Positions 1 to 64,000 of a stretch of DNA of 64,000 nucleotides are shown here, piece by piece; within the stretch, counting starts at the first letter, position 1; every line of letters starts with the position of its first letter. The stretch is taken from assembly GCA_964426555.1 (NCBI GenBank), contig CAYRQJ010000003.1, positions 1,229-65,228 of the forward strand, written 5' to 3'. Position numbers and translations under genes: made by a program. This DNA comes from an uncultured Candidatus Saccharibacteria bacterium (GTDB lineage: Bacteria; Patescibacteriota; Minisyncoccia; Phycocordibacterales; UBA9973). Under the pieces are notes generated by a model. It was not told the DNA's origin. It saw nothing but the letters and a program-made list of their open reading frames with translations, and ran no database searches.

Positions 1-301
1 ATTTTCTAATTCTTTCTTTTTACTATTTTTTTCATCATTAGTACGAATAAATGACCTGGCCATACCAAAAAACCCATAAAATACTAATACCAAAAGAACA
101 AAAAATACAGTAGTCCGAACAGCTATTGGTCTTGTTTGGCTGTTTTTATAAAGCTGGCGTAAATCCCTTATCATGTGATATAGTATATAATATGTTTAGC
201 ACAAAAGCACGAAAAAGATTACGCGTATTTTTTAGTATTGCAGTAGTTTTAATTATTATCAGTATGGTACTACTTTATGTACCTTCACTTTATCAATAAA
301 T

Positions 302-541
302 ATGAAAAATATAACAATTTATAGCACACCAAGCTGTCATTTTTGCCACATGGCTAAAGAATACTTGACTGAAAAAAATATTCCTTATACAGACATTAAT
401 GTAGCCGAAGATGCAGAAAAAAGACAAGAAATGATAACTATGTCTGGGCAAATGGGTGTTCCAGTAATACGAATTGAAAATGATGTAATAGTTGGCTTTA
501 ATAAACCAATAATTGATGATTTATTAGGGCTTACTGCTTAA
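302..541 (+). CDS. glutaredoxin-like small redox protein (thioredoxin fold, CxxC)
   Basis: 79 aa. N-terminal 'YSTPSCHFCHMAKEYL' gives a CxxC (C-H-F-C) active site in a glutaredoxin/NrdH-like context; a strong intrinsic terminator follows directly. Confidence 0.6.
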   Translation: MKNITIYSTPSCHFCHMAKEYLTEKNIPYTDINVAEDAEKRQEMITMSGQMGVPVIRIENDVIVGFNKPIIDDLLGLTA

Positions 542-542
542 C

Positions 543-574
543 AAAAAAAACCGCATTAATGCGGTTTTTTGTTT
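543..574. terminator. rho-independent terminator (hairpin ACCGCATTAATGCGGT + T-run)
   Basis: Perfect 6-bp stem ccgcat/atgcgg flanked by an A-run and a T-run, so it works in both directions. It lies between the grx-like gene (+) and tRNA-Arg (-). Confidence 0.6.
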
Positions 575-576
575 TG

Positions 577-648
577 TGTCCCCAGTATGAATCGAACACG
601 CATCTTTCCCTTAGGACGGGACTGCTCTATCCATTGAGCTATGGGGAC
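577..648 (-). tRNA. tRNA-Arg (anticodon CCT)
   Basis: Reverse complement folds as a cloverleaf: acceptor gtcccca/tggggac, D-arm gctc..gagc, anticodon loop gTCCTAa, T-loop ttcgatt. One C-A mismatch in the T-stem. CCA not encoded. Resembles E. coli tRNA-Arg(CCU). Confidence 0.6.
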
Positions 649-676
649 AATTTATGCTAGGTCTTGCCTAGCATAT

Positions 677-2476
677 TTATTTCTCGTTTCTGATCATTTT
701 TAAGAATACATCGTGTGGAATATTTACTTTACCAGCTTCTTGCATTTTCTTTTTACCTTTCTTTTGTTTCTCCCACAGCTTCATACGGCGTGTAATGTCC
801 CCACCATACATATGCTGAGTCACGTCTTTACGAAACGCATTTATAGATTCTGCAGCAATAATACGCCCCATGGCTTTGGCTTGCATTTTAATATTTATTT
901 GTTGGCGTGGCATGTGTTCTTTTAATGTCTCTACTGCTTGACGCGCTTCTTCGTCTACTCGTCTTCTTGAAACTATGCGAGTAAATGCCGGCACTACATC
1001 GTTATTTATTAAAATATCCAGTCTTATTACATCAGCTTGTCGATATTCTGCAAATTCATAAGCAATAGATCCATAACCCGATGTAATACTTTTTAGTTTA
1101 TCAAAAAATCCTCGCATTAATTCACGCAGTGGCATTATCAAAGTTATTTCATTTCTTGATCCTCCAAAATTTACTGTGTCCAGTATTTCCCCTTCATGGT
1201 CATATAGTAATGGCATAATCGGTGAAATATATTCCGGAGGTACAATAATTCTTGTCATTACCCAAGGTTCTAAAACTTTGGTCACACTACCATCGTCTGG
1301 AAACATTGTCGGAGTATAAATAATTTCTTCCACGTCACTACCCTTGCGAATAATATTGTACGCAATACTAGGTAGTGTAATTATTAAATCCAAATCAAAT
1401 TCACGGTGTAATCTTTCTGTAAGAATTTCCATATGTAGCATCCCCAGGAATCCACTACGGAATCCCCGCCCTAATACCAACGATGTCTCTTCTTCAAAGG
1501 CAAATGCTGCGTCTTCTAAATGAAGCCTTTCCAGGGCTGTTTTTAGCCCCGTAAAGTCATCTTGGCTTTCAGGGTAGATACTAGCCCAAACCACAGGTTT
1601 AGGCTGTGTATAGCCCGGTAATGGACTACAGGGCTGCTTTAAATCTATAATAGTGTCTCCAACTGAAGCTATTCCGGGCTTTTTAATCCCAGTCACAATA
1701 TAGCCAATTTCTCCAGCCGAAATCTTGTCTTTTTTAATTTCTTTTGGTGATAATATCCCCACTTCTATTGGGTTAAATTTCTCTCCAGTTATAGCTAATG
1801 CTAAATTTGCATTACTACTAAAAGACCCCTGAGTAACTCGAATAAACACAACTATACCTTTGTGTTCAGAATATTTAAAATCAAAAACTAATGCTTGCGG
1901 TGGCAAATCTAATGCTGTTTTATCTGAATCAGCAACAGGAATTTTTTTCACAATTTCTTCTAAAAGCTCTGGCACGCCGTCTCCTGTTTTTCCAGAAACT
2001 GCCAACACATCGTCTGGGTCAATATCCAGTAATTCAGCCATTTCAATTCTAATATCATCAGGCCGTGCTAATGGCGAATCAGTCTTTGTCATTACAGGGA
2101 TAATAACTCGTTTTAAATTCTTTGCCATTTCCAACGTAGTCAATGTTTGTGCTTGTACACCCTGAGTTGAATCAACTAACAATAAACATCCTTCTACTGC
2201 TTGCAATGCGCGAGAAACTTCATAAGAAAAATCAATATGTCCCGGAGTATCAATAAGATTTAAAACATACTGCTTGCCATCCCGCGCAGTATAGTTCATT
2301 CTTACTGGCTGCATTTTAATTGTAATACCACGTTCACGTTCCAGCTCCATGGAATCCAATACTTGGTCTTTCATTTCACGAGCTGTAATAGTTCCGGTAC
2401 GCTCAAGTAGCCTGTCGGCTAATGTCGATTTTCCATGGTCAATGTGGGCAATAATACTAAAATTCCTTATATTCAT
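677..2476 (-). CDS. lepA: translation elongation factor 4 (LepA)
   Basis: 599 aa. N-terminal GTPase motifs 'NFSIIAHIDHGKSTLADRLL', 'DTPGHIDF' and 'TKTD', with a length and C-terminal domain typical of LepA/EF4. Confidence 0.9.
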   Translation of the reverse strand: MNIRNFSIIAHIDHGKSTLADRLLERTGTITAREMKDQVLDSMELERERGITIKMQPVRMNYTARDGKQYVLNLIDTPGHIDFSYEVSRALQAVEGCLLLVDSTQGVQAQTLTTLEMAKNLKRVIIPVMTKTDSPLARPDDIRIEMAELLDIDPDDVLAVSGKTGDGVPELLEEIVKKIPVADSDKTALDLPPQALVFDFKYSEHKGIVVFIRVTQGSFSSNANLALAITGEKFNPIEVGILSPKEIKKDKISAGEIGYIVTGIKKPGIASVGDTIIDLKQPCSPLPGYTQPKPVVWASIYPESQDDFTGLKTALERLHLEDAAFAFEEETSLVLGRGFRSGFLGMLHMEILTERLHREFDLDLIITLPSIAYNIIRKGSDVEEIIYTPTMFPDDGSVTKVLEPWVMTRIIVPPEYISPIMPLLYDHEGEILDTVNFGGSRNEITLIMPLRELMRGFFDKLKSITSGYGSIAYEFAEYRQADVIRLDILINNDVVPAFTRIVSRRRVDEEARQAVETLKEHMPRQQINIKMQAKAMGRIIAAESINAFRKDVTQHMYGGDITRRMKLWEKQKKGKKKMQEAGKVNIPHDVFLKMIRNEK

Positions 2477-2490
2477 AGATATAATTTACT

Positions 2491-4089
2491 TTAGCTTCTC
2501 TTTGGTAAAAGTGCAAGCACTATGCGCCAAAATACATTTTTAAAATAAATAGCACTATTATTTAATTTTGAATTTGAACTTTTTAAATATATATAATATA
2601 TAAATAATATATAAATCCAAAATACTACAAAATATAATCCATACATTACATATACATTATTAAAATTATTATAAATAAAATTCATTAAAATTTTAGATAA
2701 CTTTACAGAAACAATAATCGTAAATAACCCGTATACCATAAACAACCATTCAGTTTTTATTGTTTTTTTGTATTTTATATTATAAATCAATAATCCTAAA
2801 AACATACTTAGAAACTGTGCCGCAGAATAAGCAATAGGGATAGCTAAAATTGCCCATTCTTTTGTGTTTGTATATTTATACAAGAAAAAAGAAAAAACAT
2901 AGGTAGTTAATGCTGATATAAAATTTGTAAATAAAGGTAGAAAATAATCACCCATAGCATATGCAGCTCTGGACATTAATAGAATCGTATTTTGAGCAAT
3001 TAAAGATATTGAGAAAATAAATAATGCTAACCCAGTATATACAACATCGTATATATTAAAATTACCACTACCAAAAAGGAAGTATATTATTTCATAATGA
3101 AACAAATAAAGAAAACCCGTTAATAACAATGAGATAATATAAATATTTCTAAAATTATAATTTAATATGCCCGTAAAATTCTCAATGTTTCCTTCGGTGT
3201 ATTCTTTTGCAAGCAAAGGTAATATAGTTGTAGCGTAAGATACTCCTGTTAATGTATGAAATACTGTTTGAATAGAAAACGCAATAGCAATAATAGTAAT
3301 ACTGCCTGCTGGATAAAGTGAAGCAAAGTAAGTGATCAAAAAAAATGTTACCGCAGATAAAGACAATGAAATAGTTCTCATTATAGACTTGGATAGCATT
3401 TCTCGAAGAATTGAAAAAGAAAATGATTTTAATAAAAATTTACCATAACCCAAAAATAAATTAGATTTTCTAATTTCTGGTAATTGAATACACAAATGCA
3501 TTATTGACCCCAAAACTACACCAATACATACACCCGTGATACCTAAAAATGGACGCAGCATAACAATTCCCAGTATAGTTCCCAGATTATACAACACTGG
3601 GGCTAACCCAACATGAATAAAATCTCTTTTGACTTGTGCAACACTGGAAATAATGGATGACATCGACAAGAATAACGTTGAAATCAACAAAATAGAACCA
3701 TATAGTATAATGTCGCGCTGAAAATCAATACTTGAATGTTTATATAAATTTGAAATTATTTTTGGTAAAAAAATTATTATAATTCCATATATAAATATAA
3801 AAAACAATAAAAAAGTAGTGAACAATTTTTGAAACCATATTCTTATATCATCTTCATATAATTTTTTTGAAAAATACGGAACCAATATTGCGCTACTTAC
3901 AAAAGAACCAACTGACAGATAAATAAATTCTGGAACTCTAAAAGCAGCATAATACGAGTCCAAAACAAATCCTGCCCCATAAATATGAGACAGGATTTTA
4001 TCACGAAGAAATCCCAGTAATTGTGAAATAAACGAGCTAATAGCAATAAAAAGAGTACTGTTACCAAGTATTGCTAATCTTCGTTTCAT
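2491..4089 (-). CDS. murJ: lipid II flippase MurJ (MviN family), polytopic membrane protein
   Basis: 532 aa with ~14 predicted TM helices. N-terminal 'LGFLRDKILSHIYGAGFVLDSYYAAFRVPEFIY' matches the conserved MurJ/MviN N-terminal motif. Confidence 0.65.
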   Translation of the reverse strand: MKRRLAILGNSTLFIAISSFISQLLGFLRDKILSHIYGAGFVLDSYYAAFRVPEFIYLSVGSFVSSAILVPYFSKKLYEDDIRIWFQKLFTTFLLFFIFIYGIIIIFLPKIISNLYKHSSIDFQRDIILYGSILLISTLFLSMSSIISSVAQVKRDFIHVGLAPVLYNLGTILGIVMLRPFLGITGVCIGVVLGSIMHLCIQLPEIRKSNLFLGYGKFLLKSFSFSILREMLSKSIMRTISLSLSAVTFFLITYFASLYPAGSITIIAIAFSIQTVFHTLTGVSYATTILPLLAKEYTEGNIENFTGILNYNFRNIYIISLLLTGFLYLFHYEIIYFLFGSGNFNIYDVVYTGLALFIFSISLIAQNTILLMSRAAYAMGDYFLPLFTNFISALTTYVFSFFLYKYTNTKEWAILAIPIAYSAAQFLSMFLGLLIYNIKYKKTIKTEWLFMVYGLFTIIVSVKLSKILMNFIYNNFNNVYVMYGLYFVVFWIYILFIYYIYLKSSNSKLNNSAIYFKNVFWRIVLALLPKRS

Positions 4090-4091
4090 AA

Positions 4092-6485
4092 CTATTGTTG
4101 AACTTTGTCTGTTTTTTTAGTATCACCTTCTTTTTCGTCTTTTGGTGTTTCTTCAATTTTTTGGTTAGTTAAACTGCCACCTGCACTAAATGTAGCAATT
4201 AATTCATCAACTTTAGTTGTATCGTTTATATATTTTTTTACTGTTTCTAGTGTTCTAATTACTGAATCTCTGTCTCCCAGTTTTTCATAAGTTAAAGCTA
4301 AAGATGAATATGCGTCAATATAGTTAGGAGAAATAGATACTGCTTTTTCAAACATTCTAGCAGCAGAACTATAATCTTGTTTAGAAAAATAAAGTAATCC
4401 TTTTTGATAAGGCAAACTAGCACTACTTGGGTTATAAGTCATAGCTTTATCTATTTGACGATAAGCAGCATCAGTATCACCATTAACCAAATCAATTTGA
4501 GCTAATAATAAATAAGAATCTGAAATTGCTGGATTTATATTTATAATTTGGTTTATGTATTCTTTTGCTAAATCATAATCTTTTGCATTTACAGCAATTT
4601 GAGCTTTTTTGTAAATAAGCGTCATATTGTTTGGACTATATTCTAAACCTTTATCAATTATTGTAATTGCATCTTTGTATGTAGATTTATCTCCAAAATT
4701 TAACACCATTTCATTTACAGCACTTAGTGCCATATAGTTTTGGTAATTCTGGGGGTTATAAGCTATAGAAATCTTTGCACTATCTGCTGCAGATTTTATT
4801 CTGTTTTGCACTAATGTAGTTAATTTTTCTTGAGATATTGTTTTGTCATTCAAAGCATAATTTATAGCTAGTAAATTAATGTTTGATAAAGATCTGGCAT
4901 AAATATCAAGCGGATTAATACTGATAGCTTTTTGTATATAATATTCAGCTTGGGCCAAACCTTGTTCGTTTAATTGTTCAAGTGATGCTTTATTTACTAA
5001 ATATCCAGAATATATTGATCCAAAGATACTTAAAAATCCAAGAGCTACAGCCACCATCATTACAATAACACCTAATATTCCAAAAAAACTATGTCGTGGA
5101 TCATTTATAAATACAAATAATTTTGGACTTTTTTCTTTTATAGTATTGATATATGAAATAAACATTCCCCACAATGCAACACTGCTAATAAATAAAGCAT
5201 TGTTTGGGTTATCAAATAAAAACAAAACAAAAGTATAAGCAACCAATGCAGCGTATATTGTTAATTCTCTTGATTTTGATTTATTTACAAAATCAAAATT
5301 AAATATTGAAAAATATTTTAAAATAAATAAAATTACAAAATAAATTAATAGTAGTGAGCCAACAGCACCAATAGTAGTAATCAATGTGAAGAATAAACCA
5401 ATTGATTTATTAAACGAAGCATTCCAGTATTGTGTTTTAAAAAACTGACCACCAGATAATTTGTATTTACCAGATTCCCATGTTTGGTTATAACGATTTG
5501 GCCCAATTGATGTTACAGGATTATGCCAATAAGAATTTTTTATTATTTTAATAGAAGAAACCAAAGTTGGTCTTGGTTCACTATTTGTAAAATAAAATGG
5601 TTTTCCAGAAACAAGTTTTGCAATATTTCTAGCTCCAACAATTGCAACAAAAGAACAAATTAAAATAATAAATGCAAATTTTGAAAAACTACGTTTAATA
5701 GTTTGGTTTTCTGACCCATCAATTGTATTTTTGTCTATATTTTGAGTTGGCATTAATTTATATATAAACAACGACAAACCAACCATTCCTAAGATAAACC
5801 AAACAAATGTATAATTAAATATAAACAAATAAAATAAAGACAAGCCCATAAACACTAAAGACCATATCTTCATTGGTTTGTTCCAAAAATTCTTTTCAAG
5901 TGTAATGGTAATTAAAATAACAAATCCAGCAAGAAATATTGCCATGTCATTGTATGTTCCAATTAAATTAGAGTTAGTTAATGATATAAAAAATTTTGGG
6001 AATTTAGCTACATATGGAACAAAAATATTGATTGTAGAAAAAACCAAAGCAATAATACCAGTAAGATAGATAGTTTTTATTATTTTAGATATAAAATTAT
6101 AACCTTGACCCCAAAGAGAAATTAGAAATAAATAAATAAAAGCTATAGCAAGTGAAGCAACAGTTCCAAAATCAAAACCTGTTCCAAGTATGGAATTAGT
6201 TTTGTTAGGTAAAAAAAATGTTATAGCAGCAGTAGCTACAATACTTAAAAGAAGAACATAAATTAATCTTCCTCGTGGAAAAGCAAATCGTCCAACTGTA
6301 ATTGCATCCAAAAGCCATAATATTGTACCTAAAAAGGCTGCAGTGGTTAAAATAATACCTTTTGAAGCTATCATACCTAATGGTAAAAAAGGTATAAACA
6401 AAACTAAAGATATACCCAACGCCCAAAGCATTATTTGTAATCCTAATTTAGACATTTTTGTTAGAGCAAAACTATTTGTATCCAT
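4092..6485 (-). CDS. polytopic membrane protein (O-antigen ligase/Wzy-like N-terminal domain) fused to C-terminal TPR repeats
   Basis: 797 aa. About 12 hydrophobic helices in the first ~480 aa; the C-terminal ~300 aa has repeated TPR-like 34-aa units ('AEYYIQKAISINP', 'AITIIDKGLEYSPNN', 'AKEYINQIININP', 'AYRQIDKAMTYNP', 'AARMFEKAVSISPNY'). Confidence 0.55.
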   Translation of the reverse strand: MDTNSFALTKMSKLGLQIMLWALGISLVLFIPFLPLGMIASKGIILTTAAFLGTILWLLDAITVGRFAFPRGRLIYVLLLSIVATAAITFFLPNKTNSILGTGFDFGTVASLAIAFIYLFLISLWGQGYNFISKIIKTIYLTGIIALVFSTINIFVPYVAKFPKFFISLTNSNLIGTYNDMAIFLAGFVILITITLEKNFWNKPMKIWSLVFMGLSLFYLFIFNYTFVWFILGMVGLSLFIYKLMPTQNIDKNTIDGSENQTIKRSFSKFAFIILICSFVAIVGARNIAKLVSGKPFYFTNSEPRPTLVSSIKIIKNSYWHNPVTSIGPNRYNQTWESGKYKLSGGQFFKTQYWNASFNKSIGLFFTLITTIGAVGSLLLIYFVILFILKYFSIFNFDFVNKSKSRELTIYAALVAYTFVLFLFDNPNNALFISSVALWGMFISYINTIKEKSPKLFVFINDPRHSFFGILGVIVMMVAVALGFLSIFGSIYSGYLVNKASLEQLNEQGLAQAEYYIQKAISINPLDIYARSLSNINLLAINYALNDKTISQEKLTTLVQNRIKSAADSAKISIAYNPQNYQNYMALSAVNEMVLNFGDKSTYKDAITIIDKGLEYSPNNMTLIYKKAQIAVNAKDYDLAKEYINQIININPAISDSYLLLAQIDLVNGDTDAAYRQIDKAMTYNPSSASLPYQKGLLYFSKQDYSSAARMFEKAVSISPNYIDAYSSLALTYEKLGDRDSVIRTLETVKKYINDTTKVDELIATFSAGGSLTNQKIEETPKDEKEGDTKKTDKVQQ

Positions 6486-6548
6486 ATTTTATTATTTATT
6501 ATTAACTAACAAAGTATAACATAACGGGTATTAAATTTGTATTTAATT

Positions 6549-9137
6549 TTAAGACTTGACAACAAAGTTAATTAATTTTCCAGAAACATATATTGTTCTT
6601 ACTATTTCACCACTTTCAAGATAATGTTTTAATTTAGGGTCCATCATTATATGGCCCACTACTGTTTCTTGGTTACTTTCCGGAGGAACCAATATTTGCC
6701 CACGTAGTTTGCCATTTACCTGCATTACAATATTTATCATCTCCTTTCGTTCTTTTAGTTTTTTTACTTTTGGCCAAGAAATATTGTGTACTGATTTATT
6801 GCTACCAAAAATTTCAAATATCTCATCTGTAACGTATGGAGCAAATGGAGCTAGTATTTTTATAAATTCAATAAAATCTTCATTTGATATTTCAAAATTT
6901 TCTTTCTCTAAAATACCCATAAATATCATCATTCCCGATATTGCGGTATTAAATTTAAATTCATTTATATCGTTAGTGACTTTATTTACAGTGTCATTTA
7001 ATGCGTATAAAATATTTTCATTTGTTTTATGTTTATTTGTTAAAACATGTTGAGAGCCACGCCAAACACGTTCAATAAATCTACGAGACCCCATTATTCC
7101 TTGTTCATTCCATGGAAGATGCGAATCAAATGGTCCAAGAAACATTTCAAATACTCGTAATGTATCTGCCCCAAATGTTTTAATAACATCATCAGGATTT
7201 ATTACATTACCCCATCTTTTGCTCATTTTTCTACCATCTGCTCCACCAATCATACCTTGGTGTCTTAGTGCACGAAACGGTTCATCTGATTTTACAAAAC
7301 CTAAATCATGCATAACTTTATGCCAAAAACGTGCATATAGTAAATGCCCAGTGTTGTGCTCGGTACCACCTACATACATATCTACTCCACCATTTTTACC
7401 AAAGAAGTAATCTAAATTTTCATTACTTGCCATGGCTTTTTTATTTTGGGGATCAGTATAACGCATAAAATACCAACTTGACCCTGCCCAGCCAGGCATA
7501 GTGTTGGTCTCGTATCCTGCCTTTACCCAATCCGGTGAATTTACTAGTGGACTTTGACCATTACCCGATGGCTTAAATGATTTCAAATTTGGAAGTACTA
7601 ATGGTAATTTCTTTACTTCATGGATCACTCCATCAATACCCCGATATAGTGGAATAGGTTCACCCCAGTAACGTTGCCGGGCAAATATTGCATCACGCAT
7701 TTTGTATTTAGTAACTATTTTACCATTAACTTTTTTTGTAATTTCTTGTTTTGCCTCTTGTGAAGTTAAACCATTAAAACTAGAAGACTCCAATAATATT
7801 CCATACCCAGTATATAAATCATCTTCTGATTTAATAACTTTTTTAATAGGTAATTTATATTTATTTGCAAATTCAAAGTCGCGCTCGTCGTGTGCAGGTA
7901 CAGCCATAACAGCACCTGTTCCATAACTAGCTATTACATAGTCCGCTACCCATACAGGCACAACTTCATTATTAGCAGGATTTATTGCATACACTCCTTT
8001 TATTTCTATTCCAGTTTTTTCTTTATTATTTTGTCTTTCTTCTTCTGTTTTATTTTTTGTTTTTTCAATATAATTTTCTATTTCTTTTTTATTTACAGAT
8101 TTATTAATTAAAGATAAAACCAAATCATGTTCGGGGGCAATCACAACATAAGTAACCCCAAACAATGTATCAGCGCGTGTTGTAAAAACTTTTATTACAT
8201 CATTTGAATCTTTTATTTTAAAATCTATCTCACTACCCACGCTTTTACCTATCCAATTTCTTTGAGTTTCTTTTGTGGAATCAAGAAAATCTACATGATT
8301 TAGACCATCCAGTAGCCTGTCTCCATATGCACTAATTCGCATAAACCACTGGCGCATAGATTTCTTTGTAACAGGGTGTTCTCCGCGCTCAGACACTGGC
8401 CCAGTAGGTGTATCAATTATTTCGTCATTTGCTAGTACTGTACCCAATTCTTCACACCAATTTACTAACGCATTACCCTCGTACGCTAAACGGTAATTCA
8501 TTAAAATATTTTGTTTTTCAATTTTTGAAAAAGTTTTCCATTCTTTATTAGAAAATTCGGCTACATCACCATGCCAAGTAGTTTCATTTATAAATTTACT
8601 TCCAGATTTTTCAAAAACTTTAATTAGTTCGTCTATATGAATAGCTTTTTGTTTTTTTGTATCAAAATAACTATTATAAATCTTTAAAAATATTTCTTGA
8701 GTAAATTTATAATATTCGGGGCTGTGTGTTGTAACCATTCTGTCCCAGTCATAAGAAAAACCAATTATGGAAAGTTGTTTTTTATACTGCTGCACTAATT
8801 TATCAGTAAAAGGCCCTGGGTGCTTACCGGTTTTTATTGCGTATTGTTCAGCCGGTAAACCAAATGAATCAAAACCCATTGGATGCAGTACATTATAGCC
8901 TTGCATGCGCTTCATGCGTGCTAATACATCACTACCAATATAACCTCGTGGGTGACCCACATGTAATCCTGCTCCTGATGGATACGGAAACATATCTAAA
9001 ACATAATAAGGTTTTAAACCTTTTTTAATGGCAATTTTTGCATCTAATGTTTTATAAACATTATCTTTTTGCCATTTTGCCATCCATTTTTTTTCAATTT
9101 TTATATGATTATATTCTTCTACTTTTTTAACTTTCAT
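6549..9137 (-). CDS. leuS: leucyl-tRNA synthetase
   Basis: 862 aa. HIGH-type motif 'HVGHPRGYIGSDVLARMKRMQGYNVLHPMGFDSFGLPAE', 'KMSKRWGNV' (KMSKS) and a CP1 editing-domain insertion. Confidence 0.9.
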   Translation of the reverse strand: MKVKKVEEYNHIKIEKKWMAKWQKDNVYKTLDAKIAIKKGLKPYYVLDMFPYPSGAGLHVGHPRGYIGSDVLARMKRMQGYNVLHPMGFDSFGLPAEQYAIKTGKHPGPFTDKLVQQYKKQLSIIGFSYDWDRMVTTHSPEYYKFTQEIFLKIYNSYFDTKKQKAIHIDELIKVFEKSGSKFINETTWHGDVAEFSNKEWKTFSKIEKQNILMNYRLAYEGNALVNWCEELGTVLANDEIIDTPTGPVSERGEHPVTKKSMRQWFMRISAYGDRLLDGLNHVDFLDSTKETQRNWIGKSVGSEIDFKIKDSNDVIKVFTTRADTLFGVTYVVIAPEHDLVLSLINKSVNKKEIENYIEKTKNKTEEERQNNKEKTGIEIKGVYAINPANNEVVPVWVADYVIASYGTGAVMAVPAHDERDFEFANKYKLPIKKVIKSEDDLYTGYGILLESSSFNGLTSQEAKQEITKKVNGKIVTKYKMRDAIFARQRYWGEPIPLYRGIDGVIHEVKKLPLVLPNLKSFKPSGNGQSPLVNSPDWVKAGYETNTMPGWAGSSWYFMRYTDPQNKKAMASNENLDYFFGKNGGVDMYVGGTEHNTGHLLYARFWHKVMHDLGFVKSDEPFRALRHQGMIGGADGRKMSKRWGNVINPDDVIKTFGADTLRVFEMFLGPFDSHLPWNEQGIMGSRRFIERVWRGSQHVLTNKHKTNENILYALNDTVNKVTNDINEFKFNTAISGMMIFMGILEKENFEISNEDFIEFIKILAPFAPYVTDEIFEIFGSNKSVHNISWPKVKKLKERKEMINIVMQVNGKLRGQILVPPESNQETVVGHIMMDPKLKHYLESGEIVRTIYVSGKLINFVVKS

Positions 9138-9140
9138 AAA

Positions 9141-10151
9141 TTAATTTTTAGAGTTGGGTGGAAATTGAACTGGATCAATTTTTTTATCAAAACATGTGTA
9201 CCCTGATTTATGATTAATAAAGCCACTGTCTGATATCATGGAATTATAATTTGGAGTAATATTAGAACTTGTATTATCAGTACTAAATGTTGCACAAATT
9301 TTATAACTAGTATCAACTAAATAAATGTACTCAATTTTATTGTTTGAAGTAATATCAGGATCGAGATATCTATTAGTTTGAGAATAATATTGATTTGCGG
9401 TAATTAAATCATTAATATTTTTAGGTATGAAACCATGTGTCTGCCAATAATCCAACACATCTCTATTCATATTGTCTAATATAGTGACTCTTTGTTCGTC
9501 GAATTGCAATTTGCGTGTATTTTGTGGACTACCAAAAACAAAGAAAGTGCATACAATAGCAGATATAACAATTAAGAAAGAAGCAACTGCAAAAATTTTG
9601 ATAGTATTTGATTTTTCTGCAACATTTCTTCTTAAATCTGTTACATAATAACCACCCACGACTCCACTAACCAATAAAATACAAAGAACCTTAACAATAA
9701 ATCTAGTTGTAATTTCTCCTCTTAAAAAATATTGCAGCAATACAATTAAATCTGTAACTACCATTATACAAGCCAGAAAAATTGTAAGATATATTACGAA
9801 TTTTCTAAAACGTAACGATGCTCTTTCTGGATTCTTTTTTAATTGTTTATTTGTATAATAAGTTAGTAAAATAAAAATAGGAAAAGAAATAATAATAATA
9901 GACAAAGGAGTGCTAAGCGATGTAAGTCCATTAGAACTACTATTATATGAAGAATAATAACTAATTCCATCTAGTGCGTCAGGCAATGCTTTATTTAATA
10001 CACGGAAAATCATGTTTAGGAATGCAGAAACAGTAGAATATAAAGTAATTATTATTCCAAACCAAAGAAAAAATTCTTGATTACTTAATTTAGGTCTTTC
10101 AATGGTAACCGGAAATGGTTGTGGTATGGGTACGTTATTATAATTATCCAT
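9141..10151 (-). CDS. hypothetical membrane protein (start moved to internal Met 'MDNYNNV')
   Basis: Hydrophobic segments throughout and no recognisable family. The 368-aa ORF would overlap the convergent DUF1003 gene by 53 nt, so the internal ATG at 10149-10151 is preferred. Confidence 0.35.
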   Translation of the reverse strand: MDNYNNVPIPQPFPVTIERPKLSNQEFFLWFGIIITLYSTVSAFLNMIFRVLNKALPDALDGISYYSSYNSSSNGLTSLSTPLSIIIISFPIFILLTYYTNKQLKKNPERASLRFRKFVIYLTIFLACIMVVTDLIVLLQYFLRGEITTRFIVKVLCILLVSGVVGGYYVTDLRRNVAEKSNTIKIFAVASFLIVISAIVCTFFVFGSPQNTRKLQFDEQRVTILDNMNRDVLDYWQTHGFIPKNINDLITANQYYSQTNRYLDPDITSNNKIEYIYLVDTSYKICATFSTDNTSSNITPNYNSMISDSGFINHKSGYTCFDKKIDPVQFPPNSKN

Positions 10152-10194
10152 AAATATTTTTGCATTACTTGTATTTATTAAGTATACTAAAGCT

Positions 10195-10836
10195 ATGAAA
10201 ATTGGGCAACAAGCAAAATCTGCTGGTAAAATTAAAAAACCAAGCAAAAATAATATTGTAAATTTTACAACATGGATTGGGTCAAACGAATCGTTGATTA
10301 TTCATTCCATTGTATTTGGGTTCTTTTTTTTAATCTCAATACTGGGTGCTGATTTTGATAAAATATTATTAGTATTAACTACACTGGTATCACTGGAAGC
10401 AATATATTTGTCGATTTTTATTCAAATGAGTGTAAACCGCCAAGGAGAACAATTAGAAATAGTCTCTGAAGACATTGAAGAAATTCAAGAAGATGTGGAA
10501 GAAATTCAAAAAGATGTGGAAGGGATTGAAGAAGATATTGATGAAATTCAGGAAGATGTGGAAGAAATTGAAAAAGACATTGATGAAATTCAGGAAGATG
10601 TAGAAGAAATTCAGGAAGATGTAGATGAATTACCAAATACTCCAAACACAAAAAAATCTATTACAAAAGATAGTATCGATTCAAAACAAAACGATTTAAA
10701 TAAAAATATTCTTACACTACTACAAAGTATGGATCAAAAAATTCAAGACTTACAAAAAGAATTAGCTATAAGTAAGTCTAAAGAAGCAAAAACAGATTCT
10801 ATAACAAAAAAAGTAGCAAAGTTAATAAAAAAATAA
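10195..10836 (+). CDS. DUF1003-family membrane protein with C-terminal acidic heptad-repeat (coiled-coil) region
   Basis: 213 aa. 'NFTTWIGSNESLIIHSIVFGFFFLISILG...LVSLEAIYLSIFIQMSVNRQ' matches the DUF1003 two-helix core. It is followed by 8 perfect heptads (EDIEEIQ/EDVEEIQ/KDVEGIE...) and a Lys-rich tail. Confidence 0.55.
   Translation: MKIGQQAKSAGKIKKPSKNNIVNFTTWIGSNESLIIHSIVFGFFFLISILGADFDKILLVLTTLVSLEAIYLSIFIQMSVNRQGEQLEIVSEDIEEIQEDVEEIQKDVEGIEEDIDEIQEDVEEIEKDIDEIQEDVEEIQEDVDELPNTPNTKKSITKDSIDSKQNDLNKNILTLLQSMDQKIQDLQKELAISKSKEAKTDSITKKVAKLIKK
10468..10635 (+). repeat. 8 tandem 21-nt (heptad-encoding) repeats inside the DUF1003 gene
   Basis: Direct read: gaagacattgaagaaattcaa / gaagatgtggaagaaattcaa / aaagatgtggaagggattgaa ... 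In frame with the CDS; a-d positions are I/V, the rest D/E/Q/K. Confidence 0.8.
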
Positions 10837-10848
10837 TCCCCTACGGGA

Positions 10849-11442
10849 TTATTTTTTTATATCAATATTTACTTTACCTTGTCTTAATATTTTAGGTTTA
10901 GACCCAGAATAGTCAACAAGAGTAGAAGGTTCGCCACGGCGTGTACCACCAGCTAAATATGCATCCACAGTATCTTTAAAATACCTGTGTGCTTTATTTT
11001 CACATGTTGCAGGTGGCTGACCTTCGGGGTTAGCACTGGGGGCTAATACTGGCCCAACGGAATTTATGATTTTATATAAATTACGAGATTTTTTGCCGAT
11101 CATACGAAAAGCAATACTACCAATTCCCCTGTGTAAATATTCGTATTTTTTAGAATTACATGGCAATACTATACTTACAGCTCCCGGCCAATATTTATTC
11201 ATAAAATCTTGCTGTTTTTCTGTAATAGAAATTCCAAAAGATTTTATTTGAACAACATCAGTAACTAAAATTATACATGGCTTTTTTGTATCTCTTTGCT
11301 TTATTTTATATAATTTATTTACAGCACGCTTATCTATTGCACGACAAATTATTCCATACATTGTATCTGTAGGAACTATAGCTACCCCACTATTCTTTAG
11401 TGTATCTATAACTTGGTTTACAGTATTACCTTTAAAAAACAT
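10849..11442 (-). CDS. tsaC: L-threonylcarbamoyladenylate synthase (TsaC/YrdC family)
   Basis: 197 aa. 'VAIVPTDTMYGIICRAIDKRAVNKLYKIKQRDTKKPCIIL' is the YrdC/Sua5 signature. Short single-domain form. Confidence 0.75.
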   Translation of the reverse strand: MFFKGNTVNQVIDTLKNSGVAIVPTDTMYGIICRAIDKRAVNKLYKIKQRDTKKPCIILVTDVVQIKSFGISITEKQQDFMNKYWPGAVSIVLPCNSKKYEYLHRGIGSIAFRMIGKKSRNLYKIINSVGPVLAPSANPEGQPPATCENKAHRYFKDTVDAYLAGGTRRGEPSTLVDYSGSKPKILRQGKVNIDIKK

Positions 11443-11443
11443 T

Positions 11444-11824
11444 TTAAATATTATTTATTTTTGCAGCTAAAATAAAATCGTTATTTGATAGCCCACCAAT
11501 AGCATGAGTAGATAATGTAATTTCTACAAATTTATAATCTGTTAAATTAATGTCGGGGTGATGGCCTTCAACTTCAGCAATTACCCCAACTTTATTTACA
11601 AAATCCAATGCATGTTTAAAGTCTGCAAATATAAATTTTTGACTAATACTTTTAGCGTCATATGACAATACCCAATCATGTACGGCATCATTAACCAACA
11701 TCGCTTCGGCTTCTATTTGGTTTAAAGCTGGAAAATCTCCACCTTCGCACGGGATACATTTTTGGTTTATTAAATCTTGATCTTGCATATTTGTATTATA
11801 ACAAAAAAATTGGGAGTTACCCAA
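11444..11824 (-). CDS. pterin-4a-carbinolamine dehydratase (PCD/DCoH)
   Basis: 126 aa. 'AEVEGHHPDINLTDYKFVEITLSTHAIGGLS' contains the PCD [E]-x-H-H-P motif. Confidence 0.7.
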   Translation of the reverse strand: MGNSQFFCYNTNMQDQDLINQKCIPCEGGDFPALNQIEAEAMLVNDAVHDWVLSYDAKSISQKFIFADFKHALDFVNKVGVIAEVEGHHPDINLTDYKFVEITLSTHAIGGLSNNDFILAAKINNI

Positions 11825-11833
11825 TTCTTTGTA

Positions 11834-12541
11834 TTATTGTACTGTAGCTGGAATAGCACTAATTATTTCATTTATTTTATCTCGTGTTGTTTTACCAACA
11901 TAACCAGTTCCACTAATACCATAGTTTTTTTGAAATTTTCGTACAGAAGATAATGTTTTTATTCCAAAATATCCTGTAGGATTTCCATTAAATAAATTTT
12001 GGTCTACAAGAAAATTCTGTAATTTAACTACATCTTCACCACGACTGCCAAATCTTAGATTTGCATAAATCCCATTACCTATTATTTCAGTTGGTAATTG
12101 TTCTTCATTATCAACTATAGTTACCATTTTTGTTACAAATTGAGTTTGTCCCCCTCTTTCTAAATCTGGTTGTGGGCAAGGTGCCATAATACAATAAATT
12201 GTTGGCTGATAAGCATAATTTACATCGTAAATTGTACCGGGTTGTAAACCAGTAACAGTTACTTGTTTTTTACCTTCTGGAGTTTTTAAACATTCATTAT
12301 ATGTAGCACAGCCTTCAATATGACCTTTGGTATAATATTCAAAGTATAAATTATTTACATATTTATATGCTTCAGTTTTGTCTACAAAAACAAAAGTTGC
12401 TGAGTTAGTTGTAATATTAACAACATCAACTGTTGGTTTTTCACGAACCAGAGAAATATCATCAACTATTTCATTTGCCTTGGCTATATTAAAGGCAAAA
12501 ATACTTAGGACTATAAAAAATACTATGTTTATTTTTTTCAT
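11834..12541 (-). CDS. secreted protein with C-terminal peptidoglycan-binding domain (PG_binding_1)
   Basis: Signal peptide 'MKKINIVFFIVLSIFAFNIAKA'. C-terminus 'GSRGEDVVKLQNFLVDQNLFNGNPTGYFGIKTLSSVRKFQKNYGISGTGYVGKTTRDKI' matches the PGBD fold consensus. Confidence 0.6.
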   Translation of the reverse strand: MKKINIVFFIVLSIFAFNIAKANEIVDDISLVREKPTVDVVNITTNSATFVFVDKTEAYKYVNNLYFEYYTKGHIEGCATYNECLKTPEGKKQVTVTGLQPGTIYDVNYAYQPTIYCIMAPCPQPDLERGGQTQFVTKMVTIVDNEEQLPTEIIGNGIYANLRFGSRGEDVVKLQNFLVDQNLFNGNPTGYFGIKTLSSVRKFQKNYGISGTGYVGKTTRDKINEIISAIPATVQ

Positions 12542-12543
12542 AA

Positions 12544-13680
12544 CTATACCTTAAATTCTACCACATCTCCGTCTTTTACAATATAGTCTTTGCCTACTGT
12601 CATTAATTTACCTTTGGCACGAGCGTCACCATAACTACCGGCTTCCAAAAGATCTTTCCAGTATACTACTTCAGCGCGAATGAATTTATCACGAAAATCG
12701 GTATGTATTGCCATACCAGCAACTGGTGCGGTACTTCCTTTCTCAATAGTCCAAGCTCTTGTCTCGGTTTCGCCTGTTGTAAAATAAGTTTCTAGACCAA
12801 GTAATTCATAAGACCCACGGATAAGGTCGGTAATCCCGTCCCCTGATTCTCCTCCAAATTCACTGCGCATCTCTTCCTTCTCAGCGCCATCGAAATCTTT
12901 TAGTTCTTCTTCAATTTTTGCATCGAACAACACAAACCCTGCTCGTTCATTGTAAATTTCGTTTAATAATTCTTTGTAAATTTCTGGAGCTTCAATATTT
13001 AAATTTTTTGCACCAGCACGAGTGTTTAACCCATATAACATTGGTTTAATAGTAATTAACCCTAATTGTTTTATGGCTTTCATTTCAAACTCATCCAAAT
13101 CTGCACGACGTGCAGGTAAACCAATTTCAAGCAAAGCTAGCACTTTTTCAATTGCTGACAACTCAACTAATGCATTTTTGTCTCCGCGACTTGCGTCTTT
13201 AGCAACATTCCCACGACGCTTTGTAACAGTATCAAGATCAGCCAAAGCTAATTCCATATTAATTACAGACATATCACGAATAGGATTAAAATCGGTATAC
13301 ACATGTTGCATTTCCCCACCGCTTAATTCTTTTCCATCTTTACCCAGATTTGATATTGGGAATAATCGTACAAGATGTAAGATTGCATCAACTTCACGAA
13401 TATGAGTTAAAAATTTATTACCCAAGCCTTCGCCCTTGCTGGCGCCTTCTACTAACCCTGCAATATCCACAAATTCAATAATTGCTGGAACAGTTTTTAC
13501 AGACTCTGAAAATATACCCAGTAAATTTAATCTTTCGTCAGGGACAGGAACAATACCTACTGATGGGTCAATAGTACAAAAAGGATAGTTTTCTGCTGGA
13601 ACAGATTTTTTTGTAAGCGCGTTAAACAATGTTGATTTTCCAACATTTGGTAGTCCTACAATTCCGATACTTAATTTCAT
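12544..13680 (-). CDS. ychF: ribosome-binding ATPase YchF (Obg-family GTPase)
   Basis: 378 aa. 'MKLSIGIVGLPNVGKSTLFNALT' P-loop and C-terminal TGS domain 'TGETETRAWTIEKGSTAPVAGMAIHTDFRDKFIRAEVV'. Confidence 0.9.
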   Translation of the reverse strand: MKLSIGIVGLPNVGKSTLFNALTKKSVPAENYPFCTIDPSVGIVPVPDERLNLLGIFSESVKTVPAIIEFVDIAGLVEGASKGEGLGNKFLTHIREVDAILHLVRLFPISNLGKDGKELSGGEMQHVYTDFNPIRDMSVINMELALADLDTVTKRRGNVAKDASRGDKNALVELSAIEKVLALLEIGLPARRADLDEFEMKAIKQLGLITIKPMLYGLNTRAGAKNLNIEAPEIYKELLNEIYNERAGFVLFDAKIEEELKDFDGAEKEEMRSEFGGESGDGITDLIRGSYELLGLETYFTTGETETRAWTIEKGSTAPVAGMAIHTDFRDKFIRAEVVYWKDLLEAGSYGDARAKGKLMTVGKDYIVKDGDVVEFKV

Positions 13681-13782
13681 GTGGTTAATATAGCAGAAAT
13701 AAGGGTATTTGTCATTTATAAATTACATTATTTAAATTCTACTTTTATCGCAAAATATAGGTTTATCTGCTAGTATGGTTAT

Positions 13783-14355
13783 ATGACTATAAAGATAACT
13801 TCTACAAAATTTGTAAAAGGAGTTGTAGGTAATGACCCAATTTTAACCAATGGTATCCCCCATTTGGCGTTTATTGGTAGATCTAATGTGGGTAAATCCA
13901 GCCTTATAAATTCACTAACCCATAGTAAAATTTCACGTACTAGTAGTAAGCCCGGTAGTACAAGAGAAATAAATGTATATTTAATAAATGGAGAATATTA
14001 TCTTGTTGATTTACCAGGGTATGGATTTGCGCAAGGGTCAAAATCTAGTAAAGAAAAAATGAGTGATCTTATTGAATCTTATATTTTTAACCCTAACTAC
14101 ACTCAAAAAAAGATAGTTCTAATAATTGATGCCAATGTTGGCATGACTGAAAAAGATCTTAGCATGTACGAAGAACTAAAAGAAAGTAAAAAAGATTTTA
14201 TTGTAGCTGCCAGTAAAATAGATAAAATGACTCAGTCTGAATATCATCACAAAATCAAGGAATTAGAATCTATGGTTGGCGCAAGTATTCTGTACCCATT
14301 CTCTTCAAAGAAGAAAAAAGGGTTAGATAAAATTACAGAAGTAGTTTTTGGGTAA
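13783..14355 (+). CDS. engB: ribosome biogenesis GTP-binding protein EngB/YsxC (YihA)
   Basis: 190 aa. 'HLAFIGRSNVGKSSLINSLT', 'DLPGYGF' and 'SKIDK' are the G1, G3 and G4 motifs in EngB order. Confidence 0.85.
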   Translation: MTIKITSTKFVKGVVGNDPILTNGIPHLAFIGRSNVGKSSLINSLTHSKISRTSSKPGSTREINVYLINGEYYLVDLPGYGFAQGSKSSKEKMSDLIESYIFNPNYTQKKIVLIIDANVGMTEKDLSMYEELKESKKDFIVAASKIDKMTQSEYHHKIKELESMVGASILYPFSSKKKKGLDKITEVVFG

Positions 14356-14356
14356 T

Positions 14357-14395
14357 AAAAAAAGCAGGCCTTTTTAGACCTGCGTTTGATATGTT
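14357..14395. terminator. bidirectional intrinsic terminator between convergent engB and the T9SS-CTD protein gene
   Basis: Hairpin gcaggcc-ttttta-gacctgc with flanking A-run and T-run. Confidence 0.5.
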
Positions 14396-14407
14396 TTTTC
14401 TTATGGT

Positions 14408-15511
14408 TTAATTTTTAACCATAAGCTTTTTAGTTAGTATTCCATACCGATTATCAACCAATATGGTATATAAACCGGTTGGAAGATTCTGAATTTCTAA
14501 AAAATTGTTTAATTCTTGAGAATTAGCTTCGTAAACCACTTTTCCATAAAGATCTGTGATTTGAATTTTATTTTCCAAAAGTTCAGTACCTTTTAAATCA
14601 ATAATTACAATATCAGTAGAATTAGCCGGATTAGGATAAACAACCATTTCTGGCTTTCCACTTAATTCTGTACCAATCTTTGGCATAACTATTGGAGAGT
14701 ATTCAAACTTATCATCATGGTCAATCTGCTTGATTCTATATGCACAGAATTTTATTGGCATATTATCAATAAATTCATAGTACAAATTTTGACTTGAATT
14801 TCCGGCACCTTTGATAGTTCCGATTCTTTCAAAATCTTTACCATTTACAGTGCGTTCGATTTCAAATCGATCATTATTGATTTCTGTAGCTGTAACCCAA
14901 TTAATGATATTTTTTATTCCATTAATTTTTGCACCTACTGTTAACCATGTAACTGGTAATGGGCTATTTGTGGCATCTAGGGTAAAGATTGTGTAATAAA
15001 AATCATCATCACAATCAAAAGCAACACCTGAAAATTTAACTTCAGTACTAGTAGTACTACTAGCTCCGCTAACTAGAGCAGTCCAATTTCCACTGGTTCC
15101 GGTCCTGCGAGCTAATATATAATTACTAGCAGTTCCAGGAGAAACAGAAACCCCATAATCTGGGAAGTTAAAAATAAAATCTACAGAATATGTATGATTT
15201 CCAGAATGATGCCCCGCATCAATCCGATACACAACATCCCATCTTTCATCTGCGCTAGAGATTCCCGAGATATCGGTATTATTCATTGCTCCTGTAGTTC
15301 CAGAACCTGAGTAAAAATCAATATTATGCTGTGGATTAGAAGCAAGCACCAATTTCAATGCACCATTAGTATAAGTGCCTGCATTTGAAATAGTTGTTTG
15401 TGCAAAAGCTTTTTCAAAGCCAATGGTAAATAGTAAGATCATCATAACTGACGAAATACGAAATCTGTTGCTCACTAGAGCTTCTTTTGGTAAAAAATTT
15501 TTAAATAACAT
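14408..15511 (-). CDS. secreted protein with C-terminal T9SS (Por secretion) sorting domain
   Basis: 367 aa with an N-terminal signal-like hydrophobic stretch. Last ~85 aa 'MVVYPNPANSTDIVIIDLKGTELLENKIQITDLYGKVVYEANSQELNNFLEIQNLPTGLYTILVDNRYGILTKKLMVKN' closely match the Por_Secre_tail/TIGR04183 CTD consensus (VYPNPA..., ..I.DL.GK.V, ..L..GLY.I.V......TKKL.V.). Confidence 0.6.
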   Translation of the reverse strand: MLFKNFLPKEALVSNRFRISSVMMILLFTIGFEKAFAQTTISNAGTYTNGALKLVLASNPQHNIDFYSGSGTTGAMNNTDISGISSADERWDVVYRIDAGHHSGNHTYSVDFIFNFPDYGVSVSPGTASNYILARRTGTSGNWTALVSGASSTTSTEVKFSGVAFDCDDDFYYTIFTLDATNSPLPVTWLTVGAKINGIKNIINWVTATEINNDRFEIERTVNGKDFERIGTIKGAGNSSQNLYYEFIDNMPIKFCAYRIKQIDHDDKFEYSPIVMPKIGTELSGKPEMVVYPNPANSTDIVIIDLKGTELLENKIQITDLYGKVVYEANSQELNNFLEIQNLPTGLYTILVDNRYGILTKKLMVKN

Positions 15512-15585
15512 AGAAGGATAAGTTTTTTAAAGTAAAACAAATTTTTAATATTGTCAAGATTATAACATCTATACAAGTTTTTGTC

Positions 15586-15622
15586 AAATAAAATACCAAG
15601 ATATAATCTTGGTATTTTATTT
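15586..15622 (-). terminator. intrinsic terminator downstream of the 108-aa gene
   Basis: Hairpin ataccaagat-ataat-cttggtat followed by T-run on the minus strand. Confidence 0.4.
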
Positions 15623-15633
15623 ATATATTTTTT

Positions 15634-15960
15634 TTACAAACCCATATTCCCCATTCCACCCATTAATTCCATTAGTGGCATTAATGCTTCACGGTGTTTT
15701 ACAAATTCATCTTTGTATTTCATCATTACAGCCATTTGTGCCATTTCTGGATTCATACCATTTTTTATTTTTTCTTCAGTTTCAGTTTGAATTTTTTCTA
15801 GCAAATTTTTTACTTCTTTATTATCTTCAAGACTTTTTAGTTTCTTTGCAAGATCTGGATTTTCTTCAATCTTTTTTACAAGTTCGTCTATTTTGTCTTC
15901 AGGTACGCCCTTTAATTTACTGCCTAATGCTTTTTTTAGTATCCAATGTTTTAATCCCAT
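15634..15960 (-). CDS. hypothetical Lys/Glu-rich protein with Met-rich C-terminus
   Basis: 108 aa; ends 'MPLMELMGGMGNMGL'. No family recognised. Confidence 0.35.
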   Translation of the reverse strand: MGLKHWILKKALGSKLKGVPEDKIDELVKKIEENPDLAKKLKSLEDNKEVKNLLEKIQTETEEKIKNGMNPEMAQMAVMMKYKDEFVKHREALMPLMELMGGMGNMGL

Positions 15961-15984
15961 AAAAATTTTATTTTAATAATAATG

Positions 15985-16056
15985 TGATCCCACAGAGAAT
16001 CGAACTCTGATTCCATCCTTGAGAAGGATGTGTCCTAACCGTTAGACGATGAGACC
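15985..16056 (-). tRNA. tRNA-Glu (anticodon CTC)
   Basis: Reverse complement: acceptor ggtctca/tgggatc (two G-U pairs), D-arm gtct..agac, anticodon stem catcc/ggatg with loop tTCTCaa, T-arm cagag-ttcgatt-ctctg. CCA not encoded. Confidence 0.75.
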
Positions 16057-16101
16057 ATAATTGTATTTATAGCAAAAAAATACAATTATATCAATTTGCT
16101 A

Positions 16102-17394
16102 CTACACTCTCTTTTTCCATTCGGCATCCTGGCGGACAAGTAGATTTGGAATAGTTGATTTATCTTCAATTAATTCCTCTACTAATTTTTCCATACGCAT
16201 ACCCTGAGAACCTTTTACCAATACAACATCACCAAATTTTATTTTGTTTAATAAGTCAATTTGTACTGTCTCCATGTTGTCACTATACATTATTTTTGTT
16301 TTTGCATATTTTTTATCTATCAATAAATCATAAGCATACTGCATACGCGGACCAACCAAATAAATAAAATCTAATTTTTGATCTTTTAAGAAATACCCAA
16401 TTTCTTCATGAGCATCTTTTGTCATTTTACCTAAATCCAACATATCCCCAAGCACTGCAATATGGCGGCCATTTGTATCGATAGTGGTTAATGTTTCTAT
16501 TGCGGCTTCCATGGCTGCAGGTGACGCATTATAAGAATCGTCCAGTATTAATGTATTATTTATCCCAAGTATTGGATTTAATCTACCCGGAGTAATCCCC
16601 AGTGTCGACATAGATGTAGCAATTTGTTCTGCATCGTAACCCAATGCGTCACCGGCAGCTACTGCAAACATTACTCCATATATTTGATGACGCGCAATAA
16701 ATCCCGGAGCAAAAGTAGGAATAACTTTGCCTCGCATTATTATATTAAATTTCATACCGTAGACTCCATTTTCCGCTATTACTCGCTCTAAATTATTTGC
16801 GGTTACATCATTAGTAGGATCAAACCCTATAGTAACAACGGGGTGATTTGTATTTTTTGCAATATCGTACACATGTTTACTGTCTTTATTTAAAATAATA
16901 CTACCACCAGCACGAGTATATTTAACCAGTGCACTTTTTTCGTCTACAATATTTTCACGGGTTCCAAAAAATTCTATATGTACTGGCACATCAGGAATGT
17001 GTGTAATTATTGAAACATGAGGTTTTAACCATTTTGCAAGACGTGGAATATCTCCAGGGAATCTTGTTCCCACTTCTAAAATTAAAACTTTGGGGTATTC
17101 GTCTTTTATTAAAACTCTTATTCCTTTGGCGATAACATTAAACCACCCCAACACACTACCCCAAGCATTTGGCGCCATTATAATAGACAGTGGCACACCA
17201 AAATCACTATTATAGCTTTTGTCAGCTTTAGCAATTTTGGTAACTGAAGCCATACCATGGGCCACCACATCTTTTGTTGTAGTTTTACCAACAGACCCAG
17301 TAATAGCAATTACCACAGGTTTATGTCGCCATAATATTAACTGAGAAACTAATTTCAGTAAAAATATTATAATTTTTTTGATATATCTATTCAT
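16102..17394 (-). CDS. murF: UDP-N-acetylmuramoyl-tripeptide--D-alanyl-D-alanine ligase
   Basis: 430 aa. 'KPVVIAITGSVGKTTTKD' Mur-ligase P-loop. Positioned with ftsI in the dcw cluster. Confidence 0.85.
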   Translation of the reverse strand: MNRYIKKIIIFLLKLVSQLILWRHKPVVIAITGSVGKTTTKDVVAHGMASVTKIAKADKSYNSDFGVPLSIIMAPNAWGSVLGWFNVIAKGIRVLIKDEYPKVLILEVGTRFPGDIPRLAKWLKPHVSIITHIPDVPVHIEFFGTRENIVDEKSALVKYTRAGGSIILNKDSKHVYDIAKNTNHPVVTIGFDPTNDVTANNLERVIAENGVYGMKFNIIMRGKVIPTFAPGFIARHQIYGVMFAVAAGDALGYDAEQIATSMSTLGITPGRLNPILGINNTLILDDSYNASPAAMEAAIETLTTIDTNGRHIAVLGDMLDLGKMTKDAHEEIGYFLKDQKLDFIYLVGPRMQYAYDLLIDKKYAKTKIMYSDNMETVQIDLLNKIKFGDVVLVKGSQGMRMEKLVEELIEDKSTIPNLLVRQDAEWKKRV

Positions 17395-17439
17395 TGTTTT
17401 TCTTTTATACTTTATAACTTTACAAACTTTCAGTTTATC

Positions 17440-19125
17440 TTATCTGTCTGGTTCTATTCTTCCATAGGAAATTAAAAAGCGCAAATAAGAGAATAATGGT
17501 TTTGCTAGCGAATATGACGCGTATTCTACATTTTTAGGATACACATTATAAAGTAATACTATGTATTTAGGATTACTAGCTGGGATATAAGCAAACATTG
17601 TATGCAAATACCTGTCATCGTAATATTTACCATTTGGCCCAGCAATTTGAGCCGTTCCAGTTTTTGCTGCAACACTATGATGTGGAAATGCCAATGTACC
17701 ATTTTGCAAATCAGTATCTACAACTTTGGTTAATACACTACTAATTCTTTTTGCTGTTTCTTCTTTTAACGCTCGGTCTAAGTATGTATTTTCAAACTTT
17801 TTTACGACTTCTCCATCTGGGGTACGAATCTCTTTTACAATATGAGGATTTGCTGGAATTCCACCGTTAGCTAATGTTGAAAAAGCTCGAATTGCTTGAA
17901 TAGGTGTGACTGCAAACCCTTGACCAAAAGAAGCCGAGGCAAATTCAATATCACGATTTGAATCCCAGTTTTTGGTTAATGAATTTATTTCACTAGGTAA
18001 ATCAATATTTGTTTTTTCGCGAAAACCATAACTAGTCAAATATTTGCGCATATCACTAATCCCAATTTTTTGAAAAATCATTACCATTCCAGTATTTAGT
18101 GATTGACCAAGAATAGTTTTAATAGTTACAACCCCGCGCCCTTTTTTATCAAAGTTATGAATTGTTTCTACTCCTACTTTTATGCTACCAGTATCATTGA
18201 ATTTTGTATTTTCATCAACTACTCCCAAATCTATTCCCGTAGCAACAATTAAAGGCTTCATTACGGAACCAAATTCATAAACTTTTGAAACAGCAGGATT
18301 TAAAAATACTGATTCGTCTTTGGCTGATTTTAAATCATTTGGGTCAAAACCCGGAGTATATGTCATGGCTAAAATTTCTCCAGTTTTTGGATCCATTACT
18401 ATACCTCCGACACCTTCAGAACTATAAAGTTTTTGAACGTCTTCTACTGTTTTCTCTAATGCAACTTGGATTTCAGGTTCCAAAGTTGTAACAATATCCA
18501 TTCTTGTATTTTTGCCTTTTTTAATATTTCTAAAAACTGCAGCAAAAGAATTTATATTTGCCTGAGTATCCGGCGGGGTTAAATATTTTTCATAAAATTT
18601 TTCCAGACCATATACACCTTGTTCGTAATCTCCAACATGCGCTACTACACCTAATACATGCGATGCTTGCTTGCCAGCAGGATACGAGCGCCATAATTCT
18701 CTTGTTAAAATTACTCCTTCTATTTTTGCATTAAATAATTCTTCTTTTTTATTTTTTGGTACACGATGAGCTATTTCTTCATAAGGATCTGTTTTTTTCA
18801 ACATTTTTTCATTAAAAATATTTTTTTCTATTGGGTAAATGGTATTAATTTTTTTAAAAGTTTCTTCTGGGTTTATTATTGTTCTTGGAGATATTGCTAA
18901 AATATAACCACTGTTCATAGTAGCAGCTGATACCAAATTACCATCTTGTCTTGTAAAATAAATACTGCCCCTGGGTTCAGTTTCTCCTCGGCCAGTCATA
19001 TACTGACCATCACCACGAGTTTGATAAACGGATTTATGTATTACTTGTACATAAAAAAGTTTTACTATTATTAAAACAAAAAGCCCAACAATAAATAACG
19101 ATAGAATTCTTGTTCGGCTTATCAT
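17440..19125 (-). CDS. ftsI: peptidoglycan D,D-transpeptidase FtsI (class B PBP)
   Basis: 561 aa. N-terminal TM, 'FGSVMKP' (SxxK), 'SLNTG' (SxN) and 'KTGTAQ' (KTG) motifs. dcw-cluster position. Confidence 0.8.
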   Translation of the reverse strand: MISRTRILSLFIVGLFVLIIVKLFYVQVIHKSVYQTRGDGQYMTGRGETEPRGSIYFTRQDGNLVSAATMNSGYILAISPRTIINPEETFKKINTIYPIEKNIFNEKMLKKTDPYEEIAHRVPKNKKEELFNAKIEGVILTRELWRSYPAGKQASHVLGVVAHVGDYEQGVYGLEKFYEKYLTPPDTQANINSFAAVFRNIKKGKNTRMDIVTTLEPEIQVALEKTVEDVQKLYSSEGVGGIVMDPKTGEILAMTYTPGFDPNDLKSAKDESVFLNPAVSKVYEFGSVMKPLIVATGIDLGVVDENTKFNDTGSIKVGVETIHNFDKKGRGVVTIKTILGQSLNTGMVMIFQKIGISDMRKYLTSYGFREKTNIDLPSEINSLTKNWDSNRDIEFASASFGQGFAVTPIQAIRAFSTLANGGIPANPHIVKEIRTPDGEVVKKFENTYLDRALKEETAKRISSVLTKVVDTDLQNGTLAFPHHSVAAKTGTAQIAGPNGKYYDDRYLHTMFAYIPASNPKYIVLLYNVYPKNVEYASYSLAKPLFSYLRFLISYGRIEPDR

Positions 19126-19135
19126 GTTTTATATT

Positions 19136-19465
19136 TTACTTTTTTAGATTAGCAATTGCAATAGAATTTACAGATGTATCTATGTCAGATTTTACATAAA
19201 TTGCATTAGGTGATATTTGAAAACCACTACTATCAGTATTCCCAAGTGCAATAGAATTTTCTTCTGTCATGTATTCAATTTCTTTTGTAGCTAAATCTGT
19301 TTTTCGGTCTTCAACATTTTTTGTGATACTACGCATTGTTACAACATTACTAGATGTGGCGCATAATAACACTACATAGCTAAACATAAAAAACCCAATT
19401 CCGTATGCCATATACAAATTTAATTTTTGGAATTTCTGTATTTGTTTTTTTTGTATTTTATTCAT
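19136..19465 (-). CDS. small bitopic membrane protein, FtsL-like by position
   Basis: 109 aa with a single TM ('YGIGFFMFSYVVLLCA'), sitting between rsmH and ftsI where ftsL normally lies. No sequence-level confirmation. Confidence 0.35.
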   Translation of the reverse strand: MNKIQKKQIQKFQKLNLYMAYGIGFFMFSYVVLLCATSSNVVTMRSITKNVEDRKTDLATKEIEYMTEENSIALGNTDSSGFQISPNAIYVKSDIDTSVNSIAIANLKK

Positions 19466-19516
19466 CTTCCTAAACTTTTTATTATAATTAATAATTTCGG
19501 TGAATCATCTTTGCCT

Positions 19517-20434
19517 TTAAAAAGTTTTGGTAGATTCATGGGTTTTTTCTATTACTCTTAATTTACTACTTCTACTTCTTGGATTTTCTATTATTTCTTG
19601 GTCTTGTGGGATTATTGGTTTTTTTGTTATGGCTTTAAATTTACCCGTTTCTGTTAGATTTTTAAATTTTTGTTTTACTATTCTATCTTCCAGTGAATGA
19701 AAGGTTATAACCAACATTCGTCCACCAGGAGACAACAGTTGTGGTAATTCGTCTAATGCTTTAACTAGTGACGATAATTCCCCATTTATTGCAATTCTTA
19801 TGGCTTGGAATGTTTTTGTAGCAGGATGAGTACGTCCAAATCTTTTGTGCATTGGGTATGCGGAATAAACAATATCTCGCAATTCAAAAGTAGTTTCAAT
19901 TGGTTTAATACTGCGAGCTTCAATTATTTTTTGAACTATTCTTCGGGCATATGATTCTTCCCCCAGTTCAACCAACACATCCAGTAATTCTGTCTCATCT
20001 ACTGTGTTTATATATTCTTTAGCAGTATCAATATCATTCCCAGACATAAGCATATTCAAAGGAGCGTCAAATCTAAAAGAAAAACCACGCTCTGGGTCGT
20101 CCAGTTGCATGGAAGAAATACCAAGATCAAGCAAAATTGTATCTACATTTTTTACACTAAGATTAGTTAAAAATTTTGCTGCTTGAGAAAAATTTGTTTG
20201 GACAAAATGTACACAAGGATAACCAATTAATTTCTCTTTTGCTATAACTAATGCTTTTGGGTCTAAGTCAAACCCATAATATGCTGAGATATTTACAGAA
20301 TTTAAAAAACTAAATGCATGACCACCCAACCCCAGTGTTCCATCAACTACTACTGCCCCAGTAGGCAAATAAGAATTATTTAATACTTCGTGAGATAAAA
20401 CGCTTTTGTGGGTATACATATTACAATATTCCAA
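19517..20434 (-). CDS. rsmH: 16S rRNA (cytosine1402-N4)-methyltransferase RsmH (MraW)
   Basis: 305 aa. 'HKSVLSHEVL', 'VVDGTLGLGGHA', 'GFDLDPKAL', 'FHSLEDRIVK'. Overlaps mraZ by 14 nt, as in many bacteria. Confidence 0.9.
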   Translation of the reverse strand: MEYCNMYTHKSVLSHEVLNNSYLPTGAVVVDGTLGLGGHAFSFLNSVNISAYYGFDLDPKALVIAKEKLIGYPCVHFVQTNFSQAAKFLTNLSVKNVDTILLDLGISSMQLDDPERGFSFRFDAPLNMLMSGNDIDTAKEYINTVDETELLDVLVELGEESYARRIVQKIIEARSIKPIETTFELRDIVYSAYPMHKRFGRTHPATKTFQAIRIAINGELSSLVKALDELPQLLSPGGRMLVITFHSLEDRIVKQKFKNLTETGKFKAITKKPIIPQDQEIIENPRSRSSKLRVIEKTHESTKTF

Positions 20435-20855
20435 GATCTCCTAATGTCCCTGCAATAGAGTCGACACCAGTCTCTACGCCTTTTTTGTAAGCATTCCATT
20501 TTTCTTCACTCCAAATTTCCATTCGTGTTTTTACACCAATCAAAACTACTTTTTGAGATAATGTTGCAAGATTTCTTAAATTTTCAGGAACTAAAATACG
20601 CCCAGATGTATCAACATCCAGTTCCATTGCTTGTCCAAATAAATAACGAGAAAAACTACGAGTATTTTGTTCCAGCATTGAACCACTGGACAATTTATCA
20701 GCAATACGGTTCCATTCAGTTTTTGTAAATAAGAATAAACAAGAATCCAGCCCAGGAGCAACAACAATAGTTTTACCAAGTTCTTTCCTTAGTTTTGTAG
20801 GAAGAGTAATTCTCTTCTTGTCATCTAATGTGTGTGTAAATTCTCCAATTAACAT
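20421..20855 (-). CDS. mraZ: transcriptional regulator MraZ
   Basis: 144 aa. 'MLIGEFTHTLDDKKRITLPTKLRKEL' and a second 'DTSGRILVPENLR' half, giving the duplicated MraZ fold. Confidence 0.9.
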   Translation of the reverse strand: MLIGEFTHTLDDKKRITLPTKLRKELGKTIVVAPGLDSCLFLFTKTEWNRIADKLSSGSMLEQNTRSFSRYLFGQAMELDVDTSGRILVPENLRNLATLSQKVVLIGVKTRMEIWSEEKWNAYKKGVETGVDSIAGTLGDLGIL

Positions 20856-20894
20856 AATATCTTTGTTTTGTAAGGCTTTTTAGACAAATATTAT

Positions 20895-21000
20895 TTATCC
20901 CACTTCGCCCCACTTAAGTACTATTATACACCACTTTGTCCCACAATACTACAATAAAGTTATCCACAATATTAAAATTAACCCACAAAATATTAGTTTA
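20895..21000 (-). promoter_or_regulatory. putative MraZ operator: direct repeats of GTGGG (read on mraZ strand) upstream of mraZ
   Basis: Plus strand shows cccac at 20899-903, ccccac at 908-913 (10-bp phasing), cccac at 940-944, atccaca at 962-968 and acccaca at 991-997. Known MraZ boxes in other bacteria are GTGGG-type direct repeats. Confidence 0.4.
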
Positions 21001-21045
21001 CTTGCAAAATTCATAATTTGTTATATAATTTTTAAAATCAACAAA

Positions 21046-21240
21046 ATGGGAAACGATAACTTAAATACGCATCCTGGTATTGATTGTCGTTATGATCAAT
21101 ACACAGAAGAAGCATTGTTTAGAACAACGCTTAAAAATCTTTGTACACTATTAGACGAAGAACCAAAATCTCCTCTAATAAATGGATATGTATGGATACT
21201 TAAAAAACAAAACGAAATATGGCAAACAAGAACTACTTAA
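21046..21240 (+). CDS. hypothetical small protein
   Basis: 64-aa ORF; overlaps the next ORF in another frame. Confidence 0.25.
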   Translation: MGNDNLNTHPGIDCRYDQYTEEALFRTTLKNLCTLLDEEPKSPLINGYVWILKKQNEIWQTRTT

Positions 21241-21437
21241 ACGACTATTTTGATTTGCAAGAAAGACTGCAAAACAAAAACCAAATTCCCGCTAATAATA
21301 CTGGCATCGGAAATCTAATAGAAAAAATTGATCCAGAAAATATTCCACCGGAATTAGACCTTCATCTTCGGGGTCAAATTAAAGACATCCCAATTAATAG
21401 TACACCTAGTCAGCCGGATTATGGATACACCTTATAA
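21219..21437 (+). CDS. hypothetical small protein
   Basis: 72-aa ORF ending just before a strong terminator. Confidence 0.3.
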   Translation: MANKNYLNDYFDLQERLQNKNQIPANNTGIGNLIEKIDPENIPPELDLHLRGQIKDIPINSTPSQPDYGYTL

Positions 21438-21466
21438 AAACCCCGCAATGCGGGGTATTTTTTTAT
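21436..21466. terminator. intrinsic terminator (ccccgcaatgcgggg + T-run), bidirectional with lysS end
   Basis: Perfect 5-bp GC stem flanked by A-run and T9. Confidence 0.6.
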
Positions 21467-21471
21467 TAAAT

Positions 21472-22956
21472 TTAATCTTGTTTTGGGCGCATTATTGGAA
21501 AATATATTGTGTCTCGAAGATTTTTTTGTTCGGTTAGTATTGCTACAATTCTGTCTATCCCCATTCCAAATCCTGTCATTGGTGGCATACCATGCTCCAT
21601 TGCAGTTAAAAATCTCTCGTCTATTTCCATAGCTTCATCATCACCTGCATTACGAGCAATAGACTGGTCTTCCAATAATTTACGTTGAATTGTTGGATCT
21701 ACTAATTCTGCATATTGGTTTGTTACCTCTACGCCAGCAATTACAAGCTGAGCGACTTCTGCGCTACCGTCGGCATTTTGCTGAGCTAAAGGTTTTAAAA
21801 ATCCAGGATAATTTGTAACAAAAGTTGGGTTGATTAATTTTGGTCTTGCTGTTCTTTTGTAAATATAGTCCAACATATTTGCGCGTCCAGTTTTACTAAT
21901 TTCTTCATCCGGCATTCCGTATTTTTTTACTGATTCACGAAGTTCGGAATCGGTAATATTCATATAATCAATTCCAGCATATTCCATTAACAAATCTCCA
22001 AATTTTTTCTTCAACCATACCCCATCAAAATTTATAGTGTGCTCGTTTTCATCCTTGTCCCAAACCCTAAATTCTGTCTTGCCTATTACATCAGTAGCTA
22101 ATTTTTTCAACAAACTTTCTGTCCAAGAAATATTATCTTGCAGTGTATGATACGCTGCATACCATTCTATCATTGTAAATTCTTGAATGTGCGATGGGTC
22201 GCTACCTTCATTACGAAACATTTTACCTATTTCATATATTTTTGGTATACCACTAGCCATTATCATTTTATGGTCCAGTTCTACTGCAATACGCAGTACC
22301 ATATCCATATCGTAATCATTATGGTGTGTATCAAAAGTCTTGGCGTTAGCACCACCAGCTTGGTTTTGTAATATTGGAGTTTCTACTTCTATAAAACCAA
22401 GATTGTCAAAATGATTACGGATATTAGAAATAATTTTACTACGCATTACCATACGATTATATACAGTAGTATCTGATATCATTTCTAAATATCTTTTACG
22501 GTTTCTCTCGTCATCATCTTGCAACCCTGACCATTTTTCAGGTAATGGTAGTAATGATTTTGTAGCCATAGCCCAAGATAAAGCAAGAATACTATTTTCT
22601 CCACGCTGAGTTGTAAACAAATTTCCAGTTATAGAAATAAAATCACCAATATCTACAGTGTCCGTAAATAAAGAGAATTCTTGTTCACTTAATTCATCTT
22701 TTTTAAATACTGCTTGAAAAATATCTCCGGCATCTAAAATAGTTGCAAACATAATTGCGCCTTGCCCACGAATAGCTAAAATTCTACCAGCAATACTAAC
22801 TGACTGATTTAAGTTTACTAATTCATTAAAATCATTTTTTATTCCAGAAATAGAATGCGTTCGTGGAACGCTAGCTGGATAAGCAGAAATACCATTCTCT
22901 TCTAGAATTTTCTTTTTTGCTAAACGAACATTTTTTAATTCGTCTATACCTGCCAT
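21472..22956 (-). CDS. lysS: lysyl-tRNA synthetase (class II)
   Basis: 494 aa. N-terminal OB-fold region and class II motifs 'FRNEG' and 'GMGIDR'. Typical length. Confidence 0.9.
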   Translation of the reverse strand: MAGIDELKNVRLAKKKILEENGISAYPASVPRTHSISGIKNDFNELVNLNQSVSIAGRILAIRGQGAIMFATILDAGDIFQAVFKKDELSEQEFSLFTDTVDIGDFISITGNLFTTQRGENSILALSWAMATKSLLPLPEKWSGLQDDDERNRKRYLEMISDTTVYNRMVMRSKIISNIRNHFDNLGFIEVETPILQNQAGGANAKTFDTHHNDYDMDMVLRIAVELDHKMIMASGIPKIYEIGKMFRNEGSDPSHIQEFTMIEWYAAYHTLQDNISWTESLLKKLATDVIGKTEFRVWDKDENEHTINFDGVWLKKKFGDLLMEYAGIDYMNITDSELRESVKKYGMPDEEISKTGRANMLDYIYKRTARPKLINPTFVTNYPGFLKPLAQQNADGSAEVAQLVIAGVEVTNQYAELVDPTIQRKLLEDQSIARNAGDDEAMEIDERFLTAMEHGMPPMTGFGMGIDRIVAILTEQKNLRDTIYFPIMRPKQD

Positions 22957-22959
22957 ATA

Positions 22960-23424
22960 TTATAAAACTTTTACTACAGTATAGCTAACGTCCCCTTTAG
23001 GAGTATTAACCATAGCAGTATCACCTTTTGATTTACCAAAAATTGCTGCCCCAATAGGAGAGAGATAAGAGATTTTTCCTTCTGAAACATCTGCTTCTTC
23101 AGCCCCAACAATAGTAAATGTTTGTTCAGCTTTTTCACCTTTTTTAAGTATAGTAACAGTTGATCCAACATCAACTTGATTTGATTTAACTTTTGTTACA
23201 ACTTCTGCAACTTGTAGTAAATGCTCAATTTCTGAAATACGGTCTTCGTTACGGCCTTGATCTTCACGAGCTTGGTGATATTCAGCATTTTCTGAAAGGT
23301 CTCCAAGAGACTTGGCAAATTCTAATTGGTCTTTAATTTCTTTACGTTTTTCCCCTAAACGCATTGAAAGCTCTGCTTCTAATTCTTGCTTGTTTTCTTG
23401 GGTTATGATTATTTTGTCTTCCAT
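22960..23424 (-). CDS. greA: transcription elongation factor GreA
   Basis: 154 aa. 'SLGDLSENAEYHQARE' at the coiled-coil tip and a C-terminal FKBP-like domain 'ISYLSPIGAAIFGKSKGD'. Confidence 0.85.
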   Translation of the reverse strand: MEDKIIITQENKQELEAELSMRLGEKRKEIKDQLEFAKSLGDLSENAEYHQAREDQGRNEDRISEIEHLLQVAEVVTKVKSNQVDVGSTVTILKKGEKAEQTFTIVGAEEADVSEGKISYLSPIGAAIFGKSKGDTAMVNTPKGDVSYTVVKVL

Positions 23425-23445
23425 TTAAATACTATAGCATGTTTA

Positions 23446-25164
23446 CTAATTATTTTGAAGATACGTCAAAACTTCAGGATATTCACTACCCAGCTTTATA
23501 AAAAAGTCTCTCATTACAAAACTAGCTGACCTTTCTGCACTAGCAGGTGCTCCTTCCATTAAAACAGCAAAAGCATATTTGGGTTTTTCGTATGGGAAAA
23601 ACCCAATAACCCAAGAATTAATGCGTGCATTACCCACGCCAACTTGAGCAGTTCCTGTTTTTACGGCCATATGCATTTGTGGAATATTCAAAACCGTTGC
23701 GGTACCATCGGTTACCGTCATACGCATTCCTTCGCGAACTACATTATATTCATCTGTTGTATATTTTTTAGGGACATTCTCAATATTTATTTTTTCATTA
23801 AATGAAATACGGGGATGCGGTAAATTTCCACCTGTTGCAATACCCGCCGTGGCTCTGGCCATTTGAATAGGCGTGACTTGCCATCCATACTGACCAATTG
23901 CACTGTTATATGTGTCCCCCAATCTCCAAGCATCTCCGCTGAAAACGCGTTCTTTCCATTCAGGAGTTGGCAAAACTCCTGTAACTTCTCCGGGTAAGAT
24001 TAAATTTGTTTTTGTTGTGATACCAAAATTTTTTGCAACTTCGTCGATACTACTAATACCAATTCCTTTTTGAGATCCATACCCACCACCAACTTGATAA
24101 AAATAAACGTCAGATGATACTGCAATAGCCTTGCGCATATCAGTATAACCATGGGCTTTCCAGTCTTTAAAGATAGTTGGTTGATCAGGATTATATGGGT
24201 TTGGTACTGACAATGTACCCGTTGAAAGAATACTGACATACGGAGTAATGACTTTTTTGTTTAATGCTTCTATTGCAATAAAAGGTTTAACAATAGACCC
24301 TGGAGCATATGAACCTTGGAATACTCGATTTAAGAAAATAGACCTCTTGTCGTTAAAATATTCATTTACAATTTCTTTTTCTTTATTCTGAGAAATAATT
24401 CCACTTTTATATTCAGGATAAGAAACCATCGATAAAACATCTCCGTTTGTAATATCCATAATTACGGCTCCTCCTCCACGATAACCCATATCGTTAGCTA
24501 AAGAATTCATAGACCGATACATTACATCACTCATTCGTAAATCAATAGTTAAATTTATTTTTTCTCCAGATTTAGGGATTTGGGCTAAATTAGTAGACAA
24601 TATTTTACCAGTAACATCTACTTCTATTAATCTTGCACCATTCTCCCCAGTTAGTAAATTATTATATAATTTTTCTATACCATCTTTACCAATAAAAGAT
24701 GACTGCCAATAATTACCATTGTTATCTTTTTTAGGATAAGAAACATATCCAACAATATGTCCAACTCCGGATTTATCGGTATACAGCCTGTCTGGGATAT
24801 CTTCTAAGGTTTCTTCAAATTCTGCCCCATCTTTTTCTAATGCATTCCAAGCCAAAAGTTCACCATTTCTATCTTCAATGACTCCACGCCGTGCAAATAA
24901 AGGTATTTCATTTAGTCGATTATTCTCAGATCTTTTTGCAAATCTTTCGCCTTGGAACAATTGTAAATATGCGGCTTTTATACCAAGTAATATAAAAAAA
25001 GTAAATATAATAAAGAGCAATGCAGCAATAGTTTTTTTGTTTATGGTTTGTTCAATTGTTCCTTCTTTTTGAGAACGATCAAAAACCGGCATGTTTGCGC
25101 TATCTAAAAAAACAGTATCTACATCAAAAGATGAATATTTTTTCTTTTTATTAAATAATCCCAT
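23446..25164 (-). CDS. mrdA: penicillin-binding protein 2 (class B PBP, elongasome transpeptidase)
   Basis: 572 aa. N-terminal TM, 'GSIVKPF' (SxxK), 'SSDVYF' (SxD/N) and 'KTGTAQV'. Second class B PBP in the window. Confidence 0.75.
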   Translation of the reverse strand: MGLFNKKKKYSSFDVDTVFLDSANMPVFDRSQKEGTIEQTINKKTIAALLFIIFTFFILLGIKAAYLQLFQGERFAKRSENNRLNEIPLFARRGVIEDRNGELLAWNALEKDGAEFEETLEDIPDRLYTDKSGVGHIVGYVSYPKKDNNGNYWQSSFIGKDGIEKLYNNLLTGENGARLIEVDVTGKILSTNLAQIPKSGEKINLTIDLRMSDVMYRSMNSLANDMGYRGGGAVIMDITNGDVLSMVSYPEYKSGIISQNKEKEIVNEYFNDKRSIFLNRVFQGSYAPGSIVKPFIAIEALNKKVITPYVSILSTGTLSVPNPYNPDQPTIFKDWKAHGYTDMRKAIAVSSDVYFYQVGGGYGSQKGIGISSIDEVAKNFGITTKTNLILPGEVTGVLPTPEWKERVFSGDAWRLGDTYNSAIGQYGWQVTPIQMARATAGIATGGNLPHPRISFNEKINIENVPKKYTTDEYNVVREGMRMTVTDGTATVLNIPQMHMAVKTGTAQVGVGNARINSWVIGFFPYEKPKYAFAVLMEGAPASAERSASFVMRDFFIKLGSEYPEVLTYLQNN

Positions 25165-25165
25165 A

Positions 25166-25435
25166 CTATCTTCTTATATACGGTTTTAGAATATAAAACA
25201 AGAGTATTAGAATAATTGTAATTATTGAAAAAATGAATTGTCTACTTCCACTGGAGACAGCATCATAAATCAACATTATTGGTAAGATACTTAGTAATGG
25301 AATAGGTGCAATGTATACCAAAATAAATAAAGCAATTATTTGAATACTTAGAATATTTATAAAAATAAAAACTAAAATTAATACAATAGTAGCAATTATT
25401 TTTAAGTAATTATTTTTAGCTGTGTCTATTCCCAT
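25166..25435 (-). CDS. small polytopic membrane protein (MreD-like by position only)
   Basis: 89 aa with 3 hydrophobic helices, immediately upstream of PBP2. Confidence 0.3.
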   Translation of the reverse strand: MGIDTAKNNYLKIIATIVLILVFIFINILSIQIIALFILVYIAPIPLLSILPIMLIYDAVSSGSRQFIFSIITIILILLFYILKPYIRR

Positions 25436-26222
25436 GACGATGAATCTTTCGAATAATAAATCGCAAAATTATAAATACAAATAACAAACAAACTCCGTAA
25501 AATAAATATGCATTACTTAGAATATAAGCAATTGCCCCAAGAATCCAGGCATAAATATATTGTACAGGGGTAAGCAAGCTTCCGTCTGAGCGTGGTAGTG
25601 ATGATCTTAATTCTTGCAGTCTTTTTTCGTATTGCTGATTTTGTTTTACACTTTCGGTTATGTCTTTACGAATATCGATAATTTTTTTCTCGGCATCTAT
25701 TAAAAAATCTTGACGATAAGCATCAATCCCGCTTCCTGATTCTGGTACTACTTGGTTTTCGCTAGAAACAGTATATTCTTTAAATAGATTATCTTCTTTT
25801 ACTCCACCTTGTGTGTATATAGTTGTGCGAGCTTCTCTATTTTTTAAAACAACTAATTCTTTGGGTTTTTTAGGTAACGTTATATAAGTATCTTCCAATT
25901 TTAAAACAAAATTATTTATTCCAGGGCTTGCGTTCCATTCTAAAGAAAATCCAGAAAATTCTCCCACCTTTAAACTAAAGGCTTTTTCAGCTATTTTTTT
26001 ATCATTATTATATAATCTTGCAACACCACTAATTAACCCGCCAGATTCGTTATAAAAAGGCATTGAAATTCGGACCATTTCTCCTGAAACAGGTGAATCA
26101 TTTGACACTAAAATTTTATCACCGGTCAAACCAGCGTTACTTAATGTTTCAGCAAAAGACAAATTAGCAAAAATAACTAAAAAACTGGCAAGTACAAATT
26201 TTAAAATTATATTTTTTTTCAT
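25416..26222 (-). CDS. hypothetical exported protein with C-terminal membrane anchor
   Basis: 268 aa. Signal peptide 'MKKNIILKFVLASFLVIFANLSFA' and a C-terminal TM. Overlaps murE by 4 nt. Confidence 0.4.
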   Translation of the reverse strand: MKKNIILKFVLASFLVIFANLSFAETLSNAGLTGDKILVSNDSPVSGEMVRISMPFYNESGGLISGVARLYNNDKKIAEKAFSLKVGEFSGFSLEWNASPGINNFVLKLEDTYITLPKKPKELVVLKNREARTTIYTQGGVKEDNLFKEYTVSSENQVVPESGSGIDAYRQDFLIDAEKKIIDIRKDITESVKQNQQYEKRLQELRSSLPRSDGSLLTPVQYIYAWILGAIAYILSNAYLFYGVCLLFVFIILRFIIRKIHRHGNRHS

Positions 26223-27625
26223 ACAAAAGCTTTGATTAATTCTTCTTTGTCATCAAAATGATTTTTAACACCATTTATTTCTTGATAATCTTCGTGACCT
26301 TTACCTAATACCATTATAATGTCTCCTTCGCGAGCAATTTCTTTTGATTTTATTATTGCACCGTGGCGGTCAATAATAGTAAATACTTCTTTACCTAATT
26401 CTTCCGGTAAACCAGACTTCATTTCGTTTATTATAGATTCTGGGTCTTCATTGCGTGGGTTGTCGGATGTAAGAATTATTATATCAGCCATATCGTATGC
26501 AATACGCGCCATTACAGGTCTTTTTGATTTGTCTCTGTCTCCACCACAACCCAAAAGTGCAATAATTCTACCTTCTGTATTTATTTCTTTAGCTGCAGCT
26601 AATACATTTTCTACACCATCCGGAGTATGAGCATAATCCACAATGGCTTTAATATTGTTTTGTTCTACAGCTAATTCAAATCGTCCACGAGGAGCATCTA
26701 TTTCTTTGATAATTTTCTTTATATGATCTTCCTCAAAACCCAGTACTTTAAATACGGAATACGCCGCTAAGATATTATACTGGTTAAATCTTCCAATTAA
26801 TTTTGAATCTATAATTTCACCAAAATCTACTGTATTACTAAAACCATAGGTATAAACATTGGCCAATGTGTCTTTAACCATCATGCGTCCATATTCGTCG
26901 TCGGTATTAGTTATTGCCCATGCATTTTCACCCAAAGAATTAAAGAAATCTTTTTTTGCATTGGCGTAATTTTCGATAGTGTGATGAAAGTCTAAATGGT
27001 CATGTGATAAATTTGTAAATACTCCGCCAATAAAATTTACCCCATTTATCCGGTCTTGAACTACTGCATGAGAAGAAACTTCCATTACGGCGTATTCACA
27101 GTTTGCTTCTACCATTTCAAGAAATAATTTATGTAGTGCTATTGCGTCGGGTGTGGTTGGGGTTAGTCTTACAGTTTTTGCTGGATTTTCGTTTATAAAA
27201 TCTCCAAGTGTCCCAATTAACCCAACACGGCGATGGAAACCCATAAACATTTTATAGATTATATTAGTAACAGTTGTTTTACCGTTTGTACCAGTAACTC
27301 CTATAATTTTTAGCTTACTACTGGGGTTACCATAAAAAATACTAGCAACAGGACCAACTACTGTATTTGTGTCGTCTACTAATATGTACATGACCCCATC
27401 AGATAATTCCACAGGTAATACTTCACAAAAAATAACATTAGCCCCACTGTTAACAGCATTTGTAATATAATCGTGCCCATCCAGATTATTGCCCTTGATA
27501 GCAAAAAAACATGTGCTATCTGCAACTTCGTTTGAGTTAGTAGTAAGGTCATTTACCGTAGCAGTATTTGTACCATGAATTGTAAATTTAAAAGTTACCT
27601 GATTTAAAATTTCGTTTATGTCCAT
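26219..27625 (-). CDS. murE: UDP-N-acetylmuramoyl-L-alanyl-D-glutamate--2,6-diaminopimelate (or L-Lys) ligase
   Basis: 468 aa. 'IIGVTGTNGKTTVTNII' P-loop and C-terminal 'DNPRNEDP' motif typical of MurE. Confidence 0.85.
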   Translation of the reverse strand: MDINEILNQVTFKFTIHGTNTATVNDLTTNSNEVADSTCFFAIKGNNLDGHDYITNAVNSGANVIFCEVLPVELSDGVMYILVDDTNTVVGPVASIFYGNPSSKLKIIGVTGTNGKTTVTNIIYKMFMGFHRRVGLIGTLGDFINENPAKTVRLTPTTPDAIALHKLFLEMVEANCEYAVMEVSSHAVVQDRINGVNFIGGVFTNLSHDHLDFHHTIENYANAKKDFFNSLGENAWAITNTDDEYGRMMVKDTLANVYTYGFSNTVDFGEIIDSKLIGRFNQYNILAAYSVFKVLGFEEDHIKKIIKEIDAPRGRFELAVEQNNIKAIVDYAHTPDGVENVLAAAKEINTEGRIIALLGCGGDRDKSKRPVMARIAYDMADIIILTSDNPRNEDPESIINEMKSGLPEELGKEVFTIIDRHGAIIKSKEIAREGDIIMVLGKGHEDYQEINGVKNHFDDKEELIKAFV

Positions 27626-27727
27626 AAAATTATTATAGCATTAAACTGTTTGCTTTGAATAAATATTTAATTTGCTAAATTGTATTTATTGTGTTTAAAT
27701 TTATAAAATCCTAAAAGAAAACAGCAG

Positions 27728-28201
27728 ATGAAAAACTTAGTAACAATTGAAGAAGATCAAAATAAAATTGCTTTAATTAAAGGTATGGAAATTATGCAAG
27801 GAAGCCAAGGAGATGACTACATTAAATCTGGTAAAGATATACTACCAGCCAATTTAATGCGCATATATTTAAAAAGAGAACATTTATTTGATAAATCTCT
27901 TCGAAAAATAAATGGTATCCATAAAGAATTTGTAGAAGAAGGTATGTTTTATCATATACAAAAAATTGATGCATTTATACTGTGCGACAATAAATTCAAC
28001 AAAAATAATTCTCAAATTAGCGTTTTATCAAAAATTTCAAATATTAAAATTAATGGCAATTCAAATTATTTCAGGAAAAGAAACCCTGACCCAATATTTA
28101 AATTAATAAATATAATGCCAGGTTCAAGTATTGAATTTTTTTGCAAAAACAAAAGAATTATTACCTACGAAGAAATTTTTAAATTTATAAATGATGAATA
28201 A
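27728..28201 (+). CDS. hypothetical protein
   Basis: 157 aa; no recognisable motifs. Confidence 0.3.
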   Translation: MKNLVTIEEDQNKIALIKGMEIMQGSQGDDYIKSGKDILPANLMRIYLKREHLFDKSLRKINGIHKEFVEEGMFYHIQKIDAFILCDNKFNKNNSQISVLSKISNIKINGNSNYFRKRNPDPIFKLINIMPGSSIEFFCKNKRIITYEEIFKFINDE

Positions 28202-28215
28202 TATTCATCATTTTT

Positions 28216-29688
28216 TTATTTGTCTAAATCTAGCGTTTCGTCTATACGAATTGCACTAACAAATTCTGGAACGTGCGAAACCAATATCATAGCCCCAGTA
28301 AACTGGTTTAATGCTTCTGCAATTACAGGAATATGACGGAAATTTATATGGTTTGTTGGTTCGTCCAGTATTAATAGACCTGGTTTCTCAAGAACAAGAC
28401 GTGCAAAAGCCACAAGTCCTTTTTGACCTTCGGATAATGTACCAAATTTTGTGTTAATTAATTCCCCAGTTATTAAAAAGCTAGCTGCAGCACTACGCAA
28501 TGTTTCTTCGCGTGTAATTGTGCCAGATTTTTCCATGGCTTCAATTAAAATTTCATGAACAGTATGGTCAAAATTCATGTTTGAGAAATCTTGCCGATAA
28601 TAACCAATACGTACAGCTTTATCTACCATTACACCTTCTTCTGCCCTTTCAGCTATTTTTTCCAGTAATGTAGATTTACCAATACCATTAGGACCACGCA
28701 ACAGTAAATGCTGATTTTTCTTTAAAGTAATATTAGCTTTTCTAGAACTGGCTTTACCATTTTTAATAACAGTAAAAGAAGAAATTGTAGCAATAATACC
28801 CAATACTTCTTCCTGAGTTGGAATGCGAAAACTTTTTATTGTTTTATCTTCTTGTCTTACTTCTACTAGTTCATCTTCAAGATCTTCGGCAAGTTCACGC
28901 ATTTTCTTAGCAACAAGACGCATTTGCCCACCTTTGAAAGCAAATTGGTTGGCTTTTTCCTTTTTGGCAATAATAGTTTTTTGTAATTGAGCATTCTTCA
29001 TGTTTTCTCGTTCTACACGAACAGTAATGTTACCCAGTACATCGTTGTAGTTACCACTGTATTGTTCAATAATTTTTGTATGTACATCTAAATACAAGAC
29101 TCCATGAGTAAATGCATTCAAAAATTCTGCATCGTGAGAAATAACCAAAACTGTTTTTTTGTATTTTACAAGAAAGTCTGTAAGGTGTTCTATTCCTGCT
29201 TTGTCTAAATTATTTGTTGGTTCGTCTAATAGTAATATATCCGGTTCTTGAATTAAAGCCGATGCAAGTAGTATGCGTGCTAATTGCCCACCAGAAAAAC
29301 TTTTAATTATTCTGTCGTGGACTTTTTCGTGTCCTTTCAAATTTACAATTTCCAAAACATCGTCAATTCGTGGGTCAATGTCGTAAACGACTTTTGTAAA
29401 ACATTTTTGAAAGAATTCTCTTACAGTTAAATCCATTTCGTCGCGTGGAATAACTTGCCGAGCAATAGCAATACTGGCACCTGTAGCAATGTGGATTTCT
29501 CCTTCTTCAGGTTTATGTGCCCCGGTAATAAGACCAAACAATGTTGACTTACCAGCACCATTTTGTCCCATAATAGTAATTTTTGACCCGCGACGTACAG
29601 AAAAAGAAACCTGACTCAAAATAGGTTTATTATATCCATATTCAAACGAAACTTTGTTGAATCGTATTACGACGCCGTTATCTGCCAT
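28216..29688 (-). CDS. ABC-F family ATPase (two tandem ABC domains, no TMD)
   Basis: 490 aa. Walker A 'GQNGAGKSTLF' plus 'LSGGQ', then second Walker A 'GPNGIGKSTLL' plus 'LSEGQKGL', with an inter-domain linker. Confidence 0.8.
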   Translation of the reverse strand: MADNGVVIRFNKVSFEYGYNKPILSQVSFSVRRGSKITIMGQNGAGKSTLFGLITGAHKPEEGEIHIATGASIAIARQVIPRDEMDLTVREFFQKCFTKVVYDIDPRIDDVLEIVNLKGHEKVHDRIIKSFSGGQLARILLASALIQEPDILLLDEPTNNLDKAGIEHLTDFLVKYKKTVLVISHDAEFLNAFTHGVLYLDVHTKIIEQYSGNYNDVLGNITVRVERENMKNAQLQKTIIAKKEKANQFAFKGGQMRLVAKKMRELAEDLEDELVEVRQEDKTIKSFRIPTQEEVLGIIATISSFTVIKNGKASSRKANITLKKNQHLLLRGPNGIGKSTLLEKIAERAEEGVMVDKAVRIGYYRQDFSNMNFDHTVHEILIEAMEKSGTITREETLRSAAASFLITGELINTKFGTLSEGQKGLVAFARLVLEKPGLLILDEPTNHINFRHIPVIAEALNQFTGAMILVSHVPEFVSAIRIDETLDLDK

Positions 29689-29808
29689 GTATGTAGCTAC
29701 ATTACACTAAAAACTGATAAATTCAAAATTATTATCTTAATAATTAGCTTTACTTGTACTATAGGTATATACTAACTATAGTACTTAATAGCTAACAAAT
29801 AAATATTT

Positions 29809-30180
29809 ATGTCAAAAAAAATAGCGCCGAAGAAAAACCAGACTGGTAAAATAGTCGCAGGGGCAATTGGTATTGCCGCAATTAGTGCAGTTGCTTATTT
29901 ACTAATGGGTCCCAATGGTAAAAAGAATCGCAAAGATTTAAAAGCCTGGATGCTAAAAATGAAAGCTGAAGTTGCTGAAAAAATAGAAGGACTAAAAGAT
30001 ATAACAAAAGATAAATACGACAATATAGTTGATGAAGTTTCTAAAAAATATAGCAAGATTAAAAATATAGACCAGTCAGATTTAAACAACGAAATTAATC
30101 ACCTTAAAAAAGAATGGTCAAAAATAACAAATGCTGGGAAAAAGAAAGTTGTAAAAAAATTAACAAAGAAAACCAAATAA
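29809..30180 (+). CDS. YtxH-like (DUF948) small membrane-anchored protein
   Basis: 123 aa. N-terminal TM 'GAIGIAAISAVAYLLMGPNGKKNRKDLK' followed by a Lys/Glu-rich helical tail. Confidence 0.4.
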   Translation: MSKKIAPKKNQTGKIVAGAIGIAAISAVAYLLMGPNGKKNRKDLKAWMLKMKAEVAEKIEGLKDITKDKYDNIVDEVSKKYSKIKNIDQSDLNNEINHLKKEWSKITNAGKKKVVKKLTKKTK

Positions 30181-30184
30181 ATTT

Positions 30185-30322
30185 ATGTTAGAAACAATTG
30201 CAATAATTTTAATATTTCTTTGGGTTTTAGGATTTGTTGGTTTTCATATGGTGGGTGGATTTATTCATATACTGCTAGTTGTAGCTATAATTATGTTTTT
30301 GGTAAGATTTATTCGAGGATAA
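30185..30322 (+). CDS. lmo0937-family tiny membrane protein (45 aa), absent from the ORF track
   Basis: Direct translation: MLETIAIILIFLWVLGFVGFHMVGGFIHILLVVAIIMFLVRFIRG*. Conforms to the lmo0937-family pattern (...WLLGF...H..GG.IH.LLV.A...F...). A hairpin terminator follows. Confidence 0.6.
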   Translation: MLETIAIILIFLWVLGFVGFHMVGGFIHILLVVAIIMFLVRFIRG

Positions 30323-30395
30323 ACTGTATGCCATATAAATATATAAAATCCCGGAATACGGGGTTTTATATATTTATGCTAGAATACATTTATGG

Positions 30396-30592
30396 ATCCC
30401 GTTAGAGATGATGTTGTTAAACAATTATACGAAAATTATAAATACAGAATTATAGTAAAAATAATAAGCGTTATTTAATTAAAGACGGAAACGCCTAATA
30501 TATCATGGAACAAAGTTATATAAAATTATTAATTAATAAAATAGGAGTACCTGATTTACAAGGATTAGGCGATTCCTATCTCTAACGGGATG
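30396..30592. repeat. diverged copy (D) of the GTCCCGTTAGA-ended palindromic cassette; outer end abuts the ATG of the 87-aa gene
   Basis: Left arm ggATCCCGTTAGAGATg (30395-30410). Right arm ATCTCTAACGGGATG (30577-30592), whose ATG is the start of ORF 30590..30853. AT-rich core between the arms. Confidence 0.5.
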
Positions 30593-30853
30593 GAAACACT
30601 AATACACGCTGATATATTTTTCTTTATTGCATCTATTGCAACTATTATTTTTGTAATCTTAATTTCAATTGCATTGTTTTATTTAATAGGAATATTGAAA
30701 AATGTTAAAAATGCTACAAATTTACTACATGGTAAAATTGAAACCGCTAGCGACAATTTAGAAGCAATGCGCCGAAAAATATCTGAAAGCTTAATTTTTA
30801 ATCTTATCTTCGCCCCAAAGCCCAAAAAAGCTAAACATACTAAGAAAGACTAG
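30590..30853 (+). CDS. hypothetical small membrane protein
   Basis: 87 aa with one TM ('FFFIASIATIIFVILISIALFYLIGIL'). Start codon is fused to the cassette arm. Confidence 0.4.
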   Translation: METLIHADIFFFIASIATIIFVILISIALFYLIGILKNVKNATNLLHGKIETASDNLEAMRRKISESLIFNLIFAPKPKKAKHTKKD

Positions 30854-31854
30854 TTTATTTCTATATCCACATATTCAATTTGTGGAAATTTTTGAATAAT
30901 AGTTTTTTCTATTTCGTCGATTCTGCTACCTACTAGTCTTGGAATACGGTCGGTGGTTTTAAACATTAATTTTGTAAATTCTCTAAAATCATCTTTTATA
31001 AAATCAAATTCTTCTTGCAAATCCCCCGCTTCATAAATTTCTGCATATAGTGGAGAACCATTCCATTCTACTGTTGCAAAAATACGGTATTTACCAATGT
31101 CTACTGCTACAGATTTAAATTCTATAATTTTTTCAATACATGGGTCTACTAAAAGTTCTTTAATTATATCACCACGAACATCTTCGTTTAACGATTTACC
31201 TATAATATATTGATAATTTTTTGCTATTAGTATTACTGCCAAAAATCCCAAAATTAATCCAACTATTATTCCCCCAATTGCATCGTATTCATAATGTCCA
31301 GTATATGCTGCTAATACTTGAGCAATAATAGCAATAATAACACCCAATACTGCAGCGCTGTCTTCATACACTACTGCCAGTGTAACTGGGTCAGCATCGG
31401 CAAAAATTTTTTTAGATAATTTTCTACCATGCTTTAATTCTTTTACCGCTAGATAAAGTGTGATACTTTCTACAATTAAAGCTATAACTAAAACTGTAAT
31501 TCCAAGTGTATTAATATCAGTGTTAGCATGTGCTCCGTGATCCATTAATGAATCTATAGAATGATACACCGTTACCCCTGCACCAATAAACAAAATTCCG
31601 CAAGCTGAAATTAAAGACCAAAAAAATCTTTCAATTCCATAACCATAACCGCGAATATGGTCGGCGGGTCTTTTTGACCGGTTAAGCCCAATTAATAGCA
31701 ATGACTGGTTTAATGTGTCAGCAAAACTGTGTACACTTTCTGCAAACATACTGGCAGACCCAGTAAATGCCGAAGCAATGACTTTTAATACTGTAACTAT
31801 AGTGTTACCTGTTAATGCTGCAATAACCGATGTTTTTCCGTGTGAGTGAGCCAT
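30850..31854 (-). CDS. cation diffusion facilitator (CDF) family metal efflux transporter
   Basis: Starts 'MAHSHGKTSVIAALTGNTIVTVLKVIASAFTGSASMFAESVHSFADTLNQ', the CDF signature, with 6 TM and a C-terminal cytoplasmic domain. The 42-codon N-terminal extension in the ORF track is disfavoured. Confidence 0.75.
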   Translation of the reverse strand: MAHSHGKTSVIAALTGNTIVTVLKVIASAFTGSASMFAESVHSFADTLNQSLLLIGLNRSKRPADHIRGYGYGIERFFWSLISACGILFIGAGVTVYHSIDSLMDHGAHANTDINTLGITVLVIALIVESITLYLAVKELKHGRKLSKKIFADADPVTLAVVYEDSAAVLGVIIAIIAQVLAAYTGHYEYDAIGGIIVGLILGFLAVILIAKNYQYIIGKSLNEDVRGDIIKELLVDPCIEKIIEFKSVAVDIGKYRIFATVEWNGSPLYAEIYEAGDLQEEFDFIKDDFREFTKLMFKTTDRIPRLVGSRIDEIEKTIIQKFPQIEYVDIEIN

Positions 31855-31935
31855 AAATATTTTAATATTATAGCATAAGTTTTTATTTGACAATATATAA
31901 ATATAATGATTTAATAATAAAAAATTAAAAATCTT

Positions 31936-32556
31936 ATGAGCGAGAAAATTAAACAAATCAGCACAATGCATCTTTTGCATTTAATCGAAAGAACAATTGA
32001 AGAAGAAAACAATGTACTTGGAGAAAAGGTGGGTATTTTTACAAAGACAATAATGGAATTAACGACAAAGGTAATAATGACAATAGTAGTTCTCCATATT
32101 TGTAACCCAATATGGTCAAGAGGCTTAATTGAATTTTTCGTTTTATTTCTTGGATTGTTTTATGGTTTTTTAAAAGTAAATAAAAAAATTATAAACCAAT
32201 TAGACAATGTTGTAGGTAAACCATTAATGGAATACGCCGCGAAAATGGATGTATACATGAAATATACCGAATTAGACTACCTTGATGAACCTGTACATTA
32301 CGAATTAATCAATAAAGTTAAAGAACTAAAAAGACCAAGTGATGGCTTTAGAATAAATAATCCTAATAAAATAATTTATGGGAATAAATTCAAATGGTTA
32401 GTTTATTTTTTAATTATAGTAATTGGATTTTTATTCTTTTACTACAGCTCGGAAAAATTTGATTTATTTAAAATACTATTCCCTGCTATGTTTGTTTTTT
32501 ACGGAATTGGCTTATGGAATTCAATAATGGAATACCAATATACAAGAATTTTCTAA
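31936..32556 (+). CDS. hypothetical membrane protein
   Basis: 206 aa with several hydrophobic helices; a terminator follows. Confidence 0.35.
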   Translation: MSEKIKQISTMHLLHLIERTIEEENNVLGEKVGIFTKTIMELTTKVIMTIVVLHICNPIWSRGLIEFFVLFLGLFYGFLKVNKKIINQLDNVVGKPLMEYAAKMDVYMKYTELDYLDEPVHYELINKVKELKRPSDGFRINNPNKIIYGNKFKWLVYFLIIVIGFLFFYYSSEKFDLFKILFPAMFVFYGIGLWNSIMEYQYTRIF

Positions 32557-32584
32557 GTCTTACATGTGTAAGACATATAATACA

Positions 32585-32621
32585 AAAAGAACCCTGATAG
32601 AGTTGAGGGTTCTTTTTTTTT
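32585..32621 (+). terminator. intrinsic terminator (gaaccct...agggttc + T9)
   Basis: 7-bp stem followed by a T-run. Confidence 0.6.
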
Positions 32622-32646
32622 GCGACAAGTACCTATTTACAAATTT

Positions 32647-32901
32647 TTATGAAAGATGAGCAGAGACAAGCTTTGTCATTCTAAACATATCTACAACTTT
32701 TTCACCACCGAAAACTTTTAAAAGTTTTTCGTCAGCTACAATGTTTCTTTTGTTTGCTGGGTCTTGTAAATCATGCTTTTTTATATACACCCAGATGTTT
32801 TTTACAACTTCTGAACGTGGCATTGGACCAGCACCGACTACAGCAGCCAGGTCGGCACTAATAGTCATGGGCTTCATAAGAGCTGAATTTGGATTTGCCA
32901 T
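32647..32901 (-). CDS. SWIB/MDM2-domain protein
   Basis: 84 aa. 'VVKNIWVYIKKHDLQDPANKRNIVADEKLLKVFGGEKVVDMFRMTKLVSAHL' matches the SWIB domain consensus (..W.YIK...LQD..NK..I..D..L..VFG.......F.M.K....HL). Confidence 0.65.
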   Translation of the reverse strand: MANPNSALMKPMTISADLAAVVGAGPMPRSEVVKNIWVYIKKHDLQDPANKRNIVADEKLLKVFGGEKVVDMFRMTKLVSAHLS

Positions 32902-32981
32902 ACATTTATATTAATTAATAATGATATCCATATTATAGCACAATATATAAGAAAAGATAGCAAATAATAAGATTTACTGTG

Positions 32982-33557
32982 TTATCTAGTATGATCAACT
33001 ACCCCATTACTAATTATTCCAATAGCACGCGAATACGGGATTTTGTATACTAAAACTAATTCATCATACTCAGCTTTTGTAATATTTGTTTCTTCTAACA
33101 TAATTTTTAGAAGATTTGTTATAGGCTTTAAATCATTAATGGCAGTGAATCTTATTTTAAAAGTTTCTTTATCTTCTTCGTTCAGCTTATTAAAGGCTAT
33201 TTCACGATCAGCTTCAGGTATTTCTTTATTTGTAAAATTTGCAAATATCCATGTTAATTCCGCAGAAAGATTTGTTATGGTATTTAACTTTTCTATAGAA
33301 TGTTTATTTTTAAAATCTTCAATCAAATTAAGGAATTGGATTTTTTCTTGTTCATACCCACGTTTTGAATCTAATGGTATTTCTAATGCATCCATTTCTT
33401 CTCCTGTCTCACTGATTCTGTGTTTAATAACATCAGCTTGATCTTCAGGGCTTAAATCGCTAAACTTTTTATACAAAGACTTGGTTGTTTCAAGATCGAT
33501 CTTTTTATCAAGGCTTGAAATTTTGGGTTCTAATTTAGGGTTAAATTTTGGTGGCAT
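32982..33557 (-). CDS. hypothetical protein
   Basis: 191 aa, acidic; no motifs recognised. Confidence 0.35.
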   Translation of the reverse strand: MPPKFNPKLEPKISSLDKKIDLETTKSLYKKFSDLSPEDQADVIKHRISETGEEMDALEIPLDSKRGYEQEKIQFLNLIEDFKNKHSIEKLNTITNLSAELTWIFANFTNKEIPEADREIAFNKLNEEDKETFKIRFTAINDLKPITNLLKIMLEETNITKAEYDELVLVYKIPYSRAIGIISNGVVDHTR

Positions 33558-33617
33558 ATGCAGTTAGAATACCATAAAATCTATACAAAAAGCTAAAAAT
33601 ATGTATAATAGAATAAT

Positions 33618-33688
33618 TACCAGATCGTCTAAAGGTAGGACAGAAGCCTTTGAAGCTTTTAATCTAGGTTCGATTCCTAGTCTGGTAG
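33618..33688 (+). tRNA. tRNA-Gln (anticodon TTG)
   Basis: Acceptor taccaga/tctggta, D-arm gtct..ggac, anticodon stem gaagc/gcttt with loop cTTTGaa, T-arm ctagg-ttcgatt-cctag. Confidence 0.75.
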
Positions 33689-33935
33689 CAACAAATTTTT
33701 AATGAGCGCAGCAATTATAAAAATTGTTGCTACCAGAAGTACATTTATAATGTACGTCTAGGATATCGAAAAGCTTTTCGATGTGTATGAGAAATGTATA
33801 TTTTGAATACACCGAAAAGGTATACAGTTCATGTAATGAAAGATTCCTAGTCTATAGCGTTTCGACCGTTAAGGAGAGGCGATTCCTGGTTTGATACCTT
33901 TAATTCATAATTAACTTTATGATACAATAACTTTT

Positions 33936-34706
33936 ATGAATGAATTAAATTCGATAGAAGAAATCAAACAAAAATTTAGTAAGAATAAAACTGTTCCATT
34001 TCATTTAGAAGAAGTATTTTATAATGTTATAAAACATTACCCTGAACTTGAAAATACTTTTATTATAGTTCATGAAACTAAATTTTACGGGATACCCAAT
34101 ACTTTACGTGCATACCCACCACTACTTTCTTTTTTTAATAAAAATAGAGATCGTATTTATACAATAGTTGTAAATTTAAATGAAAAAATCCCAATTCCTT
34201 TTTATTCACTTACAATAGAAAATCAACAAGGAATGCTAGCTCATGAATTAGCACATGTTTTAGATTATAAAAGAAGAAATTCTTTTGGTTGCGTATGGAT
34301 GGGGTTACATTTCTTAGTTTCAAAAAAATTTGCTCGGGAAATGGAACGCAATACTGACAGAATAGTCGTAGCAAGAGGATGTGGAGACTTATTATTATCA
34401 TACAGACAACATTTACTTACTAAATCTGAAATTTTACATGCCGCTTATATAAACAATATATATCTAAGTCCAGAAGAAATATTAGAAGAAATGAAAAAAT
34501 ATTCTAATTTATATAATAATGCAATTTTAAATACTAAATTAGTTGATAACATTCTTAAATTTAAAGCTCATAGAAGAAGCTTATTAAATAGAATTAAGCA
34601 TATCTTTATAGTTGTTGTTGGATTTTTACCAGCAATAGTTGAAATGATTCATCTACTTCATATTGCAAAAATTCACCGAAAACCAGACTGGTATTCAAAA
34701 AAATAG
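33936..34706 (+). CDS. HExxH-motif protein (putative zinc metallopeptidase) with C-terminal TM
   Basis: 256 aa. 'GMLAHELAHVLDYKRR' carries HELAH. C-terminal hydrophobic helix 'IFIVVVGFLPAIVEMIHLL'. Confidence 0.4.
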   Translation: MNELNSIEEIKQKFSKNKTVPFHLEEVFYNVIKHYPELENTFIIVHETKFYGIPNTLRAYPPLLSFFNKNRDRIYTIVVNLNEKIPIPFYSLTIENQQGMLAHELAHVLDYKRRNSFGCVWMGLHFLVSKKFAREMERNTDRIVVARGCGDLLLSYRQHLLTKSEILHAAYINNIYLSPEEILEEMKKYSNLYNNAILNTKLVDNILKFKAHRRSLLNRIKHIFIVVVGFLPAIVEMIHLLHIAKIHRKPDWYSKK

Positions 34707-34710
34707 TTAT

Positions 34711-34745
34711 AAAAAAGCACCATCTACGTGGTGCTTTTTCTTTAT
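34711..34745. terminator. bidirectional intrinsic terminator (agcaccatctacgtggtgct)
   Basis: 8-bp stem with flanking A-run and T-run, between the convergent HExxH gene and dnaX. Confidence 0.55.
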
Positions 34746-35782
34746 CCTATTATATCCAACACTGCCAGTTCTAACGGCAGGGATTTTACAGGACTTCTTT
34801 TTACCATTTGAGCAGCTTCTAAGAATTTAATAATTGTTTGCGAATTTAATTTATTGTTTGGGTCTTGTGCAATCTCATTGAAGAAATTTGCTTCGTCTTT
34901 CCCAAAATTATTTACTACTTCATCCATTGTTATCATTTTATGTTTTAACATATGCACACTGCGCATATGTGATAACAATAAATTTATCAGCATTTCATGG
35001 TTAATATTTGTAAAATTTTTTGCAGATATTGCTTTCTCTGCACTAGCTCTGTCACCCAGTGCAATCGCTTTAATTAGATTTTCTAAAATACTTTTGTTTG
35101 GTACACCAAAAATATTTGATACGGCGTCGCCGTCTATCTCAATTCCTTGGCCGTGGACCATGGCTTCTTCCAGCCTTCCACAAGCGTCACGGTATGACCT
35201 GTCGGCAAGTTTAGCTAACAGCGCCAATGCTTCTTTAGTAATTTTGATTTTTTCCTTCTTAGCAATATTGGCAATGTATTCTACCAACACATCTTCAGTA
35301 GGTCTTACAAAATTAACCATTTGTGTACGACTGCGTACAGTATCCGGAACCTTGTCCAAGTCAGTTGTAGCCAACACGAAGATTACATGCTCTGGTGGCT
35401 CTTCCAATGTCTTTAAAAGCGCATTAAATGCTTCTTTGGTTAGCATGTGAACCTCGTCTATAATGTAGACTTTGTATTTAGACTCTAGTGGTGCTGCACG
35501 AACATGGTCGCGTAGTTCACGAATGTCATCAATTCCACGGCGACTAGCTGCATCTATTTCATAAATGTCCCCTGGTTTACTACCCAGACTTTTTGCTAAG
35601 ATTCTAGCTAATGTAGTTTTACCCAAACCTCGTCCACCGGTAAACAAATATGCATGTGCAGGCTTGCCCGAATTTACAGCATTTTGAATCAGGCTAACCG
35701 CCATTGGCTGACCAATAACATCTGTAAATTCTTCCGGTCGGTATTTACGGTACAGTACTGTGTGTGATACTTCTTTTGCCAT
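34742..35782 (-). CDS. dnaX: DNA polymerase III subunit gamma/tau, short form (clamp-loader AAA+)
   Basis: 346 aa. 'YRPEEFTDVIGQ', 'AYLFTGGRGLGKTTLARILAK' Walker A, 'YIIDEVHML' Walker B, 'SRTQ' sensor. Lacks the tau C-terminal domains. Confidence 0.75.
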   Translation of the reverse strand: MAKEVSHTVLYRKYRPEEFTDVIGQPMAVSLIQNAVNSGKPAHAYLFTGGRGLGKTTLARILAKSLGSKPGDIYEIDAASRRGIDDIRELRDHVRAAPLESKYKVYIIDEVHMLTKEAFNALLKTLEEPPEHVIFVLATTDLDKVPDTVRSRTQMVNFVRPTEDVLVEYIANIAKKEKIKITKEALALLAKLADRSYRDACGRLEEAMVHGQGIEIDGDAVSNIFGVPNKSILENLIKAIALGDRASAEKAISAKNFTNINHEMLINLLLSHMRSVHMLKHKMITMDEVVNNFGKDEANFFNEIAQDPNNKLNSQTIIKFLEAAQMVKRSPVKSLPLELAVLDIIG

Positions 35783-35798
35783 ATATACAAATATAACA

Positions 35799-36932
35799 CT
35801 ATTTATTTAAAAATTCATTTATCACTGTTTCAAGCTGGGATACATTATTTGTAGCCATTAGTTTTTCACGTAAGACTTTTGCACCAACAAATCCATGACA
35901 ATATGCTTTGAAATGTTTTTTCATTACACTGTAGCTTTTTACATCACCCAGTTTTTCGTTATAAAGTTGTGCATGTTCCAGTAGCACACGCATCTTTTCG
36001 CTCTGTGACACGGCCGACGCTGTATAGCGCGCGTCCCCTAATATTTTCTTTATCCATTTGTTAGGTAATATTTGATAAACAAATTTTGGTAGTCTTACTG
36101 GTCTTTTTGTAACTATTCTATCCCAGTCAAATATCCAAGGATTACCAAACACTGCTCGGCCTATCATTACCCCATCAACACTATACTTATCGTACAAATC
36201 TTTTGCATGGTTCAAATCCATTACATCACCATTACCAATTATAATTGTGTTGGGTGAAATTTTATTACGCAATTTTATAACATCCCGAATTAGTTCCCAA
36301 TTTGCCGGAACTGAAGACATTTCTTTACGTGTTCTCACATGTACAGTTAATGCATCAATATTACAACTCAGCAGTATCGGAATCCATTCATTAATTTGAA
36401 TAGTATTGTAGCCAACTCGTGTTTTTACACTAACAGGAATAGTTTGTTTATTGTATTCCATTGCCCCGTCAACTATCCCGCGCTGAACAGCTTCTATTAC
36501 TTGCTTTGCAATATCCGGAGTCTTTATCATACTTGCGCCGGCGCCTTGTTTCTCTATTGCTTTGTCTGGACAACCCATATTTATATCTACACCATCAAAA
36601 CCCAGCTCTACTGCAAGCTTTGCAGCTTTGTACATTTTTTCAGGATCGGCAGAAAATATTTGAGCAATTATTGGTCTCTGGTTTTCGGTATATTGTAAAT
36701 CCTTTAGTAAGGCTTCACGCCCAGGAGAATCTAGCCCATTTGCACTAACAAATTCAGTCCAAAAAACATCTGGGCCTCCGTTAGGTAACCCCGATCTTCC
36801 ATACTTAGAAATCATTTCACGAAAAGCAACATCCGTAACATCAGCCATTGGGGCCAGTACTACTATTGGTCTTTTTTCGTTTCTTGATTTAACTAATAAA
36901 TTATTCCAAAAATTATTGTGGTTCTTTTTCAC
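35799..36932 (-). CDS. dus: tRNA-dihydrouridine synthase
   Basis: 377 aa. 'VVLAPMADVTDVAFR' and 'VDINMGCP' (catalytic Cys) in a TIM-barrel Dus family. Confidence 0.8.
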   Translation of the reverse strand: MKKNHNNFWNNLLVKSRNEKRPIVVLAPMADVTDVAFREMISKYGRSGLPNGGPDVFWTEFVSANGLDSPGREALLKDLQYTENQRPIIAQIFSADPEKMYKAAKLAVELGFDGVDINMGCPDKAIEKQGAGASMIKTPDIAKQVIEAVQRGIVDGAMEYNKQTIPVSVKTRVGYNTIQINEWIPILLSCNIDALTVHVRTRKEMSSVPANWELIRDVIKLRNKISPNTIIIGNGDVMDLNHAKDLYDKYSVDGVMIGRAVFGNPWIFDWDRIVTKRPVRLPKFVYQILPNKWIKKILGDARYTASAVSQSEKMRVLLEHAQLYNEKLGDVKSYSVMKKHFKAYCHGFVGAKVLREKLMATNNVSQLETVINEFLNK

Positions 36933-37779
36933 CTTTTTTCTTATACACTACTTGTCCGTTAAAACGCAAATCAATATATTCCAAGTCTGGTAAATTATCA
37001 ATTAATAATTTTTGAACATTTGCGTCTCTCATTGCTGGACCCATTACAGAATCCACATCTAAATCTGTAGCATTTTGTAATACTCTAACTCGTGGTAATT
37101 CTTTAAAACTACTACCAGTATCCAACAACATTTCGTCATAAGTAGACCCATAAACGTAACCAATAGTATTTATTTCATATGAACTAATTTTGTTTTTAAT
37201 TTGTTTTATTCTATTTATTTCAGTTAAAGTTATTATGTTTTGTCCAACATAAGGCACATCACTAGTGATTTTATAAAATGTAAAATAAGGCGAATAACTA
37301 AATTCTGGAGCAACAGATGCAATCTTGCCATCAAAATGTAGTAAATAACATTTCTGTATTTCCAAATCTAGCGGAATGACAGTACAATACATACTTTCAA
37401 AAATTGGTTCTGTAATTTCAATATTTAAAGTTTGACCTTTATTTATTTTTATATTTTCAAGTCTTGGAAATTTTTGTGCAATACTATATTGCAATTTTTC
37501 TTTATCTAAAAAGATAATAGAATTTTTTGGTATTAAAAAATATCTATATCCGCTAATAGAACTTTCAACATATGATTTTACATCTTCATTATTTACTAAT
37601 GTAATTCCAGAAACATTTACAGAATTAATTCTAAAATACGGTTTACGAATTGTAATAAAAAAACCTACTAACAATAAAATCATAAACAACAAAAAAACAT
37701 TTCTCTTTCTATGAGAATGTTTTTTTCTTTGCGCAATTAACGCCTCTTGTTTTGTGGAAACTAAAGACGCGTTATACAT
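36913..37779 (-). CDS. FtsQ/DivIB-like cell-division protein (TM + POTRA)
   Basis: 288 aa. N-terminal TM 'VFLLFMILLLVGFFI' followed by a POTRA-like segment 'YFRINSVNVSGITLVNNEDVKSYVE'. Confidence 0.5.
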   Translation of the reverse strand: MYNASLVSTKQEALIAQRKKHSHRKRNVFLLFMILLLVGFFITIRKPYFRINSVNVSGITLVNNEDVKSYVESSISGYRYFLIPKNSIIFLDKEKLQYSIAQKFPRLENIKINKGQTLNIEITEPIFESMYCTVIPLDLEIQKCYLLHFDGKIASVAPEFSYSPYFTFYKITSDVPYVGQNIITLTEINRIKQIKNKISSYEINTIGYVYGSTYDEMLLDTGSSFKELPRVRVLQNATDLDVDSVMGPAMRDANVQKLLIDNLPDLEYIDLRFNGQVVYKKKGEKEPQ

Positions 37780-37781
37780 AA

Positions 37782-39047
37782 TTATTTTGCAATTCTAACT
37801 TGGCCACCCATATATGGACGTAGTACCTCGGGAATTATTATACTACCATCAGCTTGTTGGAAATTTTCTACCAATGCTGCAGGTAAACGACTGGTTGCAC
37901 AAGCAGTATTGTTTAAAGAATGAACAAATCTTAGTTTTCCATCAGTATCGCGATATTTTATGTTTAGTCTACGAGTTTGAAAATCATGAAAATAAGAAGA
38001 AGAATGTGTTTCTCTGTATTTGTTTTGTGATGGCATCCAAGCTTCGATGTCGTATTTTTTTACCTGACCTAAACCAAGATCCCCTCCGCAGTTTACAACT
38101 ACATGATAAGGTAAACCTAGTTCACGCATTAAATGTTCTACATGAGCTGTAATTTCTTCGTGCCATTTTACAGATTCTTCATGATTGGCTTCTGTTAAAA
38201 TAACTTGTTCAATTTTAAAAAATTCATGAACACGAATTATGCCTTTGGTATCAGCACCGTGCTTACCAGCTTCTGCACGGAAACATGGAGAAAATGCAAT
38301 ATATTTTTTAGGTAAATCTGTTTGTTCGATTACTTCGTTCATATGGTAACCCATAGTAGCTACTTCGGCAGTACCAGCTAAATATTCATTTTCGCCTACT
38401 TTATATAAATCATCTTCTGACTGTGGAAGCATTCCGGTACCAATAAGAGATTCTTTACGCACAAGTGATGGCACTATCATAGGAGTATAACCTTGGTCAA
38501 TAAAATAATTCAAAAAATATTGCCATAAAGCAAAAAATAATTTTACTCCATCATTTTTCATAAAATATCCACGAAATCCAGAAACCTTTACTCCTCGTTC
38601 AAAATCAACCATATTTAAATTCTCCATTAGTTCAATATGGTCTTTGGGTGTAAATTCAAATTGTGGAATATCTCCCCATACACGAATTTCTACATTGTCT
38701 TCGTCACTGTCCCCGTCTGGCACAGACATGTCTGGAACATTTGGAACTTCTAACATCATCTTTTGCCAATTTGTAATAATATTACGCAAAGATTCTTCTT
38801 TTGTTTGAAGTTCATCTTTTACAATTTTCATTTCTTCCAGTGCGGTAGTTTTTTCATCTGCTGAAAGATTGGCAATATTAGCTGAAACTGCATTTTGACG
38901 ACTTCGAAGTTCTTCGACTTCTTTTAACAGAGACAATCTCTGGTCGTCCAAATTAACTAGTTCATCAATATTTAAATTAATGTGTTTTTTAGTTATTGCA
39001 TTTTTAACAATATCGGTATTTTCGCGAATGAATTTAATGTCTAACAT
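37782..39047 (-). CDS. serS: seryl-tRNA synthetase
   Basis: 421 aa. N-terminal coiled-coil arm 'MLDIKFIRENTDIVKNAITKKH...' and class II core 'FRAEAG'/'RVHEFFKIEQV'. Start codon fused to a cassette arm. Confidence 0.9.
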   Translation of the reverse strand: MLDIKFIRENTDIVKNAITKKHINLNIDELVNLDDQRLSLLKEVEELRSRQNAVSANIANLSADEKTTALEEMKIVKDELQTKEESLRNIITNWQKMMLEVPNVPDMSVPDGDSDEDNVEIRVWGDIPQFEFTPKDHIELMENLNMVDFERGVKVSGFRGYFMKNDGVKLFFALWQYFLNYFIDQGYTPMIVPSLVRKESLIGTGMLPQSEDDLYKVGENEYLAGTAEVATMGYHMNEVIEQTDLPKKYIAFSPCFRAEAGKHGADTKGIIRVHEFFKIEQVILTEANHEESVKWHEEITAHVEHLMRELGLPYHVVVNCGGDLGLGQVKKYDIEAWMPSQNKYRETHSSSYFHDFQTRRLNIKYRDTDGKLRFVHSLNNTACATSRLPAALVENFQQADGSIIIPEVLRPYMGGQVRIAK

Positions 39048-39170
39048 CCCGTTTAGAAGCAGGTCACGATCCAGATGGTCCCGTTAATGCTTTAGTTAAG
39101 TGAATAATGAATTTTATATTTATATATATCCTGTTCTTGTAATCGTGATCGTGGCTTCTAACGGGATAAC
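39045..39170. repeat. copy A of the palindromic intergenic cassette (between divergent serS and dprA)
   Basis: On the plus strand: CATCCCGTTTAGAAGCAGGTCACGATC ... AT-rich core ... GATCGTGGCTTCTAACGGGATaac. The CAT at 39045-47 is the serS start codon on the minus strand. Confidence 0.65.
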
Positions 39171-39211
39171 ATATAGCTATACTATAGCAAAAATAGTAAA
39201 ATGTATAAAGT

Positions 39212-40060
39212 ATGCAAATAAAAGAGTTATTAAAAAATGACTTTCCTAAAAGATTTGACGATTTACCACAATACCCAAAGAATCTTTTTATTATTGGTAA
39301 TTTGCCCGACCCAAATAAATATAAAAATTTAGTTATTGTAGGATCTCGTAAACATACCAGCTATGGTAAACAAGTTGTGCGTGACATTATAGCCGGACTT
39401 GCAACATATCCTATTAATATTGTATCCGGACTGGCTTTGGGAATTGATACACTGGCTCACGAAGAAGCGTTACGTCATGGAATGATAGTTACAGCATTCC
39501 CCGGTTCCGGATTAAATAAAAATTCTATACACCCGCAAAATAATGTAAGACTGGCAGAAAAAATTTTTGAATCCGGAGGATGCTTAATTTCCGAATACGA
39601 ACCCAATTTCAAAGCAACTCAATATAGCTTCCCACAAAGAAATCGTCTTATGGCTGGGTATGCTCACGCGGTATTAATAATTGAAGCCGAAGAAAAATCA
39701 GGAACATTAATTACTGCAAGACTAACCACAGAATATAATCGAGATTTATTAGTTGTACCTGGTTCAATTTATAATTCTACATCCAAAGGTACGAATTGGT
39801 TACTATCCCAAGGTGCTACCCCAGTAACATGTGCCAACGATGTATTGATTGCATTAGGTTTTGATATAAATACCCACACACAAAGAAATGATATTTCAAA
39901 AGAAGAAGCAGTAATACTGGAAATATTAACCGAACCCAAAACAAGAGACGAAATAATTCGTGAATGTGACGGTAGCACTGAAGAAATAAATAGTTTATTA
40001 ATGAAAATGGAACTACGTGGAATAATTGTGGAAGACGCTGGGTATTTTAGAGTAGTTTGA
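39212..40060 (+). CDS. dprA: DNA processing protein DprA (Smf)
   Basis: 282 aa. Rossmann-like 'VIVGSRKHTSYGKQVVRDIIAGLATYPINIVSGLALGIDTLAHEEALRHG' is the DprA signature. Confidence 0.85.
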   Translation: MQIKELLKNDFPKRFDDLPQYPKNLFIIGNLPDPNKYKNLVIVGSRKHTSYGKQVVRDIIAGLATYPINIVSGLALGIDTLAHEEALRHGMIVTAFPGSGLNKNSIHPQNNVRLAEKIFESGGCLISEYEPNFKATQYSFPQRNRLMAGYAHAVLIIEAEEKSGTLITARLTTEYNRDLLVVPGSIYNSTSKGTNWLLSQGATPVTCANDVLIALGFDINTHTQRNDISKEEAVILEILTEPKTRDEIIRECDGSTEEINSLLMKMELRGIIVEDAGYFRVV

Positions 40061-40108
40061 CAAATTATCTTATTAGTGGAATGATATATTAAATTTAATA
40101 TATCTACT

Positions 40109-40600
40109 ATGGACACAACAGAAATTCAAATTAACACTCTAAACATTACAACCAAGGTTCCTGTTAGAAGTAACTATGATGCAAAAAAATTTATTAAAGT
40201 TTCAGTTTCACTTGACTGGGATATTAAATTCTTTAAAACAGGACACCGGTTAAAAAAGTTTTTACGTGAAGAACATGTCAGAACATTGGATGAATTTATT
40301 CAACACTACGATCAACTATATGATAGCTGCCCATGGAAAGCATTGACTCAATTAGAAACATTCAATACTGCAATTCATAATATTCTGACCGGGCCTCCTT
40401 ATACAAAGGAAACTATGCAGTTTATTAAAAAGAACATAATTGGTCCAAGAAAAAGACCAAATGCAATTCAAAAGTCTTTCTTAAATGCTTTATATTTTTT
40501 TGAAACAATTTTTAATAAGTCAAAAGAATTCAAAGCTTTTGTAAATAAAAAAGCTAAAGATCTACAAATTACATGGGTTCCTATTTATAAATATTTATAA
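40109..40600 (+). CDS. hypothetical protein
   Basis: 163 aa, basic; sits between dprA and topA. Confidence 0.3.
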   Translation: MDTTEIQINTLNITTKVPVRSNYDAKKFIKVSVSLDWDIKFFKTGHRLKKFLREEHVRTLDEFIQHYDQLYDSCPWKALTQLETFNTAIHNILTGPPYTKETMQFIKKNIIGPRKRPNAIQKSFLNALYFFETIFNKSKEFKAFVNKKAKDLQITWVPIYKYL

Positions 40601-40604
40601 ATCA

Positions 40605-40656
40605 CCCAAAAAAATATTTTTTGCCAAGCAAACATGCTTGGCAATTTTATTTTTTA
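40605..40656 (+). terminator. intrinsic terminator (ttgccaagcaaacatgcttggcaa + T-run)
   Basis: 9-bp stem followed by T-rich run. Confidence 0.6.
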
Positions 40657-40740
40657 TTTGCCCCGTAGTAGATATTTTTTAAAAATATTCACTACAGGGT
40701 TTGCAAAAAAATTTAGTGTGTAGTATTAGTATAAGTACCT

Positions 40741-40858
40741 GTCCCGTTAGAAACCGCGATCGCAATAATAAAAAACATAAATATGAAAATACATTTAATC
40801 AACATTAAAAGAATAAATAAACAAGAACGTGATATGATCGCGATCTGTTTCTAACGGG
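40741..40858. repeat. copy B of the palindromic intergenic cassette; outer end runs directly into the topA ATG
   Basis: GTCCCGTTAGAAACCGCGATCGCAATA ... 65 nt AT-rich ... CGTGATATGATCGCGATCTGTTTCTAACGGG followed by ATG (40859). Contains the GCGATCGC and GATCGCGATC palindromes. Confidence 0.7.
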
Positions 40859-43129
40859 ATGAATAAGACATTAGTAATTGTAGAATCACCATCAAAAGCT
40901 AAAACTATTGAAAAATATTTAGGTACTGGTTTTACAGTGCGCGCATCTATTGGTCACATTCGTGATCTACCAAAATCAAACAAAATAGCTATTGATATTC
41001 CAGGTGGATTTATCCCCCATTACGAAGTTTCTAAAGGAAAAGAAAAAGTAATAAAAGAACTGCGTGATTTATCTACTAAAGCTGACAATATAATACTGGC
41101 AACCGACCCGGACCGCGAAGGTGAAGCTATAGCATGGCATTTACAAGAAGTTTTAAACGAAAAGCACAAAAAACCTTTGACAAATATTAAACGTGCTACT
41201 TTTCATGAAATTACAAAAGACGCAGTTTTAACTGCAATAAATCACCCTCGAGAAATTGACCAAGATTTACGTAAAGCTCAAGAAGCTCGTCGCGTACTGG
41301 ATCGTCTTGTGGGTTACGATTTGTCCGGAGTAATTTGGAAAAAAGTTCGTTATGGTTTGTCTGCGGGACGAGTTCAGTCCCCTGCAATGCGAATACTTTG
41401 CGAAAGAGAAAGAGAAATTTTAGCTTTTATACCCGAGCAATATTTTGTAATTGAAGCTGATTTAAAACCAGCCGGTAGTGAATTTTTAACATTTACATGC
41501 AGTATCGAACCAACAGATAAAAAAATAGTTGATGATATTTTAAAAAATGGCAAACAGGAAGATTGGTACGTAAAAGACATAAAAGACACCGAAGCAAAAC
41601 GTAGCCCAAAGCCACCTTTTGCAACATCGTCTTTACAACAAACAGCTTCAACAAGACTGGGATTTTCTCCATCTCGAACAATGCAAGTAGCCCAAAAATT
41701 GTATGAAGCCGGACATATTACATATATGCGTACAGATTCTACAAATCTTGGAACCGCCGCTATTGCTCAAATAAGTGACTTAATAAAAAAACAATACGGA
41801 GTAAATTATTTAGAAAACCGAGTATATAAAACAAAATCCAAAAATGCTCAAGAAGCTCACGAAGCAATTCGTCCTACTGACGTAAATAAAAAAAATATTG
41901 GCCAAACTGAAGAACAAAAGAAATTATATAACTTGATTTGGGAAAGAACCGTAGCATCACAAATGGTAGACGCACGTGTTATGCGCAGTAAAATTACAGC
42001 AAATATAAAAACAAATTCAATTCCCGATTTTACAGTAAATGGTTCAAAGTTAATTTTTGACGGATTTTTAAAAGTTGATACGGGAGCAATTGGCGAAGAA
42101 ACAATTCTACCAAAACTAAGTAAAGACGAAGATTTAAAATTAGTAGATTTACGTGATATTGAAAAATTTACTCAGCCACCAAATCGTTATACGGAAGCTG
42201 GACTAATTAAAGAATTAGAAGAACGTGGTATTGGCCGGCCTTCTACATATGCATCTATTATGCGCACTATTGAAGAACGCGGTTATGTAGATAAACAAGG
42301 TCGTACTTTATTCCCTACCGATACTGGTATGGTAGTTTCTGGATTTCTGGAAGAACATTTTGCAGACTATATTAGTGATACTTTTACAGCTGAGATGGAA
42401 GACAAGTTAGATGAAATTTCTGAAGGTAAAAGAGATTATAGTAAAACACTAACCGAATTTTATAATCCATTTTTAAAACTAGTTAAAGAAAAAGATAAAC
42501 TAGACAAAGCTACAAATATTGAGGGGGCACCTGATGATATTCTTTGCCCTAAATGTGGTAAGGCTATGATGGTAAAGCTGGCCCGTAATGGAAAATTTTA
42601 TTCTTGTATTGATTACCCAGATTGTATGGGTGCAAGAAAAATTGATGGCACAGAAATGCAAGGACCAAAAGAAATTGGTAGACCTTGTCCTAAATGTGGA
42701 ACCCCTGCCACAGAAGAAGTAATATACAACAAAGACGGCAGTGTTCGTAAAAGCCGAAAAACAAAAATAGTAGAACTGGGTAAATTGGTTCTGCGTGAAG
42801 GTAAATTTGGTAATTTTATATCTTGTTCTCGTTACCCTAAATGTAAATACATCGAAGAAGATGAAGAAGAAAAGAAGAAACGCGAAACTGGAGTAAAATG
42901 CCCACAATGTAGTGACGGTGTTATGAGCGAACGTCGCGGTAGATTTGGAATATTTTATTCTTGTAGTAATTACCCAACTTGCAAAAATGCGATAAAAGCT
43001 AAACCAACAGGAAATATTTGCCAAATGTGCAGTTCTTTAATGATGGATGGCACAAAAACTATACCGGAACGATGTAGTAATACTAAATGTCCAAACCATA
43101 GACCAGACAAACTAGAAAAAACCAAATAG
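40859..43129 (+). CDS. topA: DNA topoisomerase I with four C-terminal zinc ribbons
   Basis: 756 aa. Toprim 'TLVIVESPSKAKTIEKYLG', 'LATDPDREGEAIAWHL', catalytic 'ITYMRTDST' (Tyr), then 4 C4 modules (CPKCG...CIDYPDC; CPKCG...; CSRYPKC; CPQCS...CSNYPTC). Confidence 0.9.
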   Translation: MNKTLVIVESPSKAKTIEKYLGTGFTVRASIGHIRDLPKSNKIAIDIPGGFIPHYEVSKGKEKVIKELRDLSTKADNIILATDPDREGEAIAWHLQEVLNEKHKKPLTNIKRATFHEITKDAVLTAINHPREIDQDLRKAQEARRVLDRLVGYDLSGVIWKKVRYGLSAGRVQSPAMRILCEREREILAFIPEQYFVIEADLKPAGSEFLTFTCSIEPTDKKIVDDILKNGKQEDWYVKDIKDTEAKRSPKPPFATSSLQQTASTRLGFSPSRTMQVAQKLYEAGHITYMRTDSTNLGTAAIAQISDLIKKQYGVNYLENRVYKTKSKNAQEAHEAIRPTDVNKKNIGQTEEQKKLYNLIWERTVASQMVDARVMRSKITANIKTNSIPDFTVNGSKLIFDGFLKVDTGAIGEETILPKLSKDEDLKLVDLRDIEKFTQPPNRYTEAGLIKELEERGIGRPSTYASIMRTIEERGYVDKQGRTLFPTDTGMVVSGFLEEHFADYISDTFTAEMEDKLDEISEGKRDYSKTLTEFYNPFLKLVKEKDKLDKATNIEGAPDDILCPKCGKAMMVKLARNGKFYSCIDYPDCMGARKIDGTEMQGPKEIGRPCPKCGTPATEEVIYNKDGSVRKSRKTKIVELGKLVLREGKFGNFISCSRYPKCKYIEEDEEEKKKRETGVKCPQCSDGVMSERRGRFGIFYSCSNYPTCKNAIKAKPTGNICQMCSSLMMDGTKTIPERCSNTKCPNHRPDKLEKTK

Positions 43130-43133
43130 CTAC

Positions 43134-43234
43134 GCACCTCATCCCCGACCCTTCTCCAGTAAACTAGAGAAGAGAGTGTGGTTAAATGCGATTTCCCTCG
43201 CCATTTAATGGAGAGGGATGTAAGGGTGAGGTGG
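43134..43234 (+). other. GC-rich imperfect palindromic structure between topA and the rel gene
   Basis: cacctcatccccgacccttctc ... gagagggatgtaagggtgaggtg, outer arms complementary with bulges. Internal hairpin tccctcgccatttaatggagaggga. GC-rich against an AT-rich background. Confidence 0.3.
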
Positions 43235-43235
43235 G

Positions 43236-43274
43236 TTTAAAAATAGAACAGAGGTTGTGCTATAATACTCTCAT
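43236..43274 (+). promoter_or_regulatory. putative extended -10 promoter (TGcTATAAT) 8 nt upstream of rel ATG; likely leaderless
   Basis: tgctataat at 43258-43266 and ATG at 43275. No room for an SD, implying a leaderless or very short leader. Confidence 0.35.
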
Positions 43275-44726
43275 ATGCAACATATTGAGAGTATTTTTAA
43301 TATAAAGAAATTTTCAAAAAAAGAACGGGACGTATTGGAAAAAGCGTACGATTTTGCAAAGGCAGCTCACACTGGCCAACTAAGAAAAAGCGGTGAGCCT
43401 TATTTTGTGCATGTATTTACTACTGCAAAAAATTTAGCTGAACTAAATATGGACGGTAATGTAGTAGCTGCAGGATTTTTACATGACGTACTAGAAGATA
43501 CAAAAGTTACAGAAGAAGAAATGCAGAAATCTTTTGGTGATGATATTACAAATTTGGTTTTGGGTGTTACAAAACTGGGAACTGTAAAATATAAAGGAGT
43601 TGAACGTAGTGTAGAAAATTTGCGTAAATTTTTTGTATCTATGGCTGAAGACATGCGAGTTATAATTATTAAACTTGCAGATAGATTACATAATATTGAA
43701 ACACTATCTCACGTACGAGAAGACAAACAAAAACGAATTGCACTGGAGACACTGGAAGTATACGCCCCATTAGCAGATAGATTGTCCATGGGTAAATTAA
43801 AAGGTCGTCTTGAAGATGCAGCGTTTCCTTATGCTTATCCTAAAGAATATGGCGAAGTAAAACTATTAAGAGAATCTCGTAAAGATGCGGCACTACCTGA
43901 ATTAATAAAAGTAGAAAACAATATTAAAAAAATTCTAAATCAATATTCGTTAAAACCAATTACCGTAGACCACAGAGAAAAACATTTATATTCTCTATGG
44001 AAAAAACTGCATAAATATAAAATGGATATAAACCATGTATACGACATTATAGCTATGCGTATAGTGGTAAAAAATATTGAAGAATGTTATTTGGCATTGG
44101 GGTTAATTCATGGTGCTTACAAACCCCTGCCAGGCCGTATAAAAGACTATATAGCCCTGCCAAAGCCCAATGGCTACAGATCTCTCCATACCACAATTAT
44201 TACCGAATCTGGAGCAATTATAGAAATTCAAATTAGAACTGAAGAAATGCATAACGAAGCAGAATATGGTCTTGCTGCACACTATGCATACAAAGGAAAT
44301 TTCAATACTGAAGACGAAAAATACAATTGGGTTAAAGAATTGCGTGATACTCAAAGCGAAGAAGAAACCGTTGATGGGTTTTACAAAAATTTAAAAATGG
44401 ACTTTTTTAAAGATCGAGTTTTTGCTTTTACTCCCAAAGGTGACATTGTAAATCTTCCTGACGATGGGACTGTACTAGATTTTGCTTTTAATGTTCACAG
44501 TGAAATAGGGATGCATGCTCAAGCTGGCGAAGTAAATGGTAAATTTGCTGCGCTAAACCACAAATTGGTAAATGGTGATGTTGTAAAAATAATTACCGCT
44601 AAAAATGTAAAGCCATCCAGTAAATGGCTAGAATTTGCAAAATCTACAATGGCTCGTAAACATATAGAAAAACATTTAAAACAAAATTCCCTACTTTCAA
44701 AATTTCTTTCTTTTGGACAAAAATAA
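43275..44726 (+). CDS. RelA/SpoT homolog (HD hydrolase + (p)ppGpp synthetase + TGS), short form
   Basis: 483 aa. HD 'HDVLEDT', synthetase 'DIIAMRIVV' and 'RIKDYIALPKPNGYRSLHTTI', TGS 'VFAFTPKGDIVNLPDDGTVLDFAFNVHSEIG'. Ends after TGS, with no ACT/RIS domains. Confidence 0.8.
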   Translation: MQHIESIFNIKKFSKKERDVLEKAYDFAKAAHTGQLRKSGEPYFVHVFTTAKNLAELNMDGNVVAAGFLHDVLEDTKVTEEEMQKSFGDDITNLVLGVTKLGTVKYKGVERSVENLRKFFVSMAEDMRVIIIKLADRLHNIETLSHVREDKQKRIALETLEVYAPLADRLSMGKLKGRLEDAAFPYAYPKEYGEVKLLRESRKDAALPELIKVENNIKKILNQYSLKPITVDHREKHLYSLWKKLHKYKMDINHVYDIIAMRIVVKNIEECYLALGLIHGAYKPLPGRIKDYIALPKPNGYRSLHTTIITESGAIIEIQIRTEEMHNEAEYGLAAHYAYKGNFNTEDEKYNWVKELRDTQSEEETVDGFYKNLKMDFFKDRVFAFTPKGDIVNLPDDGTVLDFAFNVHSEIGMHAQAGEVNGKFAALNHKLVNGDVVKIITAKNVKPSSKWLEFAKSTMARKHIEKHLKQNSLLSKFLSFGQK

Positions 44727-44760
44727 AAGCCGTATGATAATTCATACGGCTTATTACCTC
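44724..44760. terminator. bidirectional intrinsic terminator (agccgtatg..catacggct)
   Basis: 9-bp stem with flanking A-run and T-run. Confidence 0.6.
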
Positions 44761-44775
44761 TTTTAAAGAGATGCT

Positions 44776-45315
44776 TTAAGAATTAGCTTTAGCAAATTCT
44801 TCAGTGACTTCGGTTTTTAAAAAACCTTTGGCCACCATTTCAGTAACTACGGCTTTGGTCAAAGGCCTAATTTCTTTACCATTGATATGGCTTTTATTCA
44901 GTAAAAGAGAAACCGGAACCCATATTTCACCTTCCTTTGGTGAATTATTTACTGGTGTTTCTGCTGTAAAGATATTCACCTTTACTTTTTCGTTCCCAGA
45001 GTCTCCTGGGTCCTGAAACTGAATTGTTTTTTCTTTTTTGATACCAAACATTCCTGAACCACTTTTGGTTTGAGAAATTCTCCAGGCTGCACTGGTACTG
45101 TTTTCATCTTCATCAATTTTACCTCCCAAAAGTTGAATGGTTCCGTCACTTTTTTTGATACAACATACAGTATTGCCATTAGAGCAAACTAGTAGGTCGA
45201 TTTCTTTTTGTTTTTTAACAACCGACATTTCAGTAGATTGATTTTGGTTTTCATTTTTGGTTTTAGGTGTTCTACCTTTTTTACCGTCTCCGTTGATTGT
45301 TTTTCTTTTGTTCAT
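44776..45315 (-). CDS. hypothetical protein with degenerate Nudix-like box
   Basis: 179 aa. 'GGKIDEDENSTSAAWRISQTKSG' fits G-x5-E-x7-R but lacks the REx2EE catalytic glutamates. Confidence 0.3.
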   Translation of the reverse strand: MNKRKTINGDGKKGRTPKTKNENQNQSTEMSVVKKQKEIDLLVCSNGNTVCCIKKSDGTIQLLGGKIDEDENSTSAAWRISQTKSGSGMFGIKKEKTIQFQDPGDSGNEKVKVNIFTAETPVNNSPKEGEIWVPVSLLLNKSHINGKEIRPLTKAVVTEMVAKGFLKTEVTEEFAKANS

Positions 45316-45408
45316 GTTTTTTAGTTTTAAGAGTTGATTTTGGTTTTAAATGTTCTACAAAAAATACTCCTTTCGGAGTATTTTGTCAATAGTTACTATA
45401 GATATAAA

Positions 45409-46590
45409 CTATAGACTAAAGTTTGAAATATTATACAGATCTTCCTCACTTTCTTGATTTTCTTCTTCTTTTTTTGCTTCTTCTGTTATTATTTCGTTTT
45501 GAATTTCTTGTTTAATTTCTTCTACTATTTCAGGATTTAATACTATTTGATTTTCTTCTATATTTTGAACGAGACCAACTTCTATATTTTCTTTTAAAAT
45601 AGAATTATTTTCTAATAATATTTCCTGAGCAATTTCTTCAATATTATTAATTGTTTCTTCTGGGATATTTTCTATAATTATTTCTTCAGTTATTAAATTA
45701 GCTGGAGGCATTACTACACCACGCTCTCTTTCAAATCTTGTTAACATTGTTTCTCCCCGTGCAATTTCCTTTGATTTTAGTAATTGTAATATTTCATCCA
45801 AATCAGCATCTGAGAAAAAGTCTATTGTTATTTTACCACCATCAGCTTTTCTTTGAATATGAACACGTGTACCCAGTCTTTCTTCAAGATCATCTTCCAT
45901 GCTCATTACATTAGCATCAGGCAATAATTCGTGTTTACGAACACGGTCCACTGCAATACGACGAGCTATTCTTTCAGCTTCACGAACAGAAAGTTTTTTA
46001 TAAACTATTTCTTTAAACAAAGTTTGTTGTTCTTCGGGTCGAGATGCCAACATCATCAAAGGTCTAGTATGTCCTTCGTTTATTTTTCCGGCTTGCAATG
46101 CGTCCAGTATTTCTTGAGACATTTGCAAAATTCTAAGAGAGTTAGAAACATATTCGCGACTCTTACCCATTTTAAGACCAACCTGTGCATGAGTTAAATT
46201 AAATTCATCAATCAGTCTCATAAATGCACGTGCACGATCTACTGCATTTAGATCTTCACGTTGCAGGTTTTCAATGATAGCCAATTCCAGCTTCATCTTA
46301 TCGTCGTCCCCTTCACGAATAATAACAGGGACTTGTTTTATACCAGCCAGTTTTGAAGCACGTAAACGACGCTCTCCTGCAATCAGCTCGTACCTAGTTT
46401 CTAGACCCATGCCGTCGGGTCGTTCAAATTCACTGCGTGATACTACTAATGGTTGCAACACTCCGTATTGACGAATAGAATCTGAAAGATCTCTTAGTGG
46501 ACCATCTTCAAATTCCTTGCGTGGTTGGTAAGGATTTGGGTCGATTTTTTCGACATCGATTAAAAAAATTGAATTAGGATAAGGTGACAT
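45409..46590 (-). CDS. parB: chromosome partitioning protein ParB (Spo0J) with long acidic low-complexity C-terminal tail
   Basis: 393 aa. 'IDPNPYQPRKEFEDGPLRDLSDSIRQYGVLQPLVV' and 'ELIAGERRLRASKLAGIKQVPVIIRE' are ParB boxes. The last ~100 aa are E/I/N-rich ('EEIIIENIPEETINNIEEIAQEILLENN...'). Confidence 0.8.
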   Translation of the reverse strand: MSPYPNSIFLIDVEKIDPNPYQPRKEFEDGPLRDLSDSIRQYGVLQPLVVSRSEFERPDGMGLETRYELIAGERRLRASKLAGIKQVPVIIREGDDDKMKLELAIIENLQREDLNAVDRARAFMRLIDEFNLTHAQVGLKMGKSREYVSNSLRILQMSQEILDALQAGKINEGHTRPLMMLASRPEEQQTLFKEIVYKKLSVREAERIARRIAVDRVRKHELLPDANVMSMEDDLEERLGTRVHIQRKADGGKITIDFFSDADLDEILQLLKSKEIARGETMLTRFERERGVVMPPANLITEEIIIENIPEETINNIEEIAQEILLENNSILKENIEVGLVQNIEENQIVLNPEIVEEIKQEIQNEIITEEAKKEEENQESEEDLYNISNFSL

Positions 46591-46676
46591 AAAAAAATTA
46601 TATCATAAAGTAGATATTTTATAACTGTTGATAATAAGTTGATTTCAGTGTAAAGTAGATAAATAATTAAATACAT

Positions 46677-46759
46677 GCCCAGATGGCGGAATGGTAGACG
46701 CAGTGGACTCAAAATCCACCGTTGGCAACAACATGAGAGTTCGAGTCTCTCTCTGGGCA
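46677..46759 (+). tRNA. tRNA-Leu (anticodon CAA)
   Basis: Acceptor gcccaga/tctgggc, anticodon stem gtgga/tccac with loop cTCAAaa, long variable arm, T-arm gagag-ttcgagt-ctctc. Confidence 0.8.
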
Positions 46760-46762
46760 CAA

Positions 46763-46800
46763 ATAAAAAAACCGATGTTTTTAAAACATCGGTTTTTGGT
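46763..46800 (+). terminator. intrinsic terminator after tRNA-Leu (aaccgatgtttt aaaacatcggtt + T-run)
   Basis: 11-bp stem followed by a T-run. Confidence 0.6.
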
Positions 46801-46812
46801 ATTAAATACCAA

Positions 46813-47427
46813 TTAGTTTCTTGTTAACAATTCCTTTGTTGGCCAGACAGTTCTTTTGTTTTTTAAAATCTCATCAATTACATTTAATGATTTTTTATAA
46901 ACATCAGAATCAATTGTACGAACCTCGGACTTATTCATGATTACAGCAATTAAAGAACCTGCTCGATTTGTATACTGGGCTTCTACTGGGTAAGGAGAAA
47001 AATATTCTTCAATAGCAAATGCTAAAAACACAACTGCTAAAGCTAAATTCTCGTGAGCCATTAGACCCCCAACAGCAATAAATCTACCATCAAATTCAAC
47101 CCCGGCACATACTATTTCTTCGGGATTTTTACTTTTTTCATGATTTGCAATTTTTCTTTTTTTTAATAAAAGATTTAGTGAACCTTTGGCCATTTCATAA
47201 GTGATTTCAGTTAGAATTTCTTCCACTTCTTTGGCTCTCTCTGGAGAATTCTTTAACAGAGTTCTTGAAATAAATAAATGGCCATCAGCATCAGCTATTC
47301 GGATATAGCCATTTTTATTATTCATAGTAATAGTGTTAAATTTTCCTCGAAGGGAAATAATAAGTTTTGCTAATCCTTCGAATTTATCCAAAGGAAATTT
47401 TTCTGCTATTTTCAATATCTGACTCAT
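46813..47427 (-). CDS. hypothetical protein
   Basis: 204 aa; no confident family. It is not a ParA (no Walker A), so parB lacks an adjacent parA. Confidence 0.35.
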   Translation of the reverse strand: MSQILKIAEKFPLDKFEGLAKLIISLRGKFNTITMNNKNGYIRIADADGHLFISRTLLKNSPERAKEVEEILTEITYEMAKGSLNLLLKKRKIANHEKSKNPEEIVCAGVEFDGRFIAVGGLMAHENLALAVVFLAFAIEEYFSPYPVEAQYTNRAGSLIAVIMNKSEVRTIDSDVYKKSLNVIDEILKNKRTVWPTKELLTRN

Positions 47428-47477
47428 AAGATTTTTAATTTAAAATCTATTCTATACCTATTGTAGAAAAAATCAAA

Positions 47478-48500
47478 CTATACAAATTCGGGTTCACTGG
47501 ATAGCTCTATTCCAAATTTGTCTTTTACTGTATTTATTATTGTGTTTTTAGCATTTAAAACATCATCATATGTTGCCCCGCCAAGGTTTATTAAGACCAG
47601 TGCATTCTTTTCGTATGTTCCTACATTACCAAACGATACTCCTTTTAACCCAGCATTTTCTACTAGCCAGCCAGCAGGAATTTTAACCATATCTTCGTTT
47701 ACTTCAAAACTTGGCATATCAGGGTAATCTAATTTTAGTTTATTATAAATAGATTTTTCTACAATTGGATTTTCAAAAAAAGACCCACAATTCCCCCAGT
47801 CTTCTGGGTGCGGTAATTTACTCCATCTTATTTCTATAATGGCATCTCGAATTTGTTGTAGTGTGGGATTTACTATATTTAAATTTTGGAAATATTTTTT
47901 CACCCCAGCATATTCTGGAATAGCTGGTGGTAATGTAGATAATTTTAGAATTATATCAATAATGATATATCTGCCTTTTTGTGTACTTTTAAAAATACTA
48001 TTTCTGTAGTTAAAATTACAGTCTTCATTTTTTATTGTGACTAATTTTTTTTCTAATGTGTCGTATGCAGTTAGTGATATAAAAACATCTTTTATCTCAC
48101 GTCCATACGCCCCAACATTTTGTACAGGAGTAGCTCCGGCTGTTCCTGGAATTGCAGACAATGATTCAATACCAGACAAATTATTGTCTACTGACCATTT
48201 AACTACGTCGTCCCAATTTTCTCCAGAACCTATTTTTACAAAAACTTCAGTATTATTAGTATCTACTATTTCGACACCTTTTACTTCAATTTTTAGAATA
48301 TTTAATTTTTCTACATCAGGTGACAATATAATGTTTGAACCACCACCAATCACAAAATAGTCTTCTCCAGTATGGGTATTAAAATAGTCTAATAAATTAA
48401 TTGTATTTTTAATACTAAAAACATTGGCTTTTACGTCTATTCCAAAAGTAGTAATTTGACCCAAATTTATCACCATACTGTGCAAATCCATATACAACAA
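47478..48500 (-). CDS. murB: UDP-N-acetylenolpyruvoylglucosamine reductase
   Basis: 340 aa. FAD-binding 'FVIGGGSNIILS' and C-terminal 'IPAGWLVENAGLKGVSFGNVGTYEKNALVLIN'. Confidence 0.8.
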   Translation of the reverse strand: MLYMDLHSMVINLGQITTFGIDVKANVFSIKNTINLLDYFNTHTGEDYFVIGGGSNIILSPDVEKLNILKIEVKGVEIVDTNNTEVFVKIGSGENWDDVVKWSVDNNLSGIESLSAIPGTAGATPVQNVGAYGREIKDVFISLTAYDTLEKKLVTIKNEDCNFNYRNSIFKSTQKGRYIIIDIILKLSTLPPAIPEYAGVKKYFQNLNIVNPTLQQIRDAIIEIRWSKLPHPEDWGNCGSFFENPIVEKSIYNKLKLDYPDMPSFEVNEDMVKIPAGWLVENAGLKGVSFGNVGTYEKNALVLINLGGATYDDVLNAKNTIINTVKDKFGIELSSEPEFV

Positions 48501-48526
48501 TATATCATATATGATATATTAGTACC

Positions 48527-50053
48527 ATGGCAAAAATAAAATCATTACAAAGCTACATTGGCTATTTAATTAAAACTATTCGTGAGCGTGAAGGTTTGAC
48601 TCAATCCAAATTTGCAAAAATGTTGGATACTTCACAGTCGGCAATTGCAAGAATGGAAAAAGGTGACCAAAACTTTACAACTAAAGAGCTAGAAAGAATT
48701 AGTGATACGCTTGGTGAGAGACTTATTACTATTGCTCCAAAAGTAGACGACTTTGAAGTTGTTGGTGGTAAAAAATTATCTGGATCTGTAACTACACATT
48801 ATTCTAAAAATGGAGCATTGGCGTTAATGGCGGCGGCATTATTAAACGAAAATACAACTACTTTGTATGGTATTCCAAGAATAGAAGAAGTTTTTCGTTT
48901 TATAGAAGTTTTTGAAAGTATTGATATTAAAATAACTTGGATAGACGACCATACATTGCGCATTACCCCACCAGAAAAATTTGATATTGAAAACATCGAC
49001 GAAAAAATAGCCGGAGGAATTCGTGTAAATTTATATCTTATTCCACCATTAGCTCATAAAATGAAGGAATTTCGTTTACCAAATCCAGGCGGATGTAAAA
49101 TGGGAGAAAGAACAATTTCTGCACATAAATACGCACTGGAAAAATTTGGTATTAAAATCAAATCTGAAGCTAAACATTATTTAGTTAAAAATTCTAAATT
49201 AAAATCAGCCGACATTACACTGTATGAAGCGTCAGACATGGCTGCAATTAATGCACTTATGGCGGCGGCACTAATTCCGGGTAAAACAATAATTCGTTTT
49301 GCTCCACCAAATTACCAAGTACAAGATGTATGTTTCTTTTTAAAACATTTAGGTGTACGCATAGAAGGTATTGGCACAACTACACTAACAGTGTACGGCG
49401 TAGAATACATTAACGAAGAGACTGAATGGTATAACAGTGAAGACCCAATTGAAAGTATGTTTTTCTTAGCGGCTGGTATTGTTACAGGTAGTAGTATAAC
49501 TATAAAAAGATGCCCTATTGAATTTTTACGTCTTGAAATGTTAAAGCTAGAAAAGATGGGATTAAAGTATACAATGTCTAAAATTTACAAAGGCCAAAAT
49601 GGTCATGTGGATTTAGTAGATATAAAAATAAAAGAAAGTAAATTACGTGCACTACCGGACAAAATCCATGCATTACCTTTCCCGGGAATAAATAACGACA
49701 ATTTACCTTTCTTTGTGCCTATTTCAGCTGTTGCCAAAGGTACTACTTTAATCCACGACTGGACATGGGAAAATAGAGCAATCTATTTTACCGAACTTAA
49801 CCGTCTTGGAGCTAAAGTATTACTGGCTGACCCACACCGTGTATATGTAGAAGGTGGTAGCGAATTACGCGGAGCACAAATTGTATGTCCACCGGCACTA
49901 CGCCCGGCTACAATTATTCTTATTGCCATGCTTGCAGCCGAAGGTAAATCAATACTACGTAATGTATACGCTATTAACCGTGGATACGAAGGCTTGATAG
50001 AAAGACTAACTGAATTAGGTGCTGAAGTAAGCCAAGTCCAAAATCTAAGTTAG
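48527..50053 (+). CDS. murA: UDP-N-acetylglucosamine 1-carboxyvinyltransferase (MurA) with N-terminal XRE-type HTH domain fusion
   Basis: 508 aa. Residues ~10-65 'LIKTIREREGLTQSKFAKMLDTSQSAIARMEKGDQNFTTKELERISDTLGERL' form an HTH_XRE. The remainder is the EPT fold with the catalytic Cys loop 'NPGGCKMGERTISAHKYAL' and 'KNGALALMAAALL'. Confidence 0.7.
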   Translation: MAKIKSLQSYIGYLIKTIREREGLTQSKFAKMLDTSQSAIARMEKGDQNFTTKELERISDTLGERLITIAPKVDDFEVVGGKKLSGSVTTHYSKNGALALMAAALLNENTTTLYGIPRIEEVFRFIEVFESIDIKITWIDDHTLRITPPEKFDIENIDEKIAGGIRVNLYLIPPLAHKMKEFRLPNPGGCKMGERTISAHKYALEKFGIKIKSEAKHYLVKNSKLKSADITLYEASDMAAINALMAAALIPGKTIIRFAPPNYQVQDVCFFLKHLGVRIEGIGTTTLTVYGVEYINEETEWYNSEDPIESMFFLAAGIVTGSSITIKRCPIEFLRLEMLKLEKMGLKYTMSKIYKGQNGHVDLVDIKIKESKLRALPDKIHALPFPGINNDNLPFFVPISAVAKGTTLIHDWTWENRAIYFTELNRLGAKVLLADPHRVYVEGGSELRGAQIVCPPALRPATIILIAMLAAEGKSILRNVYAINRGYEGLIERLTELGAEVSQVQNLS

Positions 50054-50054
50054 T

Positions 50055-50972
50055 ATGAAAAAAGTTATTGTAGTTTGTGGACAAACAGCTACTGGTAAAA
50101 GTGATTTAGCTGTAAGTATTGCGCTGAAACTAAAGCAACAAAATATTAATACTGAAATTATTTCTGCAGATTCACGCCAAGTATACATTGGCGCTGATAT
50201 GACAAGTGCAAAAATTACACAGAGTGAAATGTGTGGTGTACTCCACCATATGATTTCCGTTACATCATTTAAAAAAGACTATACAGTAGCTGATTATAAA
50301 AAAACTGTAACAAAAATAATAAATAAATTACACAAACAAAATATTGTGCCTATTCTTTGTGGTGGAACAGGGCTATATATTGATAATGTAATTTATAATA
50401 ATAGTATTCCCGAAGTATTACCAAATGCAGAATTGCGCGTGAAATTAGAGAAATTAAGTACCGAAGATTTATTTAATATACTAAAAAAGAAGGATCCAAA
50501 TCGTGCAAAAAACATAGATAGTAAAAATAAAAGAAGAATTATTCGAGCACTAGAAATAGTTGAAGTTTTGGGTTATGTCCCCCAAAATGAAACACCCATT
50601 TTAAATTATGAAACATTGTTTATAGGGTTAAAGCTAGAGAACGAAGAATTAAAAAATAGAATAACAAAACGCACCAATAAAAGAATACGTGCAGGAATGG
50701 TAGATGAGATAGTATCTCTACACAATAAAGAAAAATTAAGTTACGTTAGAATTGCCAGTTTTGGTATGGAATTTAAATGGCTGTCTTTATATGCAGAAAA
50801 TTTAATTAATAAAGATGAATGTATAAATGGAATAAATAAAGATAGTTTAGCCTATGCCAAGCGCCAATTAACCTGGTTTAAAAGAAATAAAGACATAAAC
50901 TGGCTAAATCCATTAAAGAAAGCAGATTTAAACAAACAAGCTATTAAATTGGTAAAAGATTTTATAAAATAG
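50055..50972 (+). CDS. miaA: tRNA dimethylallyltransferase
   Basis: 305 aa. P-loop 'VIVVCGQTATGKSDLAVSIA' and 'ISADSRQVYIGADMTSAK'. Start is 2 nt after the murA stop. Confidence 0.85.
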   Translation: MKKVIVVCGQTATGKSDLAVSIALKLKQQNINTEIISADSRQVYIGADMTSAKITQSEMCGVLHHMISVTSFKKDYTVADYKKTVTKIINKLHKQNIVPILCGGTGLYIDNVIYNNSIPEVLPNAELRVKLEKLSTEDLFNILKKKDPNRAKNIDSKNKRRIIRALEIVEVLGYVPQNETPILNYETLFIGLKLENEELKNRITKRTNKRIRAGMVDEIVSLHNKEKLSYVRIASFGMEFKWLSLYAENLINKDECINGINKDSLAYAKRQLTWFKRNKDINWLNPLKKADLNKQAIKLVKDFIK

Positions 50973-50974
50973 TG

Positions 50975-51045
50975 CGGGCGATGGAGGAATCGGACCCCCA
51001 CCAAAGGTTTTGGAGACCTTCGTTCTACCACTAAACTAATCGCCC
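50975..51045 (-). tRNA. tRNA-Trp (anticodon CCA)
   Basis: Reverse complement: acceptor gggcgat/atcgccc, anticodon stem aaggt/acctt with loop cTCCAaa, T-arm ggggg-tccgatt-cctcc. Confidence 0.75.
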
Positions 51046-51075
51046 AGTCCTGTGAATATATCACATTTTGGGTAA

Positions 51076-51110
51076 TAAAAAAAGGGACAATTTTGTCCCT
51101 TTATATTCTG
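51076..51110. terminator. intrinsic terminator hairpin (agggacaattttgtccct)
   Basis: 7-bp stem with A-run upstream and T-run downstream. Confidence 0.5.
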
Positions 51111-51119
51111 TATTTTTTT

Positions 51120-51959
51120 TCAAATTAATTCTACTCTTTTATTTTGTTCACTATCCCAATATTTTATATCGGTAGCAAGATTAAATAACCATAGTAAATA
51201 AATGAACACCCAGCCAATATCAAATTCCCATTTTTTAATAGTGAATCTAGCTGAATTTTGATGTAAATGGTGAAAATAATGACGCCATTCTCCACCAGTC
51301 ATAAAGTTTAAAACTATCTTTACAACAAACCATATTGGGTATATTAACCAATATATTATTTTTGGAAGTTTTTCAATAGATTCAAATAAATTACTTGAAT
51401 AATCTTTGGTTATACGATCCTTTTCTTTTTTTGCATGACCCAGACCGTTTATAAAACCTCCGGCAACTATTGGTAAATACAAAAATTGAATAGCGAACAT
51501 TAATATTCCCGAAGTGTTAAAAATCAAAAGATAAGAAGCTAAGAGAATAACAGGACCAAACCAACTAAGTTTATAGAAAATATTCTTTTCAACCCAGCTA
51601 TTCCCCCATTCCATTTTTTCCATTTTTTCTTTTCTATTTTCGTCTACTGGTTTCAGTAAAAAGAAATACTCAACAAAAGTTGCAAATGGTCCTTTTATTT
51701 TTAATCCAAAAATTTTAATTGGATTTTTGGGACTATGCACATCTTCTAGTTTGTCAGAAGATGAATGATGGAATTTATGGACGATCACCCAGAATTTTGA
51801 CTTTACTCCGGTATTTAACCACAAAAAGAATTGTAGTATGTATTCAACTATTATATTGAGTTTTACTGCCCGGTGAGTTTTTGACCTGTGTAAATACACA
51901 GTAGTTGCAATTGTGCTCATAAAACACATAATGCAAACAATTATTATTTTGTTGTTCAT
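51120..51959 (-). CDS. membrane fatty-acid (acyl-lipid/acyl-CoA) desaturase
   Basis: Three histidine boxes 'HRSKTH', 'HKFHH' and 'HYFHHLH' in the characteristic order, with 4 TM. Start placed at the internal 'MNNKII' (the ORF track extends it to 52019). Confidence 0.65.
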   Translation of the reverse strand: MNNKIIIVCIMCFMSTIATTVYLHRSKTHRAVKLNIIVEYILQFFLWLNTGVKSKFWVIVHKFHHSSSDKLEDVHSPKNPIKIFGLKIKGPFATFVEYFFLLKPVDENRKEKMEKMEWGNSWVEKNIFYKLSWFGPVILLASYLLIFNTSGILMFAIQFLYLPIVAGGFINGLGHAKKEKDRITKDYSSNLFESIEKLPKIIYWLIYPIWFVVKIVLNFMTGGEWRHYFHHLHQNSARFTIKKWEFDIGWVFIYLLWLFNLATDIKYWDSEQNKRVELI

Positions 51960-52032
51960 GACATTATATTTTAAATTTTTATTATAATACCACAAAAAAT
52001 AAAATAAAAAAGGGTGCAAATAATTGCCCCTT

Positions 52033-52482
52033 TTATATTTTAAGATCTCTGTAATTAACAGTCTTTTTGTATTTTTGACTACCAGTTATTGATACTTCTA
52101 ATTCAAGTGTAGTATTTTTACTAATCCTAATTATAGTAAAATCATGATCTTTTTTTGGTGTCACTATAAATTCAGCATATCCTTTTAATATTTTAAATTT
52201 TTTAGCTCGAGTAAGAATAATTTTTCCACCTGAATTATTTTTAGCCTTAGAAATTTTTAATAAATTTTGATCCTTAATAAAAACTCCATTAGTTATTACA
52301 TTTATACGAATCATACCAAGACGACGCAAATAAATCTTTGGAATATCTTTAGTATCTAGAAAAATTATGTCTTCACAATCAAGACTTCCTTCTTTTAAAG
52401 AAACCCATTTTTCGGTTTGATTTTCAGATATTTTAATACCTGAATATGTGGAGAATGACTCCACTGTGTACAGTTTTGTCAT
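52033..52482 (-). CDS. hypothetical protein
   Basis: 149 aa; no motifs. Confidence 0.3.
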   Translation of the reverse strand: MTKLYTVESFSTYSGIKISENQTEKWVSLKEGSLDCEDIIFLDTKDIPKIYLRRLGMIRINVITNGVFIKDQNLLKISKAKNNSGGKIILTRAKKFKILKGYAEFIVTPKKDHDFTIIRISKNTTLELEVSITGSQKYKKTVNYRDLKI

Positions 52483-52542
52483 TTTTGTTTTCTCCTTTCT
52501 TTTTACAATTTAACCACACATAGTTAAATTATGCAATATATA

Positions 52543-52572
52543 AGAAAAAACCGCTTTGAGCGGTTTTTTACT
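52543..52572. terminator. intrinsic terminator (aaccgctttgagcggtt) downstream of rpmG
   Basis: Stem ccgct/agcgg with A6 and T7 flanks; overlaps the rpmG stop. Confidence 0.55.
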
Positions 52573-52723
52573 TCTTTACTTCTTTAAAGATTACATGTTT
52601 ACGCAATTTCTTTGAAAATTTCTTAAATTCAAGTTTTGCTGTAACAGTCTTTTTATTCTTACGAGTAAAATAGATTTCTTTTGTATCTTTATTCTGTAAT
52701 TTAACAAGGGATTTTTGTGCCAT
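52568..52723 (-). CDS. rpmG: 50S ribosomal protein L33, absent from the ORF track
   Basis: Direct translation of the minus strand: MAQKSLVKLQNKDTKEIYFTRKNKKTVTAKLEFKKFSKKLRKHVIFKEVKK*. Matches the L33 C-terminal signature (...KNKRN.P.RLE.KKY.P..RKHV..KE.K). Confidence 0.65.
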   Translation of the reverse strand: MAQKSLVKLQNKDTKEIYFTRKNKKTVTAKLEFKKFSKKLRKHVIFKEVKK

Positions 52724-52783
52724 AATATGTTGGTTAGCTGCTAGATTTTAGTGCTTAGCAGTACATGTAGATTAACACATTTA

Positions 52784-53905
52784 TTACTTTATTGCAATTC
52801 TCTTTATATTTGGGTTAATCCTGGTGACTATTTCATAGTTAATAGTACCGGCTAACCCAGCTACTTCGTCTGCTGTAATCTCTGCTTTGCCGTGTTTACC
52901 TATTATTGTAGCAGTATCCCCTGATTTTATGTTTTTAACAGCTGTAGCGTCTACTACACACATATTCATCATTACGCGACCTAAGATTTTACATTTAACA
53001 CCGCCACAAATTACATAACCAGTGTTAGACAATATTCGTGGTACCCCGTCCCAATACCCCACAGGTAATATTGCAATTTTCATTTTGTTTTTTGCAACAA
53101 ATGTAGCATTGTACGCCACAACATCACCCTTTGATATAACTTTCACTTGGGCAACTTTTGTTTTCCAAGACAAAGCCGGGGTTAGTTTTAATTTATTACC
53201 AATAGCTTTTTTTACTTCCATATCTGGCCATAAGCCATACATTCCAATTCCCACACGCACCATATCAAACGCTAAGTCATGATTCATTACAAAACCAGAT
53301 GTGGCACTAATATGAACTATTGGGTAATAATCGCGCTGATTAAATTCGTCTTGCCAAATTTTTATTTTTTCTGTTTGTTCTTTTGTAATTTTATTGAACT
53401 TTTTATTTTCTGCTCCAACAAAATGAGAATATATTGCAACAATATTTAAATCTATATTTTCTTTTAGAATTTTTAATACAGCTGGTAAATCTTCCATTAG
53501 CATTCCTTGTCTTGAAAGACCAGTATCTATTTTAAGATGAATTAAAAAGTTTGCTTTGTTTTTATTTTTTACTATTTTGTTTAATGTAACAAGCGATGCA
53601 ACAGTAATGTCTAATTTGTATTTTAGTGCTGTATCAAATTCGTCTTCTTCAATTTGCTTTAGTACAAGTATTGGTACTGATTTATAAGTTTTGCGCAACA
53701 CAACTGCGTCCGCAATATCAAAAACTGCTAAATAATCTACCCCAGCTCTTACGGCAGCATCTGCACATATATCCATACCATGACCATACGCATTGGCTTT
53801 AACCACTGCCATAAGCATAGTATTTTTGGGTAAAATTTTCTCGTAATTTTTAATATTACTTTGAACCGCACTACTACTAATTTCTACCCATGTTTTTTCA
53901 TTCAT
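52784..53905 (-). CDS. alr: alanine racemase
   Basis: 373 aa. PLP-lysine motif 'MAVVKANAYGHG' near the N-terminus and a C-terminal beta domain. Confidence 0.85.
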   Translation of the reverse strand: MNEKTWVEISSSAVQSNIKNYEKILPKNTMLMAVVKANAYGHGMDICADAAVRAGVDYLAVFDIADAVVLRKTYKSVPILVLKQIEEDEFDTALKYKLDITVASLVTLNKIVKNKNKANFLIHLKIDTGLSRQGMLMEDLPAVLKILKENIDLNIVAIYSHFVGAENKKFNKITKEQTEKIKIWQDEFNQRDYYPIVHISATSGFVMNHDLAFDMVRVGIGMYGLWPDMEVKKAIGNKLKLTPALSWKTKVAQVKVISKGDVVAYNATFVAKNKMKIAILPVGYWDGVPRILSNTGYVICGGVKCKILGRVMMNMCVVDATAVKNIKSGDTATIIGKHGKAEITADEVAGLAGTINYEIVTRINPNIKRIAIK

Positions 53906-54076
53906 ATAACTATTCTAACATATTTGAAGTTTATTGAAAAAATCCCCATATTATGGGGATTTTATCATTGGCCACTCATAATTTTCTTGACTTAAAATTT
54001 GTGCGACCCCACCTCGCGGTTTTTGCCTTTCATTATCACTCAAACAAAAACATCGCTCCGGTTCACAAAACCTAAA

Positions 54077-54100
54077 AATCCCCAGCAGTGGGGATTTTAT
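54077..54100 (-). terminator. hairpin terminator downstream of tRNA-Tyr (aatccccagcagtggggatt)
   Basis: 6-bp GC-rich stem with a T/A-run. A near-identical hairpin (atccccatattatggggat) lies at 53942-53960. Confidence 0.4.
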
Positions 54101-54111
54101 TAACGGTTTTG

Positions 54112-54194
54112 TGCGCCGGGTTGGATTTGAACCAACGAAGCCCTGGGGCGACAGATTTACAGTCTGTTGTAATTGACCACTCTACCACCGACGC
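54112..54194 (-). tRNA. tRNA-Tyr (anticodon GTA)
   Basis: Reverse complement: acceptor gcgtcgg/ccggcgc, anticodon stem acaga/tctgt with loop cTGTAaa, long variable arm cgccccagggcttc, T-arm gttgg-ttcaaat-ccaac. Confidence 0.75.
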
Positions 54195-54284
54195 ATGTAA
54201 AGAATATACACTATTTCTTATAATTTTTCAATTAAATAAAAATCTCCCATACGCTCTACGTCTGGGAGATTTTTATAATTAAAG

Positions 54285-56963
54285 TTATTTAACTTTTGGT
54301 CGCATTACAACTGTAGACTTTACACGTTTTCTTGTTTTATGTTCTACAACTAATTCCCCATTTTTTTCAGTTACTTCTACTATTGTTCCTGGTTTTATAT
54401 CATGAGCAATAATATGTGTAGCTATTGGATTTAAGATTTTAGTTTGAATTAATCTATTTAATGGTCGTGCTCCATAGTGTGGGTCGTAACCCAATTTTGC
54501 AAGTAGTTTGTATGCAGCATCGTTGATTTGTAAATCAATTCCTTTTAGAAGCAATCTATCTCTTACAACTTGAGTACGCAATGTTACAATTTCACGAATT
54601 GTCTCAGGTGACAAAACATCAAATACAATTACTTCATCTAATCTATTCAAGAATTCTGGACGGAAATGATTTTTTAATGCATCCAAGACTTTATCTTTTA
54701 CATCATTATATGCACTTGTTTGATTATGATCATTAAACCCAATAGATTCCATTTTATCTATAAACTGTGACCCTATGTTAGATGTAAGAATAATTATTGT
54801 ATTTTTAAAGTTTACTACGCGACCCTTTGCATCAGTCAGGCGGCCTTCGTCTAATACTTGTAGTAAAATATTGAATACTTCTGGATGAGCTTTTTCAACT
54901 TCGTCAAACAAAACTACAGAATAAGGACGGTGGCGCACAGCTTCGGTAAGTTGACCACTGTCATCGTGCCCTACATAGCCCGGAGGAGACCCCACAAGCT
55001 TTGATACGCTATGTCTTTCCATATATTCGCTCATATCTACACGAATAAGCGCCCTTTCGTCATTAAACATAAATTCAGCCAAAGCTTTGGTTAATTCAGT
55101 TTTACCTACACCAGTTGGACCCAGGAATATAAAAGATCCTATTGGTTTGTTTGGGTCACCAATTCCGGCACGGCTTCGTCTTACGGTTTCTGCAACTTTT
55201 TGTACAGCACTATCTTGCCCCACTACACGTTTGCGTAGTTCGTCTTCCATACGAATAAGTTTTTGCTTTTCTTCTTCTAACATGCGCATTAGTGGTATAC
55301 CAGTCCAACGGCTTACTACTTCGGCAATATCTTCCGCGGTAATTTCTTCTTTTAAGACACGACGAACTTTTTGCATCTTTTTTAGTTTCTGCATTTTTGC
55401 ATCCAGTTCTTTTTTTAGTATTGGAATTTCACCGTAACGAATTTCTGCGGCACGAGATAAATCTTGTTTTAGCTGAGCACTATCAGCTTCGTGACGCAGG
55501 GCTTCCAAATCTTTTTTAATTTGTCTTACACTAATTACAATTCCTTTTTCGTTATTCCAACGAACTTCTAAATCTTTTGTTTTACTTTTTTGAGAATTTA
55601 TTTCTTCGTCAATTATACTAATTCTGTCTTTTATCTCTTTATTTTGACCTTGTTTTGATAAATCTTTTTTTAATGCTTCTTTTTCTATTTCAAGACGCAT
55701 GATTCTACGATGAGAATCTTCTAATTCTTTTGGTTTGTTTTCTAGCGCAATCTTTAAAGAACTAGACGCTTCATCTATTAAATCTACTGCTTTGTCTGGC
55801 AAGAAACGGTTAGTAATATAGCGTGTTGAAAGATTTACTGCTGCCAAAATAGCATCATCAGTAATATGCACTCCGTGGAAAATTTCATATTTATCTTTAA
55901 GACCACGAAGAATTGCTACCGCGTCTTCTATACTTGGTTCTTCTACATAAACTGGTTGAAATCTTCTTGCTAATGCTGGGTCTTTTTCTATATGTTTTTG
56001 GTATTCTTTTATGGTTGTTGCGCCAATTGCTCGCAATTCCCCGCGTGCCAAGGCAGGCTTCAACATGTTTGAAGCGTCCAGTGATCCTTCACTGGCTCCT
56101 GCGCCTACAATGGTGTGTAATTCATCAATAAACAATATTATTTTACCTTCAGACTTTTCAACTTCTTTCATAATGTTGCGTAGTCTTTCTTCAAATTCTC
56201 CACGATATTTTGTACCAGCTAAAAGTAATCCCAAATCCAGTGAAATTATTTCTTTATCTTTCAGTGTATCTGGAATATCGCCTTTTACTATACGATTTGC
56301 AAGACCTTCTACTACTGCAGTTTTACCAGTACCGGCTTCTCCGATTAAAACTGGATTATTTTTTGTACGACGAGAAAGTATTTGCATTATGCGCATTATT
56401 TCACTGTCTCTCCCAATTACTGGATCCAGTTTATCTTCACGTGCCAGTGCATTTAAATTTCTAGCGTATTTGTCTAAATTTTTTGTCTTACTATTTTTTG
56501 AAGATACTTCATTTGGTGATTCTTTTACTTCATTCATTATTTTTAAAACAGATTCTTTTGATATTTTAAAACGGTCTAATATATGTCTTGCTTCAGATTG
56601 AACATCAAACAAAGATAAGAATAAATGTTCTACATCTACAAATTCACTTTTAGAAGCTGTTGCTACTTTACTAGAATGCTCAATAACCTGAGCCAAGTCA
56701 GGTGTAAGATAAATTTGGTATGAAGCAGACAATGTATTACCGCGTTCAGGCATTTCAATTTGTTCTAGTATTACGTCTACAAGATGCGCAGTATCAATAT
56801 CTAGCCTGTCTAGTAGTGGTAGTACTACAGAATCTTCTGTGGTTACAAGTGCCGCAAGAAGATGCAGTGATGACACGTGATTTTGACCACGTTCAATAAC
56901 AAATTCGTGTGCGTGACGAATAATTTCTTTTGCTTTTGTTGTAAAATGATTAAATGGTGGCAT
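54285..56963 (-). CDS. clpB: ATP-dependent chaperone ClpB
   Basis: 892 aa. N-domain, AAA-1 '[18 protein letters not shown]', long coiled-coil middle domain, AAA-2 '[16 protein letters not shown]', and 'GARPLNR' sensor. Confidence 0.9.
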
Positions 56964-56971
56964 ATATATTC

Positions 56972-58219
56972 TTAGTATAACACGCCCTTGTATGTTCGGG
57001 CTATATCGTTAATTGCTATTAATAATTTGTCTATATCTTTTTTATTTGTTTTATTTCCAAAGGAAATTCTAATGCTTCCTAACTGATTATACGTTTTATT
57101 TTCTTTTTTCTTACTAATTTCTTGTATTACATAAGATTCCCCAGAATCACTGGATTTACAAGCACTTTTACTGGATACTATTACCCCGCGTGCATCTAGC
57201 TCTATCGCCAATTGTTGTCCAGTTAAATAAGGAAAAGATAAATTTACAATACTGGGAATAGAATTAGTATTACTATTTTCTACAAAATACAGTTCTTTGG
57301 GTTTACTAATTTTATTTATTGAATCTAATAAATATTTTTTTAATTCAGTATATTTTTGTTCATTTTTATTTATTACTTTTTTTAAATCACTAACAGCTAA
57401 ACTAAAACCGTAAGCTAACGCATGTGGTACAGTCCCAGGTCGTAAATTCATCTCTTGATTTCCACCACCGTAAATTGACATAACATCAACATGTCTTTTT
57501 TTATAAAGTACAGCAATACCTTGGGGGCCGTTTATTTTTACACTGTTATATGACATTAGCTCTACCCCCTTTCTAATAAATGGAGAAATATCCATATGGG
57601 CAAAGGCTTGGCAAGCATCTAAATGAATATACGGATAAAATGGTTTTGCAAAAAATCTTGTACTTTTAATATTGTTAGATTGTTCTTTGTATAAATTTAT
57701 TTTTTTTATTAGATCATTTATGTTTTGCACCACACCAATTTCACTGTTTACTAAATGTATACTAATAATTACAGTGTCTTTGTTTATTAAACTAACTATT
57801 TCATTTATATTTAAAATTCCAAATTCATCGGGCGCTACATAGCTAATATTTGCCATTTTTAATTCAGATAGTAATTTACATGTTTCCAATACTGCGCTAT
57901 GTTCAATAGTTGAAGTAATTATATGAGGTAAATTTATTTCTTTTTTTGCAGTATAGACTGTTCCCATTATTGCCAGTGCTATGCTTTCTGTACCACTACT
58001 AGTAAAAAATATTTCGTCATTATGCGCATTAATATAACTGGCGATATTATTTCTAGCATTATTTAAAAAAATATTTGATTTTTCACCAGCAGAATGTGGT
58101 GACGAACTATTTGCCCAAAATAAAGCCATTGCAACACCAATTCTCTTTGCAATAGATTTGTTTATAATTCCACCCGACGCATAGTCCAAATATGTTTTTT
58201 TTGGCCCCAAAATACTCAT
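56972..58219 (-). CDS. cysteine desulfurase-family class V aminotransferase (IscS/NifS-like)
   Basis: '[13 protein letters not shown]', '[12 protein letters not shown]', PLP-Lys region '[17 protein letters not shown]', C-terminal Cys 'SSKSACKS'. Start placed at internal Met '[14 protein letters not shown]'. Confidence 0.7.
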
Positions 58220-58284
58220 ATATTTTATACTATCATACAAAAAATATCCTTGCAAAATAAGCATTTTCATGTATAATATAAAAC

Positions 58285-58743
58285 ATGTTTTCACCCTCAT
58301 TTATAGTAATTTTAATTCTTTGTATCATAGTACTAGTACTGGCAATACATGCTTTTATTTTAGAAAGCAGACTTAAAAAACTATTTCGTGGAGAAAATGC
58401 AAAATCTCTTGAAAAAATTATTGCAGAAATGCAATCAAGACTAAATGCGCACAACGCTCATGCTGTAAAAAATTCAAGTGATTTATTAGCATTAGCTGAT
58501 AATATGAAAAGCAGAATTAGAAGCGTAAAAGCTATGAGATTTAAGCCTTTTGAAGATGCTGGTAGTAATCAAAGTTTTGCAATAGCAATAATTGACGACC
58601 ACCAAGACGGAGTTGTGCTTTCTAGTCTTTACACCAGAGATAGAATGAGTGTTTTTGCAAAACCAATTACAAAAGGTAAATCTGAATACGAATTAACTAA
58701 TGAAGAAAAAAATGTTTTAGAGTCGGCAAAACAACAAGCTTAA
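58285..58743 (+). CDS. DUF4446-family membrane-anchored protein
   Basis: 152 aa. N-terminal TM, then 'MRFKPFEDAGSNQSFAIAIIDDHQDGVVLSSLYTRDRMSVFAKPI', resembling the conserved DUF4446 core. Confidence 0.45.
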   Translation: MFSPSFIVILILCIIVLVLAIHAFILESRLKKLFRGENAKSLEKIIAEMQSRLNAHNAHAVKNSSDLLALADNMKSRIRSVKAMRFKPFEDAGSNQSFAIAIIDDHQDGVVLSSLYTRDRMSVFAKPITKGKSEYELTNEEKNVLESAKQQA

Positions 58744-58755
58744 TAAGAAAAATAT

Positions 58756-60252
58756 ATGCAAGAAAAAACTAAAATAATTTCAAAACAACCGATTGTGTCT
58801 GTAATGGGCCATGTTGACCATGGTAAATCTACCCTGCTTGATTATATTCGTAAATCTAATATTGTAGCTGGAGAATCTGGAGGAATTACTCAACACATTG
58901 CGGCTTATGAAGTAATGCACGAAACAAAAGATGGAGATTTAAAGAAAATAACATTTCTAGATACTCCGGGGCATGCGGCTTTTACTGCTATGCGTGTTCG
59001 TGGAGCTAACTGTGCTGATATAGCAATACTTGTGGTTTCAGCAGAAGATGGAGTAAAGACTCAAACACTGGAAGCATTGTCTGCAATTGTTGATAGCAAA
59101 ATTCCATATATCGTAGCTATTAATAAAATAGACAAACCCGGAGCAAATATTGAACGTACTAAAAATACATTACTTGAAAACGGAGTATATCTTGAAGGTA
59201 TGGGTGGAGATATTCCTTGGGCAGCAATTTCAGCTAAAACTGGAGAAGGAATCGACGAATTACTAGAATTAGTATTATTCGTTACAGAATTTCATGAAAT
59301 GCGTGTAGATTTAGCACGCCCCGCAAATGGTATAGTCTTAGAGTCTTTAAACGACCCAAAACGCGGTATAACTGCAACACTTATAATAAAAGAAGGTACA
59401 CTAAAAAAGGGCTCATTTATAGTATCTGGCGAAACAATAGTTACTACAAGAATGATGGAGAATTTCTTAGGTAAATCAATTACTGAAGCATATGCTTCGT
59501 CCCCTGTTACTGTAGTTGGTTTTAATACTGTTCCAGCTGTTGGGGCAGAATTTACTACATTTGATAATAAAAAAGATGCAGAAAAAGCAATAGAAAAAAA
59601 CAAAGAAGGAGCTTTGACTCAAAATAAATTTGCTGAAAAACATACAGAATTTTCAGTACCATTAATTATCAAAGCAGATGTAGTTGGTAGTATTGAAGCT
59701 ATTGAAAAAGAAGTACACAAATTAGATACCGAATTAGCTGGATTTCATATAGTTCACACTGGTGTTGGTAATATAAATGAAAATGATATGAAATTAGCTT
59801 TAGCTGATAGATCTACAATTATTGTAGGTTTTAATGTGGCTATCGACAAAAAAGCAACAGACTACAAAGACCAAATGGGTATAAATGTAGAGGTATTTGA
59901 TATTATTTATAAACTTACAGAAAAATTAGAAACTACACTGGAAGAACTACGTCCAAGAAAAGAAATAGAAAGCGTTAGTGGTGAAATGAAAATACTAAAA
60001 TGTTTTAACCAAACAAAAGACAAACAAGTAATTGGTTGTAGTGTTATTACTGGGTCAGTAAAAATTGGGTCATTTGTAAAAATAATGCGAAGAGAACATA
60101 TGATAGGCCAAGGTAAAATTACTGAGATGCAACACAATAAAAGTAAATCCAAAGAAGTATTTGAAGGTGACGAATGTGGTATTCAAGTTGAAACAAAGAT
60201 AACATTGGCTCCGGCAGATGTATTACAAGCTGTGTATAAAGAAATAAAATAA
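58756..60252 (+). CDS. infB: translation initiation factor IF-2 (short form lacking the N-terminal region)
   Basis: 498 aa. Begins directly with the G domain '[42 protein letters not shown]', 'DTPGHAAF' and 'NKIDKPGAN', followed by beta-barrel and C2 domains. Confidence 0.9.
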
Positions 60253-60253
60253 T

Positions 60254-60589
60254 ATGGCAGGATACAGAGGTGAACAAATACGAGAGCGAGTTCGTGAAAT
60301 AGTTTCTAAATATGTTAGTCGCGAAACTAATGGTAGAAGCATAATTAGCGTATCTACTGTGGACATAAACGACAAGGCAGACATAGCAGTAATCTTTGTA
60401 ACTGTTATTCCGGAAAGTGAGGAAAAAGCTGCAATGGATTTCCTAAAAAGAAAAAGAAGTGAAATTAGAAAAGATATAATGAAAAAATTACCAATTGCAC
60501 GCATACCCGTAATTGATTTTAAAATAGATGTCGGAGAAAAATTAGTAAGTAGAATTACTGAAATAGAACAAAATGAAAAAACCGCATAA
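60254..60589 (+). CDS. rbfA: ribosome-binding factor A
   Basis: 111 aa with a KH-like fold ('RVREIVSKYVSRE...ISVSTVDINDKADIAVIFVTV'). Adjacent to infB as in the nusA-infB-rbfA operon. Confidence 0.8.
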   Translation: MAGYRGEQIRERVREIVSKYVSRETNGRSIISVSTVDINDKADIAVIFVTVIPESEEKAAMDFLKRKRSEIRKDIMKKLPIARIPVIDFKIDVGEKLVSRITEIEQNEKTA

Positions 60590-60604
60590 TGCGGTTTTTT
60601 CATT
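60575..60604 (+). terminator. intrinsic terminator after rbfA (accgcataatgcggt + T-run)
   Basis: Near-identical to the terminator at 543-574. Confidence 0.6.
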
Positions 60605-60616
60605 TTGTCATTTAGT

Positions 60617-60688
60617 GCCTCGTGAGGGGATCGAACCCCCGACCATCTCCTTAAGAGGGAGCTGCTCTACCAGCTGAGCTAACAAGGC
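60617..60688 (-). tRNA. tRNA-Lys (anticodon CTT)
   Basis: Reverse complement: acceptor gccttgt/acgaggc, D-arm tagctcagctggtagagca, anticodon loop cTCTTaa, T-arm ggggg-ttcgatc-ccctc. Confidence 0.7.
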
Positions 60689-60789
60689 AAAACAAAAATT
60701 AAAATTTTGTTAAGTTAGTTTATAATAAATAAACATAAAAATCAATCTGCTATTGAATATTTTCTTAAAATAGTATAAAGTATATCCAT

Positions 60790-60871
60790 GCCGAGGTGGC
60801 GAAATTGGTAGACGCACTGGTCTTAGGAACCAGCTCCGCAAGGAATGGAGGTTCAAGTCCTCTCCTCGGCA
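60790..60871 (+). tRNA. tRNA-Leu (anticodon TAG)
   Basis: Acceptor gccgagg/cctcggc, anticodon stem ctggt/accag with loop cTTAGga, long variable arm, T-arm ggagg-ttcaagt-cctct. Confidence 0.8.
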
Positions 60872-60888
60872 CACGCCCTCACCCAATT

Positions 60889-60974
60889 GCCCGAGTGATG
60901 GAATGGTAGACATAGGGGACTTAAAATCCCCAGGACATAGTCCGTGTGGGTTCGAGTCCCACCTTGGGCACCAA
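60889..60974 (+). tRNA. tRNA-Leu (anticodon TAA), CCA encoded
   Basis: Acceptor gcccgag/cttgggc, anticodon stem gggga/tcccc with loop cTTAAaa, long variable arm, T-arm gtggg-ttcgagt-cccac, 3' ACCA. Confidence 0.8.
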
Positions 60975-61106
60975 GAGAGCACGCAAGGCGTGCGTGTGGA
61001 CGAGAAAACCTTTTCTATATTTATGAGCCCCGTTATGTTCTCGGGGTGAATAAATAGAAAAGGTGTACAGATCCTGTAAGGATCGAGTTCTGGTATTAAA
61101 TAACAA

Positions 61107-61178
61107 GGTCCAGTCGCCAAGTGGTAAGGCAAGAGTCTGCAAAACTCTTATACGGCGGTTCGATTCCGCCCTGGGCCT
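61107..61178 (+). tRNA. tRNA-Cys (anticodon GCA)
   Basis: Acceptor ggtccag/ctgggcc (one G-U pair), anticodon stem agagt/actct with loop cTGCAaa, T-arm ggcgg-ttcgatt-ccgcc. Confidence 0.75.
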
Positions 61179-61193
61179 CACTAAACGACAATA

Positions 61194-61224
61194 TAAAAAA
61201 CCGCTATTAATAGCGGTTTTTTAT
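61194..61224. terminator. bidirectional intrinsic terminator (accgctattaatagcggt)
   Basis: 7-bp stem with A6 and T6 flanks, between tRNA-Cys (+) and the pilin-like genes (-). Confidence 0.55.
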
Positions 61225-61231
61225 ATTTATT

Positions 61232-61480
61232 TTATGAAGCAGATTGTAATGTATTTATAAGTAAGTTTAATATTCCATAAACTCCAAACATTATAAACAA
61301 ACCAATTAATCCCCACATCATATGTTTAGTCCCCTTGTTTCTAGCTTCTTCACTGCTAGCATCCATTATCATTTCAACTACTCCCCAAATAAACACAACC
61401 AGGGCAACTATAAACATTAGTTTAATTAAAGGTTGTACAATATTTGAGACCAATGCTCCGATAATTTTGGAACTATCCAT
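61232..61480 (-). CDS. TrbC/VirB2-like pilin paralog P1 (two-helix small membrane protein)
   Basis: 82 aa. Hydrophobic helix 'LMFIVALVVFIWGVVEMIM', charged loop 'DASSEEARNKGTKH', second helix 'MMWGLIGLFIMFGVYGIL'. Same architecture as P2-P4. Confidence 0.5.
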   Translation of the reverse strand: MDSSKIIGALVSNIVQPLIKLMFIVALVVFIWGVVEMIMDASSEEARNKGTKHMMWGLIGLFIMFGVYGILNLLINTLQSAS

Positions 61481-61488
61481 AAATTAAA

Positions 61489-61890
61489 TTAACAGTTTTG
61501 ACTTTGACCAGGAACACAAGGAAGTGTTACATCAGCAGAACCAGGTGTACCAGTACCTAATGTACGACGTACGATAGCTACAAGACCCCAAATTGTTGTT
61601 ATAACGAATAGACCCAACACACCATACAAGATTGTACCTTGAGCTTTCTTTTGAGCTTCTTCCCCACCACTACGTCCTGCAATGATGAATTGCACTACAC
61701 CAATGATGATCATTAAGATAGCAAACCCTACTAAAACACGAATGAACAAGTTCATTAATGATTGACCAGTACTAAGGATTGTTCCTACTGTTTGTGGACC
61801 AGTATAAGCTGGACCAACGTTAGTAGTACCCTGAGCAAATGATGCAATAGGAGCCAAGAAACCGAAAGCAAGTATTAATAAATTACGCAT
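61489..61890 (-). CDS. TrbC/VirB2-like pilin paralog P2
   Basis: 133 aa. Signal peptide 'MRNLLILAFGFLAPIASFA', helix 'FIRVLVGFAILMIIIGVVQFIIAG', loop 'RSGGEEAQKKAQG', helix 'TILYGVLGLFVITTIWGLVAIVRRTLG'. Cys-containing C-terminal tail. Confidence 0.5.
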   Translation of the reverse strand: MRNLLILAFGFLAPIASFAQGTTNVGPAYTGPQTVGTILSTGQSLMNLFIRVLVGFAILMIIIGVVQFIIAGRSGGEEAQKKAQGTILYGVLGLFVITTIWGLVAIVRRTLGTGTPGSADVTLPCVPGQSQNC

Positions 61891-61979
61891 ATTAAATGAA
61901 AATTCTTTGTTAATAATATAGTCTTATTATACTATATATTCTTATAATCAAGCAAGGAAATAAGGTCTTTTGTGTATAA

Positions 61980-63326
61980 CTATTTTATAATAATCTTTAC
62001 TTCGTTAGTTACATAGACTTTACTAGTTGTAATATCTTTATAGTGATACATTATACAACTTTGTGTCCCGGAGCCTGGTATTGTATAAGTTGGAGAAGTA
62101 TAACCAGTATCAGCAGTTAAGCTTTTATTAGAATTTTTTTCTAAAATATTCGGTCCAATAGTTCCGTCTCCTCCAATTATTTTGCATTGCACAAATAACA
62201 CACCATTATATGGAGTAAATGATTTATTAACATCCCAACCAAATTTACCTGTTACTGATCCAGCTTTTTCGCTAATCTTACTAAATGTTAAATTAGCAGT
62301 ATAAGGATTTGGAGTAATAGCATCTTTTGTTATTAAAGGAAAATTACCACTTGTTGTACCAGAACTTGTATTATTATTTGAAGCTGGCGCTTGACTACCA
62401 GCAGTAAGTAAGCTTTTTGAAGTATAACCAAGAAATGTTTTATCAGATTTAAAGATATTCCAAAAACCACTGGTTTCCCCACTAACATTTAAAACAGTTC
62501 CATAAGCATTTTTAGTAATAATATTGGCTGATGAAGCAGTGCTTGGGTCAGATCTTAGGTTTGCACCATTTAGAGCATTTACATAGTATTGTTTCAAAGT
62601 TCCAGCTACAGGAGAATTATCCGCAGGAGGAGTTACTACTGGGTCAGTTTTAACTGAATCACCCTGAGAATTTGTTGGTTCTTTTGCTACATCTTTTTGA
62701 GTATTAGGGTCTACTACTGTTCCAGTATTTGTTCCGTTGGTAGTTGTATTACCAGTACCCACCCCGGTTGTTGTATTATTATTTAAAACTGCACCTGCTG
62801 TTGCTGTTCCGTTAGAATTATTTACATTATTAACTACCCCAGCATTGGAGCCTGAATTAACTAGATTATTATTGTTGGTAATACTGGAATTACTAACCCC
62901 ACTGTCTTTTGAAATATTTGAAACAGTATCAATAATTACATTTGAAATTAACTGTGCCCCAAGAATTATTGCGGCCCCAATCAAAGTCCAAGTTAAAGTT
63001 TTATGAGCTGTTTCGATTGCTTCTGGTTTACCACGAGCAACAACATATAAGAATCCAGAATATATAACCATTACAATAATAACTGGTATAGCAAACTCAA
63101 TCACAACTTTTAAAATTTTTGCAATTAAATCTTTGATTGTAGTAGTACAACCCGTACCACCTTTTTTGTCACAAATTGGATTATCAATTGCTACCTTTAA
63201 TTCAAAATTATCCGCCGGAGTAGCAGTTTTAGCATCTTGTGCAATTGCTAATTTAGGAAGCATTGCAAAGTTTCCAGAAAATACAACTATTAAAAACAAT
63301 AAAGATGTTAGAAAATTTTTTTTCAT
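61980..63326 (-). CDS. giant pilin-like paralog P3: TrbC/VirB2-like N-terminal module + N/T/G/S low-complexity linker + SH3b-like domain + unknown C-terminal domain
   Basis: 448 aa. Signal peptide, helix 'ILKVVIEFAIPVIIVMVIYSGFLYVVARG', loop 'KPEAIETAHKT', helix 'LTWTLIGAAIILGAQLIS'. A ~120-aa linker follows ('NNNNLVNSGSNAGVVNNVNNSNGTATAGAVLNNNTTTGVGTGNTTTNGTNTGT'), then 'YYVNALNGANLRSDPSTASSANIITKNAYGTVLNVSGETSGFWNIFKSDKTFLGYTSKSLL' (SH3_3-like). Start codon fused to the cassette C arm. Confidence 0.5.
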   Translation of the reverse strand: MKKNFLTSLLFLIVVFSGNFAMLPKLAIAQDAKTATPADNFELKVAIDNPICDKKGGTGCTTTIKDLIAKILKVVIEFAIPVIIVMVIYSGFLYVVARGKPEAIETAHKTLTWTLIGAAIILGAQLISNVIIDTVSNISKDSGVSNSSITNNNNLVNSGSNAGVVNNVNNSNGTATAGAVLNNNTTTGVGTGNTTTNGTNTGTVVDPNTQKDVAKEPTNSQGDSVKTDPVVTPPADNSPVAGTLKQYYVNALNGANLRSDPSTASSANIITKNAYGTVLNVSGETSGFWNIFKSDKTFLGYTSKSLLTAGSQAPASNNNTSSGTTSGNFPLITKDAITPNPYTANLTFSKISEKAGSVTGKFGWDVNKSFTPYNGVLFVQCKIIGGDGTIGPNILEKNSNKSLTADTGYTSPTYTIPGSGTQSCIMYHYKDITTSKVYVTNEVKIIIK

Positions 63327-63447
63327 CCCGTTAGAAGCAGATCGCGATCAAATCACGATTTTGCTTTATTATACTTATAATTTTACTTTTATTTAAATTC
63401 ATATATTTATTATCTTATCATATTGCGATCGCGGCTTCTAACGGGAC
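63324..63447. repeat. copy C of the palindromic intergenic cassette, in opposite orientation to copy B; outer end abuts the P3 start codon
   Basis: CATCCCGTTAGAAGCAGATCGCGATCAAATCACG ... AT-rich ... ATTGCGATCGCGGCTTCTAACGGGAC. The reverse complement aligns end-to-end with copy B. Confidence 0.65.
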
Positions 63448-63452
63448 AGGTT

Positions 63453-63998
63453 CTACTTTAAATTTAAAGCTTTATCTTTTAATTGTTCATAAGGCGCCGA
63501 ATCACCTGTATTTATACCAAAACCAAATGTTCTTCTTATAACAGCAACCAATGCATATACTGCTGTTATAACAAAAAAACCAATAATTCCATAAAGAATA
63601 AATTGTCTACCTTTTGCTTGAGATTCTTCACTTGCAGGATTACGAAGCATTACTGTGACTCCCCATACAAAAGAAACTGTAGCAATAGCAAAAATAAATG
63701 GCAGTATAGATACCCGAACTAAACAACCGATGTAATCTACATAACCACCAAATGTTTTATTGTTGCTAGCCACAGTACATGTATTTGTCCCAGCACTGCG
63801 CAAAATAGATGTATCATTATTAATATTACCTTCTGTTGTAATATTTACTTTTTCATTACCAACAACATTAGTATCACTGCCAACAAAATTATCCTCGGCT
63901 GTCCAGTTAACTGGACTATTTGTGTCGTCGGCTCCAAAACCACTAAACTGTGCATTTGTAAACACCGGTACAATACATATTAAAAGCATAACTAGCAC
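63453..63998 (-). CDS. TrbC/VirB2-like pilin paralog P4 (GTG/ATG start near window edge; may be slightly truncated by the window)
   Basis: 181 aa. Signal peptide 'MLVMLLICIVPVFTNA', ~90-aa Cys-containing N-terminal region, then helix 'LVRVSILPFIFAIATVSFVWGVTVML', loop 'RNPASEESQAKGRQ', helix 'FILYGIIGFFVITAVYALVAVIRRTFG' (C-terminus homologous to P2). Confidence 0.5.
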   Translation of the reverse strand: MLVMLLICIVPVFTNAQFSGFGADDTNSPVNWTAEDNFVGSDTNVVGNEKVNITTEGNINNDTSILRSAGTNTCTVASNNKTFGGYVDYIGCLVRVSILPFIFAIATVSFVWGVTVMLRNPASEESQAKGRQFILYGIIGFFVITAVYALVAVIRRTFGFGINTGDSAPYEQLKDKALNLK

Positions 63999-64000
63999 AC

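Follow-up and report, generated by a model that had tools for sequence, protein, structure and literature searches.

A gene of the window (the whole 64-kb stretch of DNA that was analysed) encodes a protein in which an XRE-family DNA-binding domain is fused to the MurA enzyme. Judged by its sequence, this protein is probably best read as bifunctional, an enzyme that would also act as the repressor of its own gene (a 'trigger enzyme'). The helix-turn-helix (HTH) domain, joined to the enzyme through a flexible stretch of about 11 residues, would bind an 18-bp palindrome as a dimer. The palindrome covers the predicted murA promoter and translation-start region as well as the predicted promoter of the divergent murB; occupation of the site would block RNA polymerase, and the enzyme would in this way limit both its own synthesis and that of MurB. 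The net effect would be negative autoregulation of the entry into the pathway. Full-text searches of the literature turned up no account of an HTH-MurA fusion.

Architecture and distribution of the fused protein

48527..50053, + strand: HTH-MurA gene, a single uninterrupted ORF with an ATG start, 508 aa plus stop codon
48545..48712, + strand: XRE/Cro-C1 HTH domain (aa 7-62), from the HTH_3 match and the AF2 helices
48713..48745, + strand: flexible linker (aa 63-73, about 11 residues), from low pLDDT and low column identity
48746..50041, + strand: MurA (enolpyruvyl transferase) domain (aa 74-505), from NCBIfam, PDB and Foldseek matches
49079..49117, + strand: catalytic loop PNPGGCKMGERTI (aa 185-197), from pairwise mapping to Escherichia coli MurA

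An earlier, sequence-only reading of this DNA had claimed that an XRE-family HTH is joined in frame to a complete MurA retaining its catalytic cysteine, and this is borne out by the continuous ORF, the Pfam and NCBIfam matches and the presence of Cys190. The 508-aa protein matches the Pfam families HTH_3 at aa 15-64 (E 2e-11) and EPSP_synthase (PF00275) at aa 80-494 (E 1e-46), and the MurA subfamily model PRK09369 of NCBIfam matches aa 74-505 with 315.2 bits, exceeding its cut-off of 297. The score against the NCBIfam equivalog TIGR01072, a stricter model, is 301 bits and lies under its cut-off of 392.7. Sequence matches in the PDB over aa 75-505 are to MurA only, and the two-domain fold of this enzyme is also found in the AF2 model, which gives target-normalised TM-scores of 0.86-0.92 against solved MurA structures (Foldseek).

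The AF2 model of the whole protein (pLDDT 89.6, pTM 0.82) presents the N-terminal region as a four-helix HTH (aa 7-21, 26-32, 37-45 and 52-62; pLDDT 86-90), an independent unit on a low-confidence linker in which pLDDT drops to about 61, and to <50 at aa 68-71. Whether this region scores and folds as HTH_3, which had been left as a check, is answered by its 44.2 bits (cut-off 23) and the four modelled helices; profile score and helical-bundle fold are both those of the XRE/Cro-C1 family (PF01381). The closest solved structures, Stl, C.Esp1396I, PezA and HipB, are dimeric DNA-binding repressors. The recognition helix is QSAIARMEK (aa 37-45), and residues Q26, T35, Q37, R42, E44, G46, Q48 and N49 are invariant in 111 homologues. 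The HTH is as conserved as the enzyme (63% vs 62% identity to the window protein in 100 homologues), with column identities of 0.72 in the HTH and 0.77 in MurA against 0.45 in the linker, which together with the N-terminal tail drifts among homologues. A RodZ-like role, in which an XRE HTH binds MreB, was also considered and rejected: the protein has no match to HTH_25 (RodZ-like) in Pfam, and the operator evidence given below favours DNA binding.

In the Cys loop of the MurA domain (PGGCKMGERTI), Cys190 and Arg195 correspond by pairwise alignment to Cys115 and Arg120 of E. coli, and G188, G189, C190, G193 and R195 are invariant in the 111 homologues. The E. coli residues K22, N23, R91, C115, R120, D305, R371 and R397 map to K94, N95, R166, C190, R195, D391, R459 and R485, respectively, and all eight are present in the window protein and invariant in the same homologues. 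The numbering of the E. coli reference sequence agreed at all eight catalytic positions. The protein is best explained as a putative catalytically competent MurA, performing the first committed step of peptidoglycan synthesis. The gene context is in keeping with this, as murB lies next to it and no second murA occurs in the 64-kb window.

The fusion had been set against the usual stand-alone MurA of about 420 aa; it is not peculiar to this genome. It is conserved in all of the best 120 database homologues (59-98% identity, about 505 aa, from many independent assemblies) and in all of the best 80 GTDB species loci, both sets being mostly labelled as Patescibacteria, and it is carried too by cultured Nonomuraea (Actinomycetota), including finished genomes. 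Throughout a very large clade, the enzyme normally occurs as this fusion. That it might be an artefact, with a frameshift, a mis-assembly or a mis-called start merging a small XRE gene with murA, is hardly credible: the same frame, length (about 500-520 aa) and linker recur in more than 100 independent assemblies (NCBI, JGI, ENA, Logan) and again in the finished Nonomuraea genomes, and a frameshift between HTH and MurA is implausible because the architecture is conserved.

The predicted operator

48501..48518, no strand: predicted operator, a perfect 18-bp palindrome TATATCATATATGATATA, from sequence and conservation
48491..48520, + strand: promoter-like site, TATACA, 18-nt spacer, TG-n-TATATT, from a consensus scan
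47478..48491, - strand: murB (MurB_C and FAD_binding_4), divergent from HTH-murA
50055..50972, + strand: miaA (IPPT domain), starting 1 nt past the murA stop codon

The murB-murA intergenic region had been suggested as the place to look for a palindromic operator, and one was found there. Its layout is TATATCA-N4-TGATATA, extending to 20 bp as ATATATCATATATGATATAT (48500-48519), and it lies 8 nt from the murA ATG and 9 nt from the ATG of the divergent murB. There is one exact copy in the 64-kb window, where 0.26 matches at up to three mismatches would be expected by chance. A second candidate operator inside murB (47953-47968, ATATCAATAATGATAT) was rejected, being common to locus L005 only and absent in the other close relatives compared (L001-L004 and L006-L008); Ile/Asp codons probably produced it by chance. 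The neighbouring genes are as first described, with murB divergent and miaA immediately downstream, each identified by its domains. From the common palindrome murB is probably co-regulated with murA, and miaA is probably co-transcribed with murA; beyond the closest relatives, just a few loci keep the murA-miaA adjacency.

The palindrome was surveyed in related loci of 7-20 kb per genome, 516 kb in total. It is present with up to two mismatches within 150 nt upstream in 75 of the 78 fused genes, most often 8 nt from the ATG, irrespective of the neighbouring gene or the G+C content. Two of the three exceptions (L010 and L025) have sites further upstream, at 360 and 191 nt respectively, and the contig of the third (L011) has just 281 nt upstream. 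Elsewhere in the 516 kb there are only 10 matches at up to three mismatches, counting the sites of L010 and L025, and of the 63 matches whose half-sites are perfect, 60 fall at the murA promoter. A divergent murB sharing the palindrome is found in about half of the loci, and murB is adjacent in only about that proportion; the site tracks HTH-murA, not murB. Two unfused close relatives (L203 and L204) have no palindrome.

Dyad symmetry is, from sequence comparison, evidently under selection. Among the 12 operators with two changes from the consensus, seven are still perfect palindromes, for which about 2% each would be expected by chance. Furthermore, at five loci in four Nonomuraea genomes (69-73% G+C) the fused gene is preceded, at a distance of 13-46 nt, by the AT-rich inverted repeat ATCTCATATGTGAGAT. 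This symmetric variant of the palindrome is identical in all of them, while its flanks diverge. The idea that residues of helix 3 specify the half-site by a simple code was tried and abandoned, given that A39T alone (L051) and A41N (L081, L156) keep the consensus site. In L068 and L071 symmetric half-site changes occur together with unusual helix-3 residues, a co-variation which, with two cases, is only suggestive.

The palindrome could instead be bound by another factor, or be a promoter element, namely two back-to-back extended -10 boxes for divergent or leaderless transcripts; the HTH would then serve protein-protein contacts or nucleoid tethering. The right half-site does double as an extended -10 element (TGATATATT), fitting TG-n-TATAAT, and its conservation could therefore partly reflect promoter function; the close spacing of the two divergent genes in the window agrees with this, related genomes have similar -35/extended -10 promoters, and the secondary sites of L051, L065, L067 and L071, which look like promoters, are similar to the motif. 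The -10 element of the promoter-like site in the window lies within the right half of the palindrome, with the A of the ATG 7 nt downstream, although promoter-like sites in the consensus scan do not exceed shuffle expectation in number. The murA mRNA may be leaderless, to judge by the 8-nt spacing and this consensus -10, itself not above shuffle expectation. The missing Shine-Dalgarno sequence says nothing on this point, because SD-like motifs are rare before all genes: they precede one of 78 murA starts, 7% of the remaining ORFs and, within the window, none of 38.

Nevertheless, the promoter-element explanation is improbable. Where there is no divergent gene, the left half is just as conserved, symmetric double substitutions are retained, and no other promoter of the window or of the loci has the motif. 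Unrelated operons that encode the same type of HTH do have it, and it persists in genomes of 70% G+C, where a generic promoter should look different. An HTH that does not read DNA would also sit poorly with the DNA-contacting signature residues of XRE proteins, which are all invariant, even in homologues without catalysis. The comparative evidence for the palindrome as the predicted dimer operator of the HTH (conservation, symmetric co-substitutions and recurrence with the HTH type) is strong, and we infer that this protein is the binder, that it would bind as a dimer and that binding would repress. A point against this reading is that the gap between palindrome and ATG, anywhere from -8 to +89 nt, fits no single promoter geometry. 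The sequence-only reading had offered either autoregulatory or moonlighting DNA binding or the repurposing of the HTH for protein interaction; the palindrome at 75 of 78 loci and the Nonomuraea variant favour autoregulatory DNA binding, and protein interaction alone is disfavoured.

Non-catalytic homologues and related HTH operons

Divergent fused homologues (31-52% identity) retain all 11 HTH signature residues and lack the GGC loop, R91 and R120, and most of them also lack R371 and/or R397. A palindrome is kept in three of four contexts. It lies 8 nt (L201), 5 nt (L202) or 18 nt (L205) before the ATG of the divergent homologue, and in L207 it stands at the head of a NUDIX - nucleotidyltransferase operon of which the fused homologue is the last gene. 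In L201 and L202 the homologue is divergent from a mur cluster that also encodes a separate, unfused MurA in which the cysteine is retained, and the palindrome is located between the regulator gene and the cluster. The cluster of L201 consists of murD, two more genes for Mur ligases, murA and murB. The best explanation is that in a few lineages the fusion has evolved further into a non-catalytic regulator. Such homologues may not respond to any ligand that the window protein might sense, because PEP-binding arginines have been lost.

These contexts bear on another explanation, in which the HTH does bind the palindrome but for activation or for a wider cell-wall regulon, the protein being mainly a pathway regulator that is also catalytic. 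Non-catalytic homologues adjoining whole mur clusters, the NUDIX - nucleotidyltransferase operon headed by the site, and variant sites before other genes in L040, L051, L065 and L071 all speak for it. It is still unlikely. The site is set 0-33 nt away from the start codon in most loci and overlaps the predicted -10, a position typical of repressors, and a wider regulon is at odds with the single site in the 64-kb window and with almost none elsewhere in the 516 kb. The secondary sites in L051, L065, L067 and L071 were rejected as regulon members, as they resemble ordinary -35/extended -10 promoters followed by a Shine-Dalgarno sequence; no Pfam family matches the protein of 276 aa encoded downstream in L051.

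Metagenome contigs yielded 126 exact palindromes. Upstream of HTH-murA there are 23, and another 23 front either Gp49-toxin/XRE-antitoxin operons or small XRE genes; the HTH encoded there shares 36-46% identity with that of the window protein. The remaining 80 adjoin unrelated or no genes, and the palindrome sequence alone is for this reason not specific. Genes beside these 80 are heterogeneous when judged by eye (a Crp-like regulator, RNase H-like, aminotransferase and ScpA-like proteins, and others), and the sites were treated as chance or unrelated occurrences instead of regulon members. The Gp49 toxins were seen only at separate palindrome-bearing operons on other contigs. Capture from a Gp49-toxin/XRE-antitoxin module is the probable origin of the HTH-operator pair.

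Relation to known systems and significance

Trigger enzymes include BirA (biotin protein ligase and repressor of the bio operon), PutA, NadR and the archaeal RbkR (PMC5397151, PMC8249747). Like these, the window protein combines a pathway enzyme and an N-terminal DNA-binding domain in one polypeptide, with a palindromic operator, here predicted, at promoters of its own pathway (murA/murB, and the mur clusters in L201 and L202). It differs from them in its enolpyruvyl transferase fold, in the peptidoglycan pathway and in an XRE/Cro-C1 domain instead of a winged HTH or RHH. The co-repressor of BirA is a reaction intermediate that drives dimerisation, whereas the effector of HTH-MurA is only conjectured. 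NrtR-type regulators, with a Nudix-like effector domain and an HTH (PMC2330246), likewise use an enzyme fold as a sensor and in this recall the non-catalytic fused homologues; the families are unrelated, and the enzyme domain of the window protein still looks fully catalytic.

The fold and catalytic residues are shared with the stand-alone MurA of E. coli, E. cloacae and Gram-positive bacteria (MurAA), although the known enzymes have about 420 aa and no DNA-binding domain. MurA catalyses a tightly controlled step and binds the downstream product UDP-MurNAc in a 'dormant' complex (PMC9975281), and it is also under post-translational control by IreK/ReoM/ClpCP (PMC12077105). Its known control is by feedback inhibition, phosphorylation-dependent partners and proteolysis, with no known action on DNA. 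MurA from several species crystallises as tight UDP-MurNAc/PEP-Cys complexes (PDB titles; PMC9975281), and these therefore offer a plausible ligand switch. More speculatively, and purely by conjecture, the open or closed state of the MurA domain, an enzyme whose closure is known to be driven by ligands, might tune DNA binding, the enzyme domain acting as the sensor of UDP-GlcNAc, PEP or the UDP-MurNAc/PEP-Cys 'dormant' complex.

The best NCBIfam match of the HTH is to an antitoxin family. The XRE antitoxins of Gp49 (HigB/RelE-like) toxins have a homologous HTH and an identical palindrome at the promoter of their own operon, the classic autoregulatory layout. Unlike these antitoxins, the window protein has no adjacent toxin gene, its neighbours being murB and miaA, and it carries a 430-aa enzyme domain fused in cis. 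There is also a weak NCBIfam match to PRK08154, in the HTH region only. We take PRK08154 to represent fusion regulators of an XRE HTH and a shikimate-kinase-like domain, which share the N-terminal XRE HTH on a metabolic-enzyme fold and differ in the enzyme domain and the pathway.

A broader proposal, which is tentative and rather doubtful, is that transcription factors in which the MurA fold senses ligands form a family not recognised before. One protein would then, in most of the sampled genomes labelled Patescibacteria, catalyse the first peptidoglycan step and also read the UDP-sugar precursor pool to set murA/murB transcription, and in some lineages these roles would be split between a stand-alone enzyme and a regulator without catalysis. 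Because the identical operator serves antitoxins whose HTH is related, cross-regulation of toxin-antitoxin modules and the synthesis of cell-wall precursors is also conceivable in these minimal genomes.

What is known of the control of peptidoglycan flux comes mainly from a few model organisms, in which MurA is regulated post-translationally, and Patescibacteria have very few regulators. If the bifunctional reading is true, ~500-aa entries annotated as 'MurA' would be DNA-binding proteins, some of them not enzymes. The fusion would clearly exemplify how an enzyme can turn into a regulator without catalysis, and, as cultured Nonomuraea have both the fusion and a matching operator, it would be tractable by experiment. 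A very large and mostly uncultured part of the bacterial tree would use the committed enzyme of peptidoglycan synthesis as a transcription factor with a defined, almost invariant operator, a rare and directly testable regulatory circuit for the Patescibacteria.

The fused gene and its relatives

In the window (32.5% G+C), a single unbroken open reading frame of 508 aa (48527-50053, plus strand) matches the Pfam domains HTH_3 (aa 15-64, E 2e-11) and EPSP_synthase (aa 80-494, E 1e-46). NCBIfam assigns aa 74-505 to the MurA subfamily PRK09369 (315 bits vs a cut-off of 297), while the stricter equivalog TIGR01072 scored 301 bits, under its cut-off of 392.7; the top HTH-only match was TIGR03070, a toxin-antitoxin antitoxin family. 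The protein has the fold and residues of MurA and an HTH of the XRE family, and a role as the antitoxin of a toxin-antitoxin pair was ruled out, as no toxin gene adjoins. The sequence-only reading had described an HTH joined in frame to a MurA that retains its catalytic cysteine, with murB divergent and miaA directly downstream, and all of this was borne out.

Features around the fused gene
47478-48491, minus strand: murB, divergent from HTH-murA
48501-48518: perfect palindrome TATATCATATATGATATA, in the murB-murA intergenic region
48527-50053, plus strand: HTH-murA
50055-50972, plus strand: miaA, starting 1 nt past the murA stop codon

No second murA was found within the 64-kb window. A tRNA-Leu(CAA) gene (46677-46760, plus strand) lies between parB and an unknown gene upstream of murB, and a tRNA-Trp(CCA) gene (50974-51045, minus strand) begins 2 nt past the stop codon of miaA, which is on the other strand. 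Genes for a RelA/SpoT homologue (43275-44726, plus strand) and alanine racemase (52784-53905, minus strand) are both less than 5 kb from murA.

An AlphaFold2 model built on an alignment of 111 homologues (pLDDT 89.6, pTM 0.82) gave the N-terminal region a four-helix HTH fold (helices 7-21, 26-32, 37-45 and 52-62; pLDDT 86-90) and a confident MurA body, joined by a linker of low confidence (aa 63-73; pLDDT under 50 at 68-71). The top Foldseek matches were MurA structures only (TM-score normalised to target 0.86-0.92), and PDB sequence matches were restricted to aa 75-505. Pairwise alignment with an E. coli MurA sequence, whose numbering was right at each queried position, paired K22, N23, R91, C115, R120, D305, R371 and R397 with K94, N95, R166, C190, R195, D391, R459 and R485. 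All eight catalytic residues are present and invariant in the 111-sequence alignment, C190 included, so the enzyme part looks functional. Also invariant in that alignment is the XRE signature (R19, Q26, T35, Q37, R42, E44, G46, Q48 and N49).

Of the database homologues, the top 120 (59-98% identical, some 500-520 aa long) all have both PF00275 and PF01381; Nomurabacteria, Zambryskibacteria, Magasanikbacteria and Parcubacteria are among the names of their sources. A scan of GTDB with one genome per species yielded at least 575 relatives, with Nomura-, Zambryski-, Uhr- and Yanofskybacteria, Paceibacteria and Minisyncoccia among their titles; the best 80 matched from residue ~1-11 to 501-508, save at contig ends. 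The fusion, conserved across homologues and therefore not an artefact, is on these comparisons the rule in a large clade. Among 100 homologues of ~60% identity, the HTH is 63% and the MurA part 62% identical to the window protein; column identity reaches 0.72 in the HTH and 0.77 in MurA, against 0.45 in the linker and 0.33 in the N-terminal tail. Constraint on the HTH, as judged from these alignments, equals that on the enzyme. Among 1.84 billion cluster representatives searched, there are fused relatives down to 31% identity and a few close relatives that are unfused (P0121, P0123, P0124 and P0126).

The palindrome at the murA promoter

A predicted palindromic operator was found in the murB-murA intergenic region, where one had been suspected. 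The two start codons are 35 nt apart, and the palindrome between them (20 bp if 48500-48519 is counted) is separated from the murA ATG by 8 nt and from the murB ATG by 9 nt; the window has no other exact copy. Inside the murB coding sequence, 549 nt from the operator, another match keeps both half-sites perfect (ATATCAATAATGATAT, 47953-47968); it is probably chance and is shared among close relatives only by L005.

When the 100-nt regions preceding the fused gene were aligned for 78 species loci, the 18-mer was found at two mismatches or fewer and less than 150 nt before the start in 75 (33 exact, 30 with one change, 12 with two), most commonly 8 nt from the ATG and independently of the upstream gene and local G+C. 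The operators of L010 and L025 lie farther out (360 and 191 nt upstream), and the contig of the third locus, L011, has just 281 nt upstream. Since only about every second locus has a divergent murB beside the operator (four have it after murA, the others lack it), the operator tracks HTH-murA and not murB. Sites elsewhere are scarce: 60 of the 63 matches with perfect half-sites in related loci are at the murA promoter, and, with the L010 and L025 sites, just 10 matches at three mismatches or fewer fall elsewhere in the 516 kb scanned. This scarcity and the operator's position argue against HTH-MurA activating transcription or controlling a broader regulon. Variant palindromes such as TATCTCATATATGGTATA (L051 1064-1081, L065 1748, L067 1604, L071 480, L040 6237), which resemble -35/extended -10 promoters with AGGAGG, lie downstream of murB before unrelated small or unknown ORFs (that of L051 has 276 aa and no Pfam match); they may be weak operators or plain promoters.

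Seven of the 12 two-change operators are still perfectly palindromic. The changes fall in the half-sites of TATAGCATATATGCTATA (L071) and TATCTCATATATGAGATA (L068) and at the centre elsewhere (CACATGTG in L015, L023, L057 and L078; TTAA in L063). The chance of a second change restoring symmetry is about 2% each time, and even counted as about five independent events the seven cases point to strong selection on dyad symmetry. L068 and L071 have unusual recognition helices (TSQSSIPRME and TTQSTIARIE), although with two cases a tie between half-site and helix is only suggestive.

A TG-extended -10 match, TATATT (48515-48520), falls in the right half-site, 7 nt upstream of the A of the murA ATG; promoter-like matches of this kind are not above shuffle expectation. 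A rival reading would take the palindrome for nothing but a promoter element, or for the site of some other factor, and give the HTH a role in protein contacts. Kept symmetry suggests a symmetric protein reading the site, as a one-directional promoter element has no need of it. Further points against this alternative are that the left half-site is conserved too, substitutions are symmetric, the site is specific to genes encoding this HTH type and kept in high-G+C genomes, and the DNA-contact residues of the HTH are invariant. A leaderless murA mRNA, which the 7-nt spacing of -10 element and ATG would imply, is a tentative idea, given the shuffle result, the variable operator spacing and the rarity of Shine-Dalgarno motifs throughout. 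GGAG, GAGG or AGGA occurs 4-17 nt before the first ATG in none of 38 window ORFs of at least 200 aa and in 7% in related loci; Shine-Dalgarno-led initiation seems rare in this lineage.

Apparently non-catalytic homologues and the Nonomuraea genes

Fused homologues of 31-52% identity (P0129, P0130, P0132, P0139, P0142, P0175, P0186 and P0271-P0274) keep all 11 HTH signature residues and have lost the GGC loop, R91 and R120, most also R371 and/or R397. They appear to be non-catalytic regulators.

Genes for HTH with a MurA-like part that lacks catalytic residues
L201, 10001-11518: divergent from murD, two more Mur ligase genes, murA (437 aa, stand-alone, Cys present) and murB; TATATCATACATGATATA 8 nt before the ATG
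L202, 3498-5003: divergent from a mur cluster with a stand-alone MurA; site 5 nt before the ATG
L205, 7001-8467: most divergent group; AATATCAAATATGATATA 18 nt before the ATG; a RelA/SpoT gene immediately precedes it
L206, 713-2260: sequence too short for a judgement
L207, 7001-8554: site at the head of a NUDIX, nucleotidyltransferase and HTH-pseudoMurA operon

Where catalysis is lost, selection keeps the HTH and, in three of four contexts looked at, such a palindrome beside it; the MurA fold persists as well, which suggests that it has a structural or sensory part to play. The reverse decay is seen in P0127 (529 aa), with intact MurA catalytic residues and a lost N-terminal HTH signature. No operator at three mismatches or fewer was found at the two unfused close relatives inspected, L203 and L204.

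One cluster of fused proteins (48% identity, 246 members) comes from cultured Nonomuraea species (Actinomycetota) and has intact MurA catalytic residues. An AT-rich inverted repeat, ATCTCATATGTGAGAT, with the same half-site variant as L068, is identical at five loci from four genomes of 69-73% G+C. It precedes the fused gene by 13-46 nt (L208: repeat 7972-7987, gene 8001-9530; also L209-L212), once per locus of 9-17 kb, and the flanking sequence differs among loci. The neighbours of the fused gene are in every case a formyltransferase/enoyl-CoA-hydratase fusion gene on one side and a phage-type integrase on the other, a setting that may reflect horizontal acquisition.

Toxin-antitoxin operons and the putative autorepressor

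Scanning metagenome contigs for exact matches to TATATCAYATRTGATATA gave at least 126 sites on at least 120 stretches. Among those listed, 23 precede HTH-murA genes and 23 precede operons of a Gp49-family toxin with a small XRE protein, or lone small XRE genes; the other 80, in AT-rich, non-coding or heterogeneous surroundings, look like chance. Gp49 operons starting at the palindrome are those of L106, L107, L110, L133, L136, L149, L152, L167, L169, L170, L180, L189 and L192. Two toxins tested matched PF05973 (E 4e-20 and 6e-25), and the HTHs of the small XRE proteins share 36-46% identity with the window protein's aa 11-66. In many of these operons the toxin is predicted to start at an ATG within the palindrome (with products beginning MIYN...). 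Antitoxins of this type are classic repressors of the operon that encodes them, acting at a palindrome, and the closest solved HTHs (Stl, C.Esp1396I, PezA and HipB) are all dimeric operator-binding repressors. The simplest history would be that MurA captured an antitoxin-type HTH along with its operator; cross-talk is conceivable if both systems share a genome.

The autoregulatory role that the sequence-only reading had offered beside protein contact has strong comparative evidence behind it, and the window protein is probably MurA and autorepressor in one. A dimer would dock one HTH on TATATCA and the other on TGATATA, half-sites that would overlap murA's core promoter or start region and, in the window, murB's; we infer DNA binding, dimerisation and the direction of regulation from sequence comparison. 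UDP-MurNAc is the product of MurB, which in the window shares the operator with murA, and a tight UDP-MurNAc/PEP-Cys complex is present in MurA crystal structures of several species; modulation of DNA binding by this complex or by ligand-driven closure of MurA is a speculative and rather unlikely addition.

Some of these proteins are publicly annotated as 'helix-turn-helix domain-containing protein', so the fusion architecture is visible in databases; full-text literature searches turned up no account of it, of the operator or of the relatives lacking catalysis. Known control of MurA is post-translational (PMC12077105, PMC9975281). The non-catalytic derivatives resemble NrtR-type regulators, in which an enzyme fold acts as regulator (PMC2330246), and HTH-MurA itself would functionally be a trigger enzyme like BirA, PutA, NadR and RbkR (PMC5397151).

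Follow-up and report, generated by a model that had tools for sequence, protein, structure and literature searches.

A conserved Paceibacteria operon of five pilin-like paralogs, and whether they need a type IV secretion system

What do Patescibacteria build from series of pilin-like proteins, and do they need a type IV secretion system (T4SS) to build it? The Patescibacteria are monoderms, and to our knowledge the T4SSs of monoderms normally have no pilin, which is why the VirB2-like arrays of these epibionts are regarded as among their oddest features. We analyzed one such array, which lies at the edge of a 64,000-nucleotide stretch of DNA (the window). The features that matter here are:

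61190..61227, no strand: palindrome, perfect 19+19 nt, with flanking A and T runs
61232-61480, minus strand: P1, 82 aa, the last gene of the array, a minimal pilin-domain protein
61489-61890, minus strand: P2, a pilin of 133 aa
61980-63326, minus strand: P3, a pilin of 448 aa
63327..63447, minus strand: insertion of ~120 nt that lies after the P4 stop and before the P3 ATG and has inverted repeats at its ends
63453-64000, minus strand: P4, 181 aa as the ORF 63453-63998; its first 6 codons are past the window edge

An earlier, sequence-only reading had claimed that four minus-strand genes share a common core, and this was borne out by exact ORF coordinates, BLASTP, and Pfam. P1, P2, P3, and P4 have in common a two-helix hairpin of ~80 amino acids, and hydropathy gives two long hydrophobic segments in each. 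Over the hairpin, the BLASTP E values are 1e-15 for P1 and P4, 1e-13 for P2 and P4, 3e-10 for P1 and P2, 5e-8 for P1 and P3, and 1e-4 for P2 and P3; P3 and P4 show no direct BLASTP significance over the core. The mutual identity of the paralogs is 16–41%. Among the paralog genes we found neither tandem nor dispersed DNA repeats and no recombination cassettes, and without any DNA-level repeat between them P1–P4 are taken as old paralogs rather than recent duplicates.

Some details of that reading need correction. Its loop motif (x-EE-A-x-K) fits P1, P2, and P4, but P3 deviates from it (GKPEAIETAHK). A signal peptide was claimed for each protein and is present on P2, P3, and P4, but P1 has none and begins straight at the conserved pre-TM1 segment. 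P2 and P4 were said to end with VAIVRRTLGTG and VAVIRRTFGFG, but in both of them the tail runs on. The suspicion that the array continues beyond position 64000 was right: a fifth paralog, P5, lies upstream of P4 in the related genomes L001, L004, L005, and L006. P5 has 782 amino acids (749–791 aa across these four genomes), and P4 is 187 aa when complete, as seen in the near-identical strain L001, where MRKYLG precedes VLVMLL... We predict that P2–P5 carry Sec-type signal peptides (likely cuts SFA↓Q, AIA↓Q, TNA↓Q, and TSA↓A) and that they insert as helical hairpins whose termini lie outside and whose short charged loop is cytoplasmic. With both ends of the hairpin outside, the cysteine pairs, low-complexity linkers, and added domains would all face outward.

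The anatomy of the locus and its conservation across related species place the four window ORFs at the distal end of a conserved operon on the chromosome. Genes for a membrane-anchored MalE-like binding protein and P5 come first, followed by P4, P3, P2, P1, and a terminator. The palindrome, which lies between P1 and tRNA-Cys, is terminator-like in sequence and would close the array. The insertion between P4 and P3 has a 22-bp stem (fold −38.3 kcal/mol, z = −6.5), and its loop contains a promoter-like TTTAAA-18-TATAAT (63397->63368). It is missing from L005 and L015, where P4 and P3 abut, and two further copies of it lie elsewhere in the window, upstream of serS and topA.

The operon and its synteny are kept in L001, L004, L005, and L006 and in 80 loci of other species, where the arrays hold 4–7 genes. 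(The scan for related loci used a 6-sequence alignment, as a 25-sequence one was too diverse.) The neighborhood is housekeeping, with the operon sitting between gyrA and rbfA-infB, and the combination of binding protein, 4–7 pilins, and housekeeping neighbors recurs in some 80 species of Paceibacteria. In 71 of 71 loci the binding-protein gene is encoded on the same strand as the array, and the gap between them has a median of 2 nt. Gene order within the array is partly conserved. A P1-like gene comes last in nearly all of the 80 related loci, and the best hit of a gene tends to be the gene in the same position (last to last in 84% of comparisons, penultimate in 46%, and fifth from the end in 45%, where roughly 20% is expected by chance). 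Our literature search turned up no report of this class-wide recurrence with partly conserved gene order.

Are these proteins really pilins? By their sequences, P1–P5 belong to the VirB2/TrbC-like T4SS_pilin family of Patescibacteria (PF18895). The curated cut-off of 26.6 bits is exceeded by P1 (37.3 bits), P2 (31.2 bits), P3 (28.4 bits), and P5 (37.2 bits, from L001); P4 is under it (21.7 bits), although the BLASTP matches above link it to P1 and P2. The PF18895-type family is large (34,416 representatives at E ≤ 1e-3, in thousands of Patescibacteria) and includes single polypeptides with 2–8 fused hairpins.

For homology to the established VirB2 and TrbC proteins, the sequence evidence points toward a relationship without reaching curated thresholds. 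The matches of P3 (18.6 bits) and its relatives (18.6–19.6 bits) to TrbC (PF04956) are under the cut-off of 27.9 bits, and the best NCBIfam match of P1, P2, P3, and P5 is NF045849, with 17–33 bits against a cut-off of 40. We used hhalign to align a 404-domain profile of the family with a profile of eight annotated VirB2/TrbC proteins that were found by tblastn. The alignment spans 63 columns with both helices in register (score 27.4, P = 1e-4, Prob 57.5%), and the controls were flat (score ~10.5 when reversed and 6.5–11.3 in 20 column shuffles, Prob 0.0–0.4%). Structural searches could not discriminate between readings of the family: Foldseek with the P2 model against the PDB gave a best E of 0.29 and no pilin among the best 50 matches listed, and searching PDB sequences with HMMs built from 4 and from 25 family sequences gave TM noise only. 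The sequence-only proposal of a T4SS-pilin family and topology is backed by Pfam and by hhalign, and the variable additions would, as it proposed, face outward.

Another possibility is that these are unrelated two-TM proteins, holin-like or generic, that match the pilin model through hydrophobic composition only. This would agree with the generic helical or TM matches from the fold and PDB sequence searches and with the score of P4 under the Pfam cut-off. It is very improbable, however, because three of the four window proteins exceed the curated PF18895 cut-off, because the VirB2 alignment is in register while its reversed and shuffled controls are clean, and because the family is conserved in thousands of Patescibacteria. 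Phage holins, which the sequence-only reading had given as an example of what would refute its pilin idea, did not appear in the PHROG search (two weak matches of unknown function for P1 and none for P2–P4) or in the gene context, where the neighbors are all housekeeping and no phage genes are present. We also rejected a reading as type IV pilins (PilA/ComGC): on reading the sequences we saw no class III signal peptide (G↓F/M-T-L-I-E), and the proteins have two TM helices, ordinary AxA-type signal peptides, and no match to Pfam pilin or N_methyl families.

If they are pilins, then do the paralogs have different roles? P2 consists of a signal peptide (likely cut SFA↓QG), the hairpin, and a conserved C-terminal Cys-loop tail (LPCVPGQSQNC), and the Cys pair is invariant in all 24 of the close homologues found (57–98% identical). 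The AF2 model has helices at 36–74 and 77–111, with moderate confidence (pLDDT 62.7). P2 differs from the 43 other genes of the window in its codon usage: ATC is used at 7 of 14 opportunities versus 100 of 1594 (Fisher p = 1e-5), CGT at 5 of 5, and GGT at 15 of 19. Across related loci, the strongest codon bias falls on the gene in the P2 position in 30 of 62. Because this is a strong high-expression bias, which we saw described in none of the papers searched, P2 is likely the abundant, major subunit of the array.

The larger members carry additions. P3 has a signal peptide, an N-terminal Cys pair, the hairpin core (aa ~61–140), and then a C-terminal extension of ~310 aa, which comprises a low-complexity linker rich in N, T, G, and S, a weak SH3-like stretch (aa 254–307), and an Ig/FnIII-like beta-sandwich (aa ~335–448). 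The SH3_3 match is under the cut-off (23.1 bits), and AF2 modeled that stretch without confidence. Indeed, outside the C-terminal domain (pLDDT 74–81) AF2 models P3 poorly; for that domain, Foldseek finds Ig/FnIII-like sandwiches with E ~1e-3. In 13 homologues of P3 the core is nearly invariant, while the length of the tail and the number of modules vary. P4 has an N-terminal extracytoplasmic extension of ~90 aa that contains a Cys pair, and P5 carries a beta-rich region of 620 aa, to which the C-terminal domain of P3 has no detectable similarity. So P3, P4, and P5 appear from their sequences to bear unrelated extracellular additions, for which our literature search found no prior report. The sequence-only reading was right that the decorations differ completely and that P4 has ~90 extra residues at its N terminus, but the extension of P3 is C-terminal and somewhat shorter than the ~330 aa that was claimed.

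Such diversity could mean that the paralogs are interchangeable versions of a single pilin that serve to switch host range or to vary antigens, as has been proposed for Bartonella and Anaplasma. This idea was offered for Patescibacteria arrays in a 2025 paper, and it would fit with the low identity of the paralogs and with their wholly different surface additions. We think it improbable, because each position has its own conserved orthologue over class-level distances, the cores of P2 and P3 are strongly conserved, DNA repeats and recombination cassettes are absent, and codon bias differs systematically by position. Only the ectodomains vary, while the set of subunits is constant. The exchangeable tips that were suggested from the sequence fit poorly with the same facts: partly conserved gene order and strong conservation of the cores suggest fixed, specialized subunits rather than swappable ones.

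Patescibacteria were already known to carry divergent VirB2-like pilin genes in tandem (Wang 2023; Quinonero-Coronel 2025). Such arrays are common in this group, and S. epibionticum cannot do without its pilin series (PMC12102498, PMC10633639, PMC12857230). Quinonero-Coronel et al. (2025) reported 441 arrays in 383 assemblies, most abundantly in Microgenomatia and Saccharimonadia. They defined an array as 2–11 pilin genes in tandem or with one non-pilin gene between, and found identities with a mean of 25% and a maximum of 54%. Our locus falls within this definition, with 4 genes in the window, 5 in the full operon, and 16–41% identity. In S. epibionticum, the essential pilin genes are inside a T4SS gene cluster (the SEML1_0006-0019 cluster; Wang et al., 2023), whereas we found no T4SS cluster around our array. 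The sequence-only reading had asked for VirB4, VirB6, VirD4, or PilB/PilC genes in the flanking genome, but there are none in the 62 kb of the window. In about 80 related loci, too, the 10 kb to either side of the array yielded no virB4 or other T4SS genes, and this separation is likewise unreported in the papers searched.

Our favored explanation, to which we give a probability of roughly 55%, is that the operon encodes five differentiated VirB2/TrbC-like pilins that build a T4SS-polymerized pilus or fiber. P2, and perhaps P1 as well, being small and codon-optimized, would be the abundant building block. P3, P4, and P5 would be low-copy subunits that display unrelated ectodomains (the Ig/FnIII-like sandwich, a possible SH3b, and the 620-aa beta-rich region) toward the host cell or the cell wall. 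Machinery of the VirB4/TrsD/VirB3/VirB6 type, which is encoded elsewhere in nearly all relatives, would extract the subunits from the membrane and polymerize them. What results would be a short pilus, or a fiber on the cell surface, that serves the epibiotic lifestyle and not conjugation. We infer both filament formation and dependence on a T4SS. Several observations count against this explanation, among them the moderate confidence of the P2 model, the score of P4 under the Pfam cut-off, and a separate pilin beside virB4 in some Nomurabacteria (below). In addition, first, T4SS genes are absent from the window and from within 10 kb of related arrays, unlike in S. epibionticum. Second, a canonical VirB2 filament is tightly packed and does not easily accommodate ectodomains of 300–600 aa. 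Third, a pilus of such proteins has not yet been seen in any Patescibacterium, and a 2025 review wrote only of a "potential to elaborate conjugative pili".

A rather less probable alternative is that the proteins form a surface complex without any T4SS. As oligomeric anchors or scaffolds, the hairpins would remain within the cytoplasmic membrane or immediately above it and hold the binding protein and the ectodomains of P3–P5 at the surface for nutrient capture or attachment, with no VirB4 motor. By analogy, such a complex might be likened to the archaeal bindosome. The tight and widespread coupling of the array to the gene for a TM-anchored MalE-like protein (the 71 loci above) argues for it, as do the constant housekeeping neighborhood, the lack of virB4 within 10 kb across about 80 species, and the polypeptides with 2–8 fused hairpins, which suit assembly in a membrane better than a helical filament. 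Also, in the accessible part of Table S3, each of three Nomurabacteria genomes has a distinct PF18895 pilin two genes from virB4, so the T4SS machine may have its own pilin; one Nomurabacteria genome there has eight more pilins near a second virB4. On the other hand, the family is probably homologous to the filament-forming VirB2 pilins, other classes of Patescibacteria have arrays inside T4SS clusters that are jointly essential, and we found no ABC permease or ATPase partner near the binding-protein gene in L001, L004, L005, or L006. Furthermore, T4SS genes are often dispersed. The published Table S1, on which the presence of VirB4 in relatives rests, gives VirB4 in five of the six array-bearing genomes checked, one of them a Nomurabacteria genome with orthologues of P1 (80%) and P2 (57%). 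The sixth, a draft, was scored as VirB4-negative, as a T4SS-independent complex would allow. Although we doubt it, this operon, class-wide in Paceibacteria and unreported in the literature we searched, may then make a surface organelle that derives from pilins and works independently of the T4SS motor, from five positionally conserved VirB2-like proteins, two small and codon-optimized and three with ectodomains. By analogy, one example might be a scaffold like the bindosome that captures substrates or attaches the cell to its host.

The locus does not change the current picture of pilin arrays in Patescibacteria, but it is a well-resolved example from the Paceibacteria with testable leads. One is the possible division of labor between a probable major subunit (P2) and minor subunits that bear ectodomains. 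Another is the constant coupling to the binding-protein gene. And as the array is separate from virB4, it offers a clean way to ask if these "pilins" need a T4SS at all.

The arrays of other Patescibacteria resemble this one in their PF18895 domains, their tandem and co-directional genes, the low identity of neighbors, the chromosomal location in a monoderm host with a reduced genome, and a context without a relaxase. They differ in that here, in the Paceibacteria, no virB4 cluster is nearby, the array follows a binding-protein gene in the gyrA...rbfA-infB neighborhood, and three of the five members have large ectodomains.

Among other known systems, VirB2 of Agrobacterium, TrbC of RP4, and TraA of F share the signal peptide, the two-helix hairpin with its ends outside, and profile-level similarity over both helices. 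Here, in contrast, the cytoplasmic loop has about 7 extra residues and the EE-A-x-K motif, no virB1, virB3, or virB4 adjoins, and the score for the TrbC Pfam family is under its cut-off. VirB2 and TrbC come from diderm hosts, unlike our proteins. Pilins of the VirB2/TrbC type mature by removal of the signal peptide and by C-terminal trimming or cyclization, and they polymerize into lipid-containing filaments outside the cell. We know of no counterpart of the 300–600 aa extensions among the VirB2, TrbC, or TraA pilins. The pilin-like protein of the Mycoplasma ICE Mbov_0395 family (NF045849) is also a small hairpin, and its setting is likewise wall-less or monoderm, but there is no ICE context here and all scores are below the NF045849 cut-off. 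The archaeal conjugative pili of the Ced/Ted type (PDB 8dfu and 8dft) are also counted among the closest known systems. The likeness to the Sulfolobus bindosome is an analogy only: in both, a solute-binding protein is genetically coupled to pilin-type proteins. In the bindosome, the pilin-like proteins that organize the binding proteins have signal peptides like those of type IV pilins, use a system of the PilB/PilC type, and are unrelated to VirB2. Finally, Bartonella and Anaplasma have several divergent virB2 copies in tandem, and those paralogs are thought to serve antigenic or host variation. Here, each paralog keeps its place and its sequence throughout a class, which suggests that, unlike in those arrays, the paralogs divide the labor.

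Four consecutive minus-strand ORFs, P1 to P4, occupy the final 2.8 kb of the window, and a fifth paralog (P5) lies beyond the edge.

Features of the array and its surroundings (window positions unless stated)
61232-61480, minus strand: P1, ORF of 82 aa
61489-61890, minus strand: P2, ORF of 133 aa
61980-63326, minus strand: P3, ORF of 448 aa
63453-63998, minus strand: P4, ORF of 181 aa in the window, running off its edge
L001 4150-7861: region of P5 and a binding-protein gene, beyond window position 64000
63327-63447, minus strand: copy of a ~120-nt element, abutting the P3 ATG
~39048-39167, minus strand, and 40741-40858, plus strand: two more copies of this element, making three in the window
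61190-61227: bidirectional terminator-like palindrome between P1 and the tRNA cluster
60615-61179: cluster of four tRNAs (Lys-CTT, minus strand; Leu-TAG, Leu-TAA and Cys-GCA, plus strand), directly downstream of the array

The sequence-only reading had described P1-P4 as an array with a shared core, and the ORF coordinates and BLASTP over the core confirm this with small corrections. The core (~80 aa) consists of two long hydrophobic helices with a short charged loop between them. Matches among P1-P4 have E values of 1e-4 to 1e-15, except for P3 and P4, which are tied only indirectly, via P1 and P2. The genes have no DNA repeats in common, so they are old paralogs; their GC content is that of the remaining window. 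Each paralog had also been credited with a signal peptide. Sec-type peptides are present in P2 (ending SFA), P3 (AIA), and P4 (TNA), each followed by Q, but P1 has none. (The six N-terminal residues missing from P4 were supplied by L001, a near-identical strain, GCA_020049755.1.)

Once the signal peptides are cleaved, both termini of the hairpin should be outside and the loop inside. This topology fits the positions of the Cys pairs, linker, and added domains: mature Cys residues are always paired, within the N- or C-terminal parts, and the N/T/G/S low-complexity linker and all added domains come after TM2 or before TM1. (In some other species, the pilin extensions are N-terminal.) The C-terminal ~115 aa of P3 form a beta-sandwich in the AF2 model (pLDDT 74-81), with marginal similarity (E ~1e-3) to Ig/FnIII-like domains, among them an enterococcal adhesin. 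A match of P3 to SH3_3 is weak, and the SH3 stretch is modelled without confidence. P5 carries a Cys-rich C-terminal extension of ~620 aa with no similarity to the P3 C-terminal domain. The hairpin core of P3 hardly changes among 13 homologues, but their tails span about 180 to 530 aa and differ in the number of Cys-pair modules. The close homologues of P2 that we found are 57-98% identical, and the terminal LPCVPGQxQNC loop is present in 24/24.

PF18895 (T4SS_pilin) is the top Pfam match for each of P1-P4, with scores above the cut-off of 26.6 bits for P1 (37.3), P2 (31.2), and P3 (28.4) and below it for P4 (21.7). P3 has an additional sub-threshold match to TrbC/VirB2. In NCBIfam, the best match, a "pilin-like conjugal transfer protein" of a Mycoplasma ICE, is likewise sub-threshold. 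Searching 1.84 billion proteins with a profile built from the four cores retrieved 34,416 cluster representatives (E<=1e-3). Using hhalign, we compared a 404-domain alignment of this T4SS_pilin-like family with eight annotated VirB2/TrbC proteins, each encoded on an alphaproteobacterial plasmid with virB1 on one side and virB3 on the other. The two aligned over 63 columns with both helices in register (score 27.4, P=1e-4, probability 57.5%). In contrast, reversing either profile gave a score of about 10.5 (probability 0.2%), and 20 column shuffles gave 6.5-11.3. The main difference is that the cytoplasmic loop of the array family is ~7 residues longer, with an EE-A-x-K motif. These results lean towards homology with the VirB2/TrbC pilins. 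For P2, AF2 predicts a hairpin with moderate confidence (pLDDT 62.7); the model had no Foldseek match below E=0.29, and searches of PDB sequences with family profiles returned only TM noise. Unrelated holin-like proteins had been named as the alternative, but a PHROGs search of the array proteins gave no holin match. Nor are they type IV pilins, as the type IV pilin signal peptide is absent from all of them.

Relative to 43 other window genes, the codon use of P2 is distinctive: ATC for 7/14 Ile (100/1,594 in the others, p=1e-5), CGT for 5/5 Arg, GGT for 15/19 Gly, and NNC for 50% of two-fold pyrimidine codons (vs 23%). Among 62 related loci, the strongest such bias falls on the penultimate gene in 30 and on the last in 18, and upstream array genes are below background. 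A perfect TATAAT, read by eye and not called by the promoter scan, lies 36 nt upstream of the P2 start, and a palindromic terminator follows P1. Together these suggest that P2, and perhaps P1, is abundant and that P3-P5 are minor.

At the family level, the VirB2-like pilin reading is supported. The most likely mechanism, at a probability of roughly 0.55, is a fibre assembled by a T4SS, in which P2 would be the building block and P3-P5 would be fixed adhesive minor subunits. The pilus proposed earlier, and above all its exchangeable tips, is unproven and fits the conservation pattern poorly. Three top-scoring family members from the 1.84-billion-protein library, P0025 (820 aa), P0028 (302 aa), and P0034 (188 aa), are single continuous ORFs with 2-8 tandem two-helix pilin domains. 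It is difficult to see how such "pilin polyproteins" could enter a simple helical filament without processing.

In the ~120-nt element, terminal inverted repeats of 21-23 nt (TCCCGTTAGAAGCCGCGATCGC ... GATCGCGATCTGCTTCTAACGGGA) flank a variable centre that is AT-rich. In all three copies its 3' end (...CTAACGGG) directly abuts a downstream ATG in the same orientation (P3, serS, and topA). The P3 copy is an insertion relative to the related loci L005 and L015, folds with z=-6.5, and has a promoter-like site within its loop. The element, for which no Rfam family matched, is possibly a mobile promoter or leader of a MITE-like kind.

The other window genes are housekeeping only (LepA, MurJ, LeuRS, PBPs, Mur ligases, MraZ/W, TopA, DprA, RelA, ParB, ClpB, IF2), along with the CPR-typical DUF5671. 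A 367-aa protein (14408-15511, minus strand) has a Por_Secre_tail domain (type IX secretion C-terminal sorting), and its host looks like a monoderm Patescibacterium. Its gene is the only other one with raised ATC (11/33 Ile codons), a hint of high expression. At 48527-50053 (plus strand), a MurA-like enolpyruvyl transferase (EPSP_synthase, aa 80-494) has an N-terminal XRE-type HTH_3 (aa 15-64), an unusual fusion.

The array had been suspected to continue past 64000, and it does: in L001, L004, L005, and L006, the full unit is gyrA, a methyltransferase, a TM-anchored binding protein, P5, P4, P3, P2, P1, tRNAs, rbfA, and infB. P5 (749-791 aa; PF18895 37.2 bits) is upstream of P4, and the gene directly before it encodes a solute-binding protein that is distantly MalE-like; neither an ABC permease nor an ATPase is close by. 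With P1 and five related sequences as queries, a scan limited to one genome for each species gave 383 relatives. The best 80 loci were kept, nearly all labelled Patescibacteria. In nearly all of these 80, pilin-domain genes form a co-directional run of 4-7 (most commonly five) that ends with the P1-like gene, and gyrA, methyltransferase, infB, rbfA, clpB, and others recur as neighbours. Best hits between loci fall at the matching position for 84% of last genes, 46% of penultimate genes, and 45% of fifth-from-end genes (chance, about 20%). In 71 loci the binding-protein gene precedes the array on the same strand (median gap 2 nt). No VirB4-like ATPase turned up within 10 kb in any locus; the Walker-A candidates were Mfd/TRCF-like, ClpB, PrkA, and UvrA. 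The main rival to a T4SS-assembled fibre, which we consider rather unlikely, is a membrane or surface scaffold that is independent of a T4SS and tied to the binding protein.

A MAG labelled Bacillota (L076, JBLNCF010000017.1) has the same array and synteny, and many TPA MAGs labelled "uncultured Candidatus Saccharibacteria" group with Paceibacteria loci; probably the labels are unreliable or the MAGs mis-binned. The Logan contig SRR12762275_777468 is a near-perfect palindrome (P3-like, P2, P1, then P1, P2, P3-like on the opposite strand) and probably reflects misassembly at the terminator hairpin.

The P1-P5 array belongs to an already published kind, as VirB2-like pilin arrays have been reported in Patescibacteria, with no filament from such pilins yet demonstrated in the literature. 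Wang et al. (2023, PMC10633639) reported that the T4SS cluster of S. epibionticum contains a series of predicted pilins that is essential. A screen of 3,035 genomes with PF18895 and PF04956 found VirB2-like pilins in 1,948 VirB4-positive assemblies, near virB4 in 1,135/1,948, and 441 arrays of 2-11 genes with a mean identity of 25% (Quinonero-Coronel et al., 2025, PMC12102498). Of six array-bearing genomes found in its Table S1, five are VirB4-positive, including a Nomurabacteria genome with orthologues of P1 (80%) and P2 (57%). In three Nomurabacteria genomes listed in Table S3, the virB4-trsD-virB3 cluster includes one PF18895 gene, which is two genes away from virB4; one of the three has eight further PF18895 genes near a second virB4. 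In the limited literature searched, there was no mention of binding-protein coupling, conserved gene order, or ectodomain-bearing pilins; the local features of the P1-P5 locus are worth specialist attention.

Follow-up and report, generated by a model that had tools for sequence, protein, structure and literature searches.

An ORF-less palindromic repeat before the pilin-like gene P3 is very probably a copy of a small mobile element of Patescibacteria that inserts at start codons

Why should a pilin-like gene carry, directly before its start codon, the same short palindromic sequence as serS and topA? The original prediction, made on a 64-kb stretch of DNA (the whole stretch analysed, here called the window), saw in this sequence an inverted copy, C, of a cassette also found before topA (copy B), and a shared upstream control element that ties P3 to serS and topA. 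MAFFT alignment of copy B (40741-40861, plus strand) with the reverse complement of copy C (63324-63450, minus strand) showed that the two match end to end, as had been claimed, with the similarity extending past the ~14-nt ends into AT-rich interiors of 72% identity. The score was 28, compared to 8.5 +/- 3.9 in 500 shuffles (0/500 reached 28) and to -6 in a same-strand control of B against C. The ends are identical save for one compensated R/Y position (GTCCCGTTAGAA[A/G]CCGCGATCGCAAT ... CGTGAT[A/T]TGATCGCGATCTG[T/C]TTCTAACGGGATG). The sequence CCCGTTAGAARC is far commoner in the window than in shuffles, GCGATCGC is within the window confined to B and C, and a fourth copy, D, was found at 30398-30589 in addition to A, B and C. 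The ATG at 63326-63324 on the minus strand was likewise confirmed as the start of the 448-aa ORF, and the equivalent ATG begins the homologues. At the far end C serves no gene, as the P4 stop codon (63455-63453) lies 7 nt away, and C is one discrete unit, not a pair of independent operator sites. The features are as follows.

61980-63326, minus strand: P3, gene of a 448-aa T4SS-pilin/SH3-like protein; the host gene with the targeted start codon
63324-63326, minus strand: ATG start codon of P3, with A and T predicted to pair with the distal GT; family-wide, the A tracks the element's terminal base
63327-63445, minus strand: core of copy C, CCCG...CGGG, 119 nt, an ORF-less family member
63327-63338, minus strand: gene-proximal (3') arm of C, GCTTCTAACGGG
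63339-63342, minus strand: 4-nt bulge ATCT of C on the gene-proximal side; family consensus WYCT
63343-63349, minus strand: 3' strand of the inner helix of C, GATCGCG
63427-63433, minus strand: 5' strand of the inner helix of C, CGCGATC
63434-63445, minus strand: gene-distal (5') arm of C, CCCGTTAGAAGC in gene orientation; positions 10-12 covary with the other arm family-wide
63446-63452, minus strand: AACCTGT, separating the element from the P4 stop codon; relatives have T there
63453-63455, minus strand: P4 stop codon TAG, located 1 nt before the P3 ATG in relatives
40737-40861, plus strand: copy B, same subfamily as C (flank ACCTGT 40737-40742, core 40743-40858, topA ATG 40859-40861)
39045-39172, minus strand: copy A (serS ATG 39047-39045, core 39048-39165, duplicated ATGTTA+T 39172-39166)
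30377-30592, plus strand: copy D (first ATGGA+T 30392-30397, 192-nt core 30398-30589, rebuilt ATG 30590-30592)

All four copies abut a start codon, that of a small membrane protein gene (D), serS (A), topA (B) and P3 (C), and they are scattered in both genomic orientations at the 5' ends of genes. A phmmer search found no GIY-YIG ORF in the window, and every copy there is ORF-less. Upstream of the duplicated ATGTTA+T of copy A lies a leaderless promoter, TGCTATAGT, and copy D is preceded by an extended -10 box, TGCTAGAAT, at 30377-30385; in D the P2 stem (ACGGAAACGCCTAAT/ATTAGGCGATTCCT) surrounds an extra insert. In the public record, P3 is annotated 21 codons too short.

A genome scan showed that the ends ATCCCGTTAGA...TCTAACGGGAT are present in at least 119 genome stretches, mostly of Patescibacteria, the ultra-small bacteria of the Candidate Phyla Radiation (CPR), and exactly one side abuts an ATG in 134 of 162 copies. 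Of the 63 loci that were found through the protein, and are thereby free of DNA-pattern bias, 53 have ATG or GTG as their right flank. The 120 downstream genes represent 142 mutually unrelated Pfam families and include essential genes (serS, topA, ribosomal protein genes and secDF), and neutral intergenic insertions are rare. Polarity is strongly skewed among the ORF-less copies, with 92 forward and 6 reverse. Near-identical copies at different genes of one genome, three in L090 and two in L082, point to recent mobility. Viral contigs held no real copies, since the two long-gap matches there are chance hits inside unrelated ORFs. At gathering thresholds Rfam 15 reported only tRNAs in the window, and scanning three element-bearing loci by E-value gave nothing but noise, with no match on the element at E <= 1. 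Full-text searches of the literature found no description of the element.

The 12-14-nt arms are complementary. Watson-Crick pairs occupy their positions 10-12 in 125-133 of 138 copies, and every R-R-Y combination is found there; the inner helix covaries across the family as well. The orthologue of copy A in L211 matches it at 100% of arm positions but at only about two-thirds of those in the interior. Judged from these sequence comparisons, the hairpin arms are under selection. The mismatches in the arms (15 G.U vs. 10 A.C) do not tell RNA from DNA pairing. As RNA, copy C is predicted to form an interrupted hairpin of 14 + 7 bp (-38.3 kcal/mol, z = -6.2), and helices of 14-22 bp are predicted on start codons in the family.

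The flanks of the element carry the marks of insertion. In general form the element reads 5'-T CCCGTTAGARNN ... NNYTCTAACGGG A-3', and 99 of 138 oriented copies fit the pattern X+T|CCCG...CGGG|X, where X is ATGAA, ATGGA or ATGAG. Of the start-codon region, 4-5 nt (TGNN) are duplicated, and the start codon is rebuilt using the element's terminal A (or G) as its first base: this base tracks the element terminus in 118 of the 119 copies with a counted TGNN duplicate, among them the 7 ATG/GTG cases that are informative, without exception. Empty sites were found in relatives for serS (L120, L121 and L209), for topA (L120, L121 and L213) and for the P4/P3 junction (L123 and L125), while the occupied orthologous site of copy A is seen in L211. 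The element sits between the initiation signals of the host gene and its ORF: in 42 of 99 copies (14.7 expected), A and D of the window among them, a -10 box precedes the first ATG by 5-9 nt; Shine-Dalgarno sequences upstream of the first ATG are not enriched (7 observed vs. 6.4 expected). Relatives with an empty serS site keep the same host promoter. Copies B and C have ACCTGT instead of a duplicated ATGNN. For C there is an empty site, but the left duplicate is replaced by ACCTG, and AACCTGT stands where the duplicated ATGAA+T is expected (a class 2 flank). Simple insertion followed by mutation does not explain the ACCTGT flank of B and C. Duplicate decay, fusion of tandem elements, copying of the internal bulge motif and a helix lengthened by wobble pairs were all considered as origins of this class 2 flank (ACCTGT/ACTTGT), and none of them explains it.

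Versions of ~276 nt with the same ends enclose a gene for an 84-aa stand-alone GIY-YIG nuclease (Pfam GIY-YIG match, E = 3.6e-16) that consists of the catalytic domain only, without a DNA-binding domain; L093 and L014 are examples. Both arms are present in 72 of 80 metagenome loci of relatives of this gene. The nuclease gene points the same way as the host gene and is often read in the frame set by the host's original ATG, and it ends either in a TAA inside the 3' arm or in a TGA that overlaps the rebuilt ATG (ATGA). Nuclease codons themselves form P2, which is paired 9/9 in 46 of 63 elements, with covariation. The size of the short copies is that expected from deletion of the P2 loop in the nuclease-bearing form. 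No transposase of known class is present in the element, and about 1 Mb of loci contained no longer, transposase-bearing element with these ends. In L012 and L018, GIY-YIG genes lie outside arms, next to tRNA genes.

Could the common element nevertheless be regulatory, as the original prediction had it? The same element does lie directly upstream of several genes in one genome, its inverted arms could bind a dimeric protein, and in the AT-rich interior of C we could read -10-like hexamers such as TATAAT, all of which would suit a promoter with operator half-sites or a repressible leader shared by serS, topA and the pilin-like gene. This reading is largely refuted by the 142 unrelated Pfam families downstream, spread over many phyla, by the absence of the element at the orthologous junctions (P4/P3, topA and serS) in close relatives that retain the same host promoter, and by the target-site duplications and the ends shared with a nuclease-encoding element; the native promoter also remains upstream of the element, and the arms vary in a compensated manner where a protein site would be fixed. 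Neither the range of targets nor the missing orthologous sites are those of a regulon, and we regard a shared control cassette as highly unlikely. The diversity of targets, the empty sites, the duplications and the nuclease-linked ends together imply that the common element is the outcome of repeated insertion and not a sign of co-regulation. An inverton, or invertible promoter switch, giving phase variation of a surface-structure gene would fit a ~100 bp segment between inverted repeats upstream of a pilin-like gene, and the few family members of opposite polarity, but it is hardly credible given the same element at serS, topA and ribosomal protein genes, the 92 to 6 bias in polarity, the duplications and empty sites, and the lack of an invertase or recombinase gene nearby in the ORF lists of the window. 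Other functional readings were tried and rejected. A sigma-70 promoter in the proximal arm would have TCTAAC with only 3 nt before the ATG, and the CGCG-type subfamily, to which B and C belong, lacks an ECF-like GGAA-N15-TCTAA promoter. Intrinsic termination does not fit, as no U tract comes after the hairpin but ATGAAAAAAAATTTT on the gene strand and ACAGGTTCTAC on the opposite one; in 38900-41000, the region of copies A and B, a terminator scan picked up nothing but a small stem inside B. A riboswitch, ribozyme or leader of a known structured RNA family was discarded for want of any Rfam 15 covariance-model match, and an in-frame N-terminal extension or uniform leader peptide is at odds with the unconstrained frame between the two ATGs (46/31/22) and with scattered uORF stops.

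Removal or skipping of the element at the RNA level, either as an intron-like element or by a translational bypass ("hop") that would use the duplicated ATGNN as take-off and landing sites, is suggested by the direct repeats of the start codon at both ends, which the helix would bring together, by a nuclease ORF in the loop as in mobile introns, and by the presence of the element in essential genes. Against this, copies occur only at start codons and not throughout ORFs, B and C have no upstream ATG copy, and the frame between the two ATGs is free. Nor is the element a self-splicing intron, having no Rfam or intron signature and a length (~115 nt) far below the known self-splicing core size, and by our reading no register obeys the splice-site rules of group I or group II. 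We therefore consider RNA-level removal very unlikely. Somewhat less remote, though still improbable, is a conventional MITE moved by a standard transposase, in which the GIY-YIG gene is a passenger (a free-standing homing-endonuclease gene that has settled in some copies) and selection alone accounts for the location at start codons. Terminal inverted repeats, small size, high copy number and a 4-5 bp duplication, as made by the IS5, IS1380 and ISH3 families, speak for this possibility, as do the GIY-YIG genes that lie outside arms by tRNA genes. It is opposed by the arm-bounded position of most (72/80) close relatives of the GIY-YIG gene, whose ORF enters the 3' arm and whose codons form P2, by the lack of any longer element with these ends in the ~1 Mb of loci, by short copies sized as P2-loop deletions of the nuclease form, and by the rarity of neutral intergenic insertions, which selection alone does not readily explain.

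Taken together, the 119-nt core with complementary arms, the multiple copies per genome, and the duplications and empty sites of the family make it very probable that C belongs, as a MITE-like copy without an ORF, to a family of small, palindromic mobile elements that insert at start codons in Patescibacteria. The longer form combines the same ends with an intact GIY-YIG ORF, whose product we propose as the mobilising enzyme. In this scheme the nuclease would mobilise the element, possibly by recognising the folded palindrome, and the ~115-nt copies (A-D in the window) would have arisen by losing the ORF that lies between the two strands of P2 and would need the nuclease in trans. Copy C would be co-transcribed with P4 and P3 and would fold into its interrupted hairpin, which would close off the 126-nt insert and place the P4 stop codon beside the P3 AUG. 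From the predicted fold, a ribosome terminating on P4 might melt the base of the helix and free the AUG, and thereby keep P3 translationally coupled to P4, a tentative model that we put at somewhat below an even chance. The main alternative for expression across C, cutting of the modelled hairpin by a double-strand-specific RNase, appears doubtful. In its broadest form, our reading is that these elements are an unrecognised class of selfish DNA, in which an 84-aa GIY-YIG gene within a palindrome targets start codons, captures the promoter and initiation site of the host gene to have its own ORF translated, rebuilds the start codon and couples translation by means of either an overlapping ATGA or a hairpin bridge, and which has spawned hundreds of ORF-less copies such as C before essential CPR genes; we lean towards this reading by a little.

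We know of no established transposition chemistry for a lone GIY-YIG domain, and if such a domain and a folded palindrome suffice for movement, this would be a new chemistry of transposition or homing. Stable 14-22 bp hairpins on the start codons of essential genes (serS, topA, ribosomal protein genes and secDF) also represent a natural experiment on translation initiation in hosts that mostly rely on leaderless, Shine-Dalgarno-free initiation, and translation of element-bearing genes is directly testable. In practical terms, the element misleads gene callers, as at the start of P3, and it marks both recent and ancient insertions in uncultured CPR lineages.

Several known systems share parts of this design. 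Correia elements of Neisseria (CREE/NEMIS) are similar in size (~100-160 bp), terminal inverted repeats, short target duplication and many copies by genes, and they form a long hairpin in the transcript, for which RNase III cleavage has been reported; in our element the fold is a prediction. The termini are unrelated in sequence, the duplication is TGNN and not TA, the insertion is at a start codon that the last base of the element rebuilds, the partner encodes a GIY-YIG nuclease instead of a DDE transposase, and the element spans CPR phyla. Free-standing GIY-YIG homing endonuclease genes (seg/mob of phage T4) are likewise small selfish genes located between host genes and dependent on the host for expression. 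In contrast to these, the 84-aa protein is a catalytic domain alone, with no DNA-binding domain, its gene is bounded by a conserved 14-bp palindrome, and the element duplicates its target, occupies hundreds of unrelated genes rather than one homing site and has ORF-less derivatives; C itself differs in having no nuclease ORF, which is found only in its full-length relatives. With IS200/IS605 and their PATEs, REPIN/RAYT and integron attC sites it shares covariant base pairing conserved over sequence, a strong bias in strand or orientation and small non-autonomous derivatives, but not an HUH enzyme or tyrosine recombinase. Moreover, IS200/IS605 makes no target duplication, whereas one is present here, and the attC order RYYYAAC...GTTRRRY is reversed (the 5' strand has GTTAGAR, the 3' strand YTCTAAC), with copies scattered at the 5' ends of genes and not in cassette arrays. 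Rickettsia palindromic elements (RPE) are also palindromic repeats of ~100-150 bp in reduced genomes that are tolerated in expressed genes; these insert in frame and are translated, whereas the element described here enters at the start codon, is free of frame constraint and rebuilds the start.

Copy C, the element copy that precedes the 448-aa T4SS-pilin/SH3-like gene P3, was predicted to be an inverted counterpart of copy B. A MAFFT alignment bore this out, as the reverse complement of 63324-63450 aligned end to end with copy B (40741-40861). The similarity of B to the reverse complement of C extends past the ends, with AT-rich interiors that are 72% identical and an interior alignment score of 28, compared to 8.5 ± 3.9 for 500 shuffles (0/500 as high) and −6 for the same-strand control. 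Both copies have the distal end GTCCCGTTAGAA[A/G]CCGCGATCGCAAT and the gene-proximal end CGTGAT[A/T]TGATCGCGATCTG[T/C]TTCTAACGGG-ATG, and each arm (the conserved complementary end of the element) holds one difference between B and C, compensated by the opposite arm. As also predicted, the 448-aa ORF (61980-63326, minus strand) starts at the ATG next to copy C, and 7 nt separate the far end of the copy from the end of P4, the gene upstream of P3.

A relaxed search found exactly four copies in the window, one of which (D) was absent from the original prediction:

30398-30589 (with flanks 30377-30592), plus strand: copy D, 192 nt, before an 87-aa small membrane-protein ORF
39048-39165, minus strand: copy A, before serS
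40743-40858, plus strand: copy B, before topA
63327-63445, minus strand: copy C, before P3

In 4/4 copies ...CTAACGGG runs straight into the start codon. As single strands they are predicted to fold into long hairpins (−30 to −47 kcal/mol, z = −4.1 to −6.2) that no shuffle equalled, with a 14-bp basal helix in which a distal AT or GT pairs with the first two bases of the start codon (A and U). Above this helix, A, B and C have a 4-nt bulge (ATCT or ACCT, gene-proximal strand), then an inner helix of 7-8 bp and a variable interior; for copy C the predicted helix is 14 + 7 bp, at −38.3 kcal/mol. These three copies belong to a subfamily with the inner helix adjoining the arms. At least 6/7 complementarity of the inner helix was seen in 39/92 forward copies and never in shuffles, and its variants are CGCGATC/GATCGCG, CGCGGTC/GACCGCG and CACGGTC/GACCGTG.

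Comparison with relatives revealed the corresponding empty sites. At serS, L120, L121 and L209 (SerS 83-84% identical) read TGCTATAGT-atatccat-ATGTTAGACATT, and the corresponding window sequence is TGCTATAGT-atagctat-ATGTTA[T CCCG...CGGG]ATGTTAGACATT, ATGTTA being the duplication of copy A. At topA, the same promoter (TTTGCA-N17-18-TAGTAT) leads directly into the ATG in L120, L121 and L213. P3 homologues in L123 (66% identity) and L125 (59%) directly follow P4 with no element, the junction being ...AATTTAAAGTAG T ATGAAAAAA, compared to ...AATTTAAAGTAG AACCTGT[element]ATGAAAAAAAA in the window.

Across the family, the form X+T-CCCG...CGGG-X (X = the opening 4-6 nt of the ORF) was found in 99/138 oriented copies; X was ATGAA in 54 duplicated copies, ATGGA in 16 and ATGAG in 14, and copy D has a perfect ATGGA duplication. 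In 118/119 TGNN-duplicated copies the terminal pair of the element matches how the downstream start codon begins, T...A giving ATG and C...G giving GTG, including four switches from upstream ATG to downstream GTG and three from GTG to ATG. We therefore read the element as T-CCCG...CGGG-A with a duplication of TGNN(N), its own terminus providing the initial base when the start codon is rebuilt. Host signals remain upstream: 42/99 copies (14.7 expected) have a TAnnnT hexamer 5-9 nt ahead of the first ATG, and in copy D the host extended −10 box TGCTAGAAT sits 6 nt 5' of it. Near-identical copies at different genes of one genome (three in L090, two in L082) indicate recent mobility. Taken together, copy C is very probably an ORF-less copy, i.e. 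one without a nuclease gene, of a widespread palindromic mobile element that targets start codons.

In B, C and ~15-25% of the family, some nuclease-bearing copies among them, ACCTGT, ACTTGT or ATCTGT (the class-2 flank) replaces ATGNN+T at unchanged length, its A standing at the ancestral A of ATG or the transcription start. Point mutation cannot account for these strings. Also, the 13-nt TAAAGTAGAACCT precedes the element both in copy C (63446-63463, minus strand) and in the unrelated L117 (4370-4387), before an ABC-F ATPase gene, which may be a coincidence or belong to the class-2 flank.

Scanning species-representative genomes with CCCGTTAGAR-N84-114-YTCTAACGGGAT matched at least 119 stretches. 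Among the 80 loci listed, ~60 carry Patescibacteria labels (Saccharibacteria, Paceibacterota/Parcubacteria, Kaiser-, Wolfe-, Yanofsky-, Nomura- and Levybacteria, Kazan), ~10 are unclassified and 7 have other labels. No copy was found in 2.9 million viral contigs, Rfam has no family for the element, and full-text searches of literature mostly outside subscription journals yielded no published description. An ATG adjoins exactly one side in 134/162 copies (listed loci and window), a GTG in a few, and the ORFs downstream are real genes (median ~220 aa). ORF-less copies are oriented forward relative to the gene in 92 cases and in reverse in 6, a strong polarity, with 40 in other subfamilies. Since 142 Pfam families occur among 120 downstream proteins (TopA, L17, L9, L29, RRF, Adk, SecDF, SecG, PheT, MurG and T2SS-F among them), the element-bearing genes form no regulon as judged by domain content, which leaves the earlier reading of a shared regulatory cassette unsupported. 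Tandem copies with a single shared ATGAAT occur in L079 (5473-5710), L015 (7674-7895), L105 (3563-3800), L012 (5899-6280) and L093 (~3870-4170), the junction ...TCTAACGGG ATGAAT CCCGTTAGA... being a perfect palindrome with a 6-nt spacer. Minimal 24-30-nt versions, two arms with a few bases between (L058 2141-2170, L070 2990-3013, L078 1252-1280, L112 2661-2687), some in genomes without a CPR label, may be deletion products or footprints.

The full-length form is represented by a 276-nt copy in L093 (3889-4164) around a complete 84-aa ORF, whose only domain in Pfam is GIY-YIG (E = 3.6e-16). At least 471 relatives of this protein were found in metagenome contigs; since these were collected through the protein and not the DNA pattern, they are free of pattern bias, and among the 80 best loci, 72 had both arms together with the start-codon duplication described above. 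The right flank of 63 distinct nuclease-bearing elements is ATG in 44 and GTG in 9. The ORF takes two geometries: in 24 elements it begins 5 nt past the 5' arm and ends with the TAA of TCTAACGGG, and in 29 it runs through the arm (...RLKRFLSLTG) and its TGA overlaps the rebuilt host ATG (ATGA). In 14-16 elements the longest ORF begins in frame at the original host ATG (M-N/S/D-P-V-R-D-...). From these geometries, the nuclease gene would thus take over the host promoter and initiation site and return ribosomes to the host gene. The LRKRL codons (ACGGAAGCGCC) show long-range pairing, P2, with the last codons (GGCGCTTCCT), at 9/9 positions in 46/63 elements and 8/9 in 14/63 (shuffled probe maximum 7), with covariation (GGAAGCGCC/GGCGCTTCC, GGAAACGCT/AGCGTTTCC, GGAAACGAC/GTCGTTTCC). 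Without the ~155-nt P2 loop the full-length form measures ~115 nt, the size of ORF-less copies, many of which retain ACGG-hairpin-CCT before the 3' arm; copy D retains P2 with an extra insert. Related small GIY-YIG genes without arms adjoin or lie inside duplicated tRNA gene fragments (L012 2217-2543, L018 6522-6824), which suggests that the nuclease family colonises tRNA loci too.

Arm positions 10-12, which are free or only R/Y-fixed in the search pattern, are Watson-Crick paired in 125-133/138 copies, using all R-R-Y combinations. An orthologue of copy A in L211/L213 (SerS 83% identical) shares both its duplication and its bulged A. The two copies match at 100% over the 24 nt at either end, while the ~70-nt interior is only about two-thirds identical, with indels. 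The arms have therefore been under purifying selection since copy A inserted. The topA site of this genome is empty, so that copy B is, by this comparison, an insertion separate from and later than A.

Several features of the neighbouring loci were also noted. The public annotation of P3 (P0121, 427 aa) begins 21 codons downstream of the ATG used by homologues of the gene (61980-63326, minus strand); the element probably misled the gene caller. The T4SS-pilin-family (PF18895) run is conserved between the window (61232-63998, minus strand) and L123/L125 and comprises a 791-aa protein, P4 (~192 aa, its start outside the window end), P3, and proteins of 133 and 82 aa. Between dprA and topA lie a 163-aa ORF (40109-40600) and a strong terminator hairpin (40621-40644); the ORF is absent in L120 and L121 and replaced by one of 180 aa in L213, a second structural difference at topA. 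GC-rich spurious ORFs at 60710-61181 are explained by a four-tRNA cluster on both strands (60616-61178):

60616-60688, minus strand: tRNA gene 1
60790-60871, plus strand: tRNA gene 2
60889-60970, plus strand: tRNA gene 3
61107-61178, plus strand: tRNA gene 4

The window has 32% GC. Most first-in-operon genes lack a Shine-Dalgarno and show TGnTAnAAT, an extended −10 box, 6-9 nt ahead of the ATG (e.g. 43254-43277, 26219-27650, 45409-46615), so leaderless mRNAs appear to predominate in this organism. Operon-internal genes likewise have no Shine-Dalgarno. Pilin-family genes in relatives are packed tightly, with 1-nt spacers, a spacing typical of translational coupling, and judged by the junctions copy C is an ORF-less member inserted between two such genes. 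As no terminator-like U tract is present, P4, copy C and P3 are probably transcribed together. The 14 + 7 bp helix would then close off the 126-nt insert and bring the P3 AUG, at its base, next to the P4 stop codon, which lies 7 nt from the helix. Termination on P4 would place a ribosome over the first helix pairs and melt them, freeing the AUG for re-initiation. In A and D, which have an upstream ATG, a short leaderless uORF into the 5' arm (AUG UUA UCC CGU UAG in copy A) could have the same effect. Alternatively, RNase III may cleave the long helix, as reported for other hairpin repeats. The complete absence of an upstream ORF at copy B argues for at least one route to expression other than unmasking by translation.

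In its behaviour the element is MITE-like, with a partner element. Three known systems share features with it: Correia elements also form a co-transcribed hairpin (co-transcription is probable here), free-standing GIY-YIG homing endonuclease genes match its coding part, and hairpin-dependent mobile DNA likewise conserves pairing rather than sequence. Unlike all three, it inserts specifically at start codons, rebuilds the start codon from its own terminus, has a catalytic-domain-only GIY-YIG as its sole ORF, and captures host translation in frame or via ATGA.
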